A model generated the notes under the pieces. The model was not told where the DNA came from and searched no databases. It saw nothing but the letters and a program-made list of their open reading frames with translations. From the NCBI GenBank assembly GCA_029093185.1, contig GCA_029093185.1_4348.1: a stretch of DNA of 43,655 nt. The stretch is one strand, 5' to 3'. Made by a program: the position numbers and the translations under genes. Origin of the DNA: a phage. Shown piece after piece: positions 1 to 43,655 of this stretch. Each line of letters starts with the position of its first letter. Positions within the stretch are counted from its first letter, which is position 1.

Positions 1-36
1 AAAAAAAAAATACCGACATAGCCATTATATCGGTAT
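1..36 (-). terminator. Rho-independent terminator after the DNA polymerase gene (minus strand)
   Basis: Inverted repeat ATACCGA (11-17) / TCGGTAT (30-36); on the minus strand the stem is followed by the T-run that appears as the poly-A at 1-10 on the plus strand. Confidence 0.5.
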
Positions 37-68
37 TTACATTTTCTACAACGTATTTCCTAAATCTA

Positions 69-2249
69 CTACTTGGCGTATCTGTACATTTCGCTACCTT
101 CTGCTACAAGAGGGAACCCCTCCGCCCACTCCGGTAATTCGCACATCAACCGCTCAAGCTCTGCAACATTGTATTCTGGCGTATCTGGTGTTTCGCAGAT
201 AATTTCGTCGTGTACGTGAAGCACAATAGGATAGCCGTTTGCTTCAACGTTCAGCAGTGCATTGGCCAGCAAATCACGGCACAGCGCCTGAGTACAGTTT
301 TCCACGAGTTTACCAGAGTAGGTGTACTGGAAGCCCCACTGACGGGTTAACTGGTTCTCCCCCTGGTACTTGATGCGTACGTTAGTAGACACTTTTCCAT
401 CTTCGTCTGTTTCTTTCGACACGCTTAACCCGACGCCCGGATAAGACATAACGCGACCCGACGGCAACGTCATGCGCAACCACCAGCCGGCGACTTTGTT
501 GCCGTTGTTGTCTGTCTCTACGTTGCGCGAAAACTTAACCCCCCTAGGCCCCGCGGTGAACTCTTTACCTGGATTGCGGATAGCGGCCATAGCTGCGTCT
601 TCAATATCTCGCCAGAAAGCTACTGTTTCAGGGTGTGACTCTCGCCACATACGCTTGATAGCGTCACAGGTACGCCACACTTTCTTATCAAGAATATACG
701 ATGGTCGGTCATCCTTCTCCCCGGGTCGCGGCGGTCGCTTGGCTTCCTGAATACGTGCCCATTCATAGCCGCGTGCAGTAGCCGCCCAGATGTGGTCCGG
801 GAAAGTACCGTCCATTGTTTTTGACATATCAACAAGGTCAAGTCCGAGGTTCTTAGCAAACTGAACGAAAGCGCCAACACCACCAGCGTAGCCGAGGCCA
901 AGCTCGCAGGCTTTACCAATCTGGCGCAAGTCTTTGCGTTCCTTCTTAATGTAATCCGGCTCCATGCCGAACATCTTACCCGCGGTTACACAGTAAATGT
1001 CCAGCCCGGCGCGGAACGTATCTAGCGCGGTTTCTTCGCCTGCCAGCCACGCAAGCCCCCGACCTTCAACGTTAGAGTAATCGGCGACGACAAACTTTTT
1101 TCCGGCTTCCGGGATAATGCAGCTACGCACCGTCGATGCCGTTAGCTTAGCGACATCGAAACGGCGATGCGCGCGGCCCTTAAGTAACGCTGAAATACCT
1201 TTATCCAGTTCATCATCGTGATAGTACCCACGCGCGAGGTTCTGCGGCTGAAATCCTTTACCGGCAAATCGTAATGTACGCTTGGCTCCGCCGTACTGAA
1301 TGCAACCACGACGGCGGTCGTCCGACGAGCGCCCTAACAGCAGCGGGTTATATTTCGTTGACGCTGTGGACGCGGCCCCGAGGCGCATTTCGATAATCGT
1401 GCGTGCGTCGTCCGGTAAATCATCATCCGCCAACAGGTCGTTAAGCGTAGACTTCTGCGCGTTGTGGATGCGGTGCGCTGGTGCAAGTTCACGCAGAATC
1501 GGCAGGAAGTCTTTACCAGTAAGCGAGCCGCCGTATTTGCGCTGTGCTTCTTCCTGTAGCTGGGCCTTGTGTTTTTCCACGGCTTCAATCGCGGCTTCCG
1601 CCAGCGTCACATCAACCTTAAACCCACGGTCGTTAATCAACTGGTCCAGTTCCAGTACACGGTCTTCGAACTCGGAGTTACCCCAACGCGGCAGCTTATG
1701 GAAGACTTCACGCATCGCAGTGATGTCGCTCACGGCGTACCTGATGAACATCACCCACTCGTCAGGGTGAGTTTCTGCGGTGTAGCGGCGGATTTTGTAG
1801 TTCTTCGGCGTCGGTTTAGAGAAACGCTTAATCAGAGCCTTGCCGCGTTTATCTTTCGCGTTGTCTGCAGACACGCCCAGCACTTCGCACAGCGCATCAA
1901 GAGAACCCGGCAGCGCGTGACGGAACGCCCAAATCATAGTATCAATGGTGTTACTTACCGGAATATCAAAGTCCCAGCAGTGTTTCATGATTAGGCGATC
2001 GAAAAGTCCACCGTTGTGCCACACCATCTTGATGCGGCTGTTGGGCTTAACAAGGCGGCGCAAGGCGCGGTGTAAATCCCCCGGCATGTCGCTGCCGTCG
2101 GTGCAATCCCATACCCGCACAGGTTCGTCGTCAAAAGCATATGTACAGATAAGCACTTCGGTTGACGGGTGTTCGGCGTAAGCGTAAGAACCGACTTTCT
2201 TCAAATCGGCTTCGGAGAATGTTTCAAAGTCCAGGTATAAGTAGCTCAT
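69..2249 (-). CDS. Family A DNA polymerase with 3'-5' exonuclease domain
   Basis: ORF 69..2303; N-terminal Exo I motif (YLYLDFETFS), C-terminal polymerase motif C (VLHVHDEII). Start placed at the internal ATG 2249 (M19) because it has an AAGGA Shine-Dalgarno; the longest ORF would start at 2303. Confidence 0.85.
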   Translation of the reverse strand: MSYLYLDFETFSEADLKKVGSYAYAEHPSTEVLICTYAFDDEPVRVWDCTDGSDMPGDLHRALRRLVKPNSRIKMVWHNGGLFDRLIMKHCWDFDIPVSNTIDTMIWAFRHALPGSLDALCEVLGVSADNAKDKRGKALIKRFSKPTPKNYKIRRYTAETHPDEWVMFIRYAVSDITAMREVFHKLPRWGNSEFEDRVLELDQLINDRGFKVDVTLAEAAIEAVEKHKAQLQEEAQRKYGGSLTGKDFLPILRELAPAHRIHNAQKSTLNDLLADDDLPDDARTIIEMRLGAASTASTKYNPLLLGRSSDDRRRGCIQYGGAKRTLRFAGKGFQPQNLARGYYHDDELDKGISALLKGRAHRRFDVAKLTASTVRSCIIPEAGKKFVVADYSNVEGRGLAWLAGEETALDTFRAGLDIYCVTAGKMFGMEPDYIKKERKDLRQIGKACELGLGYAGGVGAFVQFAKNLGLDLVDMSKTMDGTFPDHIWAATARGYEWARIQEAKRPPRPGEKDDRPSYILDKKVWRTCDAIKRMWRESHPETVAFWRDIEDAAMAAIRNPGKEFTAGPRGVKFSRNVETDNNGNKVAGWWLRMTLPSGRVMSYPGVGLSVSKETDEDGKVSTNVRIKYQGENQLTRQWGFQYTYSGKLVENCTQALCRDLLANALLNVEANGYPIVLHVHDEIICETPDTPEYNVAELERLMCELPEWAEGFPLVAEGSEMYRYAK

Positions 2250-2412
2250 TTCTTTTTCCTTAAATCCAGTGCCTTCGTTTCGCTTAATCTTATTTTCATA
2301 CAATCACGGCAAATCCACACATGCCTGTACCCGGCCCGGTGCCCATCCGCGTACCACGGAAGCGGTTTCATATAGCGATAAACGTGCTTACAGAAAAACA
2401 TTATTTTCGACC

Positions 2413-2441
2413 CCTAGTAAAAAGGCCCAATGAAGGGCCTT
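2413..2441 (-). terminator. Rho-independent terminator between the SSB-like gene and the DNA polymerase gene
   Basis: Stem AAGGCCC / GGGCCTT with 6-nt loop at 2422-2441; minus-strand reading gives the stem followed by TTTTTAC. Confidence 0.5.
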
Positions 2442-2460
2442 AGTTAAATTGATTCAGATA

Positions 2461-3087
2461 TTAGCGGCGGCGACGTTCGCGGCGCGGTGCTTCATCTTCT
2501 TCGTCGTCTTCCAGGTCATTGACGCTCGCAGCGACTTTAGAACCGCCGAACGCTTTGCCTTCGCCAACGTATTTAATCGCCAGCAGGTTAACGCCGAGGA
2601 CTTTGTATTTCTGGCTGAACCAGATTTCAACGCTTACGTTAGCTAAGCATCCGCTGTAAACCTGTTCACCTTCAATCTGTTCGCCGTCTACGTTGAAGTC
2701 CTGCTCTACCTGAGTCTCACCTTTTTTAGAGGTTACAATCAGCGGCTGTTTCTGTGCCTTCGCTTTGAAGTAGAAGCCTTCCGGGAAGTCTTCAAACGGA
2801 TTGTCGCGCTCGGCAATGTCTTTAATCGCGCATTTATCCATGTGCTTACCTTCACCGTAGTTGGACTTCATCCATTTCTCGGCAGCGGCTGCGCCTAACG
2901 CTTCTTCAACTACAGCGTAAACGGTGTCGTAGAGTGCATCGATTTGAGCATGGTCAGACGGCAGGATAATAGTCGCGCTGTACTGGCCTTTAGTGATTGA
3001 GCCATCATCGTTTTCACGGTCTTTTTCGCGTTCGAATACGTTAACCCAAGCAGTGTTTACTTTACGCAGATTCAGTTTAATACCCAT
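2461..3087 (-). CDS. DUF2815-like phage ssDNA-binding protein
   Basis: 208 aa; acidic tail DLEDDEEDE then RRERRRR; sits between a Cas4-like nuclease and PolA, the position this family usually occupies. Confidence 0.5.
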   Translation of the reverse strand: MGIKLNLRKVNTAWVNVFEREKDRENDDGSITKGQYSATIILPSDHAQIDALYDTVYAVVEEALGAAAAEKWMKSNYGEGKHMDKCAIKDIAERDNPFEDFPEGFYFKAKAQKQPLIVTSKKGETQVEQDFNVDGEQIEGEQVYSGCLANVSVEIWFSQKYKVLGVNLLAIKYVGEGKAFGGSKVAASVNDLEDDEEDEAPRRERRRR

Positions 3088-3146
3088 CGTGATTTCTCGC
3101 TTTTAAGTTTCGTTTACTCCGGGAAGCTGCCCGGTCAGTGATTAGA

Positions 3147-3175
3147 ACTATAATAGCTAACTATTCAGGTGTCAA
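3147..3175 (-). promoter_or_regulatory. Sigma70-type promoter with embedded operator palindrome
   Basis: Minus strand TTGACA (rc of 3170-3175), 17-nt spacer, TATAGT (rc of 3147-3152); spacer contains TAATAG-CTAA-CTATTC. Confidence 0.6.
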
Positions 3176-3364
3176 ATAAAATTTCGCAATACGGACTATG
3201 TTCTCGAAATCATTCATATCAACGGGTTCGAATTCATCCTCCACATGGTTGTATCGCACCATCGTGCCGTTCAGGAACGTAAACGATTCCGAATGGATAT
3301 AACCGCCCCAGCGCCATATCATCACAAAATCTTTATCTGTGGGCATTTCATTTACTTGAATCAT
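3161..3364 (-). CDS. Hypothetical protein
   Basis: 67-aa ORF; its ATG overlaps the upstream stop (ATGA) and is preceded by GAGGAGGA. Confidence 0.5.
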   Translation of the reverse strand: MIQVNEMPTDKDFVMIWRWGGYIHSESFTFLNGTMVRYNHVEDEFEPVDMNDFENIVRIAKFYLTPE

Positions 3365-4602
3365 TCTAAATCCTCCTCTGTTACCCTATTCCACTCAGGA
3401 CGTTTGTCGTCTGCCGTTGCAACACATGGTGCGCCTGGCTTACGGGTAATGAAGTCTTTCAGTTCTTCTTCCGGTATGACTTTAACCGCTTCGGTTGGCG
3501 TCATGAGCACTTGCTTCATTAGCGCTATGCCATACTTGCCAGCCACTTTCTCTGCGTCTTTCCACGCACGATTGCCCGGGCGGCCCTCAACCAGCTTGTA
3601 CCCCGGCACTTTCTTACCGGAATGCAACGCGGTGGCCATCGCTTTCTCAACCTTGTCGATGTGCTGGCGCAACAACGGCAACTTCTCATATTCAGCTACG
3701 AGTTGCTCCGGCGTAAGTTCCAGCGCAAAGTCGTCCTCCAGTTCTTCCGCCAGTACAGAGTTAACGGTTTTTGTACGCGCGGCACACTGTTCAGAGAACC
3801 GACACCACTGACAACCATCTACAGACGGCTTGAAATCAGATGCTTTCAGGTTCTTCTTACCGCGGAAATACGCATCAAGCGCCAACAGTGCACGTTTCTT
3901 GGCAAACTTAGCGAACAGTTCCAGACCTTCAACCGAGATGTCCCACTCCGACGCACCGCCAGCGTACGGCTGGAAGATGACCAGGCGCACTACTGTGATG
4001 TTATAACGTCTCTTGAGTCGGCGATAAACACCGAGAGCGTAAAGCATAAGCTGCTTGTTTTCTTTCGCTTCGACGCGATGCCGCCCGGTTTTCAGGTCGC
4101 CGATAATGAGCATGTGCTCGTCGGTGTTTGCCAGTTCCTGTACAGCAACGAGGTCAGCGGTTCCGAACGTCTCAACGCCTTCATACCCCGGATGCAATAC
4201 CTCAGTAAGATTGACACGCATTTCCAGCTTGGCGTAAGTCGCTACGTCTATAATCGCTTTGCAGTAGTCGGTGTACTTGCGCACCTGCTCAATCATGTCC
4301 GCCGTAATCAGTACCGCGCCTTTCATCGGGCTGATTAGCGCCTTAATCTGACCTTTACCCTCATCCAGCACGTAAGCACCGACTTCACGTTCTAACGGCA
4401 GCGCAGTGCCACGGATATGAGCGTTGAGATGGACCTCGGCTATGGTGTGACACGCGGTCCCCGTAACAGCAGCTTTACCGGACGTGTTAGGAATATCTTT
4501 TTCACAGGCCAGTGATGCACTGCACGCCAGCCACTTTTTGGCGCCAGACGGCGACAGTAAGGCGTGCACATCGTTATTGCCACCGCGTTCTTTTAGAATC
4601 AT
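3361..4602 (-). CDS. Cas4/RecB-like PD-(D/E)xK exonuclease (DUF2800-like) with probable 4Fe-4S cysteines
   Basis: 413 aa; RecB-family motifs IIGDLKTG and QLMLYALG; N-terminal Cys pair (WLACSASLAC) plus C-terminal CQWCRFSEQC; C-terminus ends VTEEDLE. Confidence 0.7.
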   Translation of the reverse strand: MILKERGGNNDVHALLSPSGAKKWLACSASLACEKDIPNTSGKAAVTGTACHTIAEVHLNAHIRGTALPLEREVGAYVLDEGKGQIKALISPMKGAVLITADMIEQVRKYTDYCKAIIDVATYAKLEMRVNLTEVLHPGYEGVETFGTADLVAVQELANTDEHMLIIGDLKTGRHRVEAKENKQLMLYALGVYRRLKRRYNITVVRLVIFQPYAGGASEWDISVEGLELFAKFAKKRALLALDAYFRGKKNLKASDFKPSVDGCQWCRFSEQCAARTKTVNSVLAEELEDDFALELTPEQLVAEYEKLPLLRQHIDKVEKAMATALHSGKKVPGYKLVEGRPGNRAWKDAEKVAGKYGIALMKQVLMTPTEAVKVIPEEELKDFITRKPGAPCVATADDKRPEWNRVTEEDLE

Positions 4603-4961
4603 CGTAAACTCTCCAAATACAAGTTTAATGCCTGTAGCTGTTCTTCTGTGGGAATGAAAGAATCATCGCGACGTAAGTCGCTTAACTGTTGCAGCATTCC
4701 TGCGAACTTACGTCTTGCGTCAACAGCGACAATGTGATGCTTTTCACTTTTATATATTAAGGTTTTCGGGTAATCCTCAATCCTGCCAGACGATTTATTC
4801 ACGCGGAGTGCGCGATCTTCATGCGCAATGTGTATGTACTTTTTGCCGTTTTGTAGCACAGTAGCTACACCGCTGTTCTTTCTGCGGTCGCCGACGGTGT
4901 AAACTTTGTCGCCGCTGCGCAAATTAAGCCACCATTTATCAGTCATACCCTGTTCTCCCAC
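4599..4961 (-). CDS. Hypothetical protein
   Basis: 120-aa ORF, 4-bp overlap with the downstream gene; no recognisable motif. Confidence 0.5.
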   Translation of the reverse strand: MGEQGMTDKWWLNLRSGDKVYTVGDRRKNSGVATVLQNGKKYIHIAHEDRALRVNKSSGRIEDYPKTLIYKSEKHHIVAVDARRKFAGMLQQLSDLRRDDSFIPTEEQLQALNLYLESLR

Positions 4962-5215
4962 TGGTCAATTAAATGCCGTGTCTTGTGGTCGCAATGTAAG
5001 GCCCATCCATACATCGACTCGAAGACATAAAAGTCAGGCTTGGCGAAAGTTGTGCGCTTAATCTGTGACACGTGACGGCCTATATCTTTAGGCCGTGGTA
5101 CTTTTCCTAAGTACGCCATCTCTTCCATCTGGTGCGCACCGGACGGAGCACGCAATAGCCATAGCGCCTCTGTGTTATCCCGCCTGTCGACGGCTCGGTA
5201 GAGTTGGTAAATCAT
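4943..5215 (-). CDS. Hypothetical protein
   Basis: 90-aa ORF in the operon; contains HCDHKTRH, a possible metal-binding patch. Confidence 0.45.
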   Translation of the reverse strand: MIYQLYRAVDRRDNTEALWLLRAPSGAHQMEEMAYLGKVPRPKDIGRHVSQIKRTTFAKPDFYVFESMYGWALHCDHKTRHLIDQWENRV

Positions 5216-5227
5216 AATTCCGACCCT

Positions 5228-5251
5228 CAGTTAAAGCGGCCCGAAGGCCGC
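5228..5251 (-). terminator. Intra-operon hairpin, possible attenuator/terminator
   Basis: GCGGCC / GGCCGC stem with 4-nt loop (5236-5251); T-rich tract follows on the minus strand. Confidence 0.35.
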
Positions 5252-5258
5252 GAGATAG

Positions 5259-5759
5259 TTATTCTTCTTCGAAATACTTGTTCTTGATTGCTGTCAGGCG
5301 TTCCAGGTATTCAGCCAGGTCTTCGTCTTTAATCGCTGCAATCTTCATTTTCTTACCTGTGAACTCTTCCAGCAGTTCATCAGAATCATCGCACGCGGCA
5401 TCGCTCGGACCTTCGTTAATTGCATCGTCGATAGCCTGAATCTGGTCGCGCAGAGACTTATAGTCTACTTCTTCTTTCTCTTCTTCCGGCTCTGGCGTCG
5501 TTTCCTCTACTTTAGCTTTACGCGGCTTGCGTTTTGGCTTCTCTTCCTCCGCCGGTTTAGTGTCAACTACGTCTTCACCTTCAACCGGGATTTCTTTTGT
5601 TGCTTCTTCAGCGCACTCAGCTACCGCTTCTTTGGTGTACGATACCGTCTCTACTTCCAGCGGCGTGGCAACCTGAACAACTTGTTTCGCACTGTTCGCG
5701 GCAATCAGTTCGTGCGCAACTACGAAACGTTCCAGTAATACTAAGAATTTCTCTAACAT
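5259..5759 (-). CDS. Highly acidic low-complexity protein
   Basis: 166 aa; central Glu/Lys/Pro-rich tract (EEEKPKRKPRKAKVEETTPEPEEEKEE) and acidic C-terminus. Confidence 0.55.
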   Translation of the reverse strand: MLEKFLVLLERFVVAHELIAANSAKQVVQVATPLEVETVSYTKEAVAECAEEATKEIPVEGEDVVDTKPAEEEKPKRKPRKAKVEETTPEPEEEKEEVDYKSLRDQIQAIDDAINEGPSDAACDDSDELLEEFTGKKMKIAAIKDEDLAEYLERLTAIKNKYFEEE

Positions 5760-5783
5760 TATTTATTCTCCTGTTTATTTGGG

Positions 5784-6011
5784 CTACTCGCCGTCGCCTT
5801 CTGTAAGGCTATCGTCTATTAATTCAAATTTACCGTTTGGGTGTTGAATAGCTTCTTGCCCGCAATGGTCGCAGACAACAAGTTTATCGAACCCATCAAA
5901 CTCATCCCCTACTACGCAAGAAAGTACAAATTTATGTTTTGTGCACACTTCTTGCGGAGCGCCGAAAATTGCTCGAAAACCTTTAGCTATGGCCCCAGTG
6001 ATTGTGTTCAT
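5784..6011 (-). CDS. Small zinc-ribbon protein
   Basis: 75 aa with CTKHK...C and CDHC cysteine/histidine pairs. Confidence 0.5.
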   Translation of the reverse strand: MNTITGAIAKGFRAIFGAPQEVCTKHKFVLSCVVGDEFDGFDKLVVCDHCGQEAIQHPNGKFELIDDSLTEGDGE

Positions 6012-6039
6012 ATCTGCCCCTCTCGTTTGGTATGGGCTA

Positions 6040-6068
6040 ACTATAATAGCGAACTATTCACATGTCAA
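6040..6068 (-). promoter_or_regulatory. Sigma70-type promoter with embedded operator palindrome
   Basis: Minus strand TTGACA (rc of 6063-6068), 17 nt, TATAGT (rc of 6040-6045); contains TAATAG-CGAA-CTATTC. A degenerate second copy (TAATAT-GGTA-CTATTC) lies at 6088-6107 just upstream of the XRE gene. Confidence 0.6.
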
Positions 6069-6132
6069 TGGGCTTTTCTAAAATAATTAATATGGTACTA
6101 TTCACATATCAACTGACTAAGGAGTAATTGAC

Positions 6133-6348
6133 ATGCAACCATCTGAACTAGGCATCCGTGTAGAACAACGCCGCAAAGAACTCGGCATCTCCCAGCGCCG
6201 TTTGGCGGCCCTGACCGGCGTTTCCCAGGGCGCGATTAACCAACTGGCACTTGGAGTAACTCAGGACGTCCGCCCGGCAACGCTGTTCAAACTGGCGGAA
6301 GTTCTGGAAGTAGACGCCAAGTGGCTGGCGTTAGGTGAAGGGGCTTAA
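6133..6348 (+). CDS. XRE-family (Cro/CI-like) helix-turn-helix regulator
   Basis: 71 aa; HTH signature ISQRRLAALTGVSQGAINQLALG; AAGGAG Shine-Dalgarno 9 nt upstream. Confidence 0.8.
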   Translation: MQPSELGIRVEQRRKELGISQRRLAALTGVSQGAINQLALGVTQDVRPATLFKLAEVLEVDAKWLALGEGA

Positions 6349-6364
6349 AGCCCCTTTCTTTTTA
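6338..6364 (+). terminator. Rho-independent terminator of the XRE gene
   Basis: Hairpin GGGGC-TTAAA-GCCCC whose loop contains the XRE stop codon, followed by TTTCTTTTT. Confidence 0.55.
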
Positions 6365-6365
6365 C

Positions 6366-8624
6366 CTATTCCAAATCCTCCTCTGTCACCACCAGCATCT
6401 CATTTGGTTCGTATAGTGTCTTCGGCCTTAATCTATCCCCTATTCTTTCGGGTATACGATATGTTCTCGGTACTACTTCGCCGTTAGCATCGCAACCAAG
6501 CATTAGTTCTCCATCTTTCAACATTTTATCAAGATGGGTGTTAGTCACAGAGAAGTCACCGGAACGAGCCACTATCTGCTGCTGAGTAAAACCGCGACCT
6601 GTGTCATCTGACTGTTGCAGGTCTTCCAGTGCCGAAAGTATTGACTCCTTCCTTACTTCATCCCTGCCGCGTTTAACTTCTTCCTTTACTTTTTGCTTAC
6701 CTTCTTTCGTCAACCCTTCTTCCCGCTCTTTCTCCTCGTCAGTTTTGAACGGCTCGAAACCCCACGGCATCAACACAAGCGCCTTGTGTGGTTCAGGCAG
6801 GTCCAGGTTTACGATTGTGCCGTATTCCTCTGTGCTACCCAGGAACTCAACCGCTCGGTATTCTTTAGGCGGCGGCGCTTCACGGAACTGTACCGACTCC
6901 AGCACCATGCCAACCGTCTTCTGCTGAGGCCCGTGCTTGAATTTCGAGTGATATACGTTTATCTGACGGTCGGTTGCACGTTCGATTGTCAGTTCCACGT
7001 CAACACCCGCATACAGCGCCCCACTGCCGCGTGCTTTCTTTCCACCCTTCGGCGTATGGTGGACAACGCCTACTGCGGCTTTAGTTGCATCGCGTACTTC
7101 TTTCAGAATGGCGATAACTTTACCCATGCCGATTGCTGTTGATGAACTGTTCTCGTCGAACTTATCAATCGTCAGGGCCAGCGTCTGGTTAAGGGTGTCG
7201 AAGGCAACCATGCCAATAGGTTCATCCCCTGCGGTTTCGCGCATCCTGCGGATTAGAGCTGGAATTTTTTTATCACCATGCGTAGCGAGTATTTCGCCCA
7301 TATCGATGACATGTACATAATCTTTACCTTCCTCGCCATATTTAGCCGCGAGTGCATCAATACGTGTTCGTGTAGCTGCACCACCCTCGCCGTCAATATA
7401 GAAATGGTGGCAACGTTGGGTGTCAGCCCCCGCAAACCGGTACCCGGCGGCGCTCAGGTACATCATCCCCAGCGTATAGAATGATTTGTACGTGCCGGAT
7501 TCCCCGACAATATCCCAGATACAATCCGACGGCATGTACCCCTCAACGACGAAATCAGCCTTTACCGGTTCTGGTAACTCGTCCTCCTCTGAGTCCTCGT
7601 CGTCTTCCAGGTCGTCGAGGCTGCATGAGACAGATTCACGCGCCCCCCAACCGATGGCCTCTGCGACTTCACTGAACGGCAGCCCGGTCGCATCGCACGC
7701 GTACTTCCACACCTCTTTCGGTGACAGGCCTTCTGTCGCCGTAATGTCTGTGTCGTGAATCATGGTTACGTTTGGCGCTTCATACCCCTCGCGCGGGAAG
7801 CACAGCAGGAAGTCGTCCGGGCGCGGTGTCGGGTCGCTGTAGTTTTCGGCATGTTCCGGTGTGGCTGGCATCTTAAGGCCGCGCGGCGTCATGACGCCGC
7901 CGTACTCAAACGCCAGTGCTTCAAACGCGTCTGTAAACGCGGTGCGCAGTTCTTCCGGTATCTGGTAATCCGATGCGCTGCTAACGTCAACGGCTGGGAT
8001 GCCTTCCAGTAACTCGTTCGGGTCGATCAGGTCGTTGCGGCGCGACCAGATAACGGTAGCGCCGACCGGCGGCAGGTACATCGGCTGCGACAGAGTGAAC
8101 CCGCTGCGGTCCGCACCCATGCCTTTGAAGAAGTGCTCCAGCAACCCATGACGAACACGGATGATGTCACCACCCTCCACCGGACGGGCCAGTGGCATTA
8201 CGACGCGAAAGCGCGGTGACTCATCAGTATGTGATGCCGTGGTATAGAGGCACATGGCCCAGCGGCTGCGCTTAACCAGGCGCACCGCTTCCTGATACTC
8301 TTCCGGTGTTGTGCTGTCGAAATCCAGATAGGCCAGCGACGATTTGCTTACAGACGCATCGCAGCGGTAGAAAAAACCTTTACGCGCTTGCTTAAAGTCT
8401 CCAGTTTCCGGGTCTTTTACGGTGCTGTGCGTTGAGTCGCACGCGGCGGTGATATAACCGGGCGCGGTCTTAGGGTTAATCCCGTCGCGAACGGCATCGA
8501 GCGGCTGGATTAACTCTTTCAGGTCGTCCAGTGTTGCCGTGTGTGCGGTTCTGACATTTATATCCTTTTTTCCCGCCCGCGCGTTGCGGCGTGACCACGA
8601 GTAGGATAAAATTACATCGGACAT
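6366..8624 (-). CDS. DNA primase/helicase (RecA-like AAA_25-type ATPase with N-terminal primase-like domain)
   Basis: 752 aa; Walker A GESGTYKS; VGVVHHTPKGG motif typical of RepA/AAA_25 helicases; C-terminus ends VVTEEDLE. Confidence 0.65.
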   Translation of the reverse strand: MSDVILSYSWSRRNARAGKKDINVRTAHTATLDDLKELIQPLDAVRDGINPKTAPGYITAACDSTHSTVKDPETGDFKQARKGFFYRCDASVSKSSLAYLDFDSTTPEEYQEAVRLVKRSRWAMCLYTTASHTDESPRFRVVMPLARPVEGGDIIRVRHGLLEHFFKGMGADRSGFTLSQPMYLPPVGATVIWSRRNDLIDPNELLEGIPAVDVSSASDYQIPEELRTAFTDAFEALAFEYGGVMTPRGLKMPATPEHAENYSDPTPRPDDFLLCFPREGYEAPNVTMIHDTDITATEGLSPKEVWKYACDATGLPFSEVAEAIGWGARESVSCSLDDLEDDEDSEEDELPEPVKADFVVEGYMPSDCIWDIVGESGTYKSFYTLGMMYLSAAGYRFAGADTQRCHHFYIDGEGGAATRTRIDALAAKYGEEGKDYVHVIDMGEILATHGDKKIPALIRRMRETAGDEPIGMVAFDTLNQTLALTIDKFDENSSSTAIGMGKVIAILKEVRDATKAAVGVVHHTPKGGKKARGSGALYAGVDVELTIERATDRQINVYHSKFKHGPQQKTVGMVLESVQFREAPPPKEYRAVEFLGSTEEYGTIVNLDLPEPHKALVLMPWGFEPFKTDEEKEREEGLTKEGKQKVKEEVKRGRDEVRKESILSALEDLQQSDDTGRGFTQQQIVARSGDFSVTNTHLDKMLKDGELMLGCDANGEVVPRTYRIPERIGDRLRPKTLYEPNEMLVVTEEDLE

Positions 8625-8681
8625 GTTGTATTTCCTTCAGCAAGTAATTTGGCCTCGGCGCTCTAACGCTGGGGCTTTCTT

Positions 8682-8915
8682 TTATTCCAGGTCTTCTAAA
8701 GTGGCTGTCACCCCACGAACTTCGGCAACAGCACTATATCTCCCGCCAACATTTTTCACGACACCAGATTTAACCAGCACCTTCAACGACCCTTCAATGA
8801 TGGCGGAACTATAGTACCTAAAATAACTGCGGCGCAAGTCCATAACGCTGCACGACCCTTTTTTACGTGTTACCGAAACAACCGCCGTAAATACGCGTGA
8901 CTGGAACTCGGTCAT
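8682..8915 (-). CDS. Hypothetical replication-associated protein
   Basis: 77 aa; C-terminus ends TLEDLE, matching the tails of the nuclease and primase-helicase. Confidence 0.5.
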   Translation of the reverse strand: MTEFQSRVFTAVVSVTRKKGSCSVMDLRRSYFRYYSSAIIEGSLKVLVKSGVVKNVGGRYSAVAEVRGVTATLEDLE

Positions 8916-9106
8916 TTTACATTCTCCTTAATCCACGCTTCTACTTTCTCCGGGTCGAACGTACCAGGCTGCCGGCGGCCCATAATACGGATACAACAAT
9001 CCGGGAACTTCCCACTCTTTAACCAGTTATTCAGCGTGCGACGAGTAACCCCGATACGCTCAGCTACCTCATTCTGTGTCATTCTCAAACCCTCATTATC
9101 AGTCAA
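8912..9106 (-). CDS. AlpA/excisionase-like HTH DNA-binding protein
   Basis: 64 aa; LRMTQNEVAERIGVTRRTLNNWLKSGKFP; first gene of the minus-strand operon. Confidence 0.6.
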   Translation of the reverse strand: MTDNEGLRMTQNEVAERIGVTRRTLNNWLKSGKFPDCCIRIMGRRQPGTFDPEKVEAWIKENVK

Positions 9107-9522
9107 CGAAACTTAGTATACATTGCGAATAATGGGAAATCAAACATAATCGCACCTATTGACATTATGAAAATCTTCGTTTAAGGTGCTTTTGTATCTT
9201 AGTTACTTTGATTCCTGTTCACCTTGTAAAACCGCTTAAAACGCAGCTGCGCGCAGCGCAAGCAAAGTGTTAAGCGAAAGTTTACTGAACATAAGAATTA
9301 TCGTAACTTTCCTTCCTAAGTATCTCCGGTTGCCCTGGGCAAGCTCTATTCTCATCGGCAGCATATCTCTTAAGTATCTGATTTTCTTAATGTGCCGTAG
9401 ATTCGCAACCGTAAAAATGTAACGATTATTGGGCAGGCTTAAGCCTGCCCTTTAGCTACCAAGTAATAAGAATAAAGGCACAACCCTCCCCGAAGAATCA
9501 CAACGGCAACGTAACTATTCTC

Positions 9523-9556
9523 TTGCACACCCCAACATAATAGGTTACTATTCACT
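9523..9556 (+). promoter_or_regulatory. Early promoter (TTGCAC-17-TACTAT) with operator palindrome
   Basis: TTGCAC 9523-9528, 17-nt spacer, TACTAT 9546-9551; TAATAG-GTTA-CTATTC overlaps the -10. Confidence 0.55.
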
Positions 9557-9585
9557 TATCGAAACGAGACATAAGGAATTTAGAA

Positions 9586-9804
9586 ATGAACAAAGCGACC
9601 GCAAGCGTAGTTTCCGCAATCAAACAAGTTTACGGCATCGATATTTCAGAGCGCGTAATTATCGGGAACAAACGCAACTTCTTTACGTTCGGCACCGACG
9701 GTATGGATGGAAACGATTTTAACAACGTACAACGTTTCGCTATCGGTAAGGGGCTTCGTAATGAGCCTGCGGGTTACAAGAAATTCGCTATCTACTTTAA
9801 ATAA
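9586..9804 (+). CDS. Hypothetical early protein
   Basis: 72-aa ORF, first gene after the divergent control region; AAGGAA Shine-Dalgarno. Confidence 0.55.
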   Translation: MNKATASVVSAIKQVYGIDISERVIIGNKRNFFTFGTDGMDGNDFNNVQRFAIGKGLRNEPAGYKKFAIYFK

Positions 9805-9925
9805 ACCCACGGCATCTAATCATGATGCTCGTGCCGACGACTCTGAGGGAGGTTGCCGTGAATAATTACCCGTTTATTTTAATTGTCAGCGCTGTTTATG
9901 AGGCGCACGCGTTGTGGGGGTTGGT

Positions 9926-10120
9926 ATGAGTCCGTATAACCGGTTTCGTCTGGAGCGTCTACGTCACGGATTAAGTAACGCTAAATTAGCTCTCGATATA
10001 TGGGAAAGTACGCCGTATTTTTCCTCGAAGGCATGGTTTGTCGCTCGCGCTACAGCGTCCGTTCAGTACCGGGAATACAAGTTAAACAGTTTCCTTAAAC
10101 ACCATGGGGCTAAGTTATGA
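9926..10120 (+). CDS. Hypothetical early protein
   Basis: ORF 9914..10120 (GTG); the ATG at 9926 has a G-rich Shine-Dalgarno upstream. Confidence 0.4.
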   Translation: MSPYNRFRLERLRHGLSNAKLALDIWESTPYFSSKAWFVARATASVQYREYKLNSFLKHHGAKL

Positions 10121-10278
10121 GAGAAGCATTCGAACGGTGGGCCGTCGTCGATGGTCTGCCGGTTAATAAGGGTTCGAAGAAAGAGTACCTGAACGTTAAG
10201 ACGCGTCTTGCGTGGCGGGCGTGGAAAGCTGGTGCGCAATATCGGGCCGGTGTAACAGGCGGTGTAACAGGTCAATAG
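10117..10278 (+). CDS. Hypothetical small protein (53 aa)
   Basis: ATG overlaps the upstream stop (ATGA); below the 60-aa cutoff of the ORF track, found by reading the frame. Confidence 0.35.
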   Translation: MREAFERWAVVDGLPVNKGSKKEYLNVKTRLAWRAWKAGAQYRAGVTGGVTGQ

Positions 10279-10426
10279 GTTACTATTTGTCTTTGTGTCT
10301 TACGCTGCTACACAGCAGCGTACAACTTTAACTTAGTGTCGTCAAAAGGCGACACTTCCATAAGACACTGTTGGGGCAGGGATAAAGTGTCCCCAGTTAG
10401 CGACACTAAGCACCAATAAAATTTAC

Positions 10427-10455
10427 TTGCACACTAGGATAGAATAGACTACTAT
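10427..10455 (+). promoter_or_regulatory. Internal early promoter with perfect GAATAG-N4-CTATTC palindrome
   Basis: TTGCAC 10427-10432, 17 nt, TACTAT 10450-10455; GAATAG-ACTA-CTATTC. Confidence 0.5.
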
Positions 10456-10486
10456 TCATTTACACGAACGAGAGGAGATACGGAAG

Positions 10487-10636
10487 ATGGTTACTTTGAT
10501 GGTTATGGAATTCGAAAACAGCGCAGCAACTTACCGTGAGATGACTATGGCGCAGGCGTATCACCTGGCCTCAAACGGCAACTTCTACAAGGCGCAAATC
10601 ATCAACGAGTTTGGGGTAATTGACTATGAATTTTAG
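10487..10636 (+). CDS. Hypothetical small protein (49 aa)
   Basis: ATG preceded by GAGGAGA; read manually, below the ORF-track cutoff. Confidence 0.4.
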   Translation: MVTLMVMEFENSAATYREMTMAQAYHLASNGNFYKAQIINEFGVIDYEF

Positions 10637-10898
10637 CAGCTACACCGTTACCGTTGATTTTGAGGGGCTGGAGTTGCCCCTCCCCAACAACTACAGATAT
10701 GTCACGCGCGACCGTAACGGGTTTATCCAGGGGTGGCGGAACAAACCGACAGATACTGAGTTCGGGATGTCGGGCGGCGAAGAGTTGCCTATCACTTTCG
10801 GGCATCAGAGTAGCAGCGAAGAGCTTAAAACTGTGATTCGTAAGTATCGCCGCCGCGGTAACACTGGGCTTATAGCAATAACAGGTGCTGTTGAATAA
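10620..10898 (+). CDS. Hypothetical early protein
   Basis: 92-aa ORF overlapping the upstream small ORF. Confidence 0.5.
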   Translation: MTMNFSSYTVTVDFEGLELPLPNNYRYVTRDRNGFIQGWRNKPTDTEFGMSGGEELPITFGHQSSSEELKTVIRKYRRRGNTGLIAITGAVE

Positions 10899-10927
10899 GC
10901 GAGAGGAGAGACAAAGGTGAAAGAGCT

Positions 10928-11131
10928 ATGACCAGCATCTTATTTATCTGGGTATTGTCCGCAGGCCAGATGCAACTCGCAGCATCGGAAACGTTTTACT
11001 CGATGGAGGCGTGCCAGTCAGCGGCACGCGCTGCAGAGAACGCGCACTTTCTGTTTCAGGGCGACAAGCCCAACGATTCAGAGGTACGCGCTATCTGCTC
11101 ACCTAAGCGACTTGGTAAACAGGAGAAGTGA
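10928..11131 (+). CDS. Hypothetical protein with N-terminal hydrophobic segment
   Basis: 67 aa; N-terminus ILFIWVLSAGQMQLAA looks like a signal peptide or membrane anchor. Confidence 0.45.
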   Translation: MTSILFIWVLSAGQMQLAASETFYSMEACQSAARAAENAHFLFQGDKPNDSEVRAICSPKRLGKQEK

Positions 11132-11325
11132 TTATGGTACGGTTATATGAAGCACGAGGGACTGAATTAGGGGGCGACGCATTCTACGAAGATTGGGTTG
11201 AGGTTGTTCGGTATGAAGATTACGCGAAACTTGAAGCTGAGTTACAGAAATACAAAGACCAGTACCCTGATTACGTCGAGTGCGCGAACTGCGGGTCGGT
11301 TACACATGTGGAAGGGGTGGAGTAA
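11128..11325 (+). CDS. Hypothetical protein (paralog pair, member 1)
   Basis: 65 aa; YEDYAKLEAELQKYK motif shared with the next gene. Confidence 0.5.
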   Translation: MIMVRLYEARGTELGGDAFYEDWVEVVRYEDYAKLEAELQKYKDQYPDYVECANCGSVTHVEGVE

Positions 11326-11519
11326 TGGTGCAGAGATATGAGGTAAAAGCGTGGGGCCTGCCAGAGCCTGAGATGGCTGAGTACGCATACGGCGATTATG
11401 TAGAATATGACGCTTATCTGAAACTTGAAGCAAAGTTACGTGAATTCGCTAAGCAGGTGCTAGATAGCCCGTGTGACTGGAAGACAAATGAATTAGCGCG
11501 CGAGATTCTTGGAATATGA
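11325..11519 (+). CDS. Hypothetical protein (paralog pair, member 2)
   Basis: ATG 11325 overlaps the upstream stop (TAATG); YDAYLKLEAKLREFAK motif. The ORF track's longer version starts at GTG 11280. Confidence 0.45.
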   Translation: MVQRYEVKAWGLPEPEMAEYAYGDYVEYDAYLKLEAKLREFAKQVLDSPCDWKTNELAREILGI

Positions 11520-11809
11520 GCCTTGCAACTGACATCCTGAAACGAAGCGGCCTTGCGCCGCTGTCACCGAGAGCGAAGACACGTATACACAAGCGTCGCC
11601 GTAACGTGCTGTACCCAGAGATACAAGAACGGCGTAAAGCTATCCGCGCCTGTGGATTCCAGAACGGAAAGGCCGTGAATCTCGGTGAGTTTAAAACAAA
11701 GGAACGCGCAGCTATCGCGAACCGGCTATTTAATTACTGGAAATCGCTGGGGTACGATGATATTCCGACGAAACCACAGAGACGACAATACATCTGGAGA
11801 CATAAATGA
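11516..11809 (+). CDS. Hypothetical basic protein
   Basis: 97 aa, Lys/Arg-rich. Confidence 0.45.
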   Translation: MSLATDILKRSGLAPLSPRAKTRIHKRRRNVLYPEIQERRKAIRACGFQNGKAVNLGEFKTKERAAIANRLFNYWKSLGYDDIPTKPQRRQYIWRHK

Positions 11810-12246
11810 CTACTATCGCGTTTGACGGAAAGACAATGGCCTGTGATACCCGTGTTGTGTGCGGGAGTAACTGTTACAACACAGACACAAAGATATACGA
11901 GAACGAATTTGTTGTTATTGGGGCGGCTGGCGATGCAGGGGTTGGTATCCTTTTAGTGGAGGACGATAGTATTTTAGTGCCTAAGCACTACGATTTTGAT
12001 TTCTCTGCCTTGGTGTGGGTTAAAGACATCGAAACGTTGTGTAGGGTGGAGTTCTATAAATCTTGGGATTGTGCTCTTAGTTTGGTTATTCAGATTGCGG
12101 ACAGCTTTTCCGCCGTTGGTTCAGGCGCCCCTTATGCCCTAGCGGCTATGGAATGTGGGTATTCGGCGCAAGGTGGTGTAGCAGTTGCATCGAAGTTCGA
12201 CCCTGACACCGGCGGCAAGATTATTACCAAACAACTATTAGGATAA
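11806..12246 (+). CDS. HslV/proteasome-beta-like Ntn-hydrolase (putative peptidase)
   Basis: 146 aa starting M-TTIAF; DGKTMACDTR (Asp17 region), TDTKIY (Lys33 position), VIGAAGDAGVG, and AVGSGAPYALAAME resembling the HslV GSGGPYA segment. Confidence 0.5.
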   Translation: MTTIAFDGKTMACDTRVVCGSNCYNTDTKIYENEFVVIGAAGDAGVGILLVEDDSILVPKHYDFDFSALVWVKDIETLCRVEFYKSWDCALSLVIQIADSFSAVGSGAPYALAAMECGYSAQGGVAVASKFDPDTGGKIITKQLLG

Positions 12247-12305
12247 TTCCTACCCGTGGTATCCTCCAGTTACTGCATACTTAATACGCACCTGGAGGAT
12301 TCATC

Positions 12306-12614
12306 TTGGATAAATTTACTGAAACTGTGACGGGGTGGCTTCTCGCTGCCGCACTAGCCGGAGGGGTAATCGGACTAAGGCAACATAAGTCCGCTATTTC
12401 CGGCCCTATCGACGGCTTCTGCTTTATTGCAACTGGCTTCACTTGCGCCGTATTTGGCGCACCTCTCGCAGCTCAATGGTTTGGAATCACGGGCGACCGT
12501 GAAATCGCAGGCCTGGGCTTCATTATCGCTATTCTCTGGATGCCTATCTATTCCCGTCTGTCCGGTATCGTCGCCGGAGAATACATCGCACGTCGAGGAG
12601 GCCCGGATGAATGA
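12306..12614 (+). CDS. Putative holin (three predicted transmembrane segments)
   Basis: 102 aa; three hydrophobic stretches and a charged C-terminus; directly upstream of the endolysin. Confidence 0.5.
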   Translation: MDKFTETVTGWLLAAALAGGVIGLRQHKSAISGPIDGFCFIATGFTCAVFGAPLAAQWFGITGDREIAGLGFIIAILWMPIYSRLSGIVAGEYIARRGGPDE

Positions 12615-12879
12615 GTTATTCTGGTTCTGCGGTATGCTGGCAATCGGAGGCACATCGCTGTTTAATGTGTATCATCCCAGCGTTGACGACGGGCTATTTG
12701 GCCGGGTGCTCTATATCCTGACTGCTATTGTCTGCGCCGCAGGATGTATCCACCTGTTACAGGGCAGCATGTCTCCGACGCTGCCTGAGACATTAATCAC
12801 ATTAGTTGCGCTGCGCCAGATTCGTCAGGCGTGGCTGTCATACGGAGGACATAAGCGTGTCTCGAAACATTTCAGATAA
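12607..12879 (+). CDS. Putative second holin/antiholin membrane protein
   Basis: ATG 12607 overlaps the upstream stop (ATGAATGA); two hydrophobic segments; in frame with the ORF-track entry 12427..12879. Confidence 0.4.
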   Translation: MNELFWFCGMLAIGGTSLFNVYHPSVDDGLFGRVLYILTAIVCAAGCIHLLQGSMSPTLPETLITLVALRQIRQAWLSYGGHKRVSKHFR

Positions 12880-13345
12880 TGGATTGCATTTTACCGCTGC
12901 ATTCGAGGGGTTCCGTGGAACTGCGTATCGTGCTACGCCGAACGAGAAGTACCTTACTATTGGCTACGGAAGCTACGGCCCTCATGTGTATGAAGGGCAG
13001 AAGATTACGAAGGGTCAGGGACTCCTGTTACTGAATCGTGATATGGCTAAGGCCGTAGCTGCGGTTGACGCAGCGGCACACCACTCCCTGACACAGGCAC
13101 AGTTCGATGCAGTGTGCGACCTGGTCTATAACGCTGGTGCTGGTGTGATTGCCGCTGCCACCGGTACGGGTAAGGCACTGCGTTCCGGTGATGTTGCGAC
13201 GCTGCGGGCTAAGCTGGCGTTGTTCATCAACCAGAACGGCAAACCATTACTCGGCCTGCGCCGCCGTACAGCTGGTCGTCTGGCGCTGTTCGACGGTAAA
13301 CCGTGGCAGGAGGCAGAGGCTATCGGGCGCGCGGTGAAAGGTTGA
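12857..13345 (+). CDS. Endolysin, lysozyme-like (GH24/T4-lysozyme-like fold)
   Basis: FEGFRGTAY...TIGYG matches the T4-lysozyme catalytic Glu and TIGIG region; GTG 12857 has a GGAGGA Shine-Dalgarno 7 nt upstream (the ORF track starts it at 12806). Confidence 0.7.
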   Translation: MSRNISDNGLHFTAAFEGFRGTAYRATPNEKYLTIGYGSYGPHVYEGQKITKGQGLLLLNRDMAKAVAAVDAAAHHSLTQAQFDAVCDLVYNAGAGVIAAATGTGKALRSGDVATLRAKLALFINQNGKPLLGLRRRTAGRLALFDGKPWQEAEAIGRAVKG

Positions 13346-13411
13346 CACTTAGGACTAATCAGACGATACTTAAGTCACCTCCTGTTCCACCCCTCTGCTC
13401 TCCAGTTTTAT

Positions 13412-13441
13412 CCCGGCCCTGACCCAGCCGGGATTTTTTTA
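13412..13441 (+). terminator. Rho-independent terminator after the lysis cassette
   Basis: CCCGGC (13412-13417) / GCCGGG (13427-13432) followed by ATTTTTTTA. Confidence 0.6.
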
Positions 13442-13462
13442 TCTATTTTCTGCGATGACTAG

Positions 13463-13491
13463 TTGACTATTATCTATGACCATATTATATT
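13463..13491 (+). promoter_or_regulatory. Sigma70-like promoter
   Basis: TTGACT 13463-13468, 17-nt spacer, TATATT 13486-13491; immediately downstream of the terminator. Confidence 0.5.
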
Positions 13492-13525
13492 TACTCCATC
13501 GACAACGAGAACGGAGTAGAGAGAA

Positions 13526-13714
13526 ATGATGACTAAGATTAAGCATACCGATAACTGGGGCGATTCCATGGAGATAGATAAGCTCCGGGACGGGACATTA
13601 CTTATAACTTGTACTGACGTAGATAGCGGCGAATTGGTTAGTGTTAACGTGAGTATGGATGATTTTATGATTATTGTTGGGCAAGTGGCAGCTTTTTACG
13701 GAGATGATAGATGA
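13526..13714 (+). CDS. Hypothetical protein
   Basis: 62-aa ORF; GGAG-type Shine-Dalgarno. Confidence 0.5.
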   Translation: MMTKIKHTDNWGDSMEIDKLRDGTLLITCTDVDSGELVSVNVSMDDFMIIVGQVAAFYGDDR

Positions 13715-13860
13715 AAATCACGGATATCGATGCATTCGAAGACGCACAACTGATGGCACGTATCGCCGTTAGTAACCTGAGCGGCAATATCCCGGCGGAT
13801 GCGTTCTGGTCCGCTGCGATGCAGGCACTGAAAGCAGCTTATGCAGGAGGGGAGAAATGA
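13711..13860 (+). CDS. Hypothetical small protein (49 aa)
   Basis: ATGA overlap with the upstream stop; read manually. Confidence 0.35.
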   Translation: MKITDIDAFEDAQLMARIAVSNLSGNIPADAFWSAAMQALKAAYAGGEK

Positions 13861-14018
13861 GCGAACAAGGTCAAGTAAGCCAACCGTTACGAGTAGGCCG
13901 TAAAGTCAACCACACCCCGTTCCCGACACGCGAGGAACTTATGAAACGCAGCAGTTTCCCGGGGCCGGACAAGAACAAGTATCTCAATCGCATGTGGGGA
14001 GAGCGTAAAAATGACTGA
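13857..14018 (+). CDS. Hypothetical small protein (53 aa)
   Basis: ATG at 13857, 4-bp overlap with the upstream gene; GGAGGGG Shine-Dalgarno. Confidence 0.35.
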   Translation: MSEQGQVSQPLRVGRKVNHTPFPTREELMKRSSFPGPDKNKYLNRMWGERKND

Positions 14019-14196
14019 CCGTGAATACGAAAAGATGATGGTAGAGGCGGTTAACAGCGGCGTAGACATCGGTCATGTGATGCACGTCCTGAATACTAAA
14101 ATCGCGGTAGCCGAGCAAATGGTGGAGTCGCTTTATGAGACGCGCCGCGAACTGATTAACCGCTTCAACCTGAACAAAGGTGACACCAATGCCTAA
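14011..14196 (+). CDS. Hypothetical protein
   Basis: 61-aa ORF overlapping its neighbours. Confidence 0.45.
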   Translation: MTDREYEKMMVEAVNSGVDIGHVMHVLNTKIAVAEQMVESLYETRRELINRFNLNKGDTNA

Positions 14197-14488
14197 AATC
14201 ACAATTGCATCGCTCGAGCGCCGTATTATGGTGCTTGAGTCGGAGAAACAGACGTTAGGCGGGCAACTGTCAATTAACGGTGAGTTTCAACTGGAGGCGT
14301 ATAAAGAACTTCTAGAGGCGTTTAAAGAGCTACAAGCCATCGCGTCTGACATAGAAAATATGATTGGATTGTTGCAATCCGGGGAGTGGGCCGAACACTG
14401 CACTAAATCGGCGTTAGGAAAACGGCTTGAGACGGAGATTACTGACATGCTGAGTTGTCTTGTTGAGGCGCCAGATGAGCACGCCTGA
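14189..14488 (+). CDS. Hypothetical coiled-coil protein
   Basis: ATG 14189 preceded by AAAGGTGA (ORF track starts at GTG 14180); Leu/Glu heptad-like sequence. Confidence 0.45.
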   Translation: MPKITIASLERRIMVLESEKQTLGGQLSINGEFQLEAYKELLEAFKELQAIASDIENMIGLLQSGEWAEHCTKSALGKRLETEITDMLSCLVEAPDEHA

Positions 14489-14657
14489 GCCGGTAGTTAT
14501 CGATGGCGTCCTGTGGAAACCTTACTCGGTTAACCACATCGACGCCGATGGGAAGAAGTTCAGTTTCTACATTTTTGCGATTAGCCGTGAGCACGCTGCG
14601 TGTGTAGTAGACGATATACGAGAAACGGCGTGGCTTGGCGATGAGATAGTGGGGTGA
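14475..14657 (+). CDS. Hypothetical protein
   Basis: Internal ATG (MSTPEPVV) of ORF 14460..14657, overlapping the upstream gene end. Confidence 0.4.
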   Translation: MSTPEPVVIDGVLWKPYSVNHIDADGKKFSFYIFAISREHAACVVDDIRETAWLGDEIVG

Positions 14658-14744
14658 GAGCATGAGTCTTGAGGTTGTTATAAGTCTGGTTGGTCTTAGT
14701 TACTTCATTGGGCTATTGGTCGGTTTTCTGTGGGGTAGATACTA

Positions 14745-14915
14745 ATGTTCAGCGACATCAACGCAGCAATCGAAGAAGCAATCTGGCGCCGTTACAACGG
14801 CGAGCAACAGCGTCACTTCTGCCTGGTGCAACGTGGTAACATGGTCGCCGTGGTGCAGGACCGCGATAACAAATATCCGAATGCGATGTGGACAACGAGG
14901 AATTTCTTAGGATGA
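14745..14915 (+). CDS. Hypothetical small protein (56 aa)
   Basis: Read manually: ATG 14745, stop TGA 14913-14915. Confidence 0.3.
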   Translation: MFSDINAAIEEAIWRRYNGEQQRHFCLVQRGNMVAVVQDRDNKYPNAMWTTRNFLG

Positions 14916-15148
14916 TTACCAGCATTCCTAACCTGATTAAAGAATTTGGTACGATGGCGGAGACATGCCGACAAACCGGTATCAACGAAATGACGATTGC
15001 TAAGTACAGTAAAGACGTTGATTGTGAGCGCCACGTAATTTATAACAATCGTCTGATGACGCACGTTAAGACTAGCCCGGTGTTATTCACGCGCCGTGGT
15101 ATCACTAAAACTGAGCAACGTATTGCTAAAGAGGAGAGTGGGGAATGA
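14912..15148 (+). CDS. Small putative HTH protein just upstream of the terminase genes
   Basis: ATG 14912 overlaps the upstream stop; HTH-like segment MAETCRQTGINEMTIAKYSKD. Confidence 0.4.
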   Translation: MITSIPNLIKEFGTMAETCRQTGINEMTIAKYSKDVDCERHVIYNNRLMTHVKTSPVLFTRRGITKTEQRIAKEESGE

Positions 15149-15251
15149 GACTACTAGTCTTTCCGAATTCCTGGGCTATCGCCGTAGCTAACGACCATTA
15201 CGGCGGCGACGGTAAACGAGCGCCACGCCACGGCCTATATAACTGATACAA

Positions 15252-15274
15252 GCCCTCTACGGAGGGCTTTTCTG
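15252..15274 (+). terminator. Rho-independent terminator
   Basis: GCCCTC-TACG-GAGGGC followed by TTTTCT. Confidence 0.55.
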
Positions 15275-15367
15275 TACATCCCGCCCAATCCCCTTATATA
15301 ATCCCTTTAGACGCGTAGGGCGCGTCTGGTGCGCTCTGATGGTCAGACGCATATGCAAGGGGATTCT

Positions 15368-15913
15368 ATGAAGCTGAAACTTAAGCAGCCATCGCCAGAG
15401 GTGGTGCAAGCTGCACATGAAGAAGCCGTTAGCGCAAACCGTCGCCGTAAACGACCGCGCGGTAAACAGAGCATTTATCAATCATCCCGTAATTCCGCCG
15501 CGTTGTGGGACCCGGACTATTGCGATGCATTGATTCGTTTCTTCGACCGCACGTCATGGGAGCTTGTACCTACGTCTAAGGGTGACGAACGCCCGCTGAT
15601 TCAGGACAAACCGCCGTCGCTGGCCCGCTTCGCATTACACATCGGCGTCACTATCCCGATTATTAAGCTGTGGCTGCGTGAGATTCCCGCATTTGCCGAA
15701 GCCTATGAAACCGCGCAGGCGCTGGAAGATGCTTATTTCACTGAGACAGGGGCCGCCGGTATCTCGGCTACGTTTGCTGCCGCTAAGCTGGGCCTCGGCA
15801 AAGAGAAACCAGTCGAATCCGCCGAAGAAACAGCACCGACTGAGATTATTTTCAGTGTTGCAGAGCCTGTAGGTAAAATCGTAACAACGAATATGGGCGA
15901 GGCAGAGGAATGA
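15368..15913 (+). CDS. terS: Terminase small subunit
   Basis: Directly upstream of and overlapping the large terminase; basic N-terminus (RRRKRPRGK); ATG 15368 has an AAGGGGA Shine-Dalgarno (ORF track starts at 15329). Confidence 0.6.
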   Translation: MKLKLKQPSPEVVQAAHEEAVSANRRRKRPRGKQSIYQSSRNSAALWDPDYCDALIRFFDRTSWELVPTSKGDERPLIQDKPPSLARFALHIGVTIPIIKLWLREIPAFAEAYETAQALEDAYFTETGAAGISATFAAAKLGLGKEKPVESAEETAPTEIIFSVAEPVGKIVTTNMGEAEE

Positions 15914-17160
15914 GTATTCAGCTATCCGCACCACAGGCGCTGTTCCTGAATTGTGATAACAAGTACAAAGCTTATGTCGGTGGGTTCGGCAGCGGAAAGA
16001 CATTCGTAGGCTGCCTTGACCTGCTTACGTTTATGCTCAAGCACCCTGGTACGCGCCTGGGCTACTTCGGCCCGACATACCCGGCCATACGTGACATCTT
16101 CTACCCGACATTCGAGGAAGCGGCTAACCTCCTCGGCCTCGATGTGCTGGTTAAATCCGGCGACAAAGAGGTCGTTGTTACGCGAGGCAAGACGGTGCTC
16201 GGTACGGTTATCTGCCGTTCAATGGATAACCCCGGCTCGATAGTTGGTTTCAAAATCGCTGCGGCGGTCGTGGATGAACTGGACGTATTGAGCCGTGAGA
16301 AAGCCGAGCTGGCGTGGAACAAAATCGTCGCCCGTATGCGTCTGGTTATCCCGGGCGTAATTAACCACATCTCCGTCACCACGACACCGGAAGGGTTCAA
16401 GTTCGTCTACTCCAAGTTCAAGGAGAACCCGACACCGAGTTACTCTATGGTGCAGGCATCAACTCATGAGAATGCGAGGTTCCTGCCGCCGGATTACATT
16501 AGCTCGCTAACAGAGACTTACCCGGCGCAACTGATTAACGCGTATCTGAATGGTGAGTTCGTCAACCTGACATCCGGCAGCGTGTATTACGCCTATGACC
16601 GCCGTAAGCACCGCAGCAAAGAGACAATTCAACCAGGCGACACTTTGTACATCGGGCAGGACTTCAACGTTACGAAGAACGCAAGCGCCGTGTATGTACA
16701 ACGTAAAGACGGCTGGCACGCGGTAGCAGAACTGAAGGGCCTGTTCGATACGCCGGACACCGTGCGCGTAATCACCGAGAAATGGAAGTCGCAAGGCCAC
16801 CGCATCGTCGTTTACCCCGACGCCAGCGGCAAGAACCGAAAAACCAACTCAGCGTCAATCTCTGATATTGCATTACTCCAGCAGGCTGGGTTCGATGTTC
16901 GCGCTAAATCAGCCAACCCCCCGGTTAAAGACCGTGTTTTAGCCGTGAATACCGCGCTGGAAAAAGGTAAGCTGTGGGTTAACGACCACTTATGCCCTGA
17001 GATAGCGAAGACGCTGGAGCAGCAGGCATATGACGATAACGGAGAGCCAGCTAAAGACGGCATCATTGACCATATGGCAGATGCGCTCGGCTATCCTGTA
17101 GTTTACGAGATGCCGGTGGTTAAACCCGTAATCAACATCCCGGTGACTTTCGCACTTTAA
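15910..17160 (+). CDS. terL: Terminase large subunit
   Basis: 416 aa; Walker A YVGGFGSGKTF near the N-terminus, C-terminal nuclease-like region. Confidence 0.85.
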   Translation: MSIQLSAPQALFLNCDNKYKAYVGGFGSGKTFVGCLDLLTFMLKHPGTRLGYFGPTYPAIRDIFYPTFEEAANLLGLDVLVKSGDKEVVVTRGKTVLGTVICRSMDNPGSIVGFKIAAAVVDELDVLSREKAELAWNKIVARMRLVIPGVINHISVTTTPEGFKFVYSKFKENPTPSYSMVQASTHENARFLPPDYISSLTETYPAQLINAYLNGEFVNLTSGSVYYAYDRRKHRSKETIQPGDTLYIGQDFNVTKNASAVYVQRKDGWHAVAELKGLFDTPDTVRVITEKWKSQGHRIVVYPDASGKNRKTNSASISDIALLQQAGFDVRAKSANPPVKDRVLAVNTALEKGKLWVNDHLCPEIAKTLEQQAYDDNGEPAKDGIIDHMADALGYPVVYEMPVVKPVINIPVTFAL

Positions 17161-17172
17161 GAGGATTATTCA

Positions 17173-18654
17173 ATGTTAACTATGAACGGTCAGAATCAGG
17201 GTGTTAAGACAAAACACCGGGAATGGCTGCATCACTTCGATAAATGGCAGAAGGTGCGCCACGCACTGGAAGGCGACCTTATTCGCTACCTCCGTAATGT
17301 AGGGAAGAACGAGCCAGACCCTACCTACGCAGCCCAGCGCCAGGAAGAATACGAGAACGGTGCTATCTGCTACAACTTCACAAAACGTACCCTGGCCGGG
17401 ATGGTGGGGTCGGTGATGCGCAAAGACCCTGAGCAGATTATCCCGCCTGAACTGGAGTACCTGTTACGCAATGCTGACGGTTCCGGTGTCGGGCTGTGGC
17501 AGCACGCGCAGGACACTTTGATGGAGATTGATTCTGTGGGTCGTGGCGGGTTGCTGGTGGACGCCCCGGAGACAGCCGCGGCAACGGCGGCAGAACAGAA
17601 CGCGGGGTTATTAAACCCGGTCATAGCATTCTACACCGCTGAGAACATCATCAACTGGCGACTGACTCGCATCGGTTCTGTTAACCGTGTGACGATGGTT
17701 GTGTTGCGCGAGGTATGGGAATACTCGGAACCGGGCGCAGAGTTCGAAACAAAGTTCGGGGAACAGTATCGTGTTCTTGACCTGATTAAGGGCCGCTACC
17801 GCCAGCGCATCTACCGCTTCGATGCCGAAGGTGGCGCACAGGATGAAGTAATCGAAATCTTCCCGGAACTCGGCGAACAGTTGCGCGGTAAAATCCCGTT
17901 CACGTTCATTGGCGCAAGCAACAACGACGCCACTATAGACGATGCGCCTTTACTGCCGTTAGCTGAGCTAAATATAGGACACTTCAGAAATTCGGCCGAT
18001 GTGGAAGAGGCCAGCTTTATAGTAGGTCAACCGACACTGTTCATTGCCCCCGGCGAGAACATGAGCATGGAGCAGTGGAAAGAAGCCAACCCACACGGCA
18101 TACGCATGGGGTCGCGTTCAGGCCACAACATCGGCTCCGGCGGAAATGCGTTTCTGGTTCAGGCGGCGGAAACTAACCTCGCCAAACAGAATATGCTGGA
18201 TAAAGAGAATCAGGCCATCCAGATTGGCGCGCAGCTTATCACCCCGACGCAGCAAATCACCGCGGAATCGGCCCGCCTGCAACGCGGCGCCGACACGTCA
18301 GTCATGGCAACAATAGCACGTAATGTAAGCATGGCGTATACCGATGCGTTGCGCTGGGTTGCGGGTATGCTTGGGCTTAGTGAAGATACTGAGATTGAGT
18401 TCAAGCTGAATATGGAATTCTTCCTGCAACCTATGACAGCTCAGGACCGCGCTCAGTGGATGGCGGATATTAACGCTGGCCTGCTACCCGCCACCGCTTA
18501 CTATGCTGCGTTGCGCAAGGCAGGTGTGACTGACTGGACAGATGAGGACATTCAGAACGCTATTGAAGACGCACCTCTGCCGTTGGGTTCTGTTGCTCAG
18601 GTAGCGGGAGAGATTCCGCAGTCGGCGCAGCAACAGGACACCACTCAGCAGTAA
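17173..18654 (+). CDS. Portal protein
   Basis: 493 aa immediately after the large terminase; acidic C-terminal tail. Confidence 0.7.
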   Translation: MLTMNGQNQGVKTKHREWLHHFDKWQKVRHALEGDLIRYLRNVGKNEPDPTYAAQRQEEYENGAICYNFTKRTLAGMVGSVMRKDPEQIIPPELEYLLRNADGSGVGLWQHAQDTLMEIDSVGRGGLLVDAPETAAATAAEQNAGLLNPVIAFYTAENIINWRLTRIGSVNRVTMVVLREVWEYSEPGAEFETKFGEQYRVLDLIKGRYRQRIYRFDAEGGAQDEVIEIFPELGEQLRGKIPFTFIGASNNDATIDDAPLLPLAELNIGHFRNSADVEEASFIVGQPTLFIAPGENMSMEQWKEANPHGIRMGSRSGHNIGSGGNAFLVQAAETNLAKQNMLDKENQAIQIGAQLITPTQQITAESARLQRGADTSVMATIARNVSMAYTDALRWVAGMLGLSEDTEIEFKLNMEFFLQPMTAQDRAQWMADINAGLLPATAYYAALRKAGVTDWTDEDIQNAIEDAPLPLGSVAQVAGEIPQSAQQQDTTQQ

Positions 18655-18664
18655 GTTCACCTAT

Positions 18665-18687
18665 AGCCCCGAAAGGGGCTTTCTTAT
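18665..18687 (+). terminator. Terminator-like hairpin after the portal gene
   Basis: AGCCCC-GAAA-GGGGCT followed by TTCTT. Confidence 0.4.
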
Positions 18688-18723
18688 AGTATGCTATTAA
18701 CTTTAGCGCCACAGGGTTGATCT

Positions 18724-19767
18724 ATGAGCTTACTTACATCCCTAATCAGCCATCAGATATGGCTGCAACGCACCGCATCCGGTGAGGTGAAAGACCTCAC
18801 GCCGTTCATTCAGGAGATAAGGGATGAAATCAAACGGCAGGTGCTGTTATTCGGTGACGACGGTCGCAGCACTGCGCGACTGAATAAACTGTTACGCGAC
18901 CTGGAAGAAGCACTAACCGGTATTACGGGTGACTGGCAAACAAAGCTAACAGACGACCTTAAGGAACTGGCGGCGTACGAGGCTGAGTGGAACGTAAAGA
19001 CACTGACCGCCAACGTAGACGCGGAATTTGTTACGCCTACCGCTGAGCAGGTATGGGCCGCTGCCGAGTTTCAACCATTATCATTGAGCGACAAGCCCGT
19101 TGATTTCACCAAGCTGATGTCTGGATGGGGCGAAACGGAAGTAGCACGTCTTGTAACTGGAGTTAAGATGGGCTTTGTGCAAGGTCAAACCACACGGCAG
19201 ATTGTTAAGAATGTTGTTGGCGCTGGTGGACTAGCCGACATCTCAGAACGTAACGCGACTACGGTAATCCGCACCGCGCTGTCCCACGTATCCAACGAGG
19301 CCCGTAACGAGACGTACCGCCAGAACGACGACATCATCGAGAAGTACGAGTGGGTGTCAACGCTTGACAGCCGCACCAGTACGATTTGCAGGGTCAGAGA
19401 CGGGATGACGTGGGAAATTGGTAAGGGGCCGATGCCCCCAGCCCATCCGAACTGCCGGTCGTGCACGGCTCCGGTAATCAGTTCCGAGTTCGACTTCCTC
19501 GATAAAGGCGCAAAACGCGCGGCTAAAGGCGCGGAAGGTGGCACTCAGGTAAGCGCAGACACCACTTACTACGAGTTCCTTAAACAACAACCGGCGTGGT
19601 TTCAGGACCAGGCGCTCGGCCCGGTGCGAGGTAAGATTTTCCGTAACAGCGGTATATCGCCGGAAGAGTTTCGCGTAATATCTGTAGATGGTTTCGGGAA
19701 TCCGCTCACGCTTAAGCAGATGGCGGAACTCGATAAACGTGTTGCTGATTATCTGAAAGGGGAATAA
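18724..19767 (+). CDS. Head morphogenesis protein (SPP1 gp7 / Mu F-like)
   Basis: 347 aa after the portal, the usual position for this family. Confidence 0.55.
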   Translation: MSLLTSLISHQIWLQRTASGEVKDLTPFIQEIRDEIKRQVLLFGDDGRSTARLNKLLRDLEEALTGITGDWQTKLTDDLKELAAYEAEWNVKTLTANVDAEFVTPTAEQVWAAAEFQPLSLSDKPVDFTKLMSGWGETEVARLVTGVKMGFVQGQTTRQIVKNVVGAGGLADISERNATTVIRTALSHVSNEARNETYRQNDDIIEKYEWVSTLDSRTSTICRVRDGMTWEIGKGPMPPAHPNCRSCTAPVISSEFDFLDKGAKRAAKGAEGGTQVSADTTYYEFLKQQPAWFQDQALGPVRGKIFRNSGISPEEFRVISVDGFGNPLTLKQMAELDKRVADYLKGE

Positions 19768-20228
19768 TGATGGGCTTTTTCAAAGTAACTGACGTACCGT
19801 CTCGTCGCGTAGTCCAGTACGCCCGCGTGTCTGGCTCTGGCGAGAACGTGGTATTTATTGAGGACGAAAGTGTACTCGGTACACCGGTAGATGATATGCC
19901 GTTTGCAGATAAAACCGGTATTGCGTTGCCCGCCGCCGGTATGCTTTATGAAATTCCGTATCTGGCGGACGCTGGCGACGTGTATTTCTCTGCGCAACCG
20001 CAGGACGCTGAACTGGCGGGCGGCAGCGCAACCATCACTGTCGAGGTTAAGGCAGGCAAAGCGCCGTATTCTCTGACCTGGTACAAAGACGGTAAGGAAG
20101 TGGTGAATGCGCCTGAGGAGGCTCTGTCTCTGACGGTTAATGCGGTCGGCGAATACTTCGTTAAAGTTACTGATGCCGATGGAGTAGAGGCGGTAAGCAA
20201 AGCGGCGAAGGTTACTAAGCCAGAATGA
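19767..20228 (+). CDS. Virion protein with C-terminal Ig-like domain
   Basis: 153 aa; YSLTWYKDGKEV...GEYFVKVTD resembles an immunoglobulin-like repeat. Confidence 0.5.
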   Translation: MMGFFKVTDVPSRRVVQYARVSGSGENVVFIEDESVLGTPVDDMPFADKTGIALPAAGMLYEIPYLADAGDVYFSAQPQDAELAGGSATITVEVKAGKAPYSLTWYKDGKEVVNAPEEALSLTVNAVGEYFVKVTDADGVEAVSKAAKVTKPE

Positions 20229-20231
20229 TAA

Positions 20232-20258
20232 AAGGCCCCATTATGGGGCCTTAGTTTT
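20232..20258. terminator. Bidirectional rho-independent terminator
   Basis: AAGGCCCC-ATTAT-GGGGCCTT flanked by a T-run on the plus strand and an A-run upstream; sits between convergent genes. Confidence 0.6.
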
Positions 20259-20461
20259 CAACGGAATCTTGTGTTTAAATCCTGCTCATGGACAACCCTC
20301 AGAACAGTGTCATAATCCCCGTATCTTCCAGGTTCAAATATATCTAATGCCTTGTAAGCAGACATTGCGTCAGGGAAAACCTGCAGAACCTTTTTAACCC
20401 GGCACAAGTCACCGTCGAACTCTTCATCGAACTCTTGAACTACTTCGCAAATTGCATACAT
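20258..20461 (-). CDS. Small acidic antisense moron protein
   Basis: 67 aa, about 14 acidic versus 8 basic residues; strong AGGAGGTG Shine-Dalgarno; own promoter and terminator. Confidence 0.6.
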   Translation of the reverse strand: MYAICEVVQEFDEEFDGDLCRVKKVLQVFPDAMSAYKALDIFEPGRYGDYDTVLRVVHEQDLNTRFR

Positions 20462-20488
20462 TTTTCACCTCCTGTTTAAGTTAACTGA

Positions 20489-20517
20489 ATAGTACCCTAT
20501 TATATTGGGGTGTGCAA
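20489..20517 (-). promoter_or_regulatory. Early-type promoter with operator palindrome driving the antisense moron
   Basis: Minus strand TTGCAC (rc of 20512-20517), 17 nt, TACTAT (rc of 20489-20494); TAATAG-GGTA-CTATTC. Confidence 0.55.
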
Positions 20518-20569
20518 ACTATTTATTTACGTATTCCAGTTATTCCTCCGAATTGTAAATGTTGGAATA

Positions 20570-20585
20570 AACTATTCGAATAGTT
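20570..20585. promoter_or_regulatory. Perfect 16-bp palindrome AACTATTCGAATAGTT
   Basis: Same half-sites (CTATTC/GAATAG) as the recurrent operator but abutting with no spacer; adjacent to a TTGACT hexamer. Confidence 0.4.
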
Positions 20586-20836
20586 GACTTTTCACTAAAA
20601 ATATGATAAGCTCCACCTGAGCTTGTGAAGTATGAACAAGCGACCGCGGCGCGGGCAGGTAACGGAGCGGGACGTAAGTCCTGAGTGTAGTTACGCTGAC
20701 GCGTTCGGAAGGGCCATACTCTATTGCTTGTGTAAAAAGTAACTGGTTTACTGAGATTACGCCGTTTCTATGTTTAAATGATAAGGACTAGCGCCCCGCT
20801 TTATGGCGGGGCTTTACTTATCGAGAAAGGGGAAAC

Positions 20837-21223
20837 ATGAATCTTAAAGCAACTGTCGTAGCAGGAGCATGTTTCATCATCCTGGTTTACGCACACGGCA
20901 TCTACCAGTATCGCAGCGGATGGAACGAAGGCCGGGCTAATCTCGTTTCGCAGCAACAGCAGAAAGCACAGGCTGAGTTAGCGAAGAAAACACAACGGCA
21001 GCAGCAGGATGAATCGAAGGCCGCCGCCGCTGACAACGAAGGCAAGACGAAATCAGAGGTGATTACCCGTGAAGTCGTTAAGTACATTAAAACGCCTGGT
21101 CGCAGCGTGTGCACTTTTGACCCTGAGCGCGTGCAGCTCAAGTCCCGCGCCGTCGCCAACGCCAATTCCATCCCCGGATACGACGATGATGCAGCCGCCG
21201 TGCAAACTGGCGCAGCCAAGTAG
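20837..21223 (+). CDS. i-spanin (Rz-like)
   Basis: 128 aa; N-terminal transmembrane segment (ATVVAGACFIILVYAHGIY) followed by a Gln/Ala-rich periplasmic region. Confidence 0.65.
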   Translation: MNLKATVVAGACFIILVYAHGIYQYRSGWNEGRANLVSQQQQKAQAELAKKTQRQQQDESKAAAADNEGKTKSEVITREVVKYIKTPGRSVCTFDPERVQLKSRAVANANSIPGYDDDAAAVQTGAAK

Positions 21224-21332
21224 CGACGCTGATGAGGATTTGGCCGTCGACGTTCAGAATGCTGAATGCGTACGGCAACTGAGACTGAAAGTGTTCATGT
21301 TGCAGGATTACGTGAGGAATATTCTGGAATAG
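21069..21332 (+). CDS. o-spanin (Rz1-like lipoprotein), overlapping the i-spanin in another frame
   Basis: 87 aa; signal peptide with lipobox LTLSAC, then a proline-rich mature region; starts inside the i-spanin gene and extends past it. Confidence 0.6.
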   Translation: MKSLSTLKRLVAACALLTLSACSSSPAPSPTPIPSPDTTMMQPPCKLAQPSSDADEDLAVDVQNAECVRQLRLKVFMLQDYVRNILE

Positions 21333-21414
21333 TTGCCTTGCATGTTGGAATAATTTATTCTTGACATGTAAATCCGGGTGGCCCGGATTCCAACGTCCAG
21401 GGGACATACTGACT

Positions 21415-22116
21415 ATGAATCGTTTTTTACGTTATCCGTTCCAGGAAGAAGCTGGAGCAGAAGATAAAGCTGGTGGCGGTGACGCTCCTAAAATGTTCAC
21501 CGCTGAAGAAGTTCAGGCGCTGATTGAGAAAGAAGTTGCCGGGCTTAAGGCTAATCAGGAAGCATTGTTGGCGGAGAAGAAAGAAGCCGCTCGCAAAGCA
21601 AAAGAGGCCGAAGAAGAACGGCAGCGCGCGCACCAGGAGGCGTTAAAAGTCGCTGGTAAGATGGATGAGTTCGAAAAGACGATTCGTAGCCAGTACGACC
21701 CTGTGTTAGCCGAGAAAGACGGTCGCATCTCCAGAATGGCAGAGCGTATCCTCGGCAGCGAACGTAAAGCGGTGCTAGGCTCTTTCGCGGGTGACTTTAT
21801 TACCCCAGAAGCAGTGGACATTCTTGCGCCGTTCGTTAAGACTGAGTTCGAAGGCGATGATGTGGTTACTAAGTTTGTTGGTGCAGACGGTAACGTAATC
21901 ACGACTGACCCGGAACAGTTCCGCAAATACCTGCGCGAACACAAGGCGTTTTCGCATTTGATCAAAGCAAATGCAGCTTCCGGCGGCGGGGCTTCCGGTA
22001 GCAAAGGCGGCGGGGCCGCACCAGCGTTTAAAGACATGAGTGAAGCAGAGCGTTTAGCCCTGTATAAATCGAACCCTGCCGAATTTGAACGGCAACTTAA
22101 AGCCCTGAGGAAATAA
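21415..22116 (+). CDS. Scaffolding protein
   Basis: Ala/Glu/Lys-rich coiled-coil sequence directly upstream of the major capsid gene; ATG 21415 with AGGGGA Shine-Dalgarno (ORF track starts at TTG 21361). Confidence 0.55.
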   Translation: MNRFLRYPFQEEAGAEDKAGGGDAPKMFTAEEVQALIEKEVAGLKANQEALLAEKKEAARKAKEAEEERQRAHQEALKVAGKMDEFEKTIRSQYDPVLAEKDGRISRMAERILGSERKAVLGSFAGDFITPEAVDILAPFVKTEFEGDDVVTKFVGADGNVITTDPEQFRKYLREHKAFSHLIKANAASGGGASGSKGGGAAPAFKDMSEAERLALYKSNPAEFERQLKALRK

Positions 22117-22118
22117 TA

Positions 22119-23168
22119 ATGGCAATTACCACTATCGGCGATATCGTAACTGGCAACATCCCGGTCCTGGCGTCTTATATGACCGAGGACCCGGTAGAAA
22201 AAACCGCGTTCTTCCAGTCTGGTATTCTGACCCCGACCCCGTACGCTGCCGAGATTGCCCGCGGCCCGTCCAACGTCGCTAATATTCCTTTCTGGAAAGC
22301 GATTGATACCTCTATCGAGCCGAACTACTCGAACGACGTATACCAGGACATCGCCACCCCGCGTAACGTGCAGACCGGCGAGATGATGGCGCGCGTTGCG
22401 TACCTGAACGAAGGTTTCGGTCAGGCGGATTTGACCGTTGATCTGACCAGCCAGAACCCGCTGCAATCCGTAGCGTCACGTCTGGATAACTTCTGGCAGC
22501 GTCAGGCACAACGCCGTCTGATTGCTACCGCGCTCGGGCTGTACAATGACAACGTAGCCGCTACCGACGCATACCACGAGCAGAATGACATGGTAATCGA
22601 CGTGTCTGCTACTCTGGGCTTCGATGCGGGCGCGTTCATCGACGCTACCCAGACTATGGGCGATGCTCTGATGGGCAACGGCGGTGAAGTGCTGGGGGCT
22701 ATCGCGATGCATAGCTTCGTTTATGCGCAGGCACGTAAGCAGCAGCTTATCGACTTCATCCGTGACGCGGACAACAACACCATGTTCGCCACCTACCAGG
22801 GCTACCGCGTGATTGTTGACGACAGCATGACCGTAGTCGGCACTGGCCCGACCCGTAAGTTCATCTCCATCATCTTCGGCAACGGCGCTATCGGTTACGG
22901 TGAAGGTTCTCCGTCCAACCCGCTGGAATACGAGCGCGAAGCGTCCCGCGGCAACGGCGGCGGCGTTGAAACCCTGTGGACCCGTAAGACCTGGTTGCTA
23001 CATCCGTTTGGTTACAGCTTCACCAGTGCAGTAATCACTGGCAACGGCACCGAGACTACCCCGCGCTCTGCTTCCTGGCAGGACCTGGCGAACGCCTCCA
23101 ACTGGAACCGTGTGGTTGACCGCAAGCACGTACCGATTGCCTTCCTGGTAACTGGTGTCGGTGCTTAA
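22119..23168 (+). CDS. Major capsid protein
   Basis: 349 aa after the scaffold, followed by a strong terminator. Confidence 0.7.
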   Translation: MAITTIGDIVTGNIPVLASYMTEDPVEKTAFFQSGILTPTPYAAEIARGPSNVANIPFWKAIDTSIEPNYSNDVYQDIATPRNVQTGEMMARVAYLNEGFGQADLTVDLTSQNPLQSVASRLDNFWQRQAQRRLIATALGLYNDNVAATDAYHEQNDMVIDVSATLGFDAGAFIDATQTMGDALMGNGGEVLGAIAMHSFVYAQARKQQLIDFIRDADNNTMFATYQGYRVIVDDSMTVVGTGPTRKFISIIFGNGAIGYGEGSPSNPLEYEREASRGNGGGVETLWTRKTWLLHPFGYSFTSAVITGNGTETTPRSASWQDLANASNWNRVVDRKHVPIAFLVTGVGA

Positions 23169-23183
23169 GGTTAAGCTATAATC

Positions 23184-23210
23184 GAGAGGGACTTCGGTCC
23201 CTCTTTTCAT
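23184..23210 (+). terminator. Rho-independent terminator after the major capsid gene
   Basis: AGAGGGAC-TTCG-GTCCCTCT followed by TTTCATTT. Confidence 0.6.
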
Positions 23211-23227
23211 TTACTAAGAGGTAAATT

Positions 23228-23527
23228 ATGGCTAAGACCGGAAAAGGCTTGCCGCGCAGCCTTCAGAATGTCGACTTCGGTGACTTTGATATCCCAGTCA
23301 CGCCTGCTACTACCAGCGTAGTTGGTGGGGTTAAAAAGTCAGCTCCTGTGACTGCACCTGGGGCCATTACCGCCGCCGCCGGGGTGCAGTCCGCCGCGGC
23401 ACCGACTAAGGAAGAGTTCGACGCCCTTGTAGCGGGGTACAACACACTCCTAACCAATGTTACCGCGCTGCGCGGTACCGTAGTAAAGCTGGTGACTGCG
23501 CTTAAAGGCGCAGGAACTGTAAGCTAA
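23228..23527 (+). CDS. Hypothetical virion protein
   Basis: 99 aa, Ala/Thr-rich. Confidence 0.5.
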   Translation: MAKTGKGLPRSLQNVDFGDFDIPVTPATTSVVGGVKKSAPVTAPGAITAAAGVQSAAAPTKEEFDALVAGYNTLLTNVTALRGTVVKLVTALKGAGTVS

Positions 23528-23539
23528 AGGAGCTTAAAA

Positions 23540-23890
23540 ATGGTTGATGTAATCAAACGTCGCATTACCGGTGTTTCTGATGATTCTCCTGCCGATGGTC
23601 AGGTTGAAATCGATATGGCGAATATCTCGCCAGCGTCTTTTTCTGCCGCGCTTGCGGCTACCACCGCAGTTACGGTGGGGCAGACTATGACTCTTACCGT
23701 AGTGGTAACTGGCGGTCTGGAGCCGTATTCCTACCAGTGGTACAAAGATAACAACGCCATCGACGGAGCCACCGCAGCTACCTATGCGAAGGCGTCCACT
23801 ACTACCGCAGATTCAGGCACGTATAAAGTGGTTGTTCACGATGTGTATGGTAATATTATCTCCAGCAGCACCGTAGCAACTGTGTCTTAA
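23540..23890 (+). CDS. Ig-like domain protein
   Basis: 116 aa; YSYQWYKDNNAIDGATAATYAKAS...DSGTYKVVVHD, an I-set-like motif. Confidence 0.55.
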   Translation: MVDVIKRRITGVSDDSPADGQVEIDMANISPASFSAALAATTAVTVGQTMTLTVVVTGGLEPYSYQWYKDNNAIDGATAATYAKASTTTADSGTYKVVVHDVYGNIISSSTVATVS

Positions 23891-23926
23891 TACAACGGCC
23901 CTTCGGGGCCGTAATAAGGAAAGGTC

Positions 23927-24106
23927 ATGGCAGATAATTACGTAATCCGCGAAAAGTATACCCACGTTGATATCGTTGACGGACAGGTGATGCCTGTTCG
24001 CGGTGTGGTAGAAGCGGATGAACTGGTTGCAACCCAACCAGACAATGAAGAAGCGCACAACAACGGCGGTGGTACTAAGCGTCGTCGCCGTAAGTCAGAG
24101 GAATAA
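23927..24106 (+). CDS. Hypothetical small protein (59 aa)
   Basis: Read manually; AAGGAAAGG Shine-Dalgarno; basic C-terminus (KRRRRK). Confidence 0.35.
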   Translation: MADNYVIREKYTHVDIVDGQVMPVRGVVEADELVATQPDNEEAHNNGGGTKRRRRKSEE

Positions 24107-24109
24107 TTT

Positions 24110-24622
24110 ATGCCGCTAATCGTGGAAACTGGGGTGATCGTCCCAAATGCCGACAGTTACATTAGTCTGGCTGACGCCCGCGCGTTAGCGGCTAATTATG
24201 GCCTTGAGCTGCCGGAAGACGATACCGCAGCAGAGGTGGCCTTACGCAACGGTGCTACTTATGTAGGGCTTGCAGAACCGCAGATGTGCGGTCGTCGAGT
24301 ATCCGCCGAACAGTCTCTTGCATACCCCCGCACCGGCGTTACGTTAAACGGGTTCCCGGTGGTCAACAACGCCATTCCGAAACAGGTGATTCTTGCGCAG
24401 GTAATCGCTGCCGCTACATATGGCGAGGGCACCGAAGTCCGGGCTAACTCAGACGGTCGCGCCGTGCAGACTGAGCGTGTCGAGGGTGCGGTAACAGTAA
24501 CATACTTCAACAACGGCAACAGTGGCACTACAACTTCTATTACCGCTGCGGACGACGCCTTACGCCCGTTACTGTGTGGTGGGCTTAACAATGGATTCTC
24601 GTTTAACGTGTACCGGGGTTAA
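24110..24622 (+). CDS. Putative head-tail connector/adaptor protein
   Basis: 170 aa; position in the module and an N-terminus resembling connector families. Confidence 0.4.
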   Translation: MPLIVETGVIVPNADSYISLADARALAANYGLELPEDDTAAEVALRNGATYVGLAEPQMCGRRVSAEQSLAYPRTGVTLNGFPVVNNAIPKQVILAQVIAAATYGEGTEVRANSDGRAVQTERVEGAVTVTYFNNGNSGTTTSITAADDALRPLLCGGLNNGFSFNVYRG

Positions 24623-24624
24623 AA

Positions 24625-25239
24625 ATGGCGAAGACTAAGTCAGAGATGTTTACCCTTATCGGAGCGAATCTTCCCGATAACACTACCGGGCTTATCACCC
24701 CCGCGAAATTACGCGAAGTAATGACGCAGATGGCTGACTCGCCTATTTACGCCACTCCGGGGTTTAAAGAGGTTGAAGTTCTCCGCGCTGCGTCTACCGT
24801 AATACAAGCGCCTACCGCGGTAGATACAGCATTGCAGTTAACTTTCGGCGCTGCGCAGGGTAGTGCATCCGGCCCGGTAATGATTAATGCCGCTGGCCTG
24901 GTTACATTTAACACCGCTGGCAACTACGCCGTTCGCATCAAGTTACAGGCGGGGCGCACAGGGGCCAGCGGCACGTCCATCCTGTTATCGCGCATTCTTC
25001 TTAACGGAGCTCAATACGGCTCACCAGCTGCCACGAAACTGGTAAGCGCCGATGTAACAATCCCGATTGAATCCCGCGTCGTTATTAACCCGACCGCAGG
25101 CCAGACGTTTGCCGTTCAGATTATGCGGGATAGCGCCGGGAGTAACTTCGGCGGCGTATACCCGCAAGCGGCTACGGTAACTGCATGGGGCACAGCACCA
25201 TCTGCGCTACTGGTTATTTCGAGACTGGAGGCTGCGTAA
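24625..25239 (+). CDS. Hypothetical virion structural protein
   Basis: 204-aa ORF in the head-tail joining region. Confidence 0.45.
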   Translation: MAKTKSEMFTLIGANLPDNTTGLITPAKLREVMTQMADSPIYATPGFKEVEVLRAASTVIQAPTAVDTALQLTFGAAQGSASGPVMINAAGLVTFNTAGNYAVRIKLQAGRTGASGTSILLSRILLNGAQYGSPAATKLVSADVTIPIESRVVINPTAGQTFAVQIMRDSAGSNFGGVYPQAATVTAWGTAPSALLVISRLEAA

Positions 25240-25370
25240 TGCGTAAAATAATTAATATGTGGATTAACTCTGATTTTTTGTGGAAGTACGAATTTTTGGT
25301 ATCAGTGTTTGCGCTGGTATCAACAACAGCTCTAATTATATTTTTAGCGGTTTGCGGGGAGTCAACATGA
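25239..25370 (+). CDS. Small membrane protein (43 aa)
   Basis: ATG overlaps the upstream TAA; GGAGG Shine-Dalgarno; single hydrophobic helix FLVSVFALVSTTALIIFLAVCG. Confidence 0.35.
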   Translation: MRKIINMWINSDFLWKYEFLVSVFALVSTTALIIFLAVCGEST

Positions 25371-25726
25371 GCACCGCTTTCAGCAAACGTATGCAGGGCG
25401 TGGGTACACGCCTGCTAACCAAATTCGGTAGCACGGTAGCTCTGGTTCGCGCTGGCTCGAAAGTGTGGGATGAAGTTCTCGGTGAATACGTCTGGTCTGC
25501 GGATGAAGCGCTGCCGTTGAAGGCCGTTCCGGTTCCGGTAAACGCTGGGCTGGTAAACGGTACGACGATTCAGGCTGGCGACATGATTGTTAAAGCGGAT
25601 TGTAGTGTCGTTCCGAAGATGGAAGACAAGGTACAATTCGGCGGCGAGCAATGGTCGGTCGTAGCCATTGAGAAGAAGATGGTTAACGATGATGTCGTGG
25701 CATATTTTATTCAGGTGAGAAAATGA
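25367..25726 (+). CDS. Putative head-tail joining (head closure) protein
   Basis: ATG 25367 (ATGA overlap); about 120 aa; position in the module. Confidence 0.4.
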   Translation: MSTAFSKRMQGVGTRLLTKFGSTVALVRAGSKVWDEVLGEYVWSADEALPLKAVPVPVNAGLVNGTTIQAGDMIVKADCSVVPKMEDKVQFGGEQWSVVAIEKKMVNDDVVAYFIQVRK

Positions 25727-26223
25727 GTTTCGCGCTTGATGTCTCTAAGTTCGTGGAAAAGGCGAAGAAGAACCCAGAGAAGGTGATGCGTCAGGTGTCT
25801 ATTAAGCTGTTTTCCGCTATTATAAAGGCGAGTCCGGTAGATACAGGCCGATTCCGTATGAACTGGATGGCCTCTGGCGGTACTCCTGCTTCCGGTACGA
25901 GTCGCGGTACCGACCCTAGCGGGGCTAACGCAATAAGCGCTATGGTTTCTACGGTGTCAGGTTTACCTGACTGGAGCGAGTTTACCCTGACAAATAACCT
26001 GCCGTATGCGGAAGTTATAGAGTTCGGGGGCTACGCTACTGGCTTCCACGGCCCTAAGCGCCCTTCTAACTTAGGCTCTAAATTTGTTGGCCCATTGAGG
26101 CCGAAAGCGCCCAGCAGAACAACCACAGACGGATATTCCCTTCAGGCTCCGCAAGGTGTTGTCCGGGTTAACGTTCAGCGATTCAATAAACTGCTCGAAG
26201 AAGAAGCGAGGAAGTATAAATAA
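25723..26223 (+). CDS. HK97 gp10-like neck/tail component
   Basis: 166 aa; SPVDTGRFRMNW resembles the gp10-family motif. Confidence 0.45.
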   Translation: MSFALDVSKFVEKAKKNPEKVMRQVSIKLFSAIIKASPVDTGRFRMNWMASGGTPASGTSRGTDPSGANAISAMVSTVSGLPDWSEFTLTNNLPYAEVIEFGGYATGFHGPKRPSNLGSKFVGPLRPKAPSRTTTDGYSLQAPQGVVRVNVQRFNKLLEEEARKYK

Positions 26224-26636
26224 TGGGCTACTTTGAGGACTTAACAAAAGCGTTCGATGTTCCGCTGGTAGCCTTCGGAACCGCCAACGGCATCAAGGTT
26301 GCGCTTGAAAACATCGACGCGCCGACGTCAACCGATACGCCGTATCTGGCGAGTTACATGCTACTGGCAGATACCGAGCAGGCGGATTTGTTCTTCACTG
26401 AGCAACGCTCTGGTATTTATCAGGTAGACATTAACTACGCATCGGTGAAAGGTAGCGCGCCAATCAATAAAATGGCAGACTTACTTAACACGGCGTTTAA
26501 AGCAGGTAAGTCATTTTCGCGTAACGACATCTGCGCCGAGGTTCAATCGGTTAGCCTGGGGCCGCTGATTGTAGAAAACGGATGGGCCAAACGGCCATTG
26601 TCAATTAACTTTATAGCATTCACCAAGAGGCTGTGA
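26223..26636 (+). CDS. Putative tail terminator/completion protein
   Basis: 137 aa immediately upstream of the major tail protein. Confidence 0.4.
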   Translation: MGYFEDLTKAFDVPLVAFGTANGIKVALENIDAPTSTDTPYLASYMLLADTEQADLFFTEQRSGIYQVDINYASVKGSAPINKMADLLNTAFKAGKSFSRNDICAEVQSVSLGPLIVENGWAKRPLSINFIAFTKRL

Positions 26637-27805
26637 ATATGGCTACAACTCCTTTTAAGGGCGCGAATACCGCGCAATTCTATGTGGCGGAAGTGACCCC
26701 GGGTGTAACACCGACTAACCCGGTCTGGTCACCATTACGTAACACGGGCGGTGTTCCTGCCATTACCCGTGACACACTGACCTCCAACGAACTCGACGGC
26801 AGCCGTGAAACTACATCCATCCGCACCGGTAACAAACAGGTTAGCGGTGAATACGCAATTGAGCTTAGCTCTAAAAGCCAGGATGACTGGTTGGCAGGTG
26901 CTTTAGGCTCTACGTGGCAATCCGGTGTTTCTCTGCCAGGACTATCGATCACCGTCGCGCCCGCGGGCAAGACGTTCACACGCGCTACCGGCAGTTTTAT
27001 CACTGACGGAGTTGGGGTAGGCGACCTGATTGCGTTTACCGACTTAACAGGCGATAACGCAAAACCATTTATTGTTACCGCAGTAACGGCTACCGTTGTT
27101 ACTGGTGCAGGCATCCAACACACCCTGACCACCGAGACAAAAACTAGTAAGGCTAAAACTGGCGACACGCTGGAAACCGGTAACACATGTAAGACGTTCT
27201 CTATTCTCACCTGGTACAAAGGACAGTGCGGCGGGACTGACGCATACACACTAACCAAAGGTGTGGAAGTTTCCGGTTTCACCGTTGAGCAGGCCGTTAA
27301 CGCGATGGTTACAGGTAGCTTCCCGTTCATCGGGCGCAGCCAGGAGATTCTTACTACGCCGCCGTCTGGTTCCAACTTCTCCTCTGTCACGTTTGGTGAT
27401 GAGCCATTCTCCTCGGTTGACGTTTCTGTGTTTGACGGCTATACGCCGTTGCGTTGCGACAGCCTGACCATCACCAACGACAACAGCGCATCCGCGCAGT
27501 TCGAACTCGGCAACACTAACGTAGCGTTTGTAGAACGTAGCCGCGCGGCTAACACCTTCTCCATCTCCGGCAAGCTGTATGACATGGCGATGATTCAGAA
27601 GTTTATCAACGAGCAGCAGGTAGAGATTAACTCTATTCTGGCGGGGGTAAACGGGGCTATGTCTTTCAGTTTGAAACGTGCGGAGCTTACGGCAGTTACC
27701 CCAGAGATTGGCGGACCTGAGTCAATCACTCAGTCCATTGAAGGCCAGGCTACTGGCAACCAGTACCAGTCGTCTATTGTTATTCAGCGTATCACCTACG
27801 CATAA
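26633..27805 (+). CDS. Major tail protein
   Basis: 390 aa, Thr/Gly/Ser-rich, followed by a terminator. Confidence 0.6.
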   Translation: MNMATTPFKGANTAQFYVAEVTPGVTPTNPVWSPLRNTGGVPAITRDTLTSNELDGSRETTSIRTGNKQVSGEYAIELSSKSQDDWLAGALGSTWQSGVSLPGLSITVAPAGKTFTRATGSFITDGVGVGDLIAFTDLTGDNAKPFIVTAVTATVVTGAGIQHTLTTETKTSKAKTGDTLETGNTCKTFSILTWYKGQCGGTDAYTLTKGVEVSGFTVEQAVNAMVTGSFPFIGRSQEILTTPPSGSNFSSVTFGDEPFSSVDVSVFDGYTPLRCDSLTITNDNSASAQFELGNTNVAFVERSRAANTFSISGKLYDMAMIQKFINEQQVEINSILAGVNGAMSFSLKRAELTAVTPEIGGPESITQSIEGQATGNQYQSSIVIQRITYA

Positions 27806-27809
27806 AACT

Positions 27810-27835
27810 AAGGCCCCGAAAGGGGCCTTTTTTAT
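27810..27835. terminator. Bidirectional rho-independent terminator
   Basis: AAGGCCCC-GAAA-GGGGCCTT followed by TTTTTTATT; also terminates the convergent antisense operon. Confidence 0.65.
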
Positions 27836-28065
27836 TACTCATCAATGTTACTCCTGTACTCCCGTAACTTTTCCAGACTTTCAATTGCTTCCGCTAAGTC
27901 GGTTCCGGTGTCCTTGTGTCCACGTAAACCCATGCACAATAGCTTCTTCAATGCGTGCTGTAACGCCGGGTCGCGGATGTCGAAAGCGCGGAGCACATCA
28001 TAAACGTCTACTGTCATAGTGCTGCCGTGAGTATTTGTCATTGTGCGGTTGTATTTTGAAGTCAT
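27835..28065 (-). CDS. Hypothetical small protein (third gene of the antisense moron operon)
   Basis: 76 aa; ATGA overlap with the phosphoesterase gene. Confidence 0.55.
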   Translation of the reverse strand: MTSKYNRTMTNTHGSTMTVDVYDVLRAFDIRDPALQHALKKLLCMGLRGHKDTGTDLAEAIESLEKLREYRSNIDE

Positions 28066-29192
28066 CCCAGCATCTCCGGTGAAATAGTTAAACGTGCGAC
28101 CTCGCCATATTCGGCGCTATAAGTAATTACATTTGCACTGCGGCCTGACATCCACCCGCCGCGGGAGGCATAGGCGTCTTTAGCCGCTAAGGTGCGGTGT
28201 TGCTCAACAATCATGTTACGGCTTTCTACAATCTTCTGGTGGTGCAGGTGGCCTACGTGGGCGTAGCTATAGACACTCTCACCGAACGCTTTGCGGAATT
28301 TGGCAATCATAACCGGTTCGATAGCATCGAATCGCGCCTTATGCCCGTGGTGAAAGAACAACGTCGTTTTTCCGTGTTGCACCATCTTGTAAACATCCGG
28401 CGACGTATCGACAATCACTCGGCTGTCGTTCGAATATAAAACTGTGAACATTTCAGCCAGCCATACAGAGCCTACAGGGTCATGGTTCCCCTGTACGATA
28501 AGCAAGCGAACATTTTTATGTTTAACCAGTGCCATATCTACAACACAGCGTACCATACGAATCATGTAGCGGACGAGTTTCTGGTAGCGAGTGTCTGCGT
28601 CCAACACGTGACGCGACTCAGGTGTAACGGCATCCAGACTATCGAAGTGCGCGAAATCACCCAGCAGGTTAATAACTCCTGTTCCTGCATCCGGTGCTTT
28701 CTGAAACGCCGCGTCGAACCAACGAGAGAACAGGTCTTCCGCAATCTTTATATCCCAGTCGTCGCCGCTCTCGTCGGCCCAGGCAAGCATACCGAGATGG
28801 AAATCAGATACCGTGTAAAGATTGAGTAGCTTGTCGTCGCGTTTGGCTCGAGTCGCTTTAGCCGGCGCAACTGGCGTAATCTCTGACTTCATGCCTTCAA
28901 TCACGGCTTTCATCAACTCGACCTGACGTTCAGCGTCGGTGTCTGTCTTAACCCATTGCAACTTAGTATTGCCGAACTCGTCTACCAGAGACGACGTTCC
29001 TTTAATCTTGTAGCCGTCTGGCACAAGGTGGCTAACGTCACGCCCGTGGCCTACACCTTTCTTAGCCAGCTTCGCTTTACGGATACGAATAACTCGGTCT
29101 GAGATGCCGTATTTACGGGCGATGTCTACATTCTTCATCCCGGCGTTCAATTCTTCCTGTAACTGTTCGTCGGTTATTTTCTTCTGGGCCAT
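28062..29192 (-). CDS. HTH-fused calcineurin-like metallophosphoesterase
   Basis: 376 aa; N-terminal HTH (VDIARKYGISDRVIRIRKAKL); phosphoesterase motifs VSDFHLG (DxH), LGDFAHFD (GDxxD), VQGNHDP (GNHD), HHGH and GHLHH. Confidence 0.7.
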   Translation of the reverse strand: MAQKKITDEQLQEELNAGMKNVDIARKYGISDRVIRIRKAKLAKKGVGHGRDVSHLVPDGYKIKGTSSLVDEFGNTKLQWVKTDTDAERQVELMKAVIEGMKSEITPVAPAKATRAKRDDKLLNLYTVSDFHLGMLAWADESGDDWDIKIAEDLFSRWFDAAFQKAPDAGTGVINLLGDFAHFDSLDAVTPESRHVLDADTRYQKLVRYMIRMVRCVVDMALVKHKNVRLLIVQGNHDPVGSVWLAEMFTVLYSNDSRVIVDTSPDVYKMVQHGKTTLFFHHGHKARFDAIEPVMIAKFRKAFGESVYSYAHVGHLHHQKIVESRNMIVEQHRTLAAKDAYASRGGWMSGRSANVITYSAEYGEVARLTISPEMLG

Positions 29193-29257
29193 GCTTACTT
29201 CCTCGTGTTTAGGATTTGTCCTATTTAACCACAGTGGATTCCTTTAAATAAAGGCAA

Positions 29258-29584
29258 CTATTTACTTTCTGCGCCTATCGCCCACCCTGTCATTACCATT
29301 TGCAGACGGGTGGCTGTCAGTAGGCTATAGAAAGCATCTCCGTTTTTCTCTACCGAACGTATCACTGTGTAGGTTACGGCCTGCGGGGGTAGGCCCGATT
29401 TACCAACCTCCACGGCGGCCTCACACTCGCGAACTGTAGAGTCCTTGAACGCCTTTACAATAGTAGGGTCGGCTTTCCCGAGCACACCAGAAGTCATAAG
29501 AACAGATTCACTAAATACCTGTTCGCACGGGGCTCCAAAAGTAGCAAAAGACATAAACCCCAGAGCTAATACTAATTTACGCAT
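29258..29584 (-). CDS. Small secreted protein with cleavable signal peptide
   Basis: 108 aa; MRKLVLALGFMSFATFGAP signal-like N-terminus; two Cys in the mature part; no lipobox. Confidence 0.55.
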   Translation of the reverse strand: MRKLVLALGFMSFATFGAPCEQVFSESVLMTSGVLGKADPTIVKAFKDSTVRECEAAVEVGKSGLPPQAVTYTVIRSVEKNGDAFYSLLTATRLQMVMTGWAIGAESK

Positions 29585-29612
29585 AATTATACCCTCAGTA
29601 AGTTACTGGTGA

Positions 29613-29641
29613 ATAGTACCCTATTATATTGGGGCGCGCAA
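29613..29641 (-). promoter_or_regulatory. Early-type promoter with operator palindrome driving the antisense moron operon
   Basis: Minus strand TTGCGC (rc of 29636-29641), 17 nt, TACTAT (rc of 29613-29618); TAATAG-GGTA-CTATTC; a 24-bp identity with the promoter at 20487-20510. Confidence 0.55.
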
Positions 29642-29748
29642 GTAGTGTGTTAGAATAAGTTTGCGCCTAGTGTCGCACACGAAAAGCGGGTGGTTCCCGT
29701 CTGGCGCATTAACCATAACCAGTAACCTCTTAACCAAAGGACTAAAGA

Positions 29749-30165
29749 ATGAAACTTTCTGATTTTTATTTTGCCGACCGCCACGCTGCCGGTACTAAAA
29801 TGCCTATCCTTCTGCCGAGTGGTAAAGATTCCGGTGAATGGCTACAGGTCATCGGCCCTGATTGCGACGCGGGTGTTCGTGCAGGCCGCGCCTACACAAC
29901 GGCAATTCGACGCCTTACGGAAGAACTTGCGCCCTTAGATAAAGAGTGTGAGGCACTGAATAACTGGGCGCGCTATAACGATGAGAAGGGCTGGCGGGTG
30001 ATGGACCTGAACAAGCAGCTTGCCGTGGAAATTGTCACCGGTTGGTCATTCGACGAACCATTCAGCAAAGAGGCGCTGGCTAACCTGTTCGACCAGTACA
30101 GTGGACTGGCTGAGGCGGTAGTTAAGCACCACACCGACAGCCGCGAGAAACTATCGGAAAAGTAA
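29749..30165 (+). CDS. Tail assembly chaperone (G-like)
   Basis: 138 aa immediately upstream of the tape measure gene; a -1 frame stays open past its stop. Confidence 0.55.
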   Translation: MKLSDFYFADRHAAGTKMPILLPSGKDSGEWLQVIGPDCDAGVRAGRAYTTAIRRLTEELAPLDKECEALNNWARYNDEKGWRVMDLNKQLAVEIVTGWSFDEPFSKEALANLFDQYSGLAEAVVKHHTDSREKLSEK

Positions 30166-30527
30166 AAGCGCTGTATGAATTTGCGCAATGGTGTTTTGTT
30201 GACCGCCACAAACGTAAGCAATTCGACGACATCGCGGCAGGGCACCAGGCGGCTTTGATTGCAATGGGCGTGATTAAAGAACCGCAGATGAAAGAAACGA
30301 CGGGGCCTGAATGCCCCGTTTCTCTTATCGACGTGTTCGAGAAATACCGTGCCATTAAATTCCTACAGCGCGAAACAGATGATACTATCGTTATAATCCC
30401 GCGCGATGCGCTCAAATGGCAAGATTTGGTAGCGTTTCGTGATGTCGCCGGTTACGGCATAAGTTTGTTCGAAGCCGAGGTTATCATGGGCTTAGACGGA
30501 ATATTTGAGGGCAGAGAAGATGGCTGA
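30126..30527 (+). CDS. Tail assembly chaperone frameshift extension (GT-like; -1 frame, no independent start required)
   Basis: Frame open from 30126 to 30527 and overlapping the last 40 nt of the G-like ORF; GAAAAG (30157-30162) is a candidate slippery site. Confidence 0.4.
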   Translation, partial: APHRQPRETIGKVKALYEFAQWCFVDRHKRKQFDDIAAGHQAALIAMGVIKEPQMKETTGPECPVSLIDVFEKYRAIKFLQRETDDTIVIIPRDALKWQDLVAFRDVAGYGISLFEAEVIMGLDGIFEGREDG

Positions 30528-32832
30528 TACGGCTTCCCTAATTGCCAGAGTAAAAACAGAAGGCGCTGATGTAGCCGCTAAACAGCTTGACGCTATGGCG
30601 GCATCCGCAGACCGTGCGGACACATCCGTAAACAAACTAACGCCGGATGTTAATAAAGTAAACTCCGCTACGTCTAAAGCGGCTTCTGACGGTTTCGCTA
30701 AGTTCCGTAACGCCGCAGGGCAGGTGGGCTTCCAGGTACAGGACATGGTTGTCCAGTTGCAGTCCGGTACGTCTGCATTCGTGGCAATTGGTCAACAAGG
30801 TTCGCAGCTTGCGGGTGCTTTCGGCCCTGGTGGTGCGGTGCTTGGAGCTGTAATTGCTCTTGCGTCCGCAATCGGCGGTGTCCTGTATAAATCGCTAACC
30901 GAAGCAGAAGGCAGTTCAAAAGACCTCGAAGCCGCGCAGAAGCAGTTAAAAGATACTTTCCAGCAAACGGCATCCGGTTCTCTTGAACTGACAGACGGCC
31001 TTATTCAGCTTACCCAAATCAGCAGAGAAGCAGCAGAGACTCAGCTTGCTCTGGCTAAGGCTAACGCGGACCTTATCGCTCAGCAAACAGCTAAAGCCGT
31101 TCGGGAGGACGCAGAATCGTGGGAAACGTGGAAAGCCTCCACGGCATCGGCGATTAGCCAGTACGATGCGCTGGTATCTAAGGGCGCGGATGTAGGCGAC
31201 ACGTTAGAAAAACTCGGTGGCACTTACGAGGGTAACATCGTAGGCGTCAACATGCTGGCGCAGAATATCGCGGAGCTTAGCAGTAAGTTCGGAGTTAACC
31301 GTGACCAGGCGCTGGAGATGATAGCGGCGCAGAGTGCGTTTAACAAAGAACCAACCGCCGAGAATGCCCGCCGCATCGCCGATGTGTTTACCGACTGGCT
31401 CGGTAACACAAAACAGTTGAATCCGGAACTTATCCGCCTGACTGACAATGCCAATAAGAACGCCACGGCACTAGAGAACGCAGAGAAGTCGGCAAACGCG
31501 GCGGCAGAGGCTCAAAAGAATCTTGGCCGTAACGTCAACTCAACCACGCAGAGATTCCAGGAACAGAACGAAGCTATCGTCAAGAATCAGCAAATTGCCA
31601 TCTTAAGCGACCGTGAGCGCATCCGGGCGCAAGCTGAGATGGATAAACAAGCGTTCGCTAAACGTGAAGCTGTCACCAAAGAACAGATCGCCGCGTATAA
31701 CGCCGCCCGCGACACAGAAGCACAGCAAGACATCGCTCGCATCGACGCGACCGAAAAAGCTAAGGCTGACCGCGAGGCTAAATCGAACGAGAAACGTCTG
31801 GCGGCGCAGGCCAAACGTGAAGAAACGGCGGCTGAACGACAGAAAAAAGCGGCGGAAGATTTCCTGGCTACTGTCGACCGCACAACCGGAGATGAGATTT
31901 CGCGCATTACCGCTGCGGAAGAACAGAAACTGGCGAAACTGGAGGAGTTCAACCGCGCCGGAACGATAAGCCAGCAGCAGTATGAAAACGCCAAAACTCA
32001 AATTATGCTCACAGCCGAGCAGGCCAGACAGGAAGAACTGGATAAGAAAAGAAAAGAGCAGCAGGAAAAGCAGCAGAAAGGCGAGGACTTCATGGCGCAG
32101 ATTATGGGTCAGAACGCTACTGAGCTTGAGCTTCTCGACATCCAGGAACAGCAGAAACTGGAGGTAGCGGATAAGTACCGTGAGCAGGGGCTTATTAGTG
32201 AGAAGCAGTACCAGGCGGCGCTTAACGCCATCAATGAGCAGTATGCTACGAAGCGTGCCGACGCAACGGCAACCGCCTTCGGTAACATGGCTTCAAACAT
32301 CGGTTCGGCTTTGGGCGAGGCTTCTGGCGCGTATAAGGCATTCGCTATCGTACAGGCCACTATCGCCACGTACACCGCGGCTATCGAGGCGTACAAGTCC
32401 ACAGCGGCTATCCCTGTAGTTGGTCCGTTCCTGGCTCCTGTAGCTGCCGCCGCTGCCGTTGGGGCGGGTATGGCGCAGATTTCCGCTATCAGGTCCGCAC
32501 GTGAACAGGGCGGACAGTTATCAGCCGGGCAGGCTTCCACCATCGCTGAACGTGGTAAACCAGAAGTTATCATGCCCGCTGGTGCGTCACGTGTACGCAC
32601 CGCACAGCAGATGAAAGAAATTATGGGGCAAAACGGGTCTTCTTCCGGCCCATCTAATGTTACCATTGTAAATAATACATCGAGTCAGATTGGCAACGTA
32701 TCCACCGAGCAGGATGATGAAGGCCGTCTGCGTATCATCATAGAAGAGCAAGTTGCTGCATCTTTGCAGAACAGCAACAGTAAGATTAGCAAGGCCCGCA
32801 AGGCCACAAGAAACGCGCCGGGGTTTAAATAA
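30505..32832 (+). CDS. Tail tape measure protein
   Basis: 775 aa, long Ala/Gln/Glu/Lys-rich helical sequence after the chaperone pair. Confidence 0.8.
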   Translation: MRAEKMADTASLIARVKTEGADVAAKQLDAMAASADRADTSVNKLTPDVNKVNSATSKAASDGFAKFRNAAGQVGFQVQDMVVQLQSGTSAFVAIGQQGSQLAGAFGPGGAVLGAVIALASAIGGVLYKSLTEAEGSSKDLEAAQKQLKDTFQQTASGSLELTDGLIQLTQISREAAETQLALAKANADLIAQQTAKAVREDAESWETWKASTASAISQYDALVSKGADVGDTLEKLGGTYEGNIVGVNMLAQNIAELSSKFGVNRDQALEMIAAQSAFNKEPTAENARRIADVFTDWLGNTKQLNPELIRLTDNANKNATALENAEKSANAAAEAQKNLGRNVNSTTQRFQEQNEAIVKNQQIAILSDRERIRAQAEMDKQAFAKREAVTKEQIAAYNAARDTEAQQDIARIDATEKAKADREAKSNEKRLAAQAKREETAAERQKKAAEDFLATVDRTTGDEISRITAAEEQKLAKLEEFNRAGTISQQQYENAKTQIMLTAEQARQEELDKKRKEQQEKQQKGEDFMAQIMGQNATELELLDIQEQQKLEVADKYREQGLISEKQYQAALNAINEQYATKRADATATAFGNMASNIGSALGEASGAYKAFAIVQATIATYTAAIEAYKSTAAIPVVGPFLAPVAAAAAVGAGMAQISAIRSAREQGGQLSAGQASTIAERGKPEVIMPAGASRVRTAQQMKEIMGQNGSSSGPSNVTIVNNTSSQIGNVSTEQDDEGRLRIIIEEQVAASLQNSNSKISKARKATRNAPGFK

Positions 32833-34232
32833 TGAGCGACTTATATTTCCCACGTAGCCTTAAGCCGGTGGTATCGAAAGGCTACTCAATGACCAGACGT
32901 AACAACGTCTGGAGTGTAGATTTAGCTGGTGGCGGTGTACGTCAGGGGCGCGACACGTATTACGACGTGTTCCCGATAAGCGTAACTCTGATTACATCGG
33001 CACTGGGACGGCAGGCGTTTCTGTCGTTCCTCGAAAAAGTAGACGGCGGTGCGTCAAGTTTCTGGATGGCGCACGACTTCGGCATGGGTATTGAAGATTA
33101 TCAGGTAACCATCACGTCCACCATCGCGGAGTCCACCGAAGACGGCATTAACTGGACGATTACTTTCACGGCAACCGCCGAGAAATCCCCGTTCCAGGAC
33201 CTCGAGAACCAGTGTCTTGTCAATAATCTGCCGGATTTGTATGGTTGCTATGGTGACGGGCTGGGGTGTTTCCTGAAAATATACGCGAACTATGAGACAA
33301 CGTTCCCGCGAATCTGGAGTAATGAAGGCCCTGCCGGATATCCGCCGATTAACCTTCTGGCGTCGACTCTTGATAGCCGCATTGTGTATGAAGGGCCGCA
33401 GGTTTATTACATCAACCGCAACGGCAATCTTGTGCAGTCCGCCACTAATGAATGGCCTCTTACGTTTATTGACGGAACTGCAGTTGGGCGTGTGCCGCCG
33501 GAAAAGGCTGCTACCAATGTGGTAGAACATTCTAACAACTTACTATCTACATCATTTTCACGTACCAGAACAACAACCACGGCGAGTTCTTTGGCGTTAT
33601 TCCAAGAAACTTATGCTGCTAAATTAACCGCAACGTCGGTATCAGGTAACCATTATATAAACAAGGCAGAGGCCCCAGAACAAGAAACAAGATACTCTAT
33701 TAGTGCTATTATAAAAGCAGATGAGTACCAGTCGGCAGCGGTAGCCATCGGCAACCGAGCCGCTTTAGATAATTTCCAGTATGCCTATGTTGACTTAGCC
33801 TCCGGCTATTTGATATCAGGCGACACCTCAAGGTCGTTCGTAAGCAATCTTGGTGGTGGGTGGTATCACGTTTCAATGTCAGCGGACACTAACGACTCCG
33901 GCGGATTGATTTATTCGCAGATAAACATGTTGTCTCCGTCTAACTCCCTCACCTTCACAGGGGATGATGTCAGTGGGTTCATTATAGCCCTAATCCAGAT
34001 GGAGCCTTCAGAGTTTGCCTCCTCCCCGATAGTGACCGAGGAGTCACCGGTAACTCGTCCAACGGCATCAGCAAAAGTGGCAATGAACGGCGCGACAAGC
34101 ATCGACATTACCTATTCCGACGGCTCTGTGGTAAACGTTCTGGCGGCAGATGATTACGCAACCATCCCGCAGGCTGATTCCGCGTGGGGTAGCAAGTACA
34201 TCACTCGTATTGATTTTAATGTGGACGGTTAA
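32832..34232 (+). CDS. Minor tail protein (distal tail/tip component)
   Basis: 466 aa directly after the tape measure gene. Confidence 0.5.
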   Translation: MSDLYFPRSLKPVVSKGYSMTRRNNVWSVDLAGGGVRQGRDTYYDVFPISVTLITSALGRQAFLSFLEKVDGGASSFWMAHDFGMGIEDYQVTITSTIAESTEDGINWTITFTATAEKSPFQDLENQCLVNNLPDLYGCYGDGLGCFLKIYANYETTFPRIWSNEGPAGYPPINLLASTLDSRIVYEGPQVYYINRNGNLVQSATNEWPLTFIDGTAVGRVPPEKAATNVVEHSNNLLSTSFSRTRTTTTASSLALFQETYAAKLTATSVSGNHYINKAEAPEQETRYSISAIIKADEYQSAAVAIGNRAALDNFQYAYVDLASGYLISGDTSRSFVSNLGGGWYHVSMSADTNDSGGLIYSQINMLSPSNSLTFTGDDVSGFIIALIQMEPSEFASSPIVTEESPVTRPTASAKVAMNGATSIDITYSDGSVVNVLAADDYATIPQADSAWGSKYITRIDFNVDG

Positions 34233-34235
34233 TTT

Positions 34236-34751
34236 ATGAGCCAGGAATCTGTAGAAGCCGCCTATCGCCGTAAGCTGGCCTCAAATCCCGACGGCGAGAT
34301 GGACTACATCACGTTGCAAATCAGCCACCCGTTGTTGTCAAAGACGTACTATCTTGTTCGTGGGCTACAGGAACTCACGGCAACACTGGAGACAGGCGAA
34401 ATTATCACGTTCGAGCCAACCCCGATGGAGGCGTCGGGGGCGGCTAACAACAGTGATATGGACCAGACGACTACGTTTACTTTACCGGATATTCTCAATC
34501 AACTTGACGATGAGATGGATAAAATCCCTATGAGTAACACCGAGTTGCCGAAGTTCGTCTTCCGTCGTTACGTCAGCACAGACCTGTCTTATCCGGCTGA
34601 CGGTCCTGTCATGTATGAGTTGCAGGCCATCAACCAGGAGAAGGGCGAGTTCTCCGCGGATGTTGGTACACCTATGCTGAACCAGCGAAGCACTGGTATA
34701 CTGATGACACCTAAAGAGATACCGTTATTACGCGGCCTGTTGACCACATGA
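34236..34751 (+). CDS. Minor tail protein
   Basis: 171-aa ORF in the tail-tip cluster. Confidence 0.45.
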   Translation: MSQESVEAAYRRKLASNPDGEMDYITLQISHPLLSKTYYLVRGLQELTATLETGEIITFEPTPMEASGAANNSDMDQTTTFTLPDILNQLDDEMDKIPMSNTELPKFVFRRYVSTDLSYPADGPVMYELQAINQEKGEFSADVGTPMLNQRSTGILMTPKEIPLLRGLLTT

Positions 34752-35113
34752 ATATTAACGACTACACGGGCATACCTTACGACTTTCGCAAGCGCAATTG
34801 CTGGCATCACGTTCGCATTGTACGGGCCGATGCCGGGTTAGAAACCCCGGCGTTCGACGTTACAAGCCCAACGGCGATTAACGAAGCGTTCGACGAAGGC
34901 CATCGTGACACGAAGGGGCTTACAAAAATTGATAAGCCTGAAAACTTCTGTGCGGTTCTTATGGGGTATCGCCGTGGCGGTCGTATCGTGTGGCACGCGG
35001 GAGTTTACTTCGACGGGATGGTGAGTCATTGCGAGCTTGCGTCCCGTCAGGTACGGCTTGACAGGCTGGCGGATCTCAGAGACACGTACACGGAGATTGA
35101 ATTTTGGCGATAA
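34748..35113 (+). CDS. Tail protein with NlpC/P60-like Cys-His motif (lambda gpK-like)
   Basis: 121 aa; RNCWHHV...HAGVYFDGMVSHC. Confidence 0.4.
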   Translation: MNINDYTGIPYDFRKRNCWHHVRIVRADAGLETPAFDVTSPTAINEAFDEGHRDTKGLTKIDKPENFCAVLMGYRRGGRIVWHAGVYFDGMVSHCELASRQVRLDRLADLRDTYTEIEFWR

Positions 35114-37671
35114 TCCTGCACTACACGCGAAACGCTGATGGCGCTTTCAACCGTACAAAACACGTCGGGATGCCGATGGAGTTTGTCGTTAACCGTATCC
35201 CGGACGGCGTTCCGGTACGCGTCTATCTTGGCGAGATTGGTGATGATACTGATGTTACAGACGACTTCGACGCGCTCAAAGACGAGGACGCCGTGTACCA
35301 CATTATTGAGGGCGCTGGCGGCGGCATTGGCGACGCCATCGGGAGTGTATTCAGTTTCATCCTTAAGCCAATCGCCAAATTGTTCGGGCTAAACACAGCG
35401 GCTAACGCTAATTATTCCGCTACCAACAATCAGGCTACGTCGCCTAACAACAGTCTCACCGACCGCTCAAACAAGCCACGACCTTATGAGCGTTCCTATG
35501 ATATCTGCGGGACAGTGCAGACCATCCCCAATGACCTGATGCAGACATATAAGGTGTTTAATGCCGCGGGTGCGCTTATTGAATATGCGTACTATGACGC
35601 CGGTCGAGGGTATCTGCATATTGAGGAAGACGGTGTAACTGAGGCAGATACCCGAATCAGCGAGATAACTGGCTCGTCGGTGACGGTGTATTCTCCTTAC
35701 ACTTCGCCGAATAACACCAGCACACCACAATTGCATATCGGCGACCCTATAGACCAGAAATTGTACGTTACATTTAAAATCGCCGATGTCGATGGCGCTG
35801 TTCTTCCCGCCCCTAATGATATCGCTATAGACGTGCAGGACTACACTGTCCAGCGGCAGGGAACAACCGGCGTTGTAGTAGGCGATGACGCTGGTTTCGA
35901 TGAGTTTTTGGCGGTCGGGGACCTGGCATACTTCGATAACGTATATGCAGATACAACCCCAGGGTCTTTGGGTAATGAGGTTAACCTGGACGGGAGGTAC
36001 ACGGTTCTTTCGGTTAGTGAAACCACCCTTATTGTGGACGTCAGTACAAATCAATCAGTATGGAACCAGCTAGGGGCGTCTGTGTGGTTTATAGGTGAAG
36101 AGGGTAACCATCTTATAGGCCCGGCGGACACTTACGCGGCTTCTCTCTCTGAATGGGCGTACATCACCCGCGGTACTGTCGACCGTGTTGTAGCCAATGT
36201 CGCCGCCAGCAACGGCATGTATAAATACAACGGCGACTATAACCGCGCTTCAGTGACAGTGGAACTGCAATACCAGATGGTTGATGAGCTGAAACAGCCT
36301 GTAGGTGATATATTTACTGTACAAGGAACCGTAACAGGCCGGAACACGGATTACACAGGTATTACTCTTTACGGAAGTTTACCAACTGCTTCCAGATTCC
36401 GCGCCCGTATGCGTCGTGTTTCCGACACCGATAAAGATTTTGAAGGTACTGTTAGTGATGAGGTTACTTTCACTAATCTGTACGGGCAGTCTCTGGACAC
36501 AACCCCACACTACGGCAACAGAACCACCGTACACTGCGCTCGTAAACAAACGCCACGTGCCGCGGAGGTGTCAGAACCGGAACTACGCATGATAGCAACC
36601 GAGATGTGTTACAAATACTTAGGTAACGGCATATTCGATACTGTAATGACCACAAATACTCAGGCGGTGCAGTCGCTAATCAGACTGGCCCGTGACCCGG
36701 CGGTAGGTAACTTAGAACTGACAACCGCAAACATGGACAAGTTACTCGCTGTGCAGGAAGAAATTGAGTCCTATTTCGGCAGTGAATTAGCGGGACAATT
36801 CTGCTACACGTTCGACGACTACGACACCACGATGCAGGACATCGTTCAGACTATAGCGGAAGCCGTGTTCTGTACTGCGTACCGTAAAGGTGCGGATATT
36901 ATGCTGCGATTCGACCGTCCGGTTGCTGGGCCTGAGATGGTGTTCACCCACCGCAGCAAAACTACTGGTACAGAGAAATGGACGCGCACGTTCAACGATT
37001 CGACAACCTATGATAGCCTGTCGTTCTCATACATCGACCCGGATACTAACGTACAGGAAACGATTTATATCCCGGAAGAACTCGGAGCAAACACCGAGGA
37101 ATATGAATCGAAGGGCGTACGTAACTATCAGCAGGCATATTGGCTGGCGTGGCGTCGCTACCAGCGCAACGCGTTAAGTAAAGTTGTCGTAGAGTTCGAA
37201 GCTACCGAAGAGGGGGCACTCGCTACACCGGGCGGCGTAATCAGCGTGGTTAAAGGCTCACGCATCGCGCCGCAGGATGGTTATGTTGTTGCCGTTAACG
37301 GGCTTACGCTTACGCTGTCTCAGCCAGTTACGTTTACCCCCGGAGACGACCACTCCATCATCCTCAAGAAGCGCGATGGCTCTGTGCAGAGTATCTCGGT
37401 TATCAAAGGAAGCCACGACCGCGAGGTGATTATGCTCTCCGCGCCGGAAGAAGCAATCTACACGGGGAATAGCGCGCTAAAAACTGAGTTTTCATTCGGC
37501 AACGAAGCAAGGCATAATGCTCAGAAGATAGTTGTTTCTTCAATCGACCCCGGCGACGACCGCACGGTCAAGATTACGGGCTACAACTATGATGACGGAT
37601 TCTATAAATACGACGGCGTCGCGCCATACGGCAGCGGTTTCTCCGACGGATTCAGCAATGGTTTTAATTAA
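35104..37671 (+). CDS. Tail tip / central tail fiber protein (host-specificity-like)
   Basis: 855 aa; TTG start with GGAGA Shine-Dalgarno (an internal ATG at 35170 is the alternative); C-terminus GFSDGFSNGFN. Confidence 0.5.
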   Translation: MAIILHYTRNADGAFNRTKHVGMPMEFVVNRIPDGVPVRVYLGEIGDDTDVTDDFDALKDEDAVYHIIEGAGGGIGDAIGSVFSFILKPIAKLFGLNTAANANYSATNNQATSPNNSLTDRSNKPRPYERSYDICGTVQTIPNDLMQTYKVFNAAGALIEYAYYDAGRGYLHIEEDGVTEADTRISEITGSSVTVYSPYTSPNNTSTPQLHIGDPIDQKLYVTFKIADVDGAVLPAPNDIAIDVQDYTVQRQGTTGVVVGDDAGFDEFLAVGDLAYFDNVYADTTPGSLGNEVNLDGRYTVLSVSETTLIVDVSTNQSVWNQLGASVWFIGEEGNHLIGPADTYAASLSEWAYITRGTVDRVVANVAASNGMYKYNGDYNRASVTVELQYQMVDELKQPVGDIFTVQGTVTGRNTDYTGITLYGSLPTASRFRARMRRVSDTDKDFEGTVSDEVTFTNLYGQSLDTTPHYGNRTTVHCARKQTPRAAEVSEPELRMIATEMCYKYLGNGIFDTVMTTNTQAVQSLIRLARDPAVGNLELTTANMDKLLAVQEEIESYFGSELAGQFCYTFDDYDTTMQDIVQTIAEAVFCTAYRKGADIMLRFDRPVAGPEMVFTHRSKTTGTEKWTRTFNDSTTYDSLSFSYIDPDTNVQETIYIPEELGANTEEYESKGVRNYQQAYWLAWRRYQRNALSKVVVEFEATEEGALATPGGVISVVKGSRIAPQDGYVVAVNGLTLTLSQPVTFTPGDDHSIILKKRDGSVQSISVIKGSHDREVIMLSAPEEAIYTGNSALKTEFSFGNEARHNAQKIVVSSIDPGDDRTVKITGYNYDDGFYKYDGVAPYGSGFSDGFSNGFN

Positions 37672-37683
37672 AGAGGACTCTAT

Positions 37684-39864
37684 ATGTCAAGCGGATGCGG
37701 TGACGTTTTAAGCCTGGTGGATTTACAAACCGCCAAGAAACACCAGATTTTCGAGGCCGAGGTTATCACCGGTAAAGCTGGCGGTGTAGCTACGGGTGCT
37801 GATATTGATTACGCAACTAATCAGGTTACGGGACAGACACAGAAGACGTTGCCAGCCGTGTTGCGTGACGCCGGGTTCAGACCTGCGCCATTCACATTCG
37901 AAACAGGTGGGACTTTGGGCGTTAACGACGCTGACCTGGCGGTGTTGTGGCCAGGGCCATCAGGCGACGGCAACTATTATGCATGGAAAGGTGCCCTGCC
38001 AAAAACCATCCCGGCATCTTCAACCCCGGCGTCTACGGGCGGAGTAGGCCAGACCGCATGGGTTGCCGTTAGTGAAGCTGCATTGCGCCGTGATTTGGCC
38101 CTAAGCACTGGCGCAGGGTTAGTTGGGACAACATCCGGCAGGACCGTACAGGCAGAGTTTGACTACCGCAAGACTCAAGCAGCAAAAACAGAGATAAACA
38201 TACTTGACTACCTTCCAGCTAACGTGATCGCAGCTCTAAACGATGTTAACGCGTCAAAAGCACTAGGAAGCGTAAGGACATACATTGAGCAGGCTTTAGC
38301 GGCAGCAACTAGCGAGAATATCGGTACTGGGGTTACTTTACGTTTCCCGGCTGGGTTCTTTTGGCTTGATTCTACTCTTAACCTTCCAAAAAGGACGCGT
38401 ATTGTTGGGGTCTACCCAGAAACATACTTTATGGCTCTCCCTGACTTTACTGGCACTAACGTAATTGCCGGTTCAACAGGACCCGCTATAGTCGCTATTG
38501 ATAACACAGGACAAGACCCGTTTTATATTGAAGGTTTCCAGATAAACGCAGATGGTTCCCAGCCGAATGTGGTTGGGCTGCACATTGGCGGCTGCCGTAA
38601 TTCCGTCGTCCGTCGGATATCTGTATCTGGAACCTTCGATGCTGCTGTTGTTATCCACCCTAAAAACGCAACATCTGGAGCCGTGGAGAACCTGGAATTA
38701 AGCCACGTATGGACATTAGGCGGTGGGCTTGTGCTCAGGACTAATACAGATATCGACCGTGGAAATTTAACAGGCCTGTCATTCCGGGATTGTATGTTTT
38801 TCAGCACAATCGACAACAACCCTTCATGGGCGACATCTGGCAACCCTAGTATCAGGTTCTCCTGCCATGTAGACCGACAGATTTTTGCATGTACATTCGA
38901 CCGTGTAGGATGGGCGAGTCGCGCAACATACGCCATCTATTCAGAAAGCCTAGCCGGAAATAGTGCATCTGATGTCAAGGGCTTCCGCGATATTCATTTT
39001 ACAGATTTCCACGGAGAAGCCCACAATGCCGATGGGTCATTAACAGCGGACTGTACTTTTGCCCTTCTTGCGAATATGCGTAACAGTACATTTACTAATA
39101 TCCAACGCTCCGGCGCTGTGACTCGCGGCGGCATTATCATGGATGGGTGCGAATACGTAACATTCAACTCAGTATCATTTGCGAACCCTAATATCACAAC
39201 AGGAACAACGACACCTTGTTGCGTATACCAGAACTCCACCAACAGATTTAATAGATTTATTAACTGTGACTTAACAGATGCAACCGGGAGCATGTTTGAT
39301 TTAGCCGGTTGGACCGTGTCATCCAGTGTAATGTATTATTTTAAGGGTCTTTTTTGGGACGATAGTGGGACAAGTACCTGGGAGAGTGAACAAATGTCTT
39401 CAAAACCATTTGTTCTTTTTAAAAGGTCTGCGCTTAACGCCAATAACGGTTCTGCTTACCCGCAGGAATCAGGCGTAACTATGGCTACTTCTGGTGATAA
39501 TCTACAGGTTACCTTTGCACGAGACGCTACCACAAAAACATTCACAATACCAATCACAACTACAAACGCGGTTTTCAACAATCACGACCGCGTTTATGTT
39601 CTTTTCCGTCATCAATTTACCAGTTATGGGACAAATACTGTCGTAAAAATAGGACTAGGAACCTCATATGTGACTATATCACCACAGACCGGTAACGATT
39701 ATTTTGCAGCCATCAGTCTTGCCAGAAGCCAGGCAACTAGTTTTAATATCCAAGTTACCTATAGCGGCGCATCTGCAGACTGCGGCATATTAATCAGAGA
39801 TTTAGTAATTTCTGACAGGATGCCGTGGGTGCCAAACTTCACCAAATCCTTACTTTGCGATTAA
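37684..39864 (+). CDS. Tailspike / tail fiber receptor-binding protein
   Basis: 726 aa; conserved-looking N-terminal anchor region, then a long region rich in N/G/T/S repeats consistent with a beta-helix; last gene before the terminator. Confidence 0.55.
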   Translation: MSSGCGDVLSLVDLQTAKKHQIFEAEVITGKAGGVATGADIDYATNQVTGQTQKTLPAVLRDAGFRPAPFTFETGGTLGVNDADLAVLWPGPSGDGNYYAWKGALPKTIPASSTPASTGGVGQTAWVAVSEAALRRDLALSTGAGLVGTTSGRTVQAEFDYRKTQAAKTEINILDYLPANVIAALNDVNASKALGSVRTYIEQALAAATSENIGTGVTLRFPAGFFWLDSTLNLPKRTRIVGVYPETYFMALPDFTGTNVIAGSTGPAIVAIDNTGQDPFYIEGFQINADGSQPNVVGLHIGGCRNSVVRRISVSGTFDAAVVIHPKNATSGAVENLELSHVWTLGGGLVLRTNTDIDRGNLTGLSFRDCMFFSTIDNNPSWATSGNPSIRFSCHVDRQIFACTFDRVGWASRATYAIYSESLAGNSASDVKGFRDIHFTDFHGEAHNADGSLTADCTFALLANMRNSTFTNIQRSGAVTRGGIIMDGCEYVTFNSVSFANPNITTGTTTPCCVYQNSTNRFNRFINCDLTDATGSMFDLAGWTVSSSVMYYFKGLFWDDSGTSTWESEQMSSKPFVLFKRSALNANNGSAYPQESGVTMATSGDNLQVTFARDATTKTFTIPITTTNAVFNNHDRVYVLFRHQFTSYGTNTVVKIGLGTSYVTISPQTGNDYFAAISLARSQATSFNIQVTYSGASADCGILIRDLVISDRMPWVPNFTKSLLCD

Positions 39865-39868
39865 AACT

Positions 39869-39892
39869 AAGGCCCCAAACGGGGCCTTTTCT
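39869..39892. terminator. Bidirectional rho-independent terminator
   Basis: AAGGCCCC-AAAC-GGGGCCTT followed by TTTTCT; ends both the late plus-strand operon and the convergent minus-strand operon. Confidence 0.65.
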
Positions 39893-40030
39893 CTACTCTT
39901 CTGATAACTTCTCCAGCACAAACGCCAGTTGCGCATTAGCGGCGTCTCTTTGCTGCCGTAGTCGTAGAACCTCTTCTTCCAGTTCCTTGATACGTTTTTG
40001 CAATGCTGGAATAGGAGCTATGATGTTCAT
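39893..40030 (-). CDS. Small coiled-coil protein (45 aa)
   Basis: Read manually (MNIIAPIPALQKRIKELEEEVLRLRQQRDAANAQLAFVLEKLSEE); ATGA overlap with the SNF2 gene stop. Confidence 0.35.
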   Translation of the reverse strand: MNIIAPIPALQKRIKELEEEVLRLRQQRDAANAQLAFVLEKLSEE

Positions 40031-41451
40031 TTCTTACCTCGTCTCTTCATGTAATTAAGCAACTCTTCCTGGACCGATTTCTTCTCGTCCGTACGCGCCG
40101 CAACAACCTCATCCAGCGTGTCTTTAGCAACGATGTGATAGAGGAACACCGGGCGCTCGTGGCCCGCCTGTTTCTGACGGACCGGGCCTATACGCTCGAC
40201 AACCTGCAAATAGTGCTCAAGGTTCCAGCCTTGTGAGATGAATGCCAGATGATGTCCGCCGTCTTGTAAATTCAAACCATGGCCCGCTGACGCAGGATGT
40301 ACGCATAAGATTTCTACTTCACCGCGGTTCCACGCTTCCATCTGCTTATTACCCCTGGCACCTTTGGCAAAGGCCTGTGCTTGTGGGAATCGCTTAAGGA
40401 TGCGCTCCAGTTCGTGCTTGAACTGATAGGCCACCAGTAACGGTGCCCCCTGTAACTCCTCAACAATGGACTCGAGCGCATCAAGTTTCGTGTCGTGCAC
40501 TTTCTCCCATTCTTTGGTTGATTCGCCATCTGGCCCCGATACATACACGGCACCGGAGGCAATCTGTAGGCACTTCGACGTCTTCGCCGCAGCGTTAGCC
40601 GCTTCAACTTCTCCGCTTTCCAGTTCCGCGAATAACTTCTCCTCCATATCGATGTACGCCTGACGTGCTTTCTTCGGCAGGTCGATTTCAACCGGCACAA
40701 TAATCGGCGCTTCACACCCGAACCACTCGGCGGCGTCAATCGTGAGACTAATGTCCTTCATCTTCTGGTGAATTTCATTATCCGCACCCGGGCGTGCGTG
40801 GTATTCACGGGCCATCGCAGATTTCCCTTTCTGTACCGAGTTAAACCAGCGGTCGGTGAATGCTGTGTACGATGACCCCAGGCGCTCGCCTGCGTCGATA
40901 AACCAGTTCTGCCCCCACAAGTCCTTGAGGCCGTTTGGTGACGGCGTGCCAGTCAGGTTAATGAAACGCTTAACTTTGCCAAATGCCACTTTACTAAGCG
41001 CCTTTGCCCTCTTGCTGCCGCCTGAACGGCTGCGGAATGACTTCAGTTTCGTGCTTTCATCGGCGACGATAACCGTAAAAGGCCAGTCGTCTTTGCCGTA
41101 GTAGTCAATAAGCCACTCGATAACTTCGTAGTTCGTGCACACCACGTTAGCATCTGACTCCAGCGCCGCGATGCGGCGCTTCTCCAAACCAGTCGCATCG
41201 ACGACACGCAGACACGGGAAACCCCACTTAGTTTGTTCAGCAGGCCATGTGCCGGACGCAACACGCAACGGGGCGAGGATTAACACACGGTCCTCTTCCG
41301 TAAGCTTCCCGTTGCGGAACAAGCGGTTTAGCACCCACATAGTGGAGGAGGTTTTACCCCCTCCCATGCCGCACCAGATATTACAGCGTGGATGCTGCAG
41401 CATGAACGAAGTCATGAGCTTTTGGTACTCACGCCTTTGAAACTTACTCAT
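40027..41451 (-). CDS. SNF2-family ATPase/helicase
   Basis: 474 aa; Walker A GMGGGKTS, DExx box VIVADES, LTGTPSPN motif. Confidence 0.7.
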   Translation of the reverse strand: MSKFQRREYQKLMTSFMLQHPRCNIWCGMGGGKTSSTMWVLNRLFRNGKLTEEDRVLILAPLRVASGTWPAEQTKWGFPCLRVVDATGLEKRRIAALESDANVVCTNYEVIEWLIDYYGKDDWPFTVIVADESTKLKSFRSRSGGSKRAKALSKVAFGKVKRFINLTGTPSPNGLKDLWGQNWFIDAGERLGSSYTAFTDRWFNSVQKGKSAMAREYHARPGADNEIHQKMKDISLTIDAAEWFGCEAPIIVPVEIDLPKKARQAYIDMEEKLFAELESGEVEAANAAAKTSKCLQIASGAVYVSGPDGESTKEWEKVHDTKLDALESIVEELQGAPLLVAYQFKHELERILKRFPQAQAFAKGARGNKQMEAWNRGEVEILCVHPASAGHGLNLQDGGHHLAFISQGWNLEHYLQVVERIGPVRQKQAGHERPVFLYHIVAKDTLDEVVAARTDEKKSVQEELLNYMKRRGKK

Positions 41452-42241
41452 TTACTGCCCCCATGAACGCCTTTATAAATTCAGCGGCTACTTGCGGGAC
41501 GATGGCATTGCCGTAACCGCGCAATCGTCCCACTCTTGCGGATACCCCATGAGTTGCCTCGCAAAATCCGCCTGGTATGACTCTAGTTTCCTTATCTGCT
41601 CCATGGTTGGGTTTCCATGAATCCCATAAACATGAAGCCACATCTGGCGATAAAGAGTATCGTTCCTGAATTTTCCGTCCTTTCTGTAAAATGTCTTGCT
41701 GAGATCCCCGTAATCCTTCCATCCTCGCGCCGTTGGTGTCGCCCATCCTCGCGCCAAAGATGATTCTTTTCCTTTCCTGTGGAGAGCCGACGCTGCAAGC
41801 TGGCAATACTGACGCCCCGCAGGCGTAGCCTTTGTCTTCCAGGTTAAGGAATACAAAATCGAGCCAGTGCTTCCCAATTGCTGCTGCAACCTGCTCTCCA
41901 AACAGCAATTCAGGCTTGCACTCTCTGATGAGCCTGAGAAATGCTGGGGCAAGGTGTCGATCGTCGTCAAATCCGAGAGACTTACCGGCAACGCTAAACG
42001 GCTGGCAAGGTGGTGATCCTGTCCAGAGTCGAGTGCTTTCTGGTATTCCTGCCAGCTGGAGTGCAAGGGGCCACCCTCCGATTCCGGCAAAGAAGTGACA
42101 CTGTGTAAATCCTTCCAGGTCTGAAGGGGTGACTTCGGTGATTGATCGTTCATCGACATATCCGTAAGGAATTAGTTTATTGTTAATTAATTCACGCAGC
42201 CACGCGGCTGCGCCTTTATCCCATTCGTTGTAATAGTTCAT
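41444..42241 (-). CDS. Orphan DNA cytosine-5 methyltransferase
   Basis: 265 aa; motif I FFAGIGGW, motif IV SPPCQPFS, FGEQV (ENV-like), C-terminal GNAIVPQVA; no adjacent restriction endonuclease. Confidence 0.75.
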   Translation of the reverse strand: MNYYNEWDKGAAAWLRELINNKLIPYGYVDERSITEVTPSDLEGFTQCHFFAGIGGWPLALQLAGIPESTRLWTGSPPCQPFSVAGKSLGFDDDRHLAPAFLRLIRECKPELLFGEQVAAAIGKHWLDFVFLNLEDKGYACGASVLPACSVGSPQERKRIIFGARMGDTNGARMEGLRGSQQDILQKGRKIQERYSLSPDVASCLWDSWKPNHGADKETRVIPGGFCEATHGVSARVGRLRGYGNAIVPQVAAEFIKAFMGAVNE

Positions 42242-42429
42242 TTCGCCACCAGAACTAACTCTTTACGCCCGAACGCCGTAACGTTACCGGTTACGTCTTC
42301 AATAACCAGTTTACCGTTCGACTCGACGAACACCGTATCAACGGCAACAGGACGACGGGTCTTAACGTTGAAAATCATGTCGCCTGGTACGATGTCACGT
42401 GCTGGTTTGCGGTCATATTCGTGTTTCAT
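42238..42429 (-). CDS. Hypothetical protein
   Basis: 63-aa ORF, first gene downstream of the promoter at 42463-42491. Confidence 0.5.
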   Translation of the reverse strand: MKHEYDRKPARDIVPGDMIFNVKTRRPVAVDTVFVESNGKLVIEDVTGNVTAFGRKELVLVAK

Positions 42430-42459
42430 TTCTCAATTCCTTATATTGTTGGTGTAGGA

Positions 42460-42747
42460 CTAACTATAATAGTTCGCTATTAGGTCGTCAACCTGTTTAA
42501 ACGAACCAACGACAAAAACATTTGCACCACGTTTACGCATCCGCTCGTGCTCTCGTATCTGGTGCGGGTCTGGCTTCGTGTTTTCGTCTTTCTTAACCTC
42601 GACGAACCAGACGATGCCGCCGGGGAGAATTACCAGCAGGTCGGGGGCGCCGGAGCGCCCCTCATAAGACAGCTTACGAACGAGGCCACCAATGGCCTCG
42701 AATCGCTCTTTTGCGTATTTCTGGATGCACCCCTCAGGCGTACTCAT
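42460..42747 (-). CDS. VRR-NUC domain nuclease
   Basis: 95 aa; PD-(D/E)xK-type pattern GAPDLLVIL...VEVKK. Confidence 0.6.
   Translation of the reverse strand: MSTPEGCIQKYAKERFEAIGGLVRKLSYEGRSGAPDLLVILPGGIVWFVEVKKDENTKPDPHQIREHERMRKRGANVFVVGSFKQVDDLIANYYS
42463..42491 (-). promoter_or_regulatory. Sigma70-type promoter with embedded operator palindrome
   Basis: Minus strand TTGACG (rc of 42486-42491), 17 nt, TATAGT (rc of 42463-42468); TAATAG-TTCG-CTATTA. Confidence 0.55.
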
Positions 42748-42828
42748 CTACGCACCCCTCTCGTTTCGTGTGCTCAATCCCGCAGCGTGGACAGATTCGG
42801 CAGTCTTCTTCATAAAACCAGTAAATTT

Positions 42829-42960
42829 TCATTCCAGCACCCACAGATAAATTGCGATGAATATACCCAATACGGCAACCATCATGCCGTACTGACCCTC
42901 ATGACAGTAAACACCGGCGGCGAATCCAGCCAGTACCGCGATAATCAGTTTACTTGGCAT
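42829..42960 (-). CDS. Small hydrophobic peptide (43 aa)
   Basis: Read manually (MPSKLIIAVLAGFAAGVYCHEGQYGMMVAVLGIFIAIYLWVLE). Confidence 0.25.
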   Translation of the reverse strand: MPSKLIIAVLAGFAAGVYCHEGQYGMMVAVLGIFIAIYLWVLE

Positions 42961-43645
42961 CTCTACATTCTCCTTCAGGCCACCTATTAGGAAAAGACGG
43001 TATATGTGAAACTTCTCTCGCCGCTTTTATTCTTTTAATGGTGGGACCTATCTCCGTAACCATTTCAATGAATGTAAACCGGTGTCCTCTGGTAAGATTA
43101 CATGTCTGACAACAAGAAACGCAGTTAGATACTATGTGCCCGCTTGTATTATCTATGCGGTCTACCCCGACTTTTGTAGTGCTTCCGCAATAATGGCATG
43201 GCTGTGATATTAGTTTAATAACGCTTTCCAGTGTTAAATCGCAGATAAGCCCTTTTCCTGAATCTGCTCTTTTGTATCCTAACAAAAGCGCGTACGCCCG
43301 CGTCCTTTGGTCCTTATTCACCAGTTCCCTGCGTTGCTTGTTGAGACACTCCCGGCAATCTTTCCTGATATGAGAGCCATTACTTTTATTTCCTTTCCTG
43401 AAGTTTTCCTCTGTTAAAGGTTTTACCTCCCCACACTTTCTGCATTTAACAGGCTTCCCAGTGAAAACATACCAAGGGCTTTCTCGTCTGGATTTACCTT
43501 GTAATTTAAGTTTTTCGTCATACTTTTCCTTCCTGTTAGCATTTACACACTCTTTACACCAGCGTTGCAGCCCGAGGCGCGTTGACTTTGAAAAATACTC
43601 TGTAGTCGCCGGTTTATCTTCGCCGCATCTTGAACACTTTTTCAT
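42950..43645 (-). CDS. Zinc-ribbon / HNH-like endonuclease
   Basis: 231 aa; two CxxC...CxxC repeats (CSRCGEDK...CKEC; CRKCGEVK...CREC) and an HNH-like C-terminus CHYCG...DRIDN...H...N...CCQTCN. Confidence 0.45.
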   Translation of the reverse strand: MKKCSRCGEDKPATTEYFSKSTRLGLQRWCKECVNANRKEKYDEKLKLQGKSRRESPWYVFTGKPVKCRKCGEVKPLTEENFRKGNKSNGSHIRKDCRECLNKQRRELVNKDQRTRAYALLLGYKRADSGKGLICDLTLESVIKLISQPCHYCGSTTKVGVDRIDNTSGHIVSNCVSCCQTCNLTRGHRFTFIEMVTEIGPTIKRIKAAREVSHIPSFPNRWPEGECRDAK

Positions 43646-43655
43646 TAATAACTCC

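Follow-up and report, generated by a model that had tools for sequence, protein, structure and literature searches.

Acidic C-terminal tails are, to our knowledge, textbook features of bacteriophage T7, in which they occur only on the SSB and the helicase-primase. The terminal phenylalanine is essential in these tails. The tails of T7 gp4 and gp2.5 bind, and compete for, basic patches of gp5/thioredoxin (bioRxiv 10.64898/2026.05.20.726333), and in crystals of the DUF2815 SSB of phage Enc34, the acidic tail of one molecule is inserted into the β-sheet groove of the next (PMC5686142). The C-terminal tip of the bacterial SSB (…DDDIPF) is likewise short and acidic with a hydrophobic anchor, is placed on a flexible end, and provides a common address for DNA-metabolism proteins with a specificity that co-evolves between partners (bioRxiv 10.1101/2020.04.14.041095). 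In phage lambda, it is the C-terminal domain of the annealase that binds the exonuclease (PDB 6m9k). The duf2800-gp2.5-polA module has already been described (PMC8093625) and is present in about 1,470 phage records of the collection searched here, from phages of Proteobacteria, Firmicutes, Bacteroidota, Actinobacteria and Fusobacteria. No interaction within this module was reported in the literature collection that we searched, and a search on DUF2800/DUF2815 and Jerseyvirus/Kagunavirus phages in this incomplete collection retrieved no earlier description of shared tails.

The window analysed here, a stretch of 43,655 nucleotides, comes from an E. coli phage with a Kagunavirus-like genome. The initial annotation had pointed to similar acidic C-termini in three of its replication proteins, and all three were recovered when the endings were re-read from the sequence (Table 1). 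The DUF2800 nuclease, the helicase-primase and a 77-aa winged-helix protein are the only ORFs in the six frames that end in DLE, and the three occurrences of EDLE in the whole six-frame translation are these three C-termini. A DLE followed by a stop codon was expected 0.42 times and observed three times. The probability that at least three of 70 greedily chosen genes have a common C-terminal 3-mer was p = 0.003, and for a common 4-mer it was p ~1e-4, a value that represents the added pseudocount only, as 0 of 20,000 null draws reached it. The common DLE ending is real and not a product of chance.

The motif extends beyond the three proteins named in the initial annotation. The pattern [ST]x[DEN]DLE, drawn up post hoc from these same sequences, has five matches in the six frames, all located in four replication proteins, compared with a mean of 0.08 after shuffling. 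One extra copy, SLDDLE, lies in the helicase-primase, within the linker that connects its primase half to its helicase half, and the other, SVNDLE, in the tail of the gp2.5-like SSB. The motif is placed directly before the stop codon in the nuclease, the helicase-primase and the 77-aa protein, and is internal in the linker and the SSB. Four of the six residues in TEEDLE are acidic, and the linker and SSB copies run on into DDEDSEEDE and DDEEDE, respectively.

Table 1. Coordinates of the motif copies and associated features in the window.
Feature	Position	Strand	Remarks
Family A DNA polymerase (PolA), candidate docking partner	69..2303	-	ends ...MYRYAK, without acidic tail
Tail of gp2.5-like SSB, SVNDLEDDEEDE, then basic end APRRERRRR	2464..2526	-	gene 2461-3087; pattern match SVNDLE 2509-2526
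TEEDLE tail of DUF2800 (Cas4/AdnA-like) nuclease	3364..3381	-	gene 3361-4602, 413 aa, ends ...NRVTEEDLE
GAGGAGGA within nuclease tail	3371..3378	-	Shine-Dalgarno of overlapping 67-aa gene 3161-3364
GC-rich hairpin, terminator, after helicase-primase stop	6337..6357	.	before end of convergent HTH gene 6133-6348
TEEDLE tail of helicase-primase	6369..6386	-	gene 6366-8624, 752 aa, ends ...LVVTEEDLE
Acidic internal copy SLDDLEDDEDSEEDE, linker between primase and helicase halves	7578..7622	-	pattern match SLDDLE 7605-7622
TLEDLE tail of 77-aa winged-helix protein	8685..8702	-	gene 8682-8915, phrog_5169, ends ...VTATLEDLE

The carriers of the motif belong to different protein families. The nuclease matches DUF2800 (PF10926, E = 5e-69) and PDDEXK_1 (PF12705, E = 2e-8), and since the Pfam model stops at aa 402, the tail lies outside the model. 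Across 58 diverse homologues, conservation extends to the residues D150, D169, K171, Q184 and Y188 and to the cysteines C27, C264 (nearly invariant, at least 90%), C267 and C273. The protein thus has the sequence features of a DUF2800/Cas4-AddB-type PD-(D/E)XK nuclease, with a predicted catalytic D...D-x-K and four cysteines for a putative Fe-S cluster. Its fold matches AdnA, MGME1, Dna2, AddB, Exo5 and Cas4, and more weakly RecE and lambda Exo. The helicase-primase contains an AAA_25 helicase domain at aa 352-528, and the SSB matches PF10991 (Enc34_ssDNA-bd, DUF2815) with E = 4.2e-16 and 59.5 bits against a cut-off of 26. The fold matches of the 77-aa protein, which was modelled by AlphaFold2 with a mean pLDDT of 90, are generic winged-helix domains. 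We considered whether it could be a paralogue of the winged-helix-like domain at the C-terminus of the helicase-primase and rejected this (BLASTP E = 0.35, hhalign probability 0.75%). A search for iterons near positions 8900-9700 gave only short two-copy repeats of doubtful meaning.

The analogy with T7 that was drawn in the initial annotation is apt. As in T7 (gp2.5 ...EDGDF, gp4 ...NDTDF), the helicase-primase carries an acidic, hydrophobic-anchored peptide of similar sequence at its extreme C-terminus, and the SSB is in the same structural family as gp2.5 (PF10991; PMC5686142), although its tail copy is here non-terminal. The tails also co-vary within genomes across many lineages. The anchor differs, as the only hydrophobic residue in TEEDLE is the leucine at position -2, which is followed by a final glutamic acid, whereas the T7 tails end with phenylalanine (...DGDF, ...DTDF). 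Furthermore, the tail is here also present on the Cas4/AdnA-like nuclease and the winged-helix protein, while the gp6 exonuclease of T7 lacks one. The SSB copy lies internally, ahead of RRERRRR, and an extra copy is located in the linker of the helicase-primase. T7 gp5 is no close relative of the present polymerase, in which we know of no thioredoxin-binding domain.

The likeness to the bacterial SSB tip lies in the short acidic peptide, the hydrophobic anchor and the use as a common address. However, the sequence is different, and a single carrier with many readers in bacteria contrasts with many carriers and presumably one reader in this phage, whose SSB has a basic end instead of the acidic peptide with a hydrophobic tip that characterizes the bacterial SSB-Ct hub. 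Similar to lambda Exo-Red beta and RecE-RecT, the gene for a 5'-3' resection-type nuclease adjoins the gene for an ssDNA-annealing/binding protein, and the two products are expected to be coupled physically and specifically. Unlike in lambda, the predicted link is a nuclease peptide common to the SSB and the primase, rather than a domain of the annealase.

Protein homologue searches with the nuclease and the helicase-primase retrieved nearly only close relatives (82% identity or more), which are informative about little of the deep conservation, and the deep comparison was made by tblastn on phage genomes and with a 50% representative library. The nuclease ending is kept with minor variants in all 120 close cluster representatives, and [TS]E[EDG]DLE is kept by the helicase-primase in 117 of 120. 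In the latter protein, the tail closes a conserved stretch of about 25 residues, IxDxxxPKxxYEPNExxxxTExDLE, and remains invariant while the adjacent domain drops to 36-40% identity. The linker copy, which reads CTLEDLEDDDE in some relatives, is located near a point at which the N-terminal domain is swapped in relatives (matches begin at aa 315 or 354). Proteins related to the 77-aa protein end with [LS]E[DE]LE in 28 of 31 cases. Endings of this type were also noticed on proteins of 91-106 aa (…ISRDLE/…ISHDLE) and of 70 aa (…KKEDLE).

The initial annotation had proposed a comparison with homologues in related phages as a check. The motif is kept in Kagunavirus and in Jerseyvirus (TEEDL, TEGDLE and, in the 77-aa protein, TPEDLE), as well as in Cornellvirus (ATDSDLDD in the nuclease, SEEDDLEN in the helicase-primase), eiAU (KDDDLVD, ATNSDLED) and Dhillonvirus (ATDEDLSNE, ATDDDLKD), the last three of which have only about 30-40% identity in the helicase domain. 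In Cornellvirus and eiAU, the helicase-primase gene is located on the strand opposite to the nuclease gene. However, an acidic tail is absent from Vibrio D164, Ralstonia PQ43W, and the primases of phiPaco and RcGingersnap. An acidic tail with a hydrophobic anchor is present on the majority of the DUF2800 nucleases sampled and on the sampled gp2.5-like SSBs, and the tails of 136 full-length representatives of the DUF2800 family contain 4.3 acidic residues per 15, compared with 2.2 in internal 15-mers. Many other lineages with the module use a phenylalanine anchor (DDFDKL, DFENLE). The TEEDLE-type motif is confined neither to three proteins nor to this phage, but represents the local dialect of this more widespread kind of tail.

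The tails of different proteins resemble each other within genomes. In Chivirus ER24, the primase ends with ...DDEDEV, the nuclease with ...DDDEV and the SSB with ...WEDEV, and two further proteins end with ...DDV and ...DDEV and a helicase with ...WDDEE. Burkholderia AH2 has L in place of V at the end of the same four proteins. Scapp has ...EEFEELE in the primase and ...SDFENLE in the nuclease, and in phiPaco [KR]AEDEF[SD]AV is common to the nuclease and the SSB. In permutation tests on 17-18 phage lineages with the DUF2800–gp2.5-like–PolA module, in which independent events are fewer than n because the lineages have common ancestry, the tails were closer within than between genomes for nuclease and primase (p = 0.0005-0.0007) and for nuclease and SSB (p = 0.0014). 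For primase and SSB, the result was p = 0.008 when the tails were anchored at the C-terminus and p = 0.15 with a local score; the SSB copy in the present phage is non-terminal. The PolA control tails showed no such likeness to those of the nuclease, primase or SSB (p = 0.26-0.94).

We consider it on balance probable, by analogy with T7, that (S/T)x(D/E)DLE is a lineage-specific docking tail for one shared phage partner. An alternative, which we find unlikely, is that the tails act in cis, either as a DNA mimic on the binding surface of their own protein, which would be auto-inhibited as T7 gp2.5 is, or as a structural cap, and that the likeness between proteins is a common physico-chemical solution rather than a sign of a shared receptor. 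Every carrier of the tail is a DNA-binding protein, and in T7 gp2.5 and Enc34 ORF6 the tail binds in the groove of an OB fold. Moreover, AlphaFold2 models the last 13 residues of the nuclease (aa 401-413) with a pLDDT of 86-92, including a β-bridge and a helical turn, which suggests that this tail may pack in cis rather than float free. For the Bas14 homologue of the nuclease, a C-terminal disordered region is described in a preprint. The tail of the 77-aa protein is, however, modelled with moderate confidence only (pLDDT 67-77), and proteins with folds as unrelated as a nuclease, a helicase, a winged helix and an OB fold are not expected to need the same six residues. Nor would an action in cis lead us to expect the joint switches between lineages, from V to L in ER24 and AH2 and from F to L in Scapp and the Kagunaviruses.

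It is improbable that the reader of the tail is instead a host factor, be it a protease that takes the tail as a C-terminal degron, a chaperone that takes it as a tag, or a host replication protein that is recruited by mimicry. Proteases and SSB-interacting proteins classically recognize peptides at C-termini, and the tails of host SSBs are known to be recognized by phage annealing proteins (bioRxiv 10.1101/2020.04.14.041095). However, phages of the same host use different tails that match within each genome, as seen for the Salmonella phages of the genera Jerseyvirus (EDLE), Cornellvirus (DLDD/DLEN) and Chivirus (DDEV), and likewise for the E. coli phages, with TEEDLE in Kagunavirus and ATDxDLxx in Dhillonvirus. 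The host SSB motif, which ends with IPF, is not imitated. The comparisons indicate that the tails co-vary within genomes and do not follow the host, and the differences between the three genera of Salmonella phages suggest that the receptor is probably phage-encoded.

We regard it as very improbable that the common sequence is a DNA or RNA element, namely a Shine-Dalgarno-plus-start junction (GAGGAGGATTTRGAATGA) that couples translation of the next gene and perhaps, as short homology, lets accessory genes be exchanged at junctions, with the peptide as a by-product. As the initial annotation had noted, the nuclease and helicase-primase tails are nearly identical in DNA (ACA GAG GAG GAT TTA GAA, then TGA, and ACA GAG GAG GAT TTG GAA, then TAG), whereas the 77-aa tail uses other codons (ACT TTA GAA GAC CTG GAA, then TAA), with GAC for Asp and CTG/CTT for Leu. 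In this window, only the nuclease tail contains a GGAGG-like run 5-10 nt before a start codon overlapping or adjoining the stop. The stop codon of the nuclease gene and the ATG (3362-3364) of the 67-aa gene overlap in an ATGA at 3361-3364, and GAGGAGGA is located 7 nt before this ATG, which bears out the suggestion that the tail doubles as the Shine-Dalgarno of the next gene. In the relatives, the SD-like codons track the coupled gene perfectly, since the codon pair is GAG GAG in 20/20 relatives with a coupled downstream gene and in 0/20 without one, where GAA GAA or GAA GAC is used instead. The 77-aa gene has no SD-like tail codons and is separated by 58 nt from the next start. The claim that the helicase-primase has no downstream gene to serve holds for this genome, as its TAG stop is followed by the hairpin without a start codon, and the hairpin is also present in 28 of 43 relatives. 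It does not hold in 15 of the 43, where an ATG overlapping the stop starts one of at least four different genes, and SD-like codons are kept in the tail in all 43.

Nevertheless, the peptide persists without a Shine-Dalgarno in 16 relatives, in which the nuclease tail reads AGT GAA GAA GAT TTR GAA TAA and is followed by a promoter. The linker and SSB copies precede no start codon, and the codons in Cornellvirus, eiAU and Dhillonvirus are unrelated; in other lineages, too, the tails inside one genome use different codons. Shine-Dalgarno use explains the codon choice and the near-identical DNA of the nuclease and helicase-primase tails, but not the motif itself. Because the nuclease codons vary with coupling and the 77-aa codons differ, while the peptide is kept, the codon comparison shows, in agreement with the initial annotation, that the tail is selected as a peptide and not only as DNA. 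The nuclease tail is a clean natural example of synonymous sites that are tuned as a ribosome-binding site only when needed.

Chance, compositional bias or shared descent by duplication or gene conversion of the C-terminal segment can be set aside as extremely improbable, for although replication proteins are acid-rich and the nuclease and helicase-primase tails are alike at 19/21 nt, the chance probability is as low as given above (~1e-4), the 77-aa protein has no detectable homology to the C-terminal domain of the helicase-primase, the motif persists in lineages with 30-64% identity, and the codons differ between tails, also within genomes of other lineages, which rules out gene conversion between them.

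According to the docking-tail reading, which we prefer, (S/T)x(D/E)DLE would be a short linear motif and this lineage's version of the T7-type acidic, hydrophobic-anchored tails. It would be displayed by the resection nuclease, the helicase-primase, at both its C-terminus and inter-domain linker, the winged-helix protein and the gp2.5-like SSB, and the copies would compete for, or alternate at, a single basic surface of a partner encoded by the phage. In this way, one hub could unite unwinding and priming with resection or flap removal, with the coating of ssDNA and with an accessory factor bound to DNA. The leading candidate for the partner is PolA, in view of the T7 precedent and because no other core replication protein is always devoid of the tail. 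Second in rank, or a possible additional site, is the ssDNA groove in the gp2.5-like SSB. Physical binding and the partner's identity are inferred here, as are the effects on replication. Since the DUF2800 nuclease is dispensable in Bas14, any phenotype of the tail may be mild.

These results point to the same tail principle as in T7 in a phage group that is far larger and has been little studied, and which includes Kagunavirus and Jerseyvirus isolates of therapeutic use as well as many prophages in Gram-positive bacteria. They extend it to small proteins of unknown function and to the Cas4/AdnA-like DUF2800 nuclease, recently reported as a trigger of a type IX retron, with a signal of co-variation within genomes. 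More tentatively, each lineage of phages with this module may have a private C-terminal address code that co-evolves rapidly, so that every visitor of the replisome hub bears the tail of its lineage (…EEDLE, …DDEDEV, …DFENLE, …DDFDEL and others). If so, the carriers would include the recombination nuclease, the primase/helicase, the SSB, an SF2 helicase and small accessory or moron-like proteins, and the tail would predict replisome membership and insulate co-infecting phages from each other. Newly acquired genes could plug into the replisome simply by gaining a tail. If the docking tail is confirmed, it would be a cheap sequence marker that places unknown proteins in the replisome or the recombination machine, as well as a means to pull down these replisomes and to predict their structures. 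Phage engineering would also gain a design rule, namely that tails have to match when replication modules are swapped.

The initial annotation's statements about the sequence all hold: the nuclease, the helicase-primase and the 77-aa protein end in RVTEEDLE, VVTEEDLE and ATLEDLE, and the DNA is near-identical in two of the tails (ACA GAG GAG GAT TT(A/G) GAA) and different in the third (ACT TTA GAA GAC CTG GAA). These are the only open reading frames ending in DLE in the six frames of the window, and EDLE appears in the six-frame translation just three times, each time at one of their C-termini. In a chance test on 70 greedily chosen genes, with null k-mers drawn from inside each protein, none of 20,000 draws reached the sharing of a C-terminal 4-mer by three proteins (p ~1e-4). 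Additional copies are found in the linker joining the primase and helicase halves (SLDDLE, then DDEDSEEDE) and at the end of the gp2.5-like SSB (SVNDLE, then DDEEDE and APRRERRRR). The pattern [ST]x[DEN]DLE has five matches in six frames, confined to four proteins (shuffle mean 0.08), but as it was derived after inspection of these same sequences, the informative part is the absence of any further match.

The window shows 89-93% nucleotide identity to Kagunavirus and other Guernseyvirinae genomes (siphophages of E. coli and Salmonella), and the motif-bearing genes are part of a leftward early operon. Relatives without the 67-aa gene have a near-consensus promoter similar to that in the table immediately after the nuclease stop, so the gene looks like an insertion between nuclease and promoter. 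The hairpin upstream of the helicase-primase is not an obvious terminator of the operon, since the plus strand carries its run of T.

Features of the window, with the early operon in transcription order
Feature	Coordinates	Strand	Remarks
Xis-like HTH protein	8912-9106	minus	
77-aa protein	8682-8915	minus	phrog_5169, function unassigned
10-bp GC-rich hairpin	8651-8676		in 57-nt gap between 77-aa gene and helicase-primase start
Helicase-primase	6366-8624	minus	AAA_25 domain
Acidic DLEDDE linker	7578-7622		helicase-primase aa ~315-354
Insertion slot	6366-6368		directly after helicase-primase
Terminator hairpin	6337-6357		after helicase-primase TAG
Several small proteins	between helicase-primase and 166-aa protein	minus	
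Very acidic 166-aa protein	5259-5759	minus	phrog_3127, without Pfam match
DUF2800 nuclease	3361-4602	minus	
Nuclease last 13 residues	3361-3402		aa 401-413
67-aa protein	3161-3364	minus	
Near-consensus promoter	3147-3175	minus	TTGACA-17-TATAGT; within 3' end of 67-aa gene, upstream of SSB gene
gp2.5-like SSB	2461-3087	minus	PF10991
SSB end	2464-2490		
Family A DNA polymerase (PolA)	69-2303	minus	
376-aa protein	28062-29192	minus	weak calcineurin-like phosphoesterase match

Alignment of homologues, the check suggested in the initial annotation, shows that the motif is kept in nearly all close relatives: in the helicase-primase in 117 of 120 clusters, in the nuclease in all 120 (with minor variants) and in the 77-aa protein in 28 of 31. 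The last ~25 residues of the helicase-primase (IxDxxxPKxxYEPNExxxxTExDLE) are invariant, while the adjacent domain falls to 36-40% identity. More distant phages retain the motif too: tails of the same kind end the proteins of Jerseyvirus (…VTEEDL, …TTEGDLE, …ATPEDLE), Cornellvirus (…ATDSDLDD, …SEEDDLEN), Edwardsiella phage eiAU (…KDDDLVD, …ATNSDLED) and Dhillonvirus (…ATDEDLSNE, …ATDDDLKD), and in Cornellvirus and eiAU the helicase-primase is on the strand opposite to the nuclease. In many relatives, the similarity to the helicase-primase (93-97% identity) starts only at ~aa 315 or 354, close to the acidic linker, so the N-terminal primase part is exchanged between phages.

The 77-aa protein is found in part of the genus only. 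It is a winged-helix domain (pLDDT 90) with a tail that is modelled less confidently (pLDDT 67-77), and its best fold matches are generic (T4 MotA, IdeR, LexA and the RPA32 C-terminal domain); relatedness to the helicase-primase C-terminal domain was not detectable. In relatives, the same slot can hold a 91-106-aa protein ending in …ISRDLE or …ISHDLE, or a third occupant that lacks a DLE end; …KKEDLE ends a 70-aa protein encoded at another place in the early region.

Codons were compared in 41 related IMG/VR loci, three GenBank relatives and the window. The nuclease tail has two synonymous versions. In 20 loci, where one of several different downstream genes starts at a stop-overlapping ATG (ATGA or TAATG), it reads AC(A/G) GAG GAG GAT and contains GAGGAGGA; in another 20, with a near-consensus promoter after the stop, it reads AGT GAA GAA GAT… or GAA GAC GAT…, without a Shine-Dalgarno-like run. 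Since both encode the same peptide, the comparison settles that the Shine-Dalgarno is an overlay from codon choice when needed, real but secondary, and that the peptide persists with or without it. In the helicase-primase tail, Shine-Dalgarno-like codons are present in 43 of 43 loci. The claim that this gene has no downstream gene to serve holds in this genome, in which the terminator hairpin comes after the TAG stop, but fails in 15 of 43 relatives, in which an accessory gene starts at an overlapping ATG (GAATGA). This insertion slot holds at least four different genes with unrelated N-termini (L027, L029, L033, L034, L036-L038, L041, L043, L045, L047, L049, L055 and L056, loci of related phages); the remaining relatives run directly into the hairpin. 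The 19 of 21 nt common to the nuclease and helicase-primase tails are thus explained by Shine-Dalgarno-like codons serving downstream starts. In the 77-aa protein, the Asp and Leu codons are GAC and CTG/CTT throughout, and together with the two nuclease versions this bears out the proposed selection on the peptide. Gene conversion between tails was ruled out, as matching tails in one genome differ in codons in other lineages.

The DUF2800 relatives number 11,557 in a 50% representative library, and tails were read in 136 full-length proteins among the best 150. Most end in a conserved …DKRPA… segment and then a stretch that is acidic and hydrophobically anchored; [DE]F occurs in 51% of tails versus 10% of internal 15-mers, and DL in 46% versus 12%. 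In the replication modules of further phages, the tail varies between lineages and is common to proteins within one genome. Chivirus ER24 has …FDDEDEV (primase), …WDDEDDDEV (nuclease), …DWEDEV (SSB), …VWDDEE (SF2 helicase) and …DDDEV and …EEDDV (two small proteins), and Burkholderia phage AH2 of the same family has …FDDL, …ECDL, …ADGL and …DDEL. In these Casjensviridae, four replication proteins change their final residue together, from Val (…DEV, ER24, L007) to Leu (…D(D/E/G)L, AH2, L061). Other versions occur in Serratia phage Scapp (primase …EEFEELE, nuclease …SDFENLE), a Staphylococcus phage (nuclease …EDDFDKL, SSB …EDDFDELDTDDEDFL), Fusobacterium phage phiPaco (nuclease and SSB both [KR]AEDEF[SD]AV), APSE-2 (NDFDDVT, EEFDDLS) and Streptococcus phage Javan29 (primase …DDGDDFLD, SSB …DDDDDFLN). 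The tail …WDEDEV implied by the published reverse primer for Enc34 ORF6 (PMC5686142) fits the Chivirus version. In Ralstonia phage PQ43W (L062, 5758-8241 and 10201-10953), the SSB-like protein ends in …GNPFAQPATAGNPFAR and the primase in …VNPFTEATS, and their common non-acidic NPF motif may represent another tail code; the 19-kb stretch around the nuclease of this phage has no annotated DNA polymerase.

A permutation test on 17-18 lineages, with Jerseyvirus excluded for its closeness to the window, showed greater likeness within than between genomes for nuclease-primase (p = 0.0005-0.0007) and nuclease-SSB tails (p = 0.0014), and for primase-SSB tails when anchored at the C-terminus (p = 0.008; 0.15 with a local score), the independent events being fewer than the lineages, which share ancestry. 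At least five distinct versions each show this likeness. PolA controls showed none with nuclease, primase or SSB tails in the 17-18 lineages (p = 0.26-0.94).

T7-type SSBs usually end in an acidic tail. The SSB of the window and its counterparts in L002, L003, L006, L008 and L018 do not: their acidic block is followed by an arginine-rich end (RRERRRR, PRKRRRR) or, in Cornellvirus, eiAU and Scapp, by acidic and basic blocks in alternation. The lineages with a non-acidic SSB end are also those with the greatest primase-nuclease likeness. Several lineages keep the 166-aa protein upstream of the nuclease (homologues in the same five loci), with an aromatic-acidic C-terminus of its own: …KYFEEE in Kagunavirus and Jerseyvirus, …YYEVEE in Cornellvirus, …FFEFEEE in eiAU, …YFELED in Dhillonvirus and …YEEFDE in Scapp. 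These ends may form a second class of tails within the module. The Jerseyvirus homologue of the 376-aa protein is annotated as a Ser/Thr phosphatase. A conserved Ser/Thr three residues ahead of the motif Asp matches an S/T-x-x-acidic pattern; that the tail is under phosphoregulation is conceivable, but pure speculation.

The best-supported explanation, which we hold slightly more probable than all others together, is a docking tail like those of T7. In T7, the tails of gp4 and gp2.5 share the polymerase as receptor, through its front basic patch and a patch on the thioredoxin-binding domain, and compete for it (bioRxiv 10.64898/2026.05.20.726333). Checked directly, gp2.5 ends in …EADEDGDF and gp4 in …SNDTDF, and the gp6 exonuclease sequence lacks a tail. 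The main caveat is the nuclease tail, which may also pack in cis: AlphaFold2 places its last 13 residues in a beta-bridge and a helical turn (pLDDT 86-92). The whole model (pLDDT 93) resembles AdnA, AddB, Dna2, MGME1, Exo5 and Cas4 nucleases, with the catalytic D-D-x-K residues and four cysteines present. A 2026 preprint shows the homologue in the Dhillonvirus Bas14 to be an active, dispensable nuclease and a trigger of retron type IX; its C-terminal region is predicted to be disordered. Of the two main rival explanations, that the tails act in cis is, overall, unlikely. A host factor reading the tail is more improbable still, since phages of one host differ in tail (EDLE, DLDD/DLEN and DDEV in Salmonella phages; TEEDLE and ATDxDL… in E. 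coli phages) while proteins within one phage match.

For the docking tail, the same comparison points to a co-evolving receptor encoded by the phage itself, and away from a host protease, clamp or SSB partner. Within the docking model, PolA is the slightly favoured, tentative candidate; none of the lineages examined has an acidic tail on it, and in enterobacterial and most other lineages its end is of the …Y(R/F)Y(A/R)K type typical of its own family. The groove of the gp2.5-like SSB is an almost equally tentative alternative or additional candidate; Enc34 ORF6, two further DUF2815 proteins and T7 gp2.5 have each been crystallised with the acidic C-terminus in the beta-sheet groove of a neighbour (PMC5686142). 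A prior description of shared tails in these phages was not found in the searchable literature. The tails of the window lack the terminal Phe of T7 and are therefore not T7 tails in the strict sense, but most likely they work like them.

Follow-up and report, generated by a model that had tools for sequence, protein, structure and literature searches.

The window analysed here, a stretch of 43,655 nucleotides of phage DNA, carries on its minus strand a complete open reading frame (positions 5259 to 5759) that begins with ATG and encodes 166 amino acids plus a stop codon. The coordinates and length given for this ORF in an earlier note, which had been made from the sequence alone, were borne out. 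The ORF is clearly coding, as judged from a match to phrog_3127 along its full length, 2481 homologue clusters and synonymous changes over invariant N-terminal codons. The product has a molecular mass of 18.7 kDa, a pI of 4.43 and a net charge of -22, and contains 33 Glu and 12 Asp residues (27%) together with 18 Lys and 8 Pro. The claim that it is highly acidic therefore holds, and the window's 63 ORFs with 100 or more amino acids include no product more acidic than this one, with a net charge per residue of -0.133 (-0.088 for the next) and an Asp plus Glu content well above the mean of 9.7% (SD 4.8). The Glu/Asp-rich and Lys/Pro-rich tracts and the acidic C-terminus previously ascribed to it are likewise all present. 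An acidic run spans amino acids 44 to 73, and a second one, EETTPEPEEEKEEVD, spans amino acids 85 to 99. These lie on either side of a basic Lys/Pro/Arg patch, KPKRKPRKAK (amino acids 74 to 83; positions 5511 to 5540, minus strand), and the protein ends in KYFEEE.

A Shine-Dalgarno sequence, AGGAG (5768 to 5772, minus strand), is located 8 nucleotides 5′ of the start codon. Farther upstream, ahead of a 75-amino-acid ORF and the acidic gene, is a sigma-70-type promoter sequence (TTGACA-17-TATAGT; 6040 to 6068, minus strand) with 11 matches out of 12, a strong predicted promoter that probably drives both genes. It is contained in one copy of a 25-nucleotide direct repeat whose second copy occupies positions 6088 to 6112. 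The acidic gene adjoins a Cro-like regulator and is an early gene. A GC-rich hairpin that follows its stop codon was considered as a terminator and set aside because its folding was no better than that of shuffled sequence (z = -0.88). A replication origin hidden in the part of the gene that encodes the linker described below, as in lambda O, was also rejected because a search of the ORF for tandem repeats or iterons in its DNA found none.

Downstream of the acidic gene and on the same strand are, in order, a 90-amino-acid ORF that is a homologue of HK578 gp43 (4943 to 5215), a 120-amino-acid ORF whose product is ProQ-C-like, a DUF2800 exonuclease of the PD-(D/E)XK (Cas4-like) type whose C-terminal tail reads ...VTEEDLE (3361 to 4602), a Gp2.5-like (Enc34-type) SSB/annealing protein with an unusual C-terminal tail (2461 to 3087), and a family A DNA polymerase (69 to 2303), which is the last gene of this duf2800-gp2.5-polA module. 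The earlier placement of the acidic gene in a replication operon is thus correct for these downstream genes, but not for the helicase-primase gene upstream, since an HTH gene on the plus strand and a region of divergent promoters lie between it and them. The arrangement of a divergent early promoter followed by the acidic gene and then by the exonuclease, SSB and PolA genes is kept in Kagunavirus, Jerseyvirus, Cornellvirus, Tsm2 and 37P2, in the Dhillonvirus phages SO-1 and HK578, and in eiAU. From one to three small genes separate the acidic gene from the exonuclease gene in Guernseyvirinae and Dhillonvirus. Few replication/recombination cassettes of tailed phages are as widespread as this module, whose exonuclease alone was present in 1300 phage records, and it is headed by a conserved, unnamed fourth gene that has neither a Pfam family nor a solved structure.

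The acidic protein matched the phrog_3127 profile with an E value of 1e-67 (229 bits; residues 1 to 166 against profile positions 1 to 177 of 178). This family is distributed over 486 Guernseyvirinae and 155 Dhillonvirus records and includes SO-1 gp46 and HK578_044. The source genome is that of a Kagunavirus close to phage Bas74, and the protein is 100% identical to Bas74_0047. Members of phrog_3127 frequently bear the label "13.88 kDa late protein", which we traced to Salmonella phage MB78 (UniProt Q9T1Z8); a literature search found no functional study of a protein under this label or of phrog_3127. The label is an uninformative inherited name for an 18.7 kDa protein encoded in an early/replication operon, and its removal would be an immediate gain for annotation.

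Searches for more distant relatives of known function returned little. There was no Pfam match at E ≤ 0.1, and no sequence relative was found in the PDB. Foldseek comparison with the PDB gave no match at E ≤ 0.001 (best E value 2.4), with generic helical bundles as the top matches, and when two AF2 models were compared by Foldseek with the PDB, and one of them with BFVD, nothing significant emerged outside the family. A TonB match (NCBIfam) reached 15.8 bits against a cut-off of 265 and is compositional, being due to the Glu/Lys/Pro tract, and an apparent fusion to an AAA protein (BFVD A0A8S5SDY1, E = 0.023) lacked sequence support in an exhaustive search of representatives.

The disorder and charge-distribution analysis that had been proposed as a check was carried out with AF2 models and by mapping the charge runs given above. 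Disorder (pLDDT below 50) was confined to amino acids 24 to 99, and the protein is accordingly predicted to consist of an N-terminal helix, a disordered linker and an acidic three-helix C-terminal domain. The description of the protein as low in complexity therefore applies only to its middle, approximately amino acids 24 to 99, and not to the flanking segments, which are predicted to be helical. The N-terminal segment (amino acids 1 to 23, MLEKFLVLLERFVVAHELIAANS; 5691 to 5759, minus strand) is modeled as a helix from residue 2 through 22 with a pLDDT of about 75. It can be read as three heptads (LEKFLVL/LERFVVA/HELIAAN) that are hydrophobic at five of the seven positions. The mixed-charge linker (5463 to 5690, minus strand) is variable across the family in sequence, in length (36 to 103 amino acids) and in net charge (-10 to +6). 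One short stretch of it, amino acids 55 to 69 (KEIPVEGEDVVDTKP; 5553 to 5597, minus strand), recurs in the alignment in many otherwise divergent family members. The C-terminal domain (amino acids 100 to 166; 5262 to 5462, minus strand) is modeled with helices at amino acids 100 to 116, 120 to 134 and 145 to 164 (pLDDT 87 to 93), and the last 64 amino acids of the protein carry a net charge of -11. This domain is duplicated in family members P0134 and P0148. In another sequence, P0145, the N-terminal helix is followed by an unrelated C-terminus; its source is a metagenomic scaffold of 515 bp that is probably chimeric, and it was discarded as an example of domain swapping.

Conservation is greatest in the N-terminal helix, which retains 20 to 22 of its 23 residues across Guernseyvirinae and is nearly invariant in phages of E. 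coli, Salmonella, Serratia and Klebsiella. Its identity (87 to 96%) exceeds that of the polymerase (72%), the exonuclease (about 60%), the SSB (45 to 51%) and the helicase-primase (about 30%). Because synonymous codon changes are present in this segment, the constraint acts on the protein, and we dismissed the possibility that a DNA or RNA element is being conserved there. Kagunavirus and Dhillonvirus, both of which infect E. coli, have different residues at 13 of the 23 helix positions.

Proteins of the same layout, with an N-terminal helix, a linker rich in Lys, Glu, Pro and Ala and a C-terminal helical domain, are encoded directly upstream of DUF2800 in the Chi-like phages Stilesk and Enc34 and in APSE-7, Xfas53, Staphylococcus phage LH1, Streptococcus phage Javan112 and Bacteroides phage BF486P3. 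The same position and three-part layout characterize the proteins of phrog_408, phrog_3709, phrog_7721, phrog_5053, phrog_19269 and phrog_33976, including LH1 gp37, Javan112_50, Enc34 ORF3 and APSE gene 17. Several of these families are connected by profile matches: residues 231 to 294 of APSE gene 17 matched both phrog_3127 (E = 6.8e-4) and phrog_3709 (E = 5e-4), Javan112_50 matched phrog_408 (E = 7e-25) and phrog_3709 (E = 3e-12), LH1 gp37 matched phrog_408, phrog_3709 and phrog_7721, and chains of cross-matches link phrog_408, phrog_3709, phrog_7721 and phrog_5053. Profile-profile alignment of the C-terminal domains with hhalign gave a probability of 83% (P = 8.9e-6) over 38 columns, and a motif of the form h..L..[FY]G[AV]xK[LI]Sx[LI]x[DE][DE]x[YFL] is common to the C-terminal regions of the acidic protein and the other DUF2800-upstream proteins. 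AF2 models of the acidic protein and the Staphylococcus homologue have identical topology. These comparisons show that the C-terminal domain is homologous to that of the DUF2800-upstream proteins of other phages. The N-terminal helices compared between phage groups (hhalign E = 0.18) have only their helical, hydrophobic character in common. For proteins of Agrobacterium phage 7-7-1 and of Liberibacter the match is limited to position and architecture, and no cross-family profile match was found.

In APSE-7, LH1 and Xfas53, the upstream gene overlaps the start codon of the exonuclease gene. Such stop/start overlap, along with the fact that adjacency to DUF2800 is the tightest and most widespread association of the family, would suit a protein devoted to regulating or inhibiting the Cas4-like exonuclease of the phage itself, which, in the manner of nuclease-immunity pairs, might be kept inactive or aimed at the right DNA ends. 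Many nuclease inhibitors are small helical proteins of acidic character. We nevertheless regard this role as distinctly unlikely, given that other genes are inserted before the exonuclease gene in the window and in its relatives, and that a helix, spacer and domain in series resemble a tether rather than a compact inhibitor. The exonuclease has been co-expressed in E. coli in a retron study, only for retron-dependent growth effects.

The acidity of the protein is not shared by the wider family. A hyper-acidic C-terminal domain (net charge -7 to -20) was found only in Guernseyvirinae and Dhillonvirus, where the SSB has a tail composed of an Arg block, an acidic block and a second Arg block (PRRRRSR-acid-RPRRRRR in relatives). 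The tail of the SSB in the window reads DLEDDEEDE-APRRERRRR (positions 2464 to 2517). Outside these two groups, the C-terminal domain is about neutral (net charge -4 to +2), and the accompanying SSBs, unlike the one in the window, have retained the canonical acidic tail, with F or L as its last residue. Because the C-terminal homologues in phages of Gram-positive bacteria and of Bacteroides are not acidic, acidity is not the conserved property of the family. The correlation of acidity with SSB tail type involves two related lineages and so amounts effectively to one evolutionary event.

We propose that the acidic protein serves as an adaptor or tether of the duf2800-gp2.5-polA replication-recombination module, a proposal to which we assign a probability of roughly 0.4. 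It is best read as the enterobacterial, hyper-acidic form of a widespread unnamed accessory protein of this module. The conservation pattern, in which the helix is constant, the linker is variable and the C-terminal domain can be duplicated, agrees with a pair of binding modules connected by a spacer. Partnership with the proteins of the module is likelier than a host-directed DNA mimic because the family is invariably located directly ahead of the genes for an exonuclease, a DNA-binding protein and a polymerase. Since the exonuclease is dispensable in a Dhillonvirus, where premature truncations are tolerated, a partner of this enzyme need not be essential, and strict conservation of the gene is by itself no pointer to a role in the replisome.

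As for partners, oligomeric state and functional outcome, we would infer the following. The hydrophobic heptad helix at the N-terminus may be an anchor that either self-associates as a coiled coil or docks into a groove of a partner, with the disordered linker as a flexible spacer, and the three helices of the C-terminal domain would provide the binding site for a second protein of the module. In Guernseyvirinae and Dhillonvirus this domain has turned strongly acidic and Arg-rich blocks have been added to the C-terminal end of the SSB; there the acidic domain might electrostatically engage the SSB tail or the DNA-binding surface of the SSB. This engagement could control the SSB/annealase or act on it as a chaperone, and could link it to the exonuclease and the polymerase. 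If the protein does tether or regulate these three proteins, the view of how this T7-like replisome is organized would change. The extent to which recombineering systems of the gp2.5 type can be moved from host to host could then also be explained by the protein, which would be a candidate determinant for the sensing of phages by defence systems.

The T7 system offers a partial parallel to the proposed adaptor. In the T7-type replisome, at least in the account given in PMC5686142, the acidic tail of gp2.5 binds the polymerase and helicase and competes with ssDNA. The module in the window is also of T7 type, with a gp2.5-like SSB and PolA, and its exonuclease, helicase-primase and SSB all bear tails of the [DE][DE]D[FL][DE] type, which end in EEDLE in the exonuclease and helicase-primase. 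The C-terminus of the acidic protein resembles the docking tails of gp2.5 and gp4 in its acidity and in containing aromatic residues (KYFEEE here and YYEIED or YFELED in relatives), but its last residue is acidic and not aromatic or hydrophobic. Moreover, the acidic element is in this case a separate polypeptide with a predicted folded domain, and not the tail of an SSB or helicase.

Both the acidic protein and the SSB have alternating acidic and basic blocks, with KPKRKPRKAK set between acidic runs in the former and an acidic block set between Arg blocks in the latter. A more elaborate possibility is that the protein is a scaffold for charge-driven assembly, whose helices would oligomerize while the linker condenses with the Arg/acid tail of the SSB and with DNA into a replication-recombination compartment. 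The heptad pattern of the helix and the duplicated C-terminal domain of some members would suit such a scaffold, as would its resemblance, by analogy only, to the phosphoprotein tethers of Mononegavirales. We hold it to be very improbable, as it is entirely inferential and the charge of the linker is not conserved over the wider family. In phosphoprotein P of Mononegavirales, a long disordered linker connects a helix that oligomerizes with a bundle of three helices at the C-terminus, and oligomerization is only proposed for the acidic protein. The two are not homologous, the Foldseek matches to Nipah P being at chance level (E = 2.7, probability 0.09), and the biology of RNA viruses differs. 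A related formulation, in which the protein is a phosphoprotein-like oligomeric tether with bundled helices, and with its linker and acidic domain paired with the SSB tail to form a replication-recombination hub or condensate, is quite improbable as well. If it were true, the family upstream of DUF2800 would be an unrecognized fourth core component of the module in phages of Proteobacteria, Firmicutes and Bacteroidota.

The earlier note had offered three functions: mimicry of DNA, inhibition of a host protein that binds nucleic acids, or a chaperone-like role. The last of these comes closest to the function favoured on genomic grounds, partnership with the other proteins of the exonuclease/SSB/polymerase module, whereas the first two gained no specific support: there is no match in Pfam (Ocr, ArdA, Gam), the PDB or Foldseek, half of the protein is predicted to be disordered, and the C-terminal homologues in phages of Gram-positive bacteria and Bacteroides are not acidic. 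On this rival view, a host enzyme that binds DNA would be blocked through nucleic-acid mimicry by the linker and the acidic C-terminal domain, with RecBCD as the most plausible target and lambda Gam, T7 gp5.9 and P22 Abc2 as precedents; the adjacent gp43-like protein might act with it. An early, highly acidic protein produced from a strong predicted sigma-70 promoter at the head of an early operon is what a host-directed inhibitor would be expected to look like. In lambda, gam is located upstream of bet and exo, and the acidic gene is similarly placed upstream of an exonuclease and annealase pair; the three precedents are also small acidic or helical early proteins encoded beside such a pair. 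Moreover, the OLD defence of P2, for which inhibition of RecBCD is the trigger, acts against Kagunaviruses and Dhillonviruses, and one HK578 escaper from OLD has a frameshift in gp43, directly downstream of the homologue of the acidic gene. A helix that is near-invariant over four host genera would also suit a conserved host target.

We consider such inhibition unlikely all the same. The acidic protein has no likeness in sequence or fold to Gam, gp5.9, Abc2, Ocr, ArdA or any solved structure, and with about half of its length predicted by AF2 to be disordered, it is not a rigid array of charges. The OLD-escaper mutations of HK578 lie in gp43, in the helicase-primase gene and in a promoter, leaving the acidic-protein homologue unaffected. 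The 13 of 23 differences in the helix between two phage groups that both grow on E. coli would be better suited to a phage-encoded partner, or to self-association, than to a host target. Nucleic-acid mimicry would not be the conserved function of the family, as the homologous domains are about neutral in phages of Staphylococcus, Streptococcus, Bacteroides and Xylella. With Ocr and ArdA the protein has high negative charge and early expression in common, but it has no Pfam or fold match to them and does not share their rigid, elongated dimeric shape, which imitates B-DNA. An Ocr-like role is further disfavoured by the high sensitivity of Kagunavirus isolates, including Bas74, to restriction-modification systems (10.1101/2024.09.12.612763). 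Were the protein a host inhibitor instead of an adaptor of the module, it would represent a new inhibitor class.

The location of this early gene next to a Cro-like regulator would also be compatible with a role outside the module, either as a transcription or host-takeover factor or as a decoy or trigger for a defence system. We give this little credence, because synteny with the exonuclease, SSB and polymerase genes holds over very different regulatory contexts and hosts. The protein is also distinct from the known Dhillonvirus defence determinants, as Ksap1 (74 amino acids, the trigger of Avs2), anti-Tmn and the portal protein that triggers RAZR are different proteins. The exonuclease, SSB and polymerase of the module are themselves triggers of the retron and Borvo defences, and the mutations recovered in escaper screens of SECphi4 and SECphi18 were not in the acidic gene but in those for the SSB and the polymerase.

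The acidic gene is genuine. Its ORF (5259..5759, minus strand) encodes 166 aa and starts with an ATG that has the Shine-Dalgarno sequence AGGAG 8 nt on its 5′ side, and its product matches the protein family phrog_3127 (E 1e-67) and has homologues in 2481 clusters at 90% identity. The window is a Kagunavirus genome (Guernseyvirinae), and a megablast search with nucleotides 4500-6500 matched 474 phage records, most of them from Guernseyvirinae of Escherichia and Salmonella. The protein is already on record as a hypothetical protein, being 100% identical to Bas74_0047 of Escherichia phage SonjaBuckley_Bas74. With a pI of 4.43 and a net charge of -22 (33 Glu, 12 Asp, 18 Lys, and 8 Pro), it ranks first in acidity among the 63 window ORFs of at least 100 aa, and its Asp plus Glu content is 27% versus a mean of 9.7% (SD 4.8) for that set. 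The earlier note had described a highly acidic protein with Glu/Asp- and Lys/Pro-rich tracts and an acidic C-terminus, and we located all of these: an acidic tract at aa 44-73, the basic tract KPKRKPRKAK at aa 74-83, a second acidic tract at aa 85-99, and the terminus ...KYFEEE. Because no tandem DNA repeats were found in the gene, the tract bias is compositional. The accompanying term "low complexity" fits less well, since the protein, genuine as it is, is more structured than this suggests, with helices predicted at both ends.

An AF2 model built with a 23-sequence alignment predicts an N-terminal helix (aa 2-22, pLDDT ~75), a disordered region (approximately aa 24-99, pLDDT <50), and a three-helix domain (aa 100-116, 120-134, and 145-164, pLDDT 87-93), and conservation in family alignments agrees with this division. 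The first 23 residues, MLxKFLxLLERFVVAHELIAANS, are near-invariant in these alignments and can be read as three heptads that are hydrophobic at 5/7 positions. Between the window and phages Tsm2, VSiP, and 37P2, 20-22 of these 23 residues are identical, compared with identities of 72% for PolA, ~60% for the exonuclease, 45-51% for the SSB, and ~30% for the helicase-primase. The corresponding codons differ synonymously between phages, and thus the constraint acts at the protein level. The middle of the protein varies in length and sequence while retaining the short motif IPVEGEDVVDTKP and basic patches; the C-terminal domain, which is present twice in two representative homologues (P0134 and P0148), is moderately conserved and terminates in KYY/F-E-x-E. 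Across family members the linker ranges in charge from -10 to +6 and in length from 36 to 103 aa, whereas the C-terminal 64 aa carry a charge of -8 to -21 in every member examined. Therefore, the conserved acidic element is the folded domain and not the low-complexity tract. A charge-driven scaffold or condensate would suit the alternating acidic and basic tracts but not a linker of such variable charge, and we consider it highly improbable.

When 1.84 billion representative proteins were searched exhaustively with HMMER, only 29 family clusters at 50% identity were returned. By tblastn, the protein occurs in 486 phage records, all of Guernseyvirinae type, and a Dhillonvirus form with near-identical ends and different linker lengths occurs in 155 further records. 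Foldseek matches in BFVD were family members only, including MB78 Q9T1Z8 and Edwardsiella phage eiAU Gp46; the latter led to Sodalis phage SO-1 gp46, which shares the three parts when read from Met61 (phrog_3127, E 4e-46). The label "13.88 kDa late protein", repeated across many records, originates from the 123-aa form in Salmonella phage MB78 (UniProt Q9T1Z8) and is misleading for an 18.7-kDa protein of an early/replication operon. The acidic protein had no Pfam match and no sequence relative in the PDB, and Foldseek gave no significant PDB match for its AF2 model or that of a Staphylococcus homologue. A TonB hit was rejected as compositional (15.8 bits versus a cut-off of 265).

The DUF2800 exonuclease, found in 1300 phage records from many host phyla, belongs to the already recognised duf2800-gp2.5-polA module of exonuclease, SSB/annealing protein, and polymerase (PMC8093625). 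We examined the gene directly upstream of DUF2800 in nine distant phages: Chi-like Stilesk and Enc34, APSE-7, Xylella Xfas53, Staphylococcus LH1, Streptococcus Javan112, Bacteroides BF486P3, Agrobacterium 7-7-1, and a Liberibacter phage. All nine proteins have an N-terminal helix, a linker rich in K/E/P/A or Pro (including (KPAE)5 in BF486P3), and a C-terminal helical domain with the motif h..L..[FY]G[AV]xK[LI]Sx[LI]x[DE][DE]x[YFL]. Residues 231-294 of APSE gene 17 match phrog_3127 (E 6.8e-4) and phrog_3709, Javan112_50 matches phrog_408 (E 7e-25) and phrog_3709 (E 3e-12), and LH1 gp37, BF486P3_15, and Xfas53 gp11 cross-match the same family set. The C-terminal profiles of the acidic-protein family and the other groups align by hhalign (Prob 83%, P 8.9e-6), and the Staphylococcus homologue has the same AF2 topology. 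These profile comparisons indicate that the C-terminal domains are homologous across phage groups; homology of the N-terminal helix between groups was not demonstrable in this way, and the Agrobacterium and Liberibacter proteins match in position and architecture only. No upstream protein inspected has a Pfam family or an informative name. The new point is that the acidic protein is part of a broad, unnamed family heading the module. In APSE-7, LH1, and Xfas53 the upstream gene overlaps the exonuclease start codon, an arrangement compatible with a protein dedicated to regulating the phage exonuclease; in the window, two ORFs separate the genes, and we regard this role as unlikely.

The best-supported reading, to which we assign a probability of roughly 0.4, is that the acidic protein is a protein-protein adaptor or tether belonging to the module. 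Its architecture, conservation, synteny, C-terminal-domain homology, and correlation with the SSB tail are observed; partners, oligomeric state, and functional effect are inferred. The N-terminal heptad helix and the C-terminal three-helix domain would be two conserved binding elements joined by a flexible spacer, and in the window's lineage the protein would have become acidic as the SSB acquired an Arg-rich tail. Among the functions proposed earlier, a chaperone-like factor comes nearest to this reading. The C-terminal domain has a charge of -7 to -20 in Guernseyvirinae and Dhillonvirus and is approximately neutral (-4 to +2) outside them, the Chi-like form being intermediate (-7). Outside these groups the SSB has a canonical gp2.5-like acidic tail, such as ...EDDFDELDTDDEDFL; within them, the tail combines Arg-rich and acidic blocks, as in KPRRRRSR-DEDDEDDEDEEEE-RPRRRRR or the window's DLEDDEEDE-APRRERRRR (2464-2517, minus strand), in which Arg-rich residues follow an acidic stretch. 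The canonical tail is purely acidic with an aromatic last residue; the window's tail, like the Arg-block/acid-block/Arg-block tails of its relatives, is unusual for T7-type SSBs. Hyper-acidity is specific to Guernseyvirinae and Dhillonvirus and tracks the SSB tail, but this correlation represents effectively one evolutionary event and is therefore weak evidence. Nevertheless, no other finding points to a specific partner.

The same peptide ends three minus-strand products of the window: the exonuclease (..VTEEDLE, 3364-3381), the helicase-primase (..VTEEDLE, 6369-6386), and a 77-aa ORF (..TLEDLE, 8685-8702). In Tsm2, VSiP, 37P2, and SO-1 the exonuclease and helicase-primase likewise end in (T/S)(D/E)(D/E)DL(E), and [DE][DE]DF[DE] is common to exonuclease and SSB tails of other groups (Gram-positive and Bacteroides phages). 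The shared end resembles a peptide for docking to a common hub. Replisomes of the T7 type use acidic tails for docking, and in Enc34 the SSB tail rests against the surface with which an adjacent molecule binds DNA (PMC5686142).

The operon is predicted to be driven by a strong sigma-70-type promoter (TTGACA-17-TATAGT, 6068..6040, minus strand), opposed by the plus-strand promoter of a Cro/DicA-like HTH gene (6133-6348). The order is a 75-aa ORF, the acidic gene, a 90-aa ORF, a 120-aa ORF with a ProQ-C-like domain, the DUF2800 PD-(D/E)XK exonuclease, a 67-aa ORF, the Enc34/gp2.5-like SSB, and PolA. This order is kept in Tsm2, VSiP, 37P2, TS6, SO-1, HK578, and eiAU with differing small inserts. 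A role unrelated to the module would suit an early gene beside a Cro-like regulator; given the retained order, we judge it very unlikely.

The proposal of a DNA mimic was not supported. A host-directed inhibitor or mimic, with RecBCD as its most plausible target, would accord with the protein's acidity and is doubtful. Bas74 and other Kagunavirus isolates are reportedly very susceptible to restriction-modification systems, with variable susceptibility to OLD (10.1101/2024.09.12.612763), and this restriction sensitivity argues against an Ocr-like role. Dhillonviruses are reported to be OLD-sensitive, and HK578 escapers of P2 OLD carry a gp43 frameshift (1-nt deletion), a helicase-primase point mutation, or a promoter deletion (2026 preprint, 10.64898/2026.07.10.737580). 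By GenBank numbering, gp43 lies directly downstream of HK578_044, the homologue of the acidic protein, and is a homologue of the window's 90-aa ORF (4943-5215, minus strand; phrog_4965, 32% identity, E 3e-10). This neighbour, and not the acidic gene, is therefore the candidate for triggering OLD or manipulating RecBCD. Ksap1, anti-Tmn, and the RAZR trigger were each rejected as identities because each is a different protein. In one Dhillonvirus, truncations of the DUF2800 exonuclease are tolerated, and the protein triggers retron type IX.

Several neighbouring features merit description. The AT-rich intergenic region 6040-6112 (33-36% GC) contains a 25-nt direct repeat in two copies that are 84% identical (6044-6068 and 6088-6112), each overlapping a minus-strand promoter-like site and both faced by the HTH gene promoter; they probably serve as tandem promoter-operator units in the early switch. 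The 75-aa ORF (5784-6011, minus strand; phrog_32657), between promoter and acidic gene, has a small-zinc-ribbon-like Cys pattern, C..C...CDHC, and Bas74 has another small ORF in its place despite an identical acidic protein. A GC-rich hairpin (GCGGCC-UUCG-GGCCGC, 5222-5253, minus strand) directly 3′ of the acidic-gene stop codon is unconvincing as a terminator, since its folding does not surpass that of shuffled sequence (z -0.88) and its U run is short. The 120-aa ORF (4599-4961, minus strand) matches Pfam Phage_ProQ_C_like slightly below the cut-off (E 1.1e-5, 26.5 bits versus 27) and may place an RNA-chaperone-like domain within the replication operon. The helicase-primase gene (6366-8624, minus strand) shares the strand of the exonuclease/SSB/polymerase operon in the window and Bas74 and lies on the opposite strand in Tsm2, VSiP, 37P2, TS6, SO-1, and HK578. 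Its product is only ~30% identical to those of the opposite-strand phages, compared with 72% for the polymerase, and the cassette was apparently swapped or inverted.

Follow-up and report, generated by a model that had tools for sequence, protein, structure and literature searches.

The interval upstream of an XRE-type regulator gene (6133–6348) in the phage DNA analysed here carries two copies of an imperfect 16-bp palindrome, one inside a leftward promoter and one next to the gene itself, and the same palindrome recurs at promoters across the genome. This raises the question of whether the palindrome is a part of these promoters or a site for a separate protein and, in the latter case, for which one. 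The window, meaning the whole 43.6-kb stretch that was analysed, has 51% G+C and represents the whole or almost the whole genome of a siphophage that resembles Kagunavirus (subfamily Guernseyvirinae). With 7 kb of it (window 5000–12000) as the query, 477 phage records were matched, the closest being Escherichia phage GertrudWoker_Bas73 (Bas73) with 95% identity, and the gene map was drawn from the annotations of Bas73 and Salmonella phage Jersey. The leftward arm carries the replication and recombination genes (primase-helicase, exonuclease, SSB, DNA polymerase, methyltransferase, and helicase), and the small early genes, the lysis genes, and the structural genes make up the rightward arm, whose structural module encloses two short cassettes pointing leftward (20258–20461 and 27835–29584). 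Guernseyvirinae (Kagunavirus and Jerseyvirus) are among the E. coli and Salmonella phages most often isolated for therapy and biocontrol, and their transcription programme is essentially unstudied; a literature search for these genera found no binding, footprint, transcript-mapping, or transcriptomic study.

The palindrome has the consensus (T/G)AATAG-N4-CTATT(A/C). When up to two mismatches were allowed, TAATAG-N4-CTATTC gave 24 strand-hits in the window compared with 2.55 ± 1.78 in shuffled sequences (maximum 8), a strong enrichment that bears out the recurrence claimed in the original prediction. The exact core AATAG-N4-CTATT occurs 8 times versus 0.05 expected (300 first-order Markov simulations, maximum 1), and it is the most frequent 5-N(0–12)-5 gapped palindrome in the window and the commonest in phage Jersey as well. 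The half-site AATAG alone is not enriched (77 observed, 74 expected), indicating that the enrichment signal resides in the dyad. Scanning with a symmetric half-site weight matrix, for which noise reaches at most 10.9 bits, returned seven sites at 20.5–20.6 bits, four at 15.7–15.8 bits (6088, 13457, 18684, and 20578), and one at 12.7 bits (10273); the top score in simulated genomes (n = 40) averaged 12.3 bits and never exceeded 15.8. Every one of the 7 top-scoring and 5 weaker sites lies at a promoter or a gene end. The seven strong sites and the weak one at 6088 had all been predicted, and each was found in its place. The earlier list lacked the copies at 10273–10288, 13457–13472, 18684–18699, and 20578–20593.

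Nearly every strong promoter of this E. coli phage contains a copy of the palindrome, and each of the strong sites overlaps the stretch from −35 to −10 of a promoter with the right orientation, 28–60 nt upstream of a start codon. These promoters are of the sigma-70 type, lie correctly oriented upstream of genes, and fall into the two designs that had been described. The first, TTGACA/TTGACG-17-TATAGT, is used three times, always on the minus strand. The promoter at 3175–3147 (−) serves the ssDNA-binding protein gene (ssb) and contains the strong candidate operator 3151–3166 (20.6 bits), which occupies the spacer from position 4 to 17, reaches 2 nt into the −10 hexamer, and is conserved in 29 unique orthologous upstream regions. 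The promoter at 6068–6040 (−), with its site at 6044–6059, drives the genes 5784–6011 onward, divergently from the XRE gene. The TTGACG variant at 42491–42463 (−), with the fully symmetric site TAATAGTTCGCTATTA at 42467–42482, heads the methyltransferase/helicase operon. A consensus scan matched TTGACA-17-TATAGT at 11 of 12 positions, in the promoters 3175–3147 and 6068–6040 alike. In this design the 16-mer runs from 3 nt after the −35 to 2 nt into the −10, is centred at about −18.5, and reads GAATAG..CTATTA with transcription; here and below, site centres are given relative to transcription start sites inferred from sequence.

The second design, TTGCAC/TTGCGC-17-TACTAT, is used four times and, when TTGCAC-17-TACTAT is read directly, matches the consensus at 8 of 12 positions. 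Its strong sites are 9538–9553 in the rightward promoter 9523–9551 (+), where it covers the spacer of TTGCAC-17-TACTAT from position 10 onward, the −10 hexamer, and the next 2 nt; 10442–10457 (GAATAGACTACTATTC) in the rightward promoter 10427–10455 (+), which heads an operon running into the lysis genes; 20487–20502 in the leftward promoter 20517–20489 (−), which drives a small antisense gene (20258–20461) in the structural module; and 29611–29626 in the leftward promoter 29641–29613 (−), which drives 29258–29584, a DNA-repair exonuclease gene (28062–29192), and 27835–28065. Here the 16-mer starts 9 nt beyond the −35 and extends 2 nt beyond the −10, is centred at about −12.5, and reads TAATAG..CTATTC. 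As the two readings show, the asymmetric consensus faces the polymerase in opposite orientations in the two designs, with an offset of 6 bp. An extra half-site, AACTATTC, lies directly upstream of the −35 of promoter 9523–9551.

A third register is formed by degenerate copies that sit over the −35 of two rightward TTGACT promoters, with centres near −33.5. The weak site GACTAGTTGACTATTA at 13457–13472 (GACTAG-TTGA-CTATTA, 15.7 bits) is centred on the −35 of TTGACT-17-TATATT at 13463–13491 (+), upstream of small genes and the terminase genes. Its Jersey orthologue TAATAGTTGACTAGTA (TAATAG-TTGA-CTAGTA) has its mismatch in the other half-site, so that in both genera one half is perfect and one imperfect, the imperfect half being swapped between them. 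The weak site GAATAGTTGACTTTTC at 20578–20593 (GAATAG-TTGA-CTTTTC) is centred on the −35 of TTGACT-17-TAAGCT at 20583–20611 (+). It overlaps an everted palindrome, AACTATTCGAATAGTT at 20570–20585, within the span 20570–20593; the latter had been taken for a spacerless version of the motif and is indeed present, but it is not conserved in phage Jersey, and the degenerate ordinary site 20578–20593 is the better reading. Core promoter elements are thus overlapped in three registers, a placement suited to promoter occlusion.

The remaining sites are weaker in sequence or setting. The weak candidate operator TAATATGGTACTATTC at 6088–6103 (15.8 bits), before the XRE gene, overlaps a −10-like TACTAT (6096–6101); an alternative promoter, TTCACA-16-TAAAAT (6057–6084), lies just upstream of it. 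The weak site TTATAGTATGCTATTA at 18684–18699 (15.8 bits) follows directly on the terminator 18665–18680 and precedes a head morphogenesis gene, with no clear promoter at the site. The orphan site CAATAGGTTACTATTT at 10273–10288 (12.7 bits) has an exact core without a recognisable −35; it overlaps the ORF 10117–10278 at its stop codon, precedes the 10442 site by 169 bp, and is kept, with a variable centre, in Kagunavirus relatives. A hairpin right after this site was taken by eye as a terminator and is absent from the scan list of terminators.

Conservation was examined in three complete relatives, St162, 64 IMG/VR loci around XRE homologues, EF2-1, and Otaku. Orthologous promoters were aligned with MAFFT from the gene starts, independently of the motif; an extraction with short anchors (≤3 mismatches), which gave misregistered matches, and a regex-based entropy, which is circular, were set aside. 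The palindrome recurs at orthologous promoters throughout the Kagunavirus and Jerseyvirus genomes. At the ssb and methyltransferase promoters (29 unique upstream regions each), the two genera show no variation in the −35 or in either half-site, and variation is seen in the central 4 bp and in the 3 bp beside the −35. The centres read TTAG, TTGG, CAAG, CGAG, TAGA, TACT, or TTAA at the ssb promoter and CGAA, CACA, CAGA, CGGG, CTAG, or AACA at the methyltransferase promoter. Half-site entropy in these alignments is about 0 and centre entropy 0.4–1.5, as in an inverted-repeat operator. Among the columns of the 17-bp spacer, an entropy below 0.5 is found in 19 of 20 half-site columns compared with 2 of 14 others (Fisher p = 2e-6, Mann-Whitney p = 9e-7). 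The sequences are related and the columns not fully independent, but both sets of columns come from one and the same set of alignments. Sigma-70 makes no base-specific contacts within the promoter spacer. Half-sites conserved inside the spacer around a free centre are characteristic of sites bound by proteins of twofold symmetry that leave the centre uncontacted.

Two further relatives carry sites of the motif type. St162 has nine sites of the looser form TAWTAS-N4-STAWTA, and the Serratia phage Otaku has GAATAG-AATA-CTATTA at its ssb promoter together with two TAGTAG/TAATCG variants. The promoter of the primase-helicase/HTH_17 operon, TTGATT-17-TATACT at 9143–9115 (−), is conserved in both genera and has no site, which shows that the palindrome is not a generic feature of this phage's promoters.

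The repeat itself is already catalogued, under another name. Seven 'phage promoters' with the consensus tgAATAGTa-ccTATTat-T were found by PHIRE in the Kagunavirus fBC-Eco01, whose authors list them as 'Phage RNAP promoter' PP1–PP7 in Table S2 (PMC9825357), and the Golestan paper also gives seven PHIRE promoters (PMC7203180). The PP1–PP7 sequences are identical to sites in the present phage. Were the palindrome an intrinsic part of a phage-specific promoter, read by a phage RNA polymerase or by the host polymerase with a phage specificity factor, its recovery by PHIRE as the same 20-mers would be expected, and its partial overlap with −10 hexamers and the abutment of the half-site AATAGT on the −35 of several promoters would fit. 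This is nonetheless distinctly improbable. No RNA polymerase gene is found among the 81 annotated genes of the 95%-identical Bas73 or among the Jersey genes, and the promoters, with a 17-bp spacing and agreement at up to 11 of 12 positions, are already close to the sigma-70 consensus. A promoter element is also expected at a fixed orientation and distance, whereas the palindrome is inverted and shifted by 6 bp between designs and takes a third register over the −35, exists in a promoterless copy at 10273, and is missing from a conserved promoter. Finally, twofold symmetry around a free centre suits a dimer rather than a polymerase. With no annotated polymerase gene and no fixed orientation or register, the published phage-polymerase name is the wrong label.

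The palindrome is very likely, on this comparative evidence, a separate protein-binding site (a predicted operator) and not part of the promoter itself. Half-site conservation, the inversion and 6-bp shift between the designs, and the −35 overlap in the two rightward promoters together argue for this, in agreement with the operator-like character that had been predicted. No paper was found that reads these repeats as operators; on the present analysis they would form a Cro-type repressor regulon in a virulent phage. Two other readings of the sites were discarded. A bidirectional promoter was considered because the opposite strand of the TTGACA-17-TATAGT promoters has TATAAT; there is no usable −35 on that strand, and the TATAAT is an automatic consequence of CTATTA followed by TAGT. 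An RNA-level role was dropped as well, there being no Rfam hits and the sites lying upstream of the inferred start sites.

If a separate protein binds the palindrome, it could belong to the host. The TrpR operator, ACTAG-N4-CTAGT, has the same geometry and a close sequence, a few variants of the palindrome read GACTAG or CTAGTA, and a factor common to E. coli and Salmonella, such as TrpR, would account for a palindrome common to phages of both hosts. However, 7 of 7 strong sites read AATAG/CTATT, with A where TrpR needs the C of CTAG. The exact promoter-operator module, TTGACA-N4-AATAG-N4-CTATTATAGT, is absent from 185,579 bacterial species genomes, and a looser −35-plus-dyad pattern in IMG/VR (68 stretches) is mostly, indeed almost only, on contigs of ∼41–45 kb, as large as Guernseyvirinae genomes. 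A host repressor over all the replication genes would also be implausible. Binding by a host factor is therefore extremely improbable.

The XRE gene at 6133–6348 (+) encodes such a candidate. The gene, with a strong Shine-Dalgarno sequence and a bidirectional terminator at its end (6337–6357), is monocistronic; the divergent neighbour encodes a 75-aa product without known domain. The 71-aa XRE product belongs to Pfam HTH_3 (E = 3.9e-13), and its best solved homologues are dh434, a variant of the 434-repressor DNA-binding domain (E = 4.8e-6), 434 Cro (E = 8.5e-6), and 434 repressor (E = 1.1e-5). An AlphaFold model (pLDDT 81) matches HipB, C-proteins, 434 Cro and repressor, P22 c2, and SinR. Domain, solved homologues, and model thus agree on a lambda-repressor-like regulator of the HTH_3 type. 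The proteins matched by the model are dimeric binders of palindromes, and the operators of 434 and P22 have the same 5-N4-5 geometry. As predicted, the upstream region of the gene carries sites: the strong 6044–6059 and the weak 6088–6103 are 44 bp apart in the divergent control region and flank or overlap the candidate XRE promoters, an arrangement that by sequence would allow autoregulation. The layout of one strong and one weak site is kept in Jerseyvirus at a distance of 55 bp.

The alternative DNA-binding candidate is the 63-aa HTH_17 (excisionase-like) protein encoded at 8912–9106 (−), and the original prediction had named either protein. HTH_17 has a DNA-binding fold and is 82–87% identical between Kagunavirus and Jerseyvirus, which share the palindrome. 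The XRE proteins of the two genera are only 48% identical and differ at positions that likely contact bases, with recognition helices SQGAINQL and SQSLITHL, and the AATAG core is the same; HTH_17 conservation thus tracks the motif at least as well and, taken alone, favours HTH_17. Shared specificity at comparable divergence has a precedent in 434 Cro and 434 repressor. Against HTH_17, St162 and Otaku have no detectable homologue of it, yet they keep motif-type sites in the same promoter registers and also keep XRE (40–42% identity). The conserved promoter of the HTH_17 operon itself lacks a site. At the XRE locus, the sites are arranged in the way that is classic for an autoregulated gene. Winged helices of the excisionase type bind direct repeats as a rule, and a 5-N4-5 inverted repeat would be atypical for them. 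The phage encodes many small early proteins without assignable function, any of which could in principle be the binder; that the palindrome is an operator for one of these or for HTH_17 is unlikely. Between the two named candidates, XRE is clearly favoured, being a 434 Cro homologue with sites of its own that is kept where HTH_17 is absent.

On balance, the palindrome is probably the operator of the 71-aa XRE protein, one subunit of a dimer contacting each half-site, although this assignment from sequence and predicted structure carries appreciable doubt. The sites would then constitute, as we infer, the regulon of one protein. The variation at operator position 1 speaks for XRE and against HTH_17: Kagunavirus has T 70, G 64, C 5, and A 5 among 144 half-sites, Jerseyvirus has T in 50 of 50, and this lineage difference parallels the diverged XRE recognition helix. 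A more similar XRE (L092, 78% identical), where helix and operators are both kept, points the same way. A helix-to-base covariation with the St162/Cornellvirus-like group was tried and dropped; with the promoter registers shifted and the motif looser there, no clean covariation could be drawn.

Record counts give no sign of a Kagunavirus/Jerseyvirus lineage without XRE or without HTH_17. About 440–490 records in the phage collection carry the XRE, HTH_17, or SSB genes, namely 488 for XRE (more distant phages included), 443 for HTH_17, and 441 for SSB homologues with at least 60% identity. Bas73 was considered as a natural XRE knockout and rejected; the gene is missing from its annotation only, and tblastn located an unannotated ORF with 100% identity.

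A role other than repression was weighed for the same element, namely that of a loading site for a processive antiterminator, comparable to the Q-binding element of lambda or the AlpA-binding element of Pseudomonas, both located between the −35 and −10. Such a role would explain its presence in the spacer of the three TTGACA/G-17-TATAGT promoters, and this genome has long operons with internal terminators as well as a ∼200-nt leader with a strong terminator before gene 20837 and the subsequent capsid genes. Yet the strong sites are on early and replication promoters, and the promoter of the leader with the terminator has a degenerate copy that is unconserved in Jersey. Pseudomonas AlpA binds its 6-bp element in the promoter spacer as a monomer, that is, one molecule of a much larger protein, and this reading would leave the dyad symmetry unexplained. 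AlpA was for the same reason, and for want of any sequence similarity, rejected as a model for the 63-aa HTH_17 protein. Antiterminator loading is therefore considered very improbable.

The XRE protein and its predicted operators most resemble the Cro/repressor system of phage 434 and the c2/Cro system of P22. In both cases the regulator is a small HTH_3 protein (434 Cro also has 71 aa and is 39% identical over the aligned fold), the operators of 14–16 bp are inverted repeats whose outer half-sites are conserved and whose 4-bp centre varies, they overlap −35 or −10 elements, and a strong and a weak site occupy the regulator's own divergent control region. There are also distinctions. The half-site here is AATAG rather than ACAAG or TTAAG, with binding predicted from sequence, and the candidate operators are single and spread over about 12 places in the genome, in contrast to the triple sites at two control regions of 434 and P22. 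The present phage has no cI partner, integrase, or prophage form: neither an integrase nor a cI-type partner repressor is annotated in the 95%-identical Bas73, no copy of the exact promoter-operator pattern turned up in the 185,579 bacterial species genomes, and the locus does not have the make-up of a temperate immunity region. The phage family of the Kagunaviruses fBC-Eco01 (PMC9825357) and Golestan (PMC7203180) is described as strictly virulent. The proposed role, that of a small early repressor damping early promoters during infection, recalls lambda Cro at PL and PR, which has a different fold, acts at only two operator clusters, and is part of a lysis-lysogeny switch. C proteins of restriction-modification systems and HipB-type regulators share the XRE fold, are among the top structural matches, bind promoter-overlapping palindromes as dimers, and autoregulate; they differ in controlling one operon instead of a genome-wide promoter set and in the sequence and spacing of their boxes.

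A working model can be proposed from the site positions. On phage entry, the host sigma-70 polymerase would fire all the site-bearing promoters. As XRE accumulates, it would first occlude the seven promoters with strong operators and block the host RNA polymerase there; these promoters serve the replication/recombination operons, the small-gene and lysis operons that run rightward, and the two leftward cassettes. Through the weak site at its own promoter, XRE would hold its own level steady, the weaker copies at that promoter implying negative autoregulation. Repression would be a natural consequence of the placement of the sites. The analysis itself demonstrates the sites with their statistics, positions, and conservation as well as the homology of the protein; that XRE is the binder, that its binding represses, and the timing of these events are what we infer.

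The two leftward cassettes illustrate a possible benefit of such repression. Their transcription runs head-on against the rightward structural transcripts, and silencing them would remove this conflict with the long rightward late transcripts. The cassette 27835–29584 is bordered by a bidirectional terminator (27810–27829), and no obvious rightward promoter was seen before the tail genes at 29749; together with the head-on orientation, this suggests that cassette repression would favour late read-through. The antisense cassettes had been regarded as morons, which is not obviously so, since one carries the conserved DNA-repair exonuclease gene. Early-gene control had been predicted for these cassettes. 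Weaker sites are also found over promoters that feed structural genes, and regulation would accordingly extend beyond the early genes. Weak copies overlying the −35, as at these two rightward promoters, fit poorly with a simple 'early shut-off'.

The most far-reaching form of the proposal is that one Cro-like protein may act as the master timer of a whole virulent genome, with graded sites (7 strong and about 5 weak) in three registers ordering the shut-off and antisense silencing permitting late read-through, a 'Cro without cI' circuit present in about 450 sequenced Guernseyvirinae. Taken as a whole, it is rather unlikely. In the narrower reading, with XRE as the repressor, the mechanism is a textbook one and the conceptual gain would be modest; the main value would lie in an annotation correction and a testable regulatory map for a large and practically important subfamily. 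If the XRE reading is true, the map would comprise one candidate repressor and 12 sites ranked by strength, and the published annotations of phage-polymerase promoters would be corrected. It would also explain the recurring 'repressor' genes in phages regarded as strictly lytic, with a bearing on the use of such genes as a safety flag for lysogeny, and would offer a compact repressor/operator pair with strong repressible promoters for engineering these phages.

Beyond the subfamily, a survey of the palindromes preceding every distant XRE homologue proved too noisy to use, with uncertain gene starts and many GC-rich contigs. Two examples, in which the gene has its own neighbouring palindrome of identical 5-N4-5 geometry, are given as anecdotes. 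In one group of unrelated viral contigs (L040–L042), TAAAG-N4-CTTTA occurs twice, 46 bp apart, upstream of the XRE homologue. In another unrelated viral contig (L054), TGTAG-N4-CTACA occurs three times beside the gene.

The dyad site with the core AATAG-N4-CTATT, a 16-bp candidate operator, appears to move together with the promoter that carries it. Upstream of the orthologue of the gene region at 42238–42429, five relatives (L013, L015, L017, L019 and L034) have the entire promoter-plus-operator cassette swapped for unrelated sequence, which has a terminator at its end, so that the predicted regulatory module is gained or lost as a mosaic unit. In the weak operator over a −35 element, one half-site is perfect and the other imperfect, both in the window (13457–13472) and in Salmonella phage Jersey (42337–42352). 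The imperfect half is switched between the two genera, being GACTAG..CTATTA in the window versus TAATAG..CTAGTA in Jersey, and this exchange suggests selection for intermediate affinity of the predicted operator. Additional single half-sites (AACTATTC, AATAGT) adjoin the −35 elements of the promoters with the strong dyad sites at 9538 and 20487 (residing at 9510–9522 and 20509–20517, respectively); AATAGT likewise adjoins the −35 element of a Jersey promoter at ∼39880.

The XRE gene is also present in phage Bas73 (PQ850603, 34027–34239), 100% identical to that of the window; the GenBank record leaves it unannotated and places a short minus-strand ORF there instead. Repeated palindromes also flank the genes of XRE homologues with 36–45% identity in unrelated viral contigs, namely TAAAG-N4-CTTTA in L040–L042 (about 1878–1937 and 3942–4010 in L040) and TGTAG-N4-CTACA in L054 (9878–10322). 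Both palindromes match the window dyad sites in geometry and paired spacing.

Upstream of the HTH_17/primase-helicase operon lies a 430-bp non-coding stretch (9107–9537) with the operon promoter TTGATT-17-TATACT (9115–9143), which is common to Kagunavirus and Jerseyvirus. The dyad site is absent from this promoter, the spacer of which has its own conserved sequence (TCCCATTAT...); other Kagunaviruses harbor a second allele, TTGCTT-17-TATACT. In phage St162, the primase-helicase gene is followed by a non-coding, G-rich stretch with many GGGGGAGA-type repeats (12686–12976), which may be an origin region.

Gene 20837, the first of a block that includes the capsid genes, is preceded by a region (20583–20836) that comprises the promoter TTGACT-17-TAAGCT and an untranslated leader of ∼200 nt; at the end of the leader, a strong terminator hairpin (20793–20812) sits directly 5′ of the gene. 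The leader was without a match in Rfam; a comparable leader and hairpin are found in Jersey as well. The layout is like that of lambda PR′/tR′ and hints that the late genes are under antitermination control. Further downstream, a perfect bidirectional terminator (27810–27829) lies between the leftward cassette and the final tail gene of the rightward series, and no plausible rightward promoter was seen at 29640–29748, 5′ of the tail-chaperone gene at 29749; tail-gene expression may therefore depend on read-through across the antisense cassette.

Follow-up and report, generated by a model that had tools for sequence, protein, structure and literature searches.

The small XRE-family regulator that lies between the replication genes of this phage is probably a general brake on phage transcription and not a lysogeny gene. 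We favour, with somewhat better than even confidence, the reading that it binds and represses a regulon of palindromic sites, autoregulated and of the Cro type, that takes in most promoters of the phage. The window, i.e. the whole stretch of 43,655 nucleotides that was analysed, was found to be a complete, circularly permuted genome of a Kagunavirus (subfamily Guernseyvirinae). Its segment from 5000 to 9500 was 94.9% identical to Escherichia phage Bas73 over the full length and also matched hundreds of Kagunavirus and Jerseyvirus records, and the gene order agreed with that of annotated relatives. The phage is a small, virulent siphophage of E. coli.

The regulator gene is real and conserved. 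Its product matched the Pfam family HTH_3 (PF01381) with 49.7 bits against a cut-off of 23 (E 3.9e-13, residues 11-65). The dN/dS ratio was 0.05 (mean dN 0.014, mean dS 0.269) over 657 pairs among 36 loci with at least 93% identity together with the window, which indicates strong purifying selection. The Cro/CI-like XRE gene that the first-pass annotation had placed on the plus strand was thus borne out by both measures. In 37 related metagenomic loci the protein was 78-100% identical to that of the window with many synonymous changes in the DNA, and the recognition helix (helix 3) was invariant in the metagenomic relatives save for one G33S variant. The Shine-Dalgarno sequence varied in one of its six columns, by a single call, among 36 distinct relatives. 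With tblastn a full-length copy was found in 534 of the 537 matching phage records, and a search of a collection of 5.8 billion proteins returned close relatives only (77-97% identity), on phage-sized contigs and in no new genomic contexts. The labels given to the gene in GenBank are inconsistent ('transcriptional repressor DicA', 'repressor', 'transcriptional regulator cro' or 'cro', 'hypothetical protein'), and it is not called in the records of K1G and Bas73, though the Bas73 ORF is identical. The positions of the genes, promoters and candidate sites are collected in Table 1.

Table 1. Genes, signals and candidate operator sites in the window, with positions counted from its first letter.
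Feature	Position	Strand	Description
XRE/HTH_3 regulator gene	6133-6348	+	ATG start, 71 aa, 434-Cro-like single domain
Shine-Dalgarno AAGGAG	6119-6124	+	8 nt before the ATG; read from the sequence
Helicase-primase gene	6366-8624	-	AAA_25 domain; annotated as replicative helicase-primase in relatives; convergent with the regulator
HTH_17 (excisionase/MerR-like) gene	8912-9106	-	64 aa
Sigma-70-type promoter TTGACA-17-TATAGT	6068-6040	-	11/12 consensus, near-consensus; spacer holds O1
Candidate regulator promoter 1, TTCACA-16-TAAAAT	6057-6084	+	10/12; consensus match only
Candidate regulator promoter 2, TTTTCT-17-TACTAT	6074-6102	+	class B type; putative, from sequence reading and comparison with SE2
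Intrinsic terminator	6337-6363	+	GAAGGGGCT-TAA-AGCCCCTTT (6337-6357), then T-run TTTCTTTTT to 6363
O1, AATAG-CGAA-CTATT (class A)	6045-6058		perfect; in the minus-strand promoter spacer, overlaps the plus-strand -35 candidate
O2, AATAT-GGTA-CTATT (class B)	6089-6102		one arm mismatch; over the -10/start region of the regulator's own candidate promoter
Class A site	3152-3165		perfect; spacer of TTGACA-17-TATAGT (3175-3147, -), upstream of SSB and DNA polymerase
Class A site	42468-42481		perfect; spacer of TTGACG-17-TATAGT (-), upstream of a small ORF, C5-methylase and SNF2 helicase
Class B site	9539-9552		perfect; TTGCAC-17-TACTAT (+), upstream of early small genes from 9586
Class B site	10443-10456		perfect; upstream of genes from 10487
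Class B site	20488-20501		perfect; minus-strand promoter of a small minus-strand gene
Class B site	29612-29625		perfect; minus-strand promoter of 29584-28062 (108-aa protein and metallophosphoesterase/DNA-repair exonuclease)
Class C site, ACTAG-TTGA-CTATT	13458-13471		on the TTGACT-17-TATATT -35; in front of the operon that leads to the terminase and head genes
Class C site, AATAG-TTGA-CTTTT	20579-20592		over the TTGACT -35, upstream of spanin and head genes
Unclassed palindrome	10274-10287		perfect; no clear -35; not conserved in K1G or Bas73

A palindrome in the phage promoters

Upstream of the regulator gene, where tandem operator palindromes had been noted at first pass, we found two operator-like palindromes of a type that is commoner in the genome than chance predicts. 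In their wider forms they read TAATAGCGAACTATTC (O1, 6044-6059) and TAATATGGTACTATTC (O2, 6088-6103), with O2 44 bp downstream of O1. Their common motif, AATAG-N4-CTATT, was the most enriched palindrome with two 5-bp arms in the genome. It has eight perfect copies, and the next-best palindromes, which are terminator stems, have three. When one mismatch was allowed, 13 copies were detected (eight perfect, five with one mismatch) against 1.1 expected, and none of 100 shuffles reached 13. Of the 13, eleven are intergenic or overlap the last few codons of an upstream ORF, and 10 of these eleven coincide with the spacer, the -10 or the -35 of sigma-70-like promoters. All promoters called here are consensus matches. 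The occurrence of the palindrome in about ten phage promoters had been missed by the first-pass annotation, and it is the more informative feature.

The promoter sites were found in three registers. In class A (3152, 6045 and 42468) the palindrome takes up the spacer of TTGAC(A/G)-17-TATAGT in front of three minus-strand units for replication and DNA metabolism. In class B (9539, 10443, 20488, 29612 and O2 at 6089) it lies over the spacer and the -10 of TTGC(A/G)C-17-TACTAT; three of these sites share a repeated promoter cassette of about 32 bp and are therefore not fully independent observations. In class C (13458 and 20579) it is imperfect and has its centre on the -35, TTGACT, of promoters in front of the late packaging and head operons. 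Since a sequence required by the polymerase would keep one register, the use of three points to a separate operator module. In any of the three registers the palindrome would be placed to occlude polymerase. Two further one-mismatch copies were found at 36762, inside a tail gene, which fits the chance expectation, and at 18685, just after a terminator.

Two other explanations of the motif were tried. A DnaA-box reading of CTATTCACA (8/9) was set aside as the main account because relatives vary in the CACA flank of O1. Activation of the MerR type from a site in the spacer was also rejected, as the spacers have the optimal 17 bp and not 19-20 bp.

The sites were then compared among relatives. 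Among 36 distinct Kagunavirus sequences none of the 20 arm positions in O1 and O2 varied, whereas three of the four spacer positions of O1 did, and so did the flanks. The single mismatch of O2 (AATAT) was fixed in 37 of 37 related loci. At the SSB promoter (3152) the arms were perfect in 30 of the 31 loci that reach this position, with six different spacers, and the site is also kept in K1G, Bas73 and SE2. The sites of K1G and Bas73 lie at orthologous promoters with different spacers, the same class C imperfections are kept in both, and neither phage showed stray copies. Every copy in K1G with at most one mismatch sits at an orthologous promoter; the site at 20488 is present in Bas73 and absent from K1G. 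This pattern of conservation in arms and spacers is the signature expected of a dimer-binding site.

The same comparison was extended to two other genera. In the Jerseyvirus SE2, whose regulator is 48% identical, the motif was found as TAATAG-N4-CTATTA at six to seven orthologous promoters, where classes A, B and C are built in the same way (42468 corresponds to 2246, 10443 to 12965, 29612 to 33752 and 13458 to 15716). Helix 3 reads VSQGAINQL in Kagunavirus and VSQSLITHL in Jerseyvirus, which differ after the first residues although the motif is identical in both genera, and this counts against the regulator as its binder. The Cornellvirus phages VSiA and SE1 have a regulator of about 41% identity with VTQSAISHL as helix 3, and AATAG-N4-CTATT with up to one mismatch has no copy in VSiA and two in SE1. 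Both carry a related palindrome, TA(A/T)TA-N6-TA(A/T)TA, which is degenerate and modestly enriched, with six copies each against about one expected. When mapped in VSiA, its copies were located at orthologous promoters, and one of them is class C-like, with a -35 at its centre. The paired change of protein and site in Cornellvirus is suggestive, not decisive.

Proteins of the 434 Cro type bind 14-bp palindromes as dimers. The candidate sites O1 and O2 flank the regulator's own promoter, which is the usual mark of autoregulation. The XRE regulator was found in all three genera, and the other small HTH protein of the phage, HTH_17, is absent from VSiA and SE1. In the motif scan of the window no palindrome was seen next to the candidate promoter of the HTH_17 and helicase-primase genes (9143-9115). 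The non-coding stretch 9107-9585 was inspected for iterons or an origin as an alternative target of HTH_17, and no convincing repeats were found in it.

We judge it unlikely that some other protein of the phage, for which HTH_17 would be the best candidate, binds the palindrome, with the XRE regulator as one target among others or in a purely local role. Between the two genera with the exact motif, Kagunavirus and Jerseyvirus, HTH_17 has 84% identity and the XRE regulator just 48%. Moreover, HTH_17 is missing from Cornellvirus, the genus without the exact motif, so that by distribution alone it fits at least as well. However, Cornellvirus keeps the related palindrome at orthologous promoters without any HTH_17, and paired sites at the regulator's own promoter are typical of autoregulation. 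To our knowledge excisionase-type HTH proteins of 64 aa have no dimerisation module, which also counts against HTH_17. The 434 Cro and 434 repressor proteins are only moderately similar in sequence and share their operators, and for this reason 48% identity between the XRE regulators is compatible with a shared site.

We find it less probable still that the palindromes are a by-product of duplicated promoter cassettes, that is, a symmetric A/T-rich sequence resembling a -10 and not protein sites. The cassette shared by three class B sites would fit such an origin, as would the right arm CTATT, which forms part of the -10 TACTAT. It does not account for the class A palindrome in the spacer or for the class C palindrome on the -35, and the left arm in class B has no role in sigma-70 recognition and is still invariant. 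The retention of the arms with varying spacers, across the 36 sequences and across genera, also speaks against it.

Divergent promoters and the terminator of the regulator gene

The regulator gene has minus-strand genes on both sides, the gene at 5784-6011 on one and the helicase-primase gene on the other. Beyond 5784-6011 the minus strand encodes a DUF2800/PD-(D/E)XK exonuclease, an Enc34-type SSB and the DNA polymerase. At first pass the regulator was described as lying antisense inside a replication operon. Judged by the predicted promoters, this operon consists of at least two units. One of them starts upstream of 9106 (candidate promoter 9143-9115) and contains HTH_17, a 77-aa protein and the helicase-primase. 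The other would be served by the promoter at 6068-6040 and extends from 6011 to about 3161 with small ORFs, a ProQ-C-like protein and the DUF2800 exonuclease, and a further candidate promoter at 3175 on the same strand would serve the SSB and polymerase genes. Across a gap of 121 bp (6012-6132), with O1 in the spacer of the opposing promoter, the regulator gene diverges from the second unit. The layout is best seen as a divergent promoter hub of which the gene forms one half, and not as an antisense insert.

In the sequences of 36 relatives the -35 of the 6068-6040 promoter was invariant and the -10 had one minority call. For the regulator itself two candidate promoters were identified. The first has its -35 overlapping O1 and its start region under O2. 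The second has its -10 within O2, and its counterpart in SE2 is a clear TTGCGT-17-TACTAT.

The regulator gene ends in a hairpin with a stem of 9 bp and the loop TAA (6346-6348), which is the stop codon of the gene. The centroid structure had -13.8 kcal/mol, and on the plus strand the G+C-rich stem is followed directly by a U tract, as in intrinsic terminators. The terminator ends 3 nt from the stop codon of the helicase-primase gene (6366-6368), and the two stop codons are 17 nt apart. This confirmed the first-pass description of a terminator that holds the stop codon in its loop and abuts the 3' end of the primase-helicase gene. In SE2 the terminator reads GGGGCC-TGAT-GGCCCC, with the stem changed on both sides and the stop codon (TGA) again in the loop. 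Read on the minus strand, the hairpin of the window has just UU after the stem and no U tract, and transcripts of the helicase-primase gene may read through antisense to the regulator gene.

The first-pass model was one of convergent transcription, in which collision, interference or antisense control would act between the regulator and the replication operon. The converging regulator and helicase-primase genes with their closely spaced stop codons speak for it, and the two U residues on the minus strand mean that antisense read-through from the helicase-primase gene could occur. The plus-strand terminator is canonical, however, so the regulator transcript should stop before the helicase-primase gene, and the model leaves ten other sites unexplained. 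The layout also differs among relatives. In VSiA the regulator has its own terminator and is followed by the helicase-primase gene on the same strand, in SE1 it is the first gene of the helicase-primase operon, and in K1G and several metagenomic relatives other DNA lies between the two genes. The claimed convergence on the replication operon therefore holds in this genome, with the helicase-primase gene, and fails as a conserved layout. Because it is absent in VSiA and SE1, transcriptional interference cannot be a conserved mechanism; it is at most a lineage-specific extra, and as an account of the regulator we consider it very unlikely. What was constant in the subfamily comparison is that the regulator is divergent from the exonuclease, SSB and polymerase genes. 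The antisense embedding thus reflects that the helicase-primase block is inverted between the Kagunavirus/Jerseyvirus lineage and that of Cornellvirus.

Protein type and lysogeny genes

In a phmmer search of the PDB the best match of the regulator was 434 Cro (71 aa), with E 8.5e-6 over residues 6-68, and the DNA-binding domain of the 434 repressor was matched as well. An AF2 model of moderate confidence (mean pLDDT 77) had five helices at residues 5-17, 21-28, 32-39, 48-57 and 62-66. Foldseek against the PDB returned 2cro as the top match of this model (TM 0.70-0.75, 40% identity), followed by the DNA-binding domain of the 434 repressor. With its 71 aa the regulator consists of the HTH only and has no room for a C-terminal oligomerisation domain or an S24 peptidase domain. 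The model, the Foldseek matches and the length all agree with a fold of the 434 Cro type, which has five helices and nothing beyond the HTH.

Several more specific assignments were rejected. A lambdoid Cro in the genetic sense is divergent from a CI repressor gene and shares a tripartite operator with it. The regulator is not of this kind, as its divergent neighbour is a 75-aa ORF heading the exonuclease, SSB and polymerase genes and there is no CI gene. It is not a lysogeny repressor of the CI type, being an HTH of 71 aa in a genome without integrase. The DicA model (NCBIfam NF007257) gave 40.3 bits against a cut-off of 101 and was matched at profile positions 2-68 of 135. A type II antitoxin (HipB/HigA-like XRE) is not indicated, as the gene is monocistronic, ends in a terminator of its own and has neither a toxin gene transcribed with it nor any co-directional neighbour, nor is the controller (C) protein of a restriction-modification system, as no restriction endonuclease gene is adjacent and the methylase gene is distant. 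A homologue with 44% identity in the temperate-type Hafnia phage Meifeng does sit where a classical Cro would, with replication genes downstream of it and the gene of a 226-aa HTH regulator opposite, and is thus divergent from a CI-type gene.

Pfam scans of the large ORFs in the window and the full annotation of the 95%-identical Bas73 revealed no integrase, no CI-type repressor and no partition or plasmid-maintenance genes; the functions detected were replication, lysis, packaging and structure only. An Rfam scan of the whole window gave zero matches. The absence of an integrase, as claimed at first pass, therefore extends to the complete genome. The view expressed there that the gene is a lytic-cycle regulator and not a lysogeny repressor is supported by the single 71-aa domain, the end-to-end alignment with 434 Cro and the lack of integrase and CI. 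About 185,000 bacterial and archaeal genomes were scanned, and no prophage copies of the regulator were found; the scan yielded one close match, which is a probable phage contaminant, and four unrelated archaeal XRE genes. Published descriptions treat phages of the Kagunavirus type as strictly lytic (PMC11990801, PMC9787291, PMC12919940). We give very little credence, less than to any other reading, to the idea that the regulator is a leftover or working CI-like immunity repressor for pseudolysogeny, a carrier state or a superinfection block: many GenBank records do label it 'transcriptional repressor', 'repressor' or 'DicA', and sites on most promoters would in principle allow a repressor to shut down the entire genome, but the C-terminal oligomerisation or S24 peptidase domain, the integrase, the partition and plasmid-maintenance genes and the prophage copies are all missing, the DicA score is 40 bits against 101, and the phages are reported to be strictly lytic (PMC12919940, PMC9787291).

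Proposed mechanism and related systems

For the regulator as an autoregulated repressor of the palindrome regulon we propose the following mechanism. Host RNA polymerase would transcribe the regulator gene from its own sigma-70-type promoter, and the hairpin terminator would make it a monocistronic cassette and keep the transcript from running antisense into the helicase-primase gene. A dimer of the regulator would then bind the 14-bp AATAG-N4-CTATT inside the core of most phage promoters. In the first register it would occupy the spacer of three strong minus-strand promoters of replication genes, including the O1 promoter that is divergent from the regulator. In the second it would lie over the -10 of early plus-strand promoters and of two minus-strand promoters, and in the third the sites bound would be of a conserved imperfect form, at O2 on its own promoter and on the -35 of two promoters of late operons. 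With rising amounts of the regulator, early and replication transcription would be turned down first, and the promoters with imperfect sites, its own included, would be shut off only at higher concentration. The outcome would be negative autoregulation and the lytic job of lambda Cro, without a CI partner or lysogeny. We infer the binding by the regulator, the repression by this binding and the order of promoter shut-off.

A wider reading, which we regard as possible but doubtful, is that this one 71-aa Cro-type protein governs the whole sigma-70 programme of the phage, with graded operator affinity setting the temporal order in a design common to Guernseyvirinae. Under this reading the operator would be part of the core of almost all promoters of the phage, with perfect sites for the early and replication promoters and conserved imperfect sites for the regulator's own and the late promoters. 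Temporal order would be obtained without a phage sigma factor, RNA polymerase or antiterminator.

The mechanism proposed is an ordinary one, with a textbook type of HTH repressor and palindromic operators that overlap promoters, and current understanding is not challenged by it. The gene is already present in public annotation and the regulon appears to be undescribed; in the searchable literature we found only routine annotation, and no functional or transcriptomic study of the gene or the motif. Few phages are isolated, or put forward for therapy and biocontrol of E. coli and Salmonella, as often as Guernseyvirinae (Kagunavirus and Jerseyvirus), and in the routine screening of their genomes 'repressor' genes count as a marker of lysogeny. 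The identification of the gene as a lytic one of the Cro type, without a lysogeny apparatus, removes a false safety flag and corrects a misleading label. The map of promoters and operators provides a testable model of the order of transcription in a small virulent siphophage without its own RNA polymerase. For engineering it may offer about ten repressible sigma-70 promoters together with a putative cognate repressor.

Among known systems 434 Cro is the closest in protein type, being a single-domain HTH protein of 71 aa with five helices and the best match both in sequence and among solved structures (2cro). The motif AATAG-N4-CTATT, at 14 bp, has the geometry of the 434 operator, with the same length and the same layout of arms and spacer. 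In contrast to 434, the half-site is AATAG instead of ACAA, the regulator has no CI partner and no OR/OL switch, its divergent partner is the replication operon, and the sites are spread over about ten promoters instead of two clustered operator regions. Lambda Cro, a small repressor made early, turns down the early promoters and also its own production in the lytic cycle. It is the functional analogue for the lytic turn-down that we propose here, whereas its fold is a winged helix with beta strands and it is part of a bistable switch in a temperate phage.

Dispersed sites at or near many promoters, bound by one repressor, are found with P1 C1 and with gp71 of mycobacteriophage L5 ('stoperators'). 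Both are repressors that maintain lysogeny in temperate phages, and their sites are asymmetric. The spread of sites is alike here, whereas the phage is virulent and the sites are symmetric. Virulent siphophages of Streptococcus thermophilus carry a cro-like HTH gene without an integrase or CI (PMC5338259). These genes are unrelated to the regulator described here in sequence and in host. We know of no genome-wide operator set that has been described for the virulent S. thermophilus phages. Controller proteins of restriction-modification systems (e.g. C.AhdI) were among the Foldseek hits and share the size of about 70-80 aa, the XRE fold and the tandem palindromic operators upstream of their own gene. 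The phage differs from these systems in having no restriction endonuclease, and its C5-methylase gene (41444-42241) is about 8 kb away from the regulator, across the circular junction.

Candidate binders and copies of the palindrome

The main alternative to the regulator as the binder of the palindrome is an HTH_17 (excisionase/MerR-like) protein of 64 aa. Its sequence matched the PADLOC model 'mad1' (E 3e-10) and shared 84% identity with its counterpart in Jerseyvirus SE2, and no such protein was found in the Cornellviruses VSiA and SE1.

A promoter cassette roughly 32 bp long, TTGC(A/G)C(A/G)CCCCAA(C/T)ATAATAGG(T/G)TACTATTCA, is present in the window in three near-identical copies. Because of this near-identity, the operator sites that they carry over the spacer and -10 are not independent of one another. 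A further perfect palindrome lies at 10274-10287, with a tandem repeat of GGTGTAACAGG upstream (region 10248-10287). This copy had no recognisable -35 and no counterpart in K1G or Bas73.

Coordinates of features (positions in the window unless a record is named)
Feature	Position	Strand	Remark
HTH_17 protein gene	8912-9106	-	first gene of helicase-primase operon
Stretch of ~480 bp	9107-9585		from HTH_17 gene to first plus-strand early gene
Promoter cassette	9523-9554	+	
Promoter cassette	20517-20486	-	
Promoter cassette	29641-29610	-	
CTATTCACA	6054-6062		DnaA-box-like; adjoins replication genes
CTATTCACA	6098-6106		as above, same orientation
Hairpin, arms AAGGCCCC/GGGGCCTT	27810-27829		
Hairpin, same arms, different loop	39869-39888		
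Regulator ORF, Bas73 (PQ850603)	7134-7349		intact, identical to the window's
Regulator ORF, K1G (GU196277)	33428-33640		intact

The regulator gene and the replication module in relatives

The regulator ORF was left unannotated in the records of both Bas73 and K1G, and in the former a 96-nt opposite-strand ORF within it was called in its place. A homologue with 48% identity, the level of similarity seen for Jerseyvirus, was found on a 19-kb Bacteroidota scaffold (Taishania pollutisoli scaffold22, NZ_JACVEL010000022.1), which is likely to be phage contamination rather than a prophage.

The helicase-primase block (6366-9106 in the window; 34354-37005 in VSiA; 4112-7002 in SE1) is oriented relative to the regulator in Kagunavirus and Jerseyvirus opposite to its orientation in Cornellvirus. 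The difference is an inversion inside the Guernseyvirinae replication module.

Intergenic elements and a ProQ-like gene

The stretch beyond the HTH_17 gene contained no convincing ORF, gave no Rfam match and showed no obvious iterons; it holds a perfect 10+10 hairpin at 9431-9450, and could be the site of an origin or of a non-coding RNA. The DnaA-box-like CTATTCACA shares 8 of its 9 bases with the DnaA box TTATNCACA, but the CACA flank of O1 varies among relatives, so the resemblance is probably a coincidence.

Two hairpins with common arms, each at a convergent gene boundary, were marked as putative bidirectional terminators since T-rich sequence is present on both strands. The replication unit also includes a gene for a 120-aa protein, 4599-4961(-), whose match to the phage ProQ C-terminal-like domain scored 26.5 bits, slightly below the cut-off of 27.

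Follow-up and report, generated by a model that had tools for sequence, protein, structure and literature searches.

Putative paralogous leader RNAs before the early and late genes of a Kagunavirus

Phages of the Guernseyvirinae (Kagunavirus, Jerseyvirus) rank among those most frequently isolated for E. coli and Salmonella and are widely proposed for therapy and food safety, which gives weight to the question of how the host RNA polymerase drives and times the expression of their genes. We analysed a stretch of 43,655 nucleotides (the window) from a Kagunavirus, one of the Guernseyvirinae siphophages of E. coli and Salmonella, and focused on the interval 9107–9585, which is flanked by the start of a minus-strand HTH gene (8912–9106) and by the ATG of a plus-strand gene at 9586; approximately 1.6 kb around this interval matches Kagunavirus and Jerseyvirus genomes. 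In Bas73, a close relative whose genome is complete, the same interval is the main divergence point of two large gene arrays. The leftward array contains replication and DNA-metabolism genes, while the rightward array runs in one direction for about 30 kb, from some 13 small early genes through lysis and terminase to all structural genes. The annotation of Bas73 contains no phage RNA polymerase. What, then, does the interval between the two arrays encode?

A reading of the sequence alone had described the interval as gene-free, had listed a palindrome, a direct repeat, a hairpin and a possible TTGACA promoter near 9159 within it, and had considered it large enough for a replication origin or for a small non-coding RNA some 250 nt long. 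Taken singly, the listed features are near chance and none is remarkable alone: in 2000 dinucleotide shuffles of the interval 9107–9585, a repeated 9-mer was reached in 38%, a TTGACA in 8%, an 8-bp hairpin in 6% and at least three 10-bp palindromes in 2%. The features of the interval therefore count as real because they are conserved among phage genomes, and not because any one of them is rare. A similarity search with the interval matched 448 phage records, and in 299 of these the match covered 80% or more of the interval. Identity between Kagunavirus and Jerseyvirus is 77–81%, with long invariant runs, whereas the helicase-primase encoded next to the interval has only about 63% protein identity between the two genera, so that, judging from these identities, the interval is more conserved than the adjoining essential gene. 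The TTGACA (9159–9164), both copies of the direct repeat TAAGTATCT (9317–9325 and 9371–9379) and the hairpin GGGCAGGC-TTAA-GCCTGCCC followed by TTTAGCT (hairpin at 9431–9450) were all found where they had been described and are conserved, although the repeat and the hairpin are not the separate signals they had been taken for, both being parts of the RNA unit described below. The palindrome CTGCGCGCAG is present (9247–9256) but unconserved, since in alignments it sits in the type-specific tip of a variable hairpin, P3. A 14-nt inverted repeat (9162–9175/9380–9393) was by eye not conserved in Jerseyvirus alignments and was for that reason treated as chance.

Taken together, the interval probably encodes a heavily folded, non-coding plus-strand RNA of about 260 nt, which we call the E leader and which would be transcribed from its own predicted promoter (Table 1). 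Two apparently host-type promoters stand back to back in this early divergent control region. The leftward one lies inside the block AATGGGAAATCAA, and the rightward one, P(+)1, in the block CACCTATTGACAT; each block is invariant in all homologues of type T1 (types are described below). Transcription from P(+)1 would start at about 9194–9196. The pattern TTGAC-N18-TAAGnT occurs at 2 sites in the whole window, P(+)1 and 20584, versus 0.04 expected, which points to a rare dedicated promoter class that within the window is exclusive to two leaders, the second of which is described below. The -35/-10 spacers of these two promoters are TTATGAAAATCTTCGTT and TTTCACTAAAAATATGA, with no common motif evident by eye. 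A second rightward promoter, P(+)2, is predicted about 35 nt upstream of the first early gene, separated from the 9431–9450 hairpin by an A-rich stretch; in the alignments it does not vary among any of the Kagunavirus types, and Jerseyvirus conserves it as well.

Table 1 Predicted features of the early interval and of the late leader (positions in the window).
Feature	Position	Strand	Details
Leftward promoter of the HTH/helicase-primase operon	9115–9143	-	-35 TTGATT (9143–9138), 17-nt spacer, -10 TATACT (9120–9115); consensus scan
Rightward promoter P(+)1 of the E leader	9159–9187	+	-35 TTGACA (9159–9164), 17-nt spacer, -10 TAAGGT (9182–9187)
E leader 5' domain, long nested hairpin, 108 nt	9201–9308	+	MFE fold and compensatory changes
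Helix P1	9201–9206/9303–9308	+	
Helix P1b	9210–9214/9295–9299	+	
Helix P2a	9216–9221/9286–9291	+	
Helix P2	9226–9230/9281–9285	+	
Helix P3, base	9233–9239/9270–9276	+	variable tip holds the palindrome 9247–9256
E leader 3' domain, near-invariant between genera	9309–9430	+	contains UUCCUUCCU, TAAGTATCT (9317, 9371), CTCTATT (9344)
Further 3'-domain motifs	9393–9400; 9399–9406	+	TGCCGTAG; AGATTCGC
GC-rich terminal hairpin with tail	9431–9457	+	GGGCAGGC-TTAA-GCCTGCCC, tail TTTAGCT; perfect 8-bp stem
Second rightward promoter P(+)2, for early genes	9523–9552	+	-35 TTGCAC (9523–9528), 17-nt spacer, -10 TACTAT (9546–9551)
RBS and start of first early gene	9573–9588	+	AAGGA (9573–9577), ATG 9586
Paralogous late (L) leader	20584–20836	+	directly before the late operon; promoter TTGACT 20584, 17-nt spacer, TAAGCT 20607 (20584–20612)
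L leader structured domain	20613–20747	+	short hairpin and long branched helix
L leader shared 3' block	20719; 20737; 20754	+	CTCTATT; AAGTAACTG; AGATTACGC
L terminator-like hairpin	20793–20812	+	tail TTTACTTAT
Spanin gene, with RBS	ATG 20837	+	directly 3' of the L leader; followed by scaffold, capsid and tail genes

The minimum free energy fold of the single window sequence gives the long hairpin of the 5' domain, with z = -4.1. The minus strand of the same region likewise folds well, so that folding of single sequences cannot decide the strand. We therefore rely on comparison among phages, which the sequence-only reading had suggested as a check and which revealed compensatory changes both in this domain and in the late leader. 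In 25–27 distinct Kagunavirus and Jerseyvirus sequences, which we aligned manually on five stacked helices and on inner pairs specific to each clade (an alignment thus fitted to the structure, and in which most covarying cells reflect a single Kagunavirus/Jerseyvirus clade split), 98.2% of the cells in 39 pairs were paired, compared with 83.8±0.9% in shuffles (0/500), and the covariation score was 0.35, compared with 0.14 (0/500). When partners were slid by 1–3 columns, only 24–48% of cells were paired. Fifteen pairs changed on both sides across these sequences. Kagunavirus has UGUUCA/UGAACA as helix P2a where Jerseyvirus has GUUUCA/UGAAAC, the pair that closes P2 is A-U, G-C or U-A, the base of P3 exists as CGCUUAA/UUAAGCG, UGUUUAA/UUAAACA and CGCCGAA/UUAGGCG, and one Jerseyvirus pair runs through U-A, G·U and G-C. 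An unsupervised RNAalifold run on a MAFFT alignment recovered covariation only for P2a, P2 and the terminal hairpin. The cell counts also bear on the strand, as 851 cells were Watson-Crick, 45 (at 7 positions) were G·U, which pairs only on the plus strand, and 2 were A·C, which would pair only on the minus strand; this excess speaks for a plus-strand RNA.

The description of the interval as gene-free is borne out, as no ORF is conserved among its variants. The longest ORFs switch strand, frame and product from one variant to another, three variants lack any ORF of at least 30 aa, and variants differ in length by numbers of nucleotides that three does not divide. Some GenBank records annotate hypothetical proteins here (Bas73_0055, K2_046, SETP7 gp48), but because the ORFs are unconserved in frame and sequence among variants, a small-protein reading of the interval was ruled out, and such spurious hypothetical proteins could be removed from hundreds of annotations. 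Against Rfam (release 15), the window gave no match at or above a family's gathering score; in the interval, the highest-ranking matches below threshold had E values of at least 1.1, and nothing was found at E≤1 in six related loci (other early types and a Jerseyvirus late leader); a tRNA/tmRNA search found none. The proposal of a small non-coding RNA of about 250 nt appears well supported by the conserved promoter at 9159–9187, the roughly 260 nt of non-coding sequence reaching to the 9431–9450 hairpin, the compensatory changes and the excess of G·U on the plus strand.

The 3' domain of the E leader is near-identical between genera and thus constrained in its primary sequence. Its few substitutions are all switches from G·U to A-U or G-C in predicted helices, and with so few of them, and a shuffle baseline already at 98%, the fold of this domain is unproven. 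In alignments, the 3'-domain motifs are common to other early-locus types and to the late leader. When Kagunaviruses were anchored on P(+)2, five types of left half (T1–T5) emerged. Every type has a plus-strand promoter of its own and a 5' sequence unlike that of the others; common to all are the 3' motifs UCUAUU, YUAAGUAnCUGAU and GCCGU and the position of a GC-rich hairpin. This hairpin exists in three unrelated versions, GGTGCC-TTCG-GGCACC and GGGGTGGGC-TAAC-GCCCACCC replacing in other phages the one seen here, and the UUCG loop of one of them is readable on the plus strand only; the apical C-G pair of the version in the window becomes U-A in relatives. We regard 9431–9457 as a weak, intrinsic-terminator-like end of the E leader. 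Its tail has only 4 U in 8, below the threshold of the terminator scan, which omits it for this reason, and several relatives are likewise U-poor, which suggests that the E hairpin may not terminate. The choice of left half is not tied to the neighbouring replication gene. ST20 has a helicase-primase that is 92% identical, yet carries another type of left half, and Snoke-type phages have a different helicase (approximately 30% identity); the early element therefore does not go with a particular replication protein.

Immediately in front of the late genes, 11 kb away, there is a related element. A covariance model whose training sequences were the ST20/Snoke-type elements of other phages, with the structure that RNAalifold had predicted for them, did not detect the E leader of the window but matched the window at 20613–20747 with 112.6 bits (E 2e-28). 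This L leader resembles the E leader in its 3' block, in which AGATTACGC...CCGT parallels the AGATTCGC...CCGT of the E leader, and it shares the rare promoter class; the 5' domains of the two leaders are entirely different from each other. Judging from these shared elements, E and L are two paralogous promoter-proximal leaders in one genome. The L locus is again a divergent promoter region, with a small minus-strand ORF (20258–20461) upstream and a bidirectional terminator before that ORF. Bas73 and Jerseyvirus SETP7 carry the L leader in the syntenic position, many IMG/VR contigs contain it too, and from promoter to ATG it is conserved in both genera; its Kagunavirus version matches 181 phage records at 84–100% identity, 179 of them at 95% or more. 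In 28 distinct sequences, 99.2% of cells were paired, compared with 92.2±0.6% in shuffles (0/500) and 28–45% in slid controls. Several pairs take three states (CG/UA/AU; UA/GC/AU), two G·U pairs are invariant, and compensatory changes keep the first hairpin and the terminator hairpin. The latter has 8 pairs, 7 of them G-C, with the tail TTTACTTATC, is stronger than the E hairpin and is the top plus-strand site in the terminator scan. It ends 24 nt before the first start codon, which leaves no room for a promoter in between, and so the L element must be a 5' leader that is read through. Neither the two-copy leader family nor the second promoter 3' of the early RNA could be seen by the sequence-only reading.

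We favour the view, at a probability of about 0.4, that the E leader is a cis-acting control element of transcription elongation or read-through; we do not rate it higher because we infer transcription, termination and antitermination alike. The host polymerase would initiate at the dedicated TTGAC-N18-TAAGnT promoter and meet a terminator at the end of the leader, and the same polymerase would later meet terminators within the rightward array of about 30 kb. Strong plus-strand terminators are predicted within the downstream arrays at 18665, 20232, 23184, 27810 and 30299. The folded leader would enable read-through, either alone, as put RNA of phage HK022 does, or together with a phage or host factor, and the separate P(+)2 (9523–9551) would then serve the early genes. 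Besides the poor U tail of the E hairpin, the unproven fold of the 3' domain and the hand-fitted alignment of the 5' domain, further observations weigh against this mechanism. As P(+)2 lies downstream of the E leader, early genes could be expressed without read-through, and the E RNA could be a stand-alone product. Moreover, 5' domains which differ between E and L, and among the five early types, seem hard to reconcile with a single fold that binds RNA polymerase.

The layout of HK022 putL and putR, in which promoter, structured RNA, terminator and long operon follow one another twice per genome (PMC9378689), is one of the closest parallels to read-through control by the two leaders. In both cases two related folded cis RNAs per genome contain conserved helices, each stands 3' of a host-type promoter and before terminators and a long operon, and the host polymerase transcribes the whole genome. 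The put-type placement of two cis elements, just 3' of long-operon promoters and before terminators, is seen for E (9194–9457) and L (20613–20836). Nevertheless, the put elements are about 70 nt long, consist of two adjacent stem-loops, are similar between copies and belong to a temperate lambdoid phage, whereas the units described here are of about 220–260 nt, have unrelated 5' domains and no sequence similarity to put, and come from a virulent phage in which one of the two units (E) is followed by an extra promoter. The put fold of about 70 nt with two similar stem-loops was found in neither leader. In HK022, put causes protein-independent read-through via the beta' zinc-binding domain, and the likeness suggested here is one of layout. 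A likeness in layout also exists with the paired left and right promoter-proximal RNA sites of lambda N/nut, a group taken here together with the rrn antitermination leaders. Since the element shares its layout with put and nut but not the structural features that define them, we would class it as a new family among promoter-proximal regulatory leader RNAs.

An alternative reading is that transcription from P(+)1 yields a stable early RNA of about 260 nt which ends at the 9431–9450 hairpin, or is cut back to it, and acts in trans, and whose invariant 3' domain binds or titrates a protein (a host factor, a defence system or a phage regulator) and whose variable 5' hairpin serves mainly stability or decoy specificity. 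It would account for an element with its own promoter and terminal hairpin next to a separate P(+)2 for the downstream genes, for an invariant 3'-domain primary sequence suggestive of recognition by a conserved partner, and for five interchangeable types within one genus, which resemble the fast turnover of early counter-defence loci. The paralogous L element, however, cannot be a stand-alone RNA because its hairpin abuts the RBS. Furthermore, the tail of the E hairpin, UUUAGCUA, is short in U and lacks the long U tail of classical Hfq-type base-pairing sRNAs. Complementarity of the E RNA to phage start regions was not above chance (best -40.3 kcal/mol, compared with a null best of -43±3.5 kcal/mol), nor was pairing with the L leader, and blastn found no match in E. 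coli genomes, a search which is insensitive to short seeds. We consider a stand-alone RNA unlikely. A protein could instead do the work at the DNA level, as lambda Q and Pseudomonas AlpA do: the 64-aa HTH_17 protein encoded at 8912–9106 would load onto polymerase near both leader promoters and carry it past the leader terminators, and the RNA fold would serve processing or stability (for example as a target of RNase III or a hairpin that protects the 5' end) and not antitermination. This first gene of the leftward array encodes a small winged-helix regulator (PF12728 HTH_17, 31.1 bits against a cut-off of 27; phrog_66), which some records annotate as AlpA family and which is among the four earliest genes in a time course of Kagunavirus K1B4 (PMC12645636). 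AlpA has two target promoters in all, and leader terminators follow both (PMC7969949). As with lambda Q at pR'/tR' (6S RNA) and with AlpA, we find a constitutive-looking promoter, a leader within the 50–250-nt range of those systems or close to it, and an intrinsic-terminator-like hairpin before the first gene (the top scan site in L, below the scan threshold in E), with late or lysis genes following; two target promoters, a promoter class exclusive to the two leaders and a small early winged-helix protein add to the likeness. In the early RNA of T7, a virulent coliphage, RNase III typically acts on long interrupted hairpins that lie in leader or inter-cistronic RNA just after early promoters, and those seen here resemble them; unlike the leaders, however, the T7 sites have no invariant 120-nt flank and no dedicated promoter class, and there is no sequence relation. 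In the Q and AlpA systems a DNA element in the promoter is read and no conserved RNA fold is needed, whereas here the leader RNA is under structural selection. The 64-aa protein matches HTH_17 only, with no match to the AlpA model at E≤0.01, the spacers of the two promoters show no common motif by eye, and in ST20 both leaders are present although no HTH regulator is annotated at this position. Such a mechanism would also leave unexplained approximately 120 nt of leader that are invariant across genera and shared between paralogues, and we think it distinctly unlikely.

Two further readings were considered. An array of operators, in which GTAACT/AGTTAC, TAAGTATCT and CTATTC are regulator sites and RNA pairing is a by-product of inverted repeats, would be in keeping with the recurrence of AATAG-N4-CTATT-related motifs and GTAAC/GTTAC copies across the interval and with GTAACTT-C-AAGTTAC, a perfect palindrome that Jerseyvirus has where transcription is predicted to start. 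Operators, however, need no 30–40 nested pairs over 108 nt, and they fail to explain pairing that is kept while the sequence changes fully, or a ratio of 45:2 of G·U over A·C. DNA sites may overlap an RNA gene, so that the two readings are not exclusive, but a purely DNA-level array is very improbable. The replication origin, the other earlier proposal, would use the interval for loading of the helicase-primase or for priming by promoter RNA, with the palindromes and repeats as protein-binding sites. The interval adjoins the replication operon at a strand switch, GC content is lowest here (41%) and the cumulative GC skew has its minimum at about 9400–9800; ColE1 RNA II and the T7 primary origin are examples of transcription-primed origins with structured RNA. 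Divergent transcription explains the skew minimum equally well, and there is no iteron cluster, the only direct repeats being two-copy 8–20-mers. The idea of P4-type iterons was dropped because the octamer TGTTCACC has one copy in the interval and four dispersed in the window. We hold an origin to be the least credible of these readings, because pairing favours the plus strand only, the element does not match the helicase (as ST20 and the Snoke-type phages indicate), a paralogue sits in the late region far from replication genes and the palindrome is unconserved.

Read-through control by the leaders can be put in a bolder form, in which an unrecognised family of large leaders turns the RNA polymerase of E. 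coli or Salmonella terminator-resistant, alone or with a host factor, one copy acting on the early rightward genes and one on the late genes. This is doubtful, but if true it would add to HK022 put a second example of RNA-mediated processive antitermination, unrelated to put in structure, and it would explain transcription over about 30 kb through multiple terminators in virulent phages without their own polymerase or an annotated late activator. An RNA acting on polymerase would also constitute a new antitermination device that synthetic biology could use as a compact part. Independently of mechanism, the main control region of these phages seems to be mostly an RNA gene, with a paralogue before the late operon and a dedicated promoter class shared by both, which offers a concrete handle on early-to-late regulation and adds a covariation-supported family absent from Rfam. 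In the literature searched on RNAs, promoters and transcript maps of Kagunavirus and Jerseyvirus, only gene-level RNA-seq and automated lists of promoters and terminators were found, and neither leader RNA appears in Rfam or in that literature.

Some smaller resemblances were also followed. The boxA consensus of nut and rrn leaders is GCUCUUUA. In the E leader a small hairpin (9330–9342) is directly followed by GCTCTATTC, an arrangement reminiscent of boxB and boxA in lambda nut; unlike in nut, the GCUCU core of this sequence is missing from other types and from the L leader, and only UCUAUU is common. Identity with boxA was rejected, since GCTCTATTC is confined to T1; in its place, AGTCTATTG, ACTCTATTG, CGTCTATTT or AATCTCATT is found in the other types and in the L leader. 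No N-like protein was identified; an arginine-rich ORF of 97 aa (11516–11809) is only a lead for such a role. The ops element of RfaH is GGCGGTAG, and a resemblance of TGCCGTAG to it was dropped because the late leader has no GTAG. Scans of metagenome and genome collections with a 16-mer returned almost only chance matches, and the pattern CACCTATTGACATNNT was too unspecific. Lastly, the -10 element of P(+)2 lies inside a palindromic motif, AATAGGTTACTATT (9539–9552). The motif AATAG-N4-CTATT occurs at 13 sites in the window, compared with 1.1 expected, and was reported earlier as a seven-fold repeat of 'phage polymerase promoters' in a Kagunavirus (PMC9825357); it appears to mark a common promoter class of Kagunavirus phages.

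A second structured leader, paralogous to the early leader (the predicted plus-strand RNA of the early control region), lies directly 5' of the late genes, an operon with spanin, scaffold and capsid. This late leader has a promoter of the same rare class as the early one (TTGAC-N18-TAAGnT) and a stronger terminator hairpin, and it was detected by a covariance model trained on other phages. The predicted bidirectional terminator at the end of the portal/head-decoration block shields its promoter from upstream transcription. Hairpins like this terminator, of the AAGGCCCC kind, are found again at 27810 and 39869 in the window.

The late leader in its Kagunavirus form is present at >96% identity in many Salmonella phages (records SETP13, FSL SP-101, LSPA1 and others). 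Because its carriers include Jerseyviruses such as FSL SP-101, while other Salmonella phages (SETP7 type) have a diverged version, sequence comparison suggests that the genera have exchanged this leader horizontally. The early control region is a mosaic, with cassette-like exchange at a non-coding locus: its left half occurs within Kagunavirus as five unrelated sequence types (T1-T5; loci L035, L036, L037, L042 and relatives), each with its own promoter, and the hairpin module on its right exists in three versions. In Snoke-type elements a (CTCA)n microsatellite stands immediately 5' of the UUCG hairpin, its copy number varying among phages (about 4 units in locus L037, at about 1740-1760, and 7 in L041).

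The early leader may adopt alternative folds. Its invariant 5' arm GUUAC has two possible partners, GUAAC at 9303, which would close the long hairpin, and GUAAC at 9417, right before the terminal hairpin; RNAalifold picked the distal one. The choice could constitute an alternative-structure switch, a predicted pairing in which the invariance of the arm leaves no covariation signal to use. The leader also contains the near-repeats TGGGCAAGCT and TGGGCAGGCT, and therefore UUGCCC could pair either with its local partner or with the terminal hairpin's 5' arm, a possible antiterminator alternative.

Hypothetical-protein CDSs are annotated in GenBank over both leader RNAs (Bas73_0055, K2_046, SETP7 gp48 and gp07). 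ORFs across the early leader showed no conservation, and the CDSs annotated there are, judging from sequence, most probably spurious; this verdict covers early-leader ORFs only, gp07 being an ORF that overlaps the RNA at the late leader.

Coordinates of features (window unless a locus is named)
Feature	Position	Strand	Remark
GUUAC 5' arm	9201-9206
GUAAC at 9303	9303-9308
UUGCCC	9330-9335
TGGGCAAGCT	9336-9345
GUAAC at 9417	9417-9421
TGGGCAGGCT	9430-9439
Late leader	20584-20836
Late-leader terminator hairpin	20793-20812
Bidirectional terminator	20231-20258		AAAAGGCCCC-ATTA-TGGGGCCTT
Early protein, 97 aa	11516-11809	+	phrog_9632 (function unknown); arginine-rich N-terminal stretch RAKTRIHKRRRN
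Cro/C1-type HTH gene	6133-6348	+	PF01381; within leftward replication array
AATAG-N4-CTATT	3152, 6045, 6089, 9539, 10274, 10443, 13458, 18685, 20488, 20579, 29612, 36762, 42468
CDSs over leaders	L001 3137-3457; L002 792-947; L004 992-1138; L419 5775-5894

The arginine-rich early protein is a candidate RNA-binding partner of the leaders. The palindrome AATAG-N4-CTATT, which contains a -10-like TACTAT, occurs at 13 sites in the window against 1.1 expected, and probably marks the phage's common promoter class. A published Kagunavirus paper (PMC9825357) regards the motif as the promoter of a phage-encoded RNA polymerase, but no such polymerase is annotated in the genomes covered by this analysis. 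Two copies, at 6045 and 6089, stand just upstream of the Cro/C1-type HTH gene.

Follow-up and report, generated by a model that had tools for sequence, protein, structure and literature searches.

Overlapping small genes and mosaic gene content in the accessory-gene arm of a Kagunavirus-like siphophage

Layout of the locus and its regulatory elements

The window analysed here, a stretch of 43,655 nucleotides of phage DNA (contig GCA_029093185.1_4348.1 of the GenBank assembly GCA_029093185.1), matched 416 phage records in megablast searches, the best of them Kagunavirus isolates with 88-95% identity over 70-80% of the query, and on these matches it is the DNA of a Kagunavirus-like siphophage. 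Positions 9586-15246 form the accessory-gene arm of this virulent coliphage of the Kagunavirus type (Guernseyvirinae), with a divergent control region (about 9107-9585) before it and the small terminase gene behind it. The arm holds 24 genes on the + strand, to which all features described below belong, with a median length of 64 aa; beside micro-ORFs, its part 9586-15148 also contains larger genes, which encode an HslV-like peptidase of 146 aa, a pair of holins and an endolysin. We consider it highly probable that the arm as a whole comprises three + strand units, 24 real coding genes in coupled packing, and mosaic slots. Unit A would start from a promoter at 9523 (P1) and carry four genes; unit B would start at 10427 (P2) with seven small genes, including the HslV-like peptidase, followed by two holins and the endolysin, and end at a terminator at 13410-13441; unit C would run from 13463 (P3) through ten genes, among them those of a DUF2737 protein and a NinH-like protein, to a terminator at 15250-15273. 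The limits of all three operons are predicted ones.

P1 (9522..9554) is a 33-nt cassette of the form CTTGCACAC-N6-ATAATAGG-N-TACTATTCA (TTGCAC-N17-TACTAT), continued by a conserved leader up to 9585. The cassette occurs four times in the window against none expected, and its second copy, P2 (10426..10458), again precedes a conserved leader. An island around P1 (9493-9571) is found in 99% of the 24 spanning relatives and one around P2 (10411-10489) in 95%; the first gene downstream of P1 varies, and about 19 different first-gene N-termini follow P2. The match of this cassette to the sigma-70 hexamers is moderate (about 7 of 12 positions), and since the spacer is conserved as well, a regulator site or a non-standard promoter is suggested. 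P3 (13463..13491, TTGACT-N17-TATATT) agrees with the consensus at 10 of 12 positions, is conserved together with its leader (in 44 loci for P3) and is likewise followed by a variable first gene. P1 would act as a promoter, and the same activity is postulated for P2 and P3.

The intrinsic terminator T_B (13410..13441) consists of an 8-bp GC-rich stem followed by U7 and is conserved in 36 loci. T_C (15250..15273; hairpin z = -3.3) and the promoter-like site of the terminase/structural operon directly after it (15273-15302, TGTACA-N18-TATAAT) are conserved in 29-30 loci; overall, the promoter-like and terminator elements are conserved in 29-44 relatives. A structured intergenic spacer with three hairpins (10279..10425), shared with one relative only, folds with a minimum free energy of -48.8 kcal/mol (z = -4.6), has no match in Rfam and may serve as the terminator of unit A. 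Because these hairpins are strong but no clear U tract follows them, units A and B may also be co-transcribed.

Genes of the three predicted units

The original prediction had singled out six micro-ORFs of 23 to 56 aa, here called A2, A4, B1, C2, C3 and C8, all of which were recovered at the positions given below. Unit A opens with A1 (9586..9804; 72 aa, basic), the occupant of a variable slot (presence 0.21), which has a pN/pS of 0.17 over 8 loci and matches phrog_7673 (E 2e-25), a family labelled 'internal head protein'. It is followed by a junction module (9809..9865) that combines a hairpin (9811-9816 pairing with 9824-9829, with compensatory changes at two stem pairs), a strong Shine-Dalgarno (SD) sequence (GAGGGAGG) and the start codon of the next gene. 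This module is single-copy, restricted to this phage lineage and present in 100% of the spanning relatives (about 40 loci overall); unrelated upstream proteins in about 27 relatives read into it, ending in ...TASNHDARADDSEGGCR and a stop. The start codon is the GTG of A2 (9858..9929; 23 aa, hydrophobic), whose SD (GGAGGT, 4-nt spacer) is the strongest of the region and which shares an ATGA overlap with A3. A3 (9926..10120; 64 aa, basic) belongs to the same variable slot, has ATGA overlaps on both sides and a weak SD of its own, shows a pN/pS of 0.36 over 10 loci and is annotated in the phages Bas70 and Bas73. The core gene A4 (10117..10278; 53 aa, ATG start) has a weak SD, an ATGA overlap at its 5' end and a variable C-terminus; all relatives (100%) contain positions 10116-10234, the pN/pS is 0.18, phrog_15836 is matched (E 6e-31), and the gene is annotated in Bas70 and Bas73, with the exact sequence in public databases.

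In unit B, B1 (10487..10636; 49 aa, acidic, ATG start) and B2 (10626..10898; 90 aa, matching phrog_1972) are variable and both have a pN/pS of 0.08. B1 has the SD AGGAG at a 9-nt spacer, matches Pfam DUF7170 (E 6e-18) and phrog_4653, is annotated in Bas70 and occurs in exact sequence on 113 contigs. The core gene B3 (10928..11131; 67 aa) is found in 56 of the 61 loci (presence 0.93, pN/pS 0.19; phrog_3766, E 4e-36), and its product is probably exported, as it carries a hydrophobic N-terminal segment and two Cys residues. B4 (11134..11325; 63 aa, acidic, pN/pS 0.31) matches phrog_29624, while a Lar-like Pfam match stays below threshold (E 0.061); a TAATG overlap joins it to B5 (11325..11519; 64 aa, acidic, pN/pS 0.44). 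B6 (11516..11809; 97 aa), a very basic (pI 11.2) core gene product in 58 loci (pN/pS 0.38; phrog_9632, E 3e-54) with homologues only in this phage group, is possibly DNA-binding; its AF2 model has a core of a beta-hairpin and a helix (pLDDT 78-89), and Foldseek returned AP2 domains solely among non-significant matches (E > 0.5). The last of the small genes, B7 (11806..12246; 146 aa), is an accessory cassette found in 18 loci (slot presence 0.27), with slot boundaries equal to the gene ends; its homologue in Bas73 is annotated 'peptidase HslV family', and its Pfam Proteasome match lies below threshold (E 0.019).

The lysis cassette (12306..13345) comprises a holin gene with a TTG start (12306..12614), a second holin gene (12607..12879) and an endolysin gene (12857..13345; Pfam Phage_lysozyme, E 8e-26), named as such in annotated relatives and with pN/pS values of 0.18-0.35. 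A hairpin ahead of it (ATCCUCCAG...CUGGAGGAU, 12261..12300) pairs the SD of the holin (12295-12299) and would control holin translation; it does not vary among 10 distinct relatives and thus shows no covariation. A spanin-like gene lies outside unit B, at 20837..21223.

Unit C begins with C1 (13526..13714; 62 aa, acidic) in a variable slot (presence 0.14; 3 loci, pN/pS 0.34), the exact sequence of which is in public databases. The core gene C2 (13711..13860; 49 aa, ATG start) has the SD GGAG and an ATGA overlap at either end, is found in 53 loci (pN/pS 0.33; phrog_2180, E 1e-23) and corresponds in Bas70 and Bas73 to the last 49 aa of a CDS of 82 aa. C3 (13857..14018; 53 aa, basic, ATG start), also a core gene in 53 loci (pN/pS 0.30), follows an AGGAGG SD, overlaps its neighbours by ATGA at the 5' end and by 8 nt at the 3' end, and matches phrog_4684 as well as Pfam DUF2737 above the gathering score (E 1e-8), in line with its PGAP name 'DUF2737 family protein'. 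Next come the core gene C4 (14011..14196; 61 aa, 52 loci, pN/pS 0.40, phrog_1402), C5 (14189..14488; 99 aa, pN/pS 0.37), conserved in its N-terminal half (presence 0.84 for 14188-14285) and variable in its C-terminal half (0.14 for 14305-14481), and C6 (14475..14657; 60 aa, pN/pS 0.10, phrog_10509). C8 (14745..14915; 56 aa, ATG start) has a weak SD, a TAATG overlap at the 5' end and an ATGA overlap at the 3' end, is found in 31 loci (pN/pS 0.22), matches phrog_5407 and is annotated in many phage records. C9 (14912..15148; 78 aa) is NinH-like: it matches phrog_268 (E 4e-30) and is annotated NinH in relatives, while its Pfam Phage_NinH match (E 5.5e-5, 23.4 bits) lies under the 29.8-bit cut-off. 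The 33-aa C10 (15145..15246; pN/pS 0.18 over 28 loci; phrog_32259; annotated in relatives) and the 27-aa C7 are two further micro-ORFs that had escaped the original prediction.

C7 (14662..14745; MSLEVVISLVGLSYFIGLLVGFLWGRY) precedes C8, with which it shares a TAATG overlap, and has the SD GGTGA. It is intact in 14 loci with a pN/pS of 0.15; its variable columns are distributed 14/7/20 among the three codon positions, the replacements are conservative, and there is one in-frame 15-nt deletion. With a maximum Kyte-Doolittle score of 2.34 it is, as far as sequence comparison can tell, a real single-pass membrane micro-protein; it is annotated in neither Bas70 nor Bas73 and absent from the public protein collection.

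Coding evidence and annotation status

Set against 61 related loci, every mapped ORF showed purifying selection (pN/pS 0.08-0.46), whereas 16 of 17 off-frame or antisense controls gave values of 0.73-11, the exception (0.31) being a control with only 5 hits (x14287-); it should be noted that these figures pool non-independent relatives. Of the 24 mapped starts, 19 are preceded by an SD core of 4 nt or longer, while the share among other start triplets is 24% (Fisher p = 8e-8). On the + strand, ORFs of 45 aa or more take up 88% of the region, compared with 41% +/- 9% in shuffled sequences and 40% on the - strand. The packing of the ORFs exceeds chance. By this evidence the 24 ORFs are real protein-coding genes, and the dense arrangement originally described is borne out, with 90.5% of the arm coding and stop/start overlaps at 16 of the 21 junctions inside the operons. 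Most of the six flagged ORFs do share ATGA or TAATG overlaps, as had been proposed, the 11-nt 3' overlap of B1 with B2 being of neither kind; that they are preceded by SD sequences applies clearly to four of them, those at 10117..10278 and 14745..14915 being weak. The overlaps are consistent with translational coupling: ribosomes ending one gene would probably begin the next, which would make up for the weak SDs of some genes.

The coding signal is weakest in A2, and it is here that one has to ask whether the shortest ORFs, 9858..9929 above all, are chance ORFs or decaying remnants in conserved regulatory DNA. A2 starts inside the conserved DNA/RNA module, its variable columns lack third-position bias (8/9/7 over the codon positions), its length ranges from 17 to 27 aa in 12 relatives, it is fused in frame to A3 in two relatives (L002 and L039) and frameshifted in another (L022), and it has no match in PHROGs or Pfam and no entry in a collection of 15 billion proteins. 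Yet its SD combines the greatest strength in the region with ideal spacing, the same SD and start context opens longer, clearly real genes in relatives, and every variant ends within a few nt of the start of A3, whose own SD is weak. For the other five flagged ORFs and C7, with pN/pS values of 0.08-0.33, the explanation fails, and as a general account of the shortest ORFs it appears to us improbable. A2 probably serves A3 as a leader or coupling ORF rather than encoding a conserved peptide, and would mainly pass ribosomes from the strong conserved SD on to A3, although, given its weak coding signal, it could be a decaying remnant without a role.

That automated annotation misses such genes turned out to apply to A2 alone among the six. 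The other five are annotated in relatives (Bas70/Bas73), belong to PHROGs, have exact matches in public protein collections and are called by PGAP, IMG and other pipelines; in the whole arm, only A2 and C7 are uncalled. For some pipelines the statement is nevertheless true, since a Glimmer annotation with 57 ORFs leaves gaps in the region. Nearly all the flagged small genes are thus already public, as proteins of unknown function, and the small ORFs are real, ordinary and already known in kind.

Mosaic gene content, timing and possible functions

Across the 24 spanning relatives, gene boundaries are the points at which presence changes from 0.9 or more to 0.3 or less, or back. Islands found in nearly all relatives, namely the promoter-plus-leader cassettes, the junction module of 54 nt and a small set of core genes (A4, B3, B6, C2-C4, C6 and C8-C9), alternate with variable cassette slots (A1, A2-A3, B1-B2, B4-B5, B7, C1, the C5 tail and C7), whose boundaries coincide with gene ends. 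Four slots held 28, 21, 11 and 91 protein clusters, counts that rest on a heuristic tiling of ORFs, some of them spurious. Recombination would take place at the conserved islands, which probably serve as anchors of homologous recombination for cassette exchange.

The variable slots lie close to the promoters, right behind the conserved promoter and leader cassettes, the region adjoins the divergent control region, many of its proteins are small and of strongly acidic or basic composition, and arms-race genes are typically hypervariable. These features agree with the original view of an early region of host-takeover and anti-defence genes, here taken as one region transcribed by the host RNAP, comparable to the T7 class I genes or the T4 early ORFans, whose micro-proteins would stop host functions and inhibit defence systems. 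We nevertheless regard this view as unlikely. Instead of a single early region there are three predicted promoter-to-terminator units, and unit B includes holins and endolysin, ahead of which no internal promoter was detected. The flagged A4, C2, C3 and C8 are conserved core genes and not variable ones. No ORF significantly matched an anti-defence or host-takeover family in Pfam, PHROGs or NCBIfam, AntiDefenseFinder has no entry for Bas70-76, and these phages are highly RM-sensitive and variably Old-sensitive. In the only relative with RNA-seq data, vB_Eco_K1B4, the NinH and lysozyme genes were classed, in a coarse time course, as 'middle' alongside structural genes, and only 4 genes as 'early', an HTH gene being the sole early gene named (PMC12645636).

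The 'middle' class of NinH and lysozyme would also suit units B and C as lysis- or packaging-associated middle or late operons, whose small proteins tune lysis timing, the envelope or DNA handling rather than takeover; putative examples are an exported B3, C7 in the membrane and a DNA-binding, NinH-like C9. The genes are co-oriented and contiguous with holins, endolysin and terS, the N-terminus of B3 is signal-like, C7 is a transmembrane peptide, an SD-sequestering hairpin lies ahead of the holin, and the conservation of the core genes resembles that of housekeeping functions. On the other hand, a role in lysis or packaging has no functional or homology support, unit C is set apart from the lysis genes and terS by separate predicted promoters and terminators, and the spanin-like gene is located elsewhere. 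We see this as a possibility, albeit a doubtful one.

Within the model of three units with mosaic slots, our best guess is that the small proteins are a mixture of non-essential proteins that modulate the host, bind nucleic acids or sit in membranes, with B6 and C9 as nucleic-acid binders and B3 and C7 as envelope proteins. Promoter-proximal slots that differ among close relatives are a signature usually tied to accessory, host-interaction genes.

Phage identity and gene order

A megablast search with positions 9400-15300 of the window against GenBank phages matched 416 records, the best of which are Escherichia Kagunavirus isolates (Bas70, Bas73, Bas76, NTEC3 and others); since their identity of 88-95% is limited to only 70-80% of the query, the window is a mosaic relative of these phages and, compared with the published Kagunavirus and Guernseyvirinae, a new mosaic combination (identity does not exceed 95%, and no more than 80% of the region aligns). 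In annotated relatives a leftward operon, whose first gene encodes a small HTH protein, is followed by a control region of about 0.5 kb and, on the other strand, by many small 'hypothetical protein' CDSs, two holins, the endolysin, further small CDSs and the terminase. The window shares this order (control region, small ORFs, two holins, endolysin, small ORFs, terminase) with Bas70-Bas76, NTEC3, 590B, Golestan and vB_Eco_K1B4, its cassettes A1, A2-A3, B1-B2, B7 and C1 being rare among the relatives. The object itself is nothing unusual. It corresponds to the accessory arm of small genes known from Kagunavirus, lysis cassette included, and dense overlapping small-ORF operons are standard for Kagunavirus and already present as hypothetical proteins in dozens of genomes. 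The control region of the window (9107-9585, about 480 nt), situated between the divergent arms, contains a perfect 8-bp GC hairpin (9432-9451), which could terminate transcription both ways, and promoter-like sites near 9115-9150 on both strands; different small minus-strand ORFs are annotated here among relatives.

Coding evidence, packing and annotation of the small genes

On the plus strand of 9586-15246 we mapped 24 genes (median 64 aa, eight below 60 aa, 90.5% coding). All six micro-ORFs of the original prediction are present exactly where it placed them: A2 (9858..9929), A4 (10117..10278), B1 (10487..10636), C2 (13711..13860), C3 (13857..14018) and C8 (14745..14915). The Shine-Dalgarno (SD) sequences ascribed to them are clear in four cases, but weak at 10117 and 14745, both of which overlap the stop codon of the gene before them. 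Of the 24 mapped starts, 19 are preceded by an SD core of at least 4 nt, as compared to 24% of other start triplets (p = 8e-8), and the five starts lacking it all overlap the preceding stop codon. Long plus-strand ORFs occupy 88% of the region versus 41% in shuffles; the combined pattern of ORFs and SD sequences exceeds chance. Selection on the proposed frames was estimated as pN/pS against 61 related loci, with 17 off-frame or antisense ORFs as controls: every mapped ORF falls between 0.08 and 0.46, while 16 of the 17 controls range from 0.73 to 11, the remaining one (0.31) having few matches. Three other ORFs were considered and rejected as genes: 13303..13422 (pN/pS 1.23), 10336..10419, which sits in a non-conserved structured spacer, and the off-frame, overlapping 9707..9865 (pN/pS 0.73), which is conserved only in its last 18 codons because these lie inside a conserved junction module.

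Neighbouring genes are tightly packed. Stop and start overlap at 16 of the 21 within-operon junctions (eight ATGA, two TAATG, three overlaps of 8 nt and one each of 11, 14 and 23 nt), and gaps of 2-4 nt are found at two further ones. The sharing of ATGA or TAATG predicted for most of the six micro-ORFs holds, though not for 10487..10636, whose overlap with its neighbour is 11 nt. This overlap pattern fits translational coupling of the small genes. The interpretation in the original prediction is partly supported: the genes are real, seemingly coupled and accessory in character, but no support was found for the attributes early, anti-defence and, apart from two ORFs below 30 codons, missed by annotation.

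For 22 of the 24 ORFs a counterpart is known from annotations or databases. Bas70 or Bas73 has an annotated CDS for each of the ORFs starting at 10117, 10487, 13711, 13857 and 14745. Each of these five falls into a PHROG family of unknown function, two of them also into Pfam families (DUF7170 and DUF2737), and public protein collections contain identical sequences, predicted by PGAP, IMG and other pipelines; the idea of genes overlooked by automated annotation therefore fails for these five and stands for 9858..9929. The ORF C7 (14662..14745), which had not been flagged, is likewise uncalled: neither C7 nor A2 (in its 23-aa and 35-aa forms) was found in a collection of 15 billion proteins or among the annotations of Bas70 and Bas73. 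It should also be noted that the Glimmer annotation of vB_Eco_K1B4 (57 ORFs only) leaves several gaps in this region, so that any such claim is pipeline-dependent. C2 (49 aa) is a separate gene in the window, situated behind the rare 62-aa gene C1 (13526..13714; 13526-13860 compared with L001:5430-5678, a related locus), while in Bas70 and Bas73 these 49 residues make up the C-terminal end of an 82-aa CDS, which places an exchange junction exactly at the Met codon of C2.

The two uncalled ORFs differ in character. C7 (27 aa, MSLEVVISLVGLSYFIGLLVGFLWGRY) occupies precisely the space left between its two neighbours, with an SD sequence of its own and a TAATG overlap with the gene that follows. 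It is preserved intact in 14 loci (pN/pS 0.15); variable columns number 14, 7 and 20 at the first, second and third codon positions, and its amino-acid replacements are conservative. In our view these features point to C7 as a real single-pass membrane micro-protein. A2 has the best SD sequence of the region and at the same time the weakest coding signal among the mapped ORFs (pN/pS 0.41; variable columns 8/9/7, without third-position bias). Among relatives its length varies from 17 to 27 aa, it is fused in frame to the next gene in two loci and frameshifted in one, its end always lies within a few nt of the start of A3 (9926..10120), and the SD sequence of A3 itself is weak. The most economical reading is that A2 would act as a leader ORF handing ribosomes to A3; alternatively, it could be a functional hydrophobic peptide. 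A2 joins C7 as the second of two genuine ORFs below 30 codons that current pipelines leave uncalled, C7 being a well-conserved membrane peptide.

Predicted transcription units, timing and protein functions

The interval had been described as one early region. Predicted promoters and terminators separate it into three units: unit A (A1-A4), unit B (B1-B7, the two holins and the endolysin) and unit C (C1-C10). A 33-nt promoter-like cassette, CTTGCACAC-N6-ATAATAGG-N-TACTATTCA (TTGCAC-N17-TACTAT), occurs in four copies in the window versus none expected, with motif matches at 9522 (P1, before unit A) and 10426 (P2, before unit B) on the plus strand and at 20518 and 29642 on the minus strand. Unit C is preceded by a promoter-like site of a distinct type (P3, 13463, TTGACT-N17-TATATT), and a further promoter-like site (15273) lies before terS, the small terminase gene. 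Behind the endolysin (13410-13441) and again behind the last small ORF (15250-15273) lies a good intrinsic terminator. The spacer 10279-10425 has an unusually strong fold of three hairpins (z = -4.6) but lacks a U tract; it gave no Rfam match, and its sequence is common to one relative only (L014). The promoter-like and terminator elements are kept in 29-44 relatives, and repeated 'phage-specific promoters' together with many terminators have already been reported for the Kagunavirus phage Golestan (PMC7203180). Rfam searches of the whole window at gathering scores, or of 9000-15500 at E up to 1, returned nothing meaningful, and no tRNA or tmRNA was found.

The label 'early' finds no support for the interval as a whole: the holins and the endolysin come after B1-B7 in unit B, and no promoter-like site separates them from these genes. 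In the only transcriptome of a relative, that of vB_Eco_K1B4, the NinH and lysozyme genes are assigned to the 'middle' class alongside structural genes and four of 57 genes are classified as 'early', of which an HTH gene (gene 008) is the only one named; sampling in that study was coarse (5-120 min) and many small ORFs went unannotated (PMC12645636). A literature search for Jerseyvirus early-gene transcriptomics retrieved nothing relevant. Calling this arm 'early' would require transcript data. Just upstream of the first holin gene (TTG start, 12306) a hairpin at 12261-12300 with a 9-bp stem (AUCCUCCAG/CUGGAGGAU) pairs the SD sequence of this gene and is invariant in ten distinct relatives; its possible roles are control of holin translation and weak attenuation. 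About 7.5 kb from the holin/endolysin cassette, 20837-21223 encodes an i-spanin-like protein of 128 aa with an N-terminal hydrophobic segment, a Gln/Ala-rich middle part and a weak DUF2514 match.

Host takeover and anti-defence, the functions originally suggested, found no support: Pfam, PHROGs and NCBIfam yielded no significant match to a characterised family. No characterised family of the kind of Ocr, Ard, Ral/Lar, Kil, Gam, Stp, Dmd, Acr or Tad was matched significantly, the hits being confined to DUFs and families of unknown function, and for ten small proteins no NCBIfam model matched. AntiDefenseFinder, as run by the BASEL authors, lists nothing for Bas70-76, phages whose described sensitivity is high to RM systems and variable to Old. 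A Lar-like restriction-alleviation role of B4 (11134..11325) was rejected, its match (E 0.061) falling below threshold and the protein having one CxxC only. C9 (14912..15148) matches phrog_268 (E 4e-30), scores 23.4 bits against Pfam Phage_NinH (cut-off 29.8) and has relatives annotated as NinH; going by these profiles, it is a putative NinH-like protein. B7 (11806..12246) is an HslV-like peptidase according to the annotation of relatives. B6 (11516..11809) is very basic, and its predicted model has a core of a beta-hairpin and a helix (mean pLDDT 67.5). A Foldseek search of this model against the PDB gave no significant match, AP2 domains recurring at a probability of at most 0.33; as these matches are non-significant, AP2-like DNA binding by B6 remains a hint. 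PDB sequence searches with B6, C9 and A1 (9586..9804) gave nothing better than E 0.14.

Conserved islands, exchangeable slots and the junction module

Mapping the presence of the window sequence in the 24 relatives spanning the whole interval, we observed sharp switches between islands, kept in at least 90% of relatives, and slots, kept in 13-38%. Islands are P1 with its leader, the module at 9809-9863, the N-terminal part of A4, P2 with its leader, B3 (10928..11131), B6, the stretch from the holins to P3, C2-C4, C6, C8-C9 and the stretch from the terminator at 15250-15273 to terS. Slots are A1, A2-A3, B1-B2, B4-B5, B7, C1, the tail of C5 (14189..14488) and C7, and their edges coincide with gene ends. 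Among the six micro-ORFs originally flagged, A4, C2, C3 and C8 are core, and A2 and B1 belong to cassettes. At least 95% of relatives carry the promoter cassettes and 13-22% the adjoining slots; about 19 different first genes are found behind the nearly invariant P2 leader, and a heuristic count gave 28, 21, 11 and 91 pan-gene clusters in four slots. The coincidence of slot boundaries with islands suggests that recombination takes place at the cassettes.

The junction module (54 nt, about 9809-9865) is conserved nearly base for base in about 40 related loci (for example, L002:1008-1064) and holds a hairpin with two compensatory pairs as well as a strong SD sequence. In about 27 relatives, at least eight unrelated upstream proteins (62-97 aa) run into it in one frame, ending in ...T(T)ASNHDARADDSEGGCR*, with the stop codon overlapping the start of a variable downstream gene; in the window, the upstream gene stops just short of the module. 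A scan of viral contigs recovered the module from the same lineage only and in one copy per genome, and it is therefore not a dispersed mobile element.

Several known systems resemble this arrangement in part. The lambdoid nin region (ninA-ninI), largely dispensable in lambda, likewise strings together small mosaic ORFs that overlap one another and share the strand of the lysis and packaging genes, and the window also encodes a NinH-like and a DUF2737 protein. However, the window belongs to a virulent siphophage without Q antiterminator, its NinH match remains below the Pfam cut-off, unit C follows the lysis genes (between endolysin and terS) instead of preceding them, and the units have promoter-like sites and terminators of their own rather than read-through from pR; the replication-type genes of the window lie on the opposite strand, and the nin position, between replication genes and Q and read from pR, is not the one occupied here. 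In hyperplastic regions of T4-type phages, Arbiol, Comeau and Krisch in 2010 reportedly described PeSL cassettes (promoter-early plus stem-loop). The window resembles them in that short conserved regulatory cassettes, repeated in the window, flank small ORFs differing among related phages, and slot boundaries fall at these cassettes; the sequences, however, are unrelated, only four promoter copies occur per genome and the junction module is single-copy. Morons, in the sense of Hendrix and colleagues, are promoter-gene-terminator insertions in phage late regions, and here the promoter cassette precedes two minus-strand units within the structural block. The first (20518..20228) combines the third cassette copy with an acidic 67-aa ORF (20461..20258; strong SD, no Pfam match) and a terminator hairpin; the second (29642..28062), in the tail gene region, combines the fourth copy with a 108-aa protein with a signal-like N-terminus (29584..29258) and a 376-aa protein (29192..28062) with a weak metallophosphoesterase match (22.7 bits, Pfam cut-off 27). 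The flagged ORFs differ from morons in belonging to multi-gene operons. With the T7 class I early genes and the coliphage 'accessory regions' screened for counter-defence the arm shares small, variable, promoter-proximal genes, but no homology was found and the close relatives of the window are RM-sensitive.

A more far-reaching joint reading, which we regard as improbable when all of its parts are taken together, would see the promoter-leader cassettes and the junction module as dedicated exchange points for promoter-proximal cassettes in Kagunaviruses, some of the swapped cassettes as still-unrecognised counter-defence or host-modulating genes, the 18-residue tail (...TASNHDARADDSEGGCR) on at least eight unrelated proteins as a functional tag (for example, in turnover or targeting) beyond mere read-through of a regulatory element, and the 27-aa peptide of 14662..14745 as a new family of phage micro-proteins.

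The finding in its original form matters little. What is of most interest are the conserved exchange islands, first of all the junction module with its shared C-terminal tail, and also the 27-aa membrane peptide, while the map of core versus swappable genes directs screens for Kagunavirus host interaction to the slots behind P1, P2 and P3.
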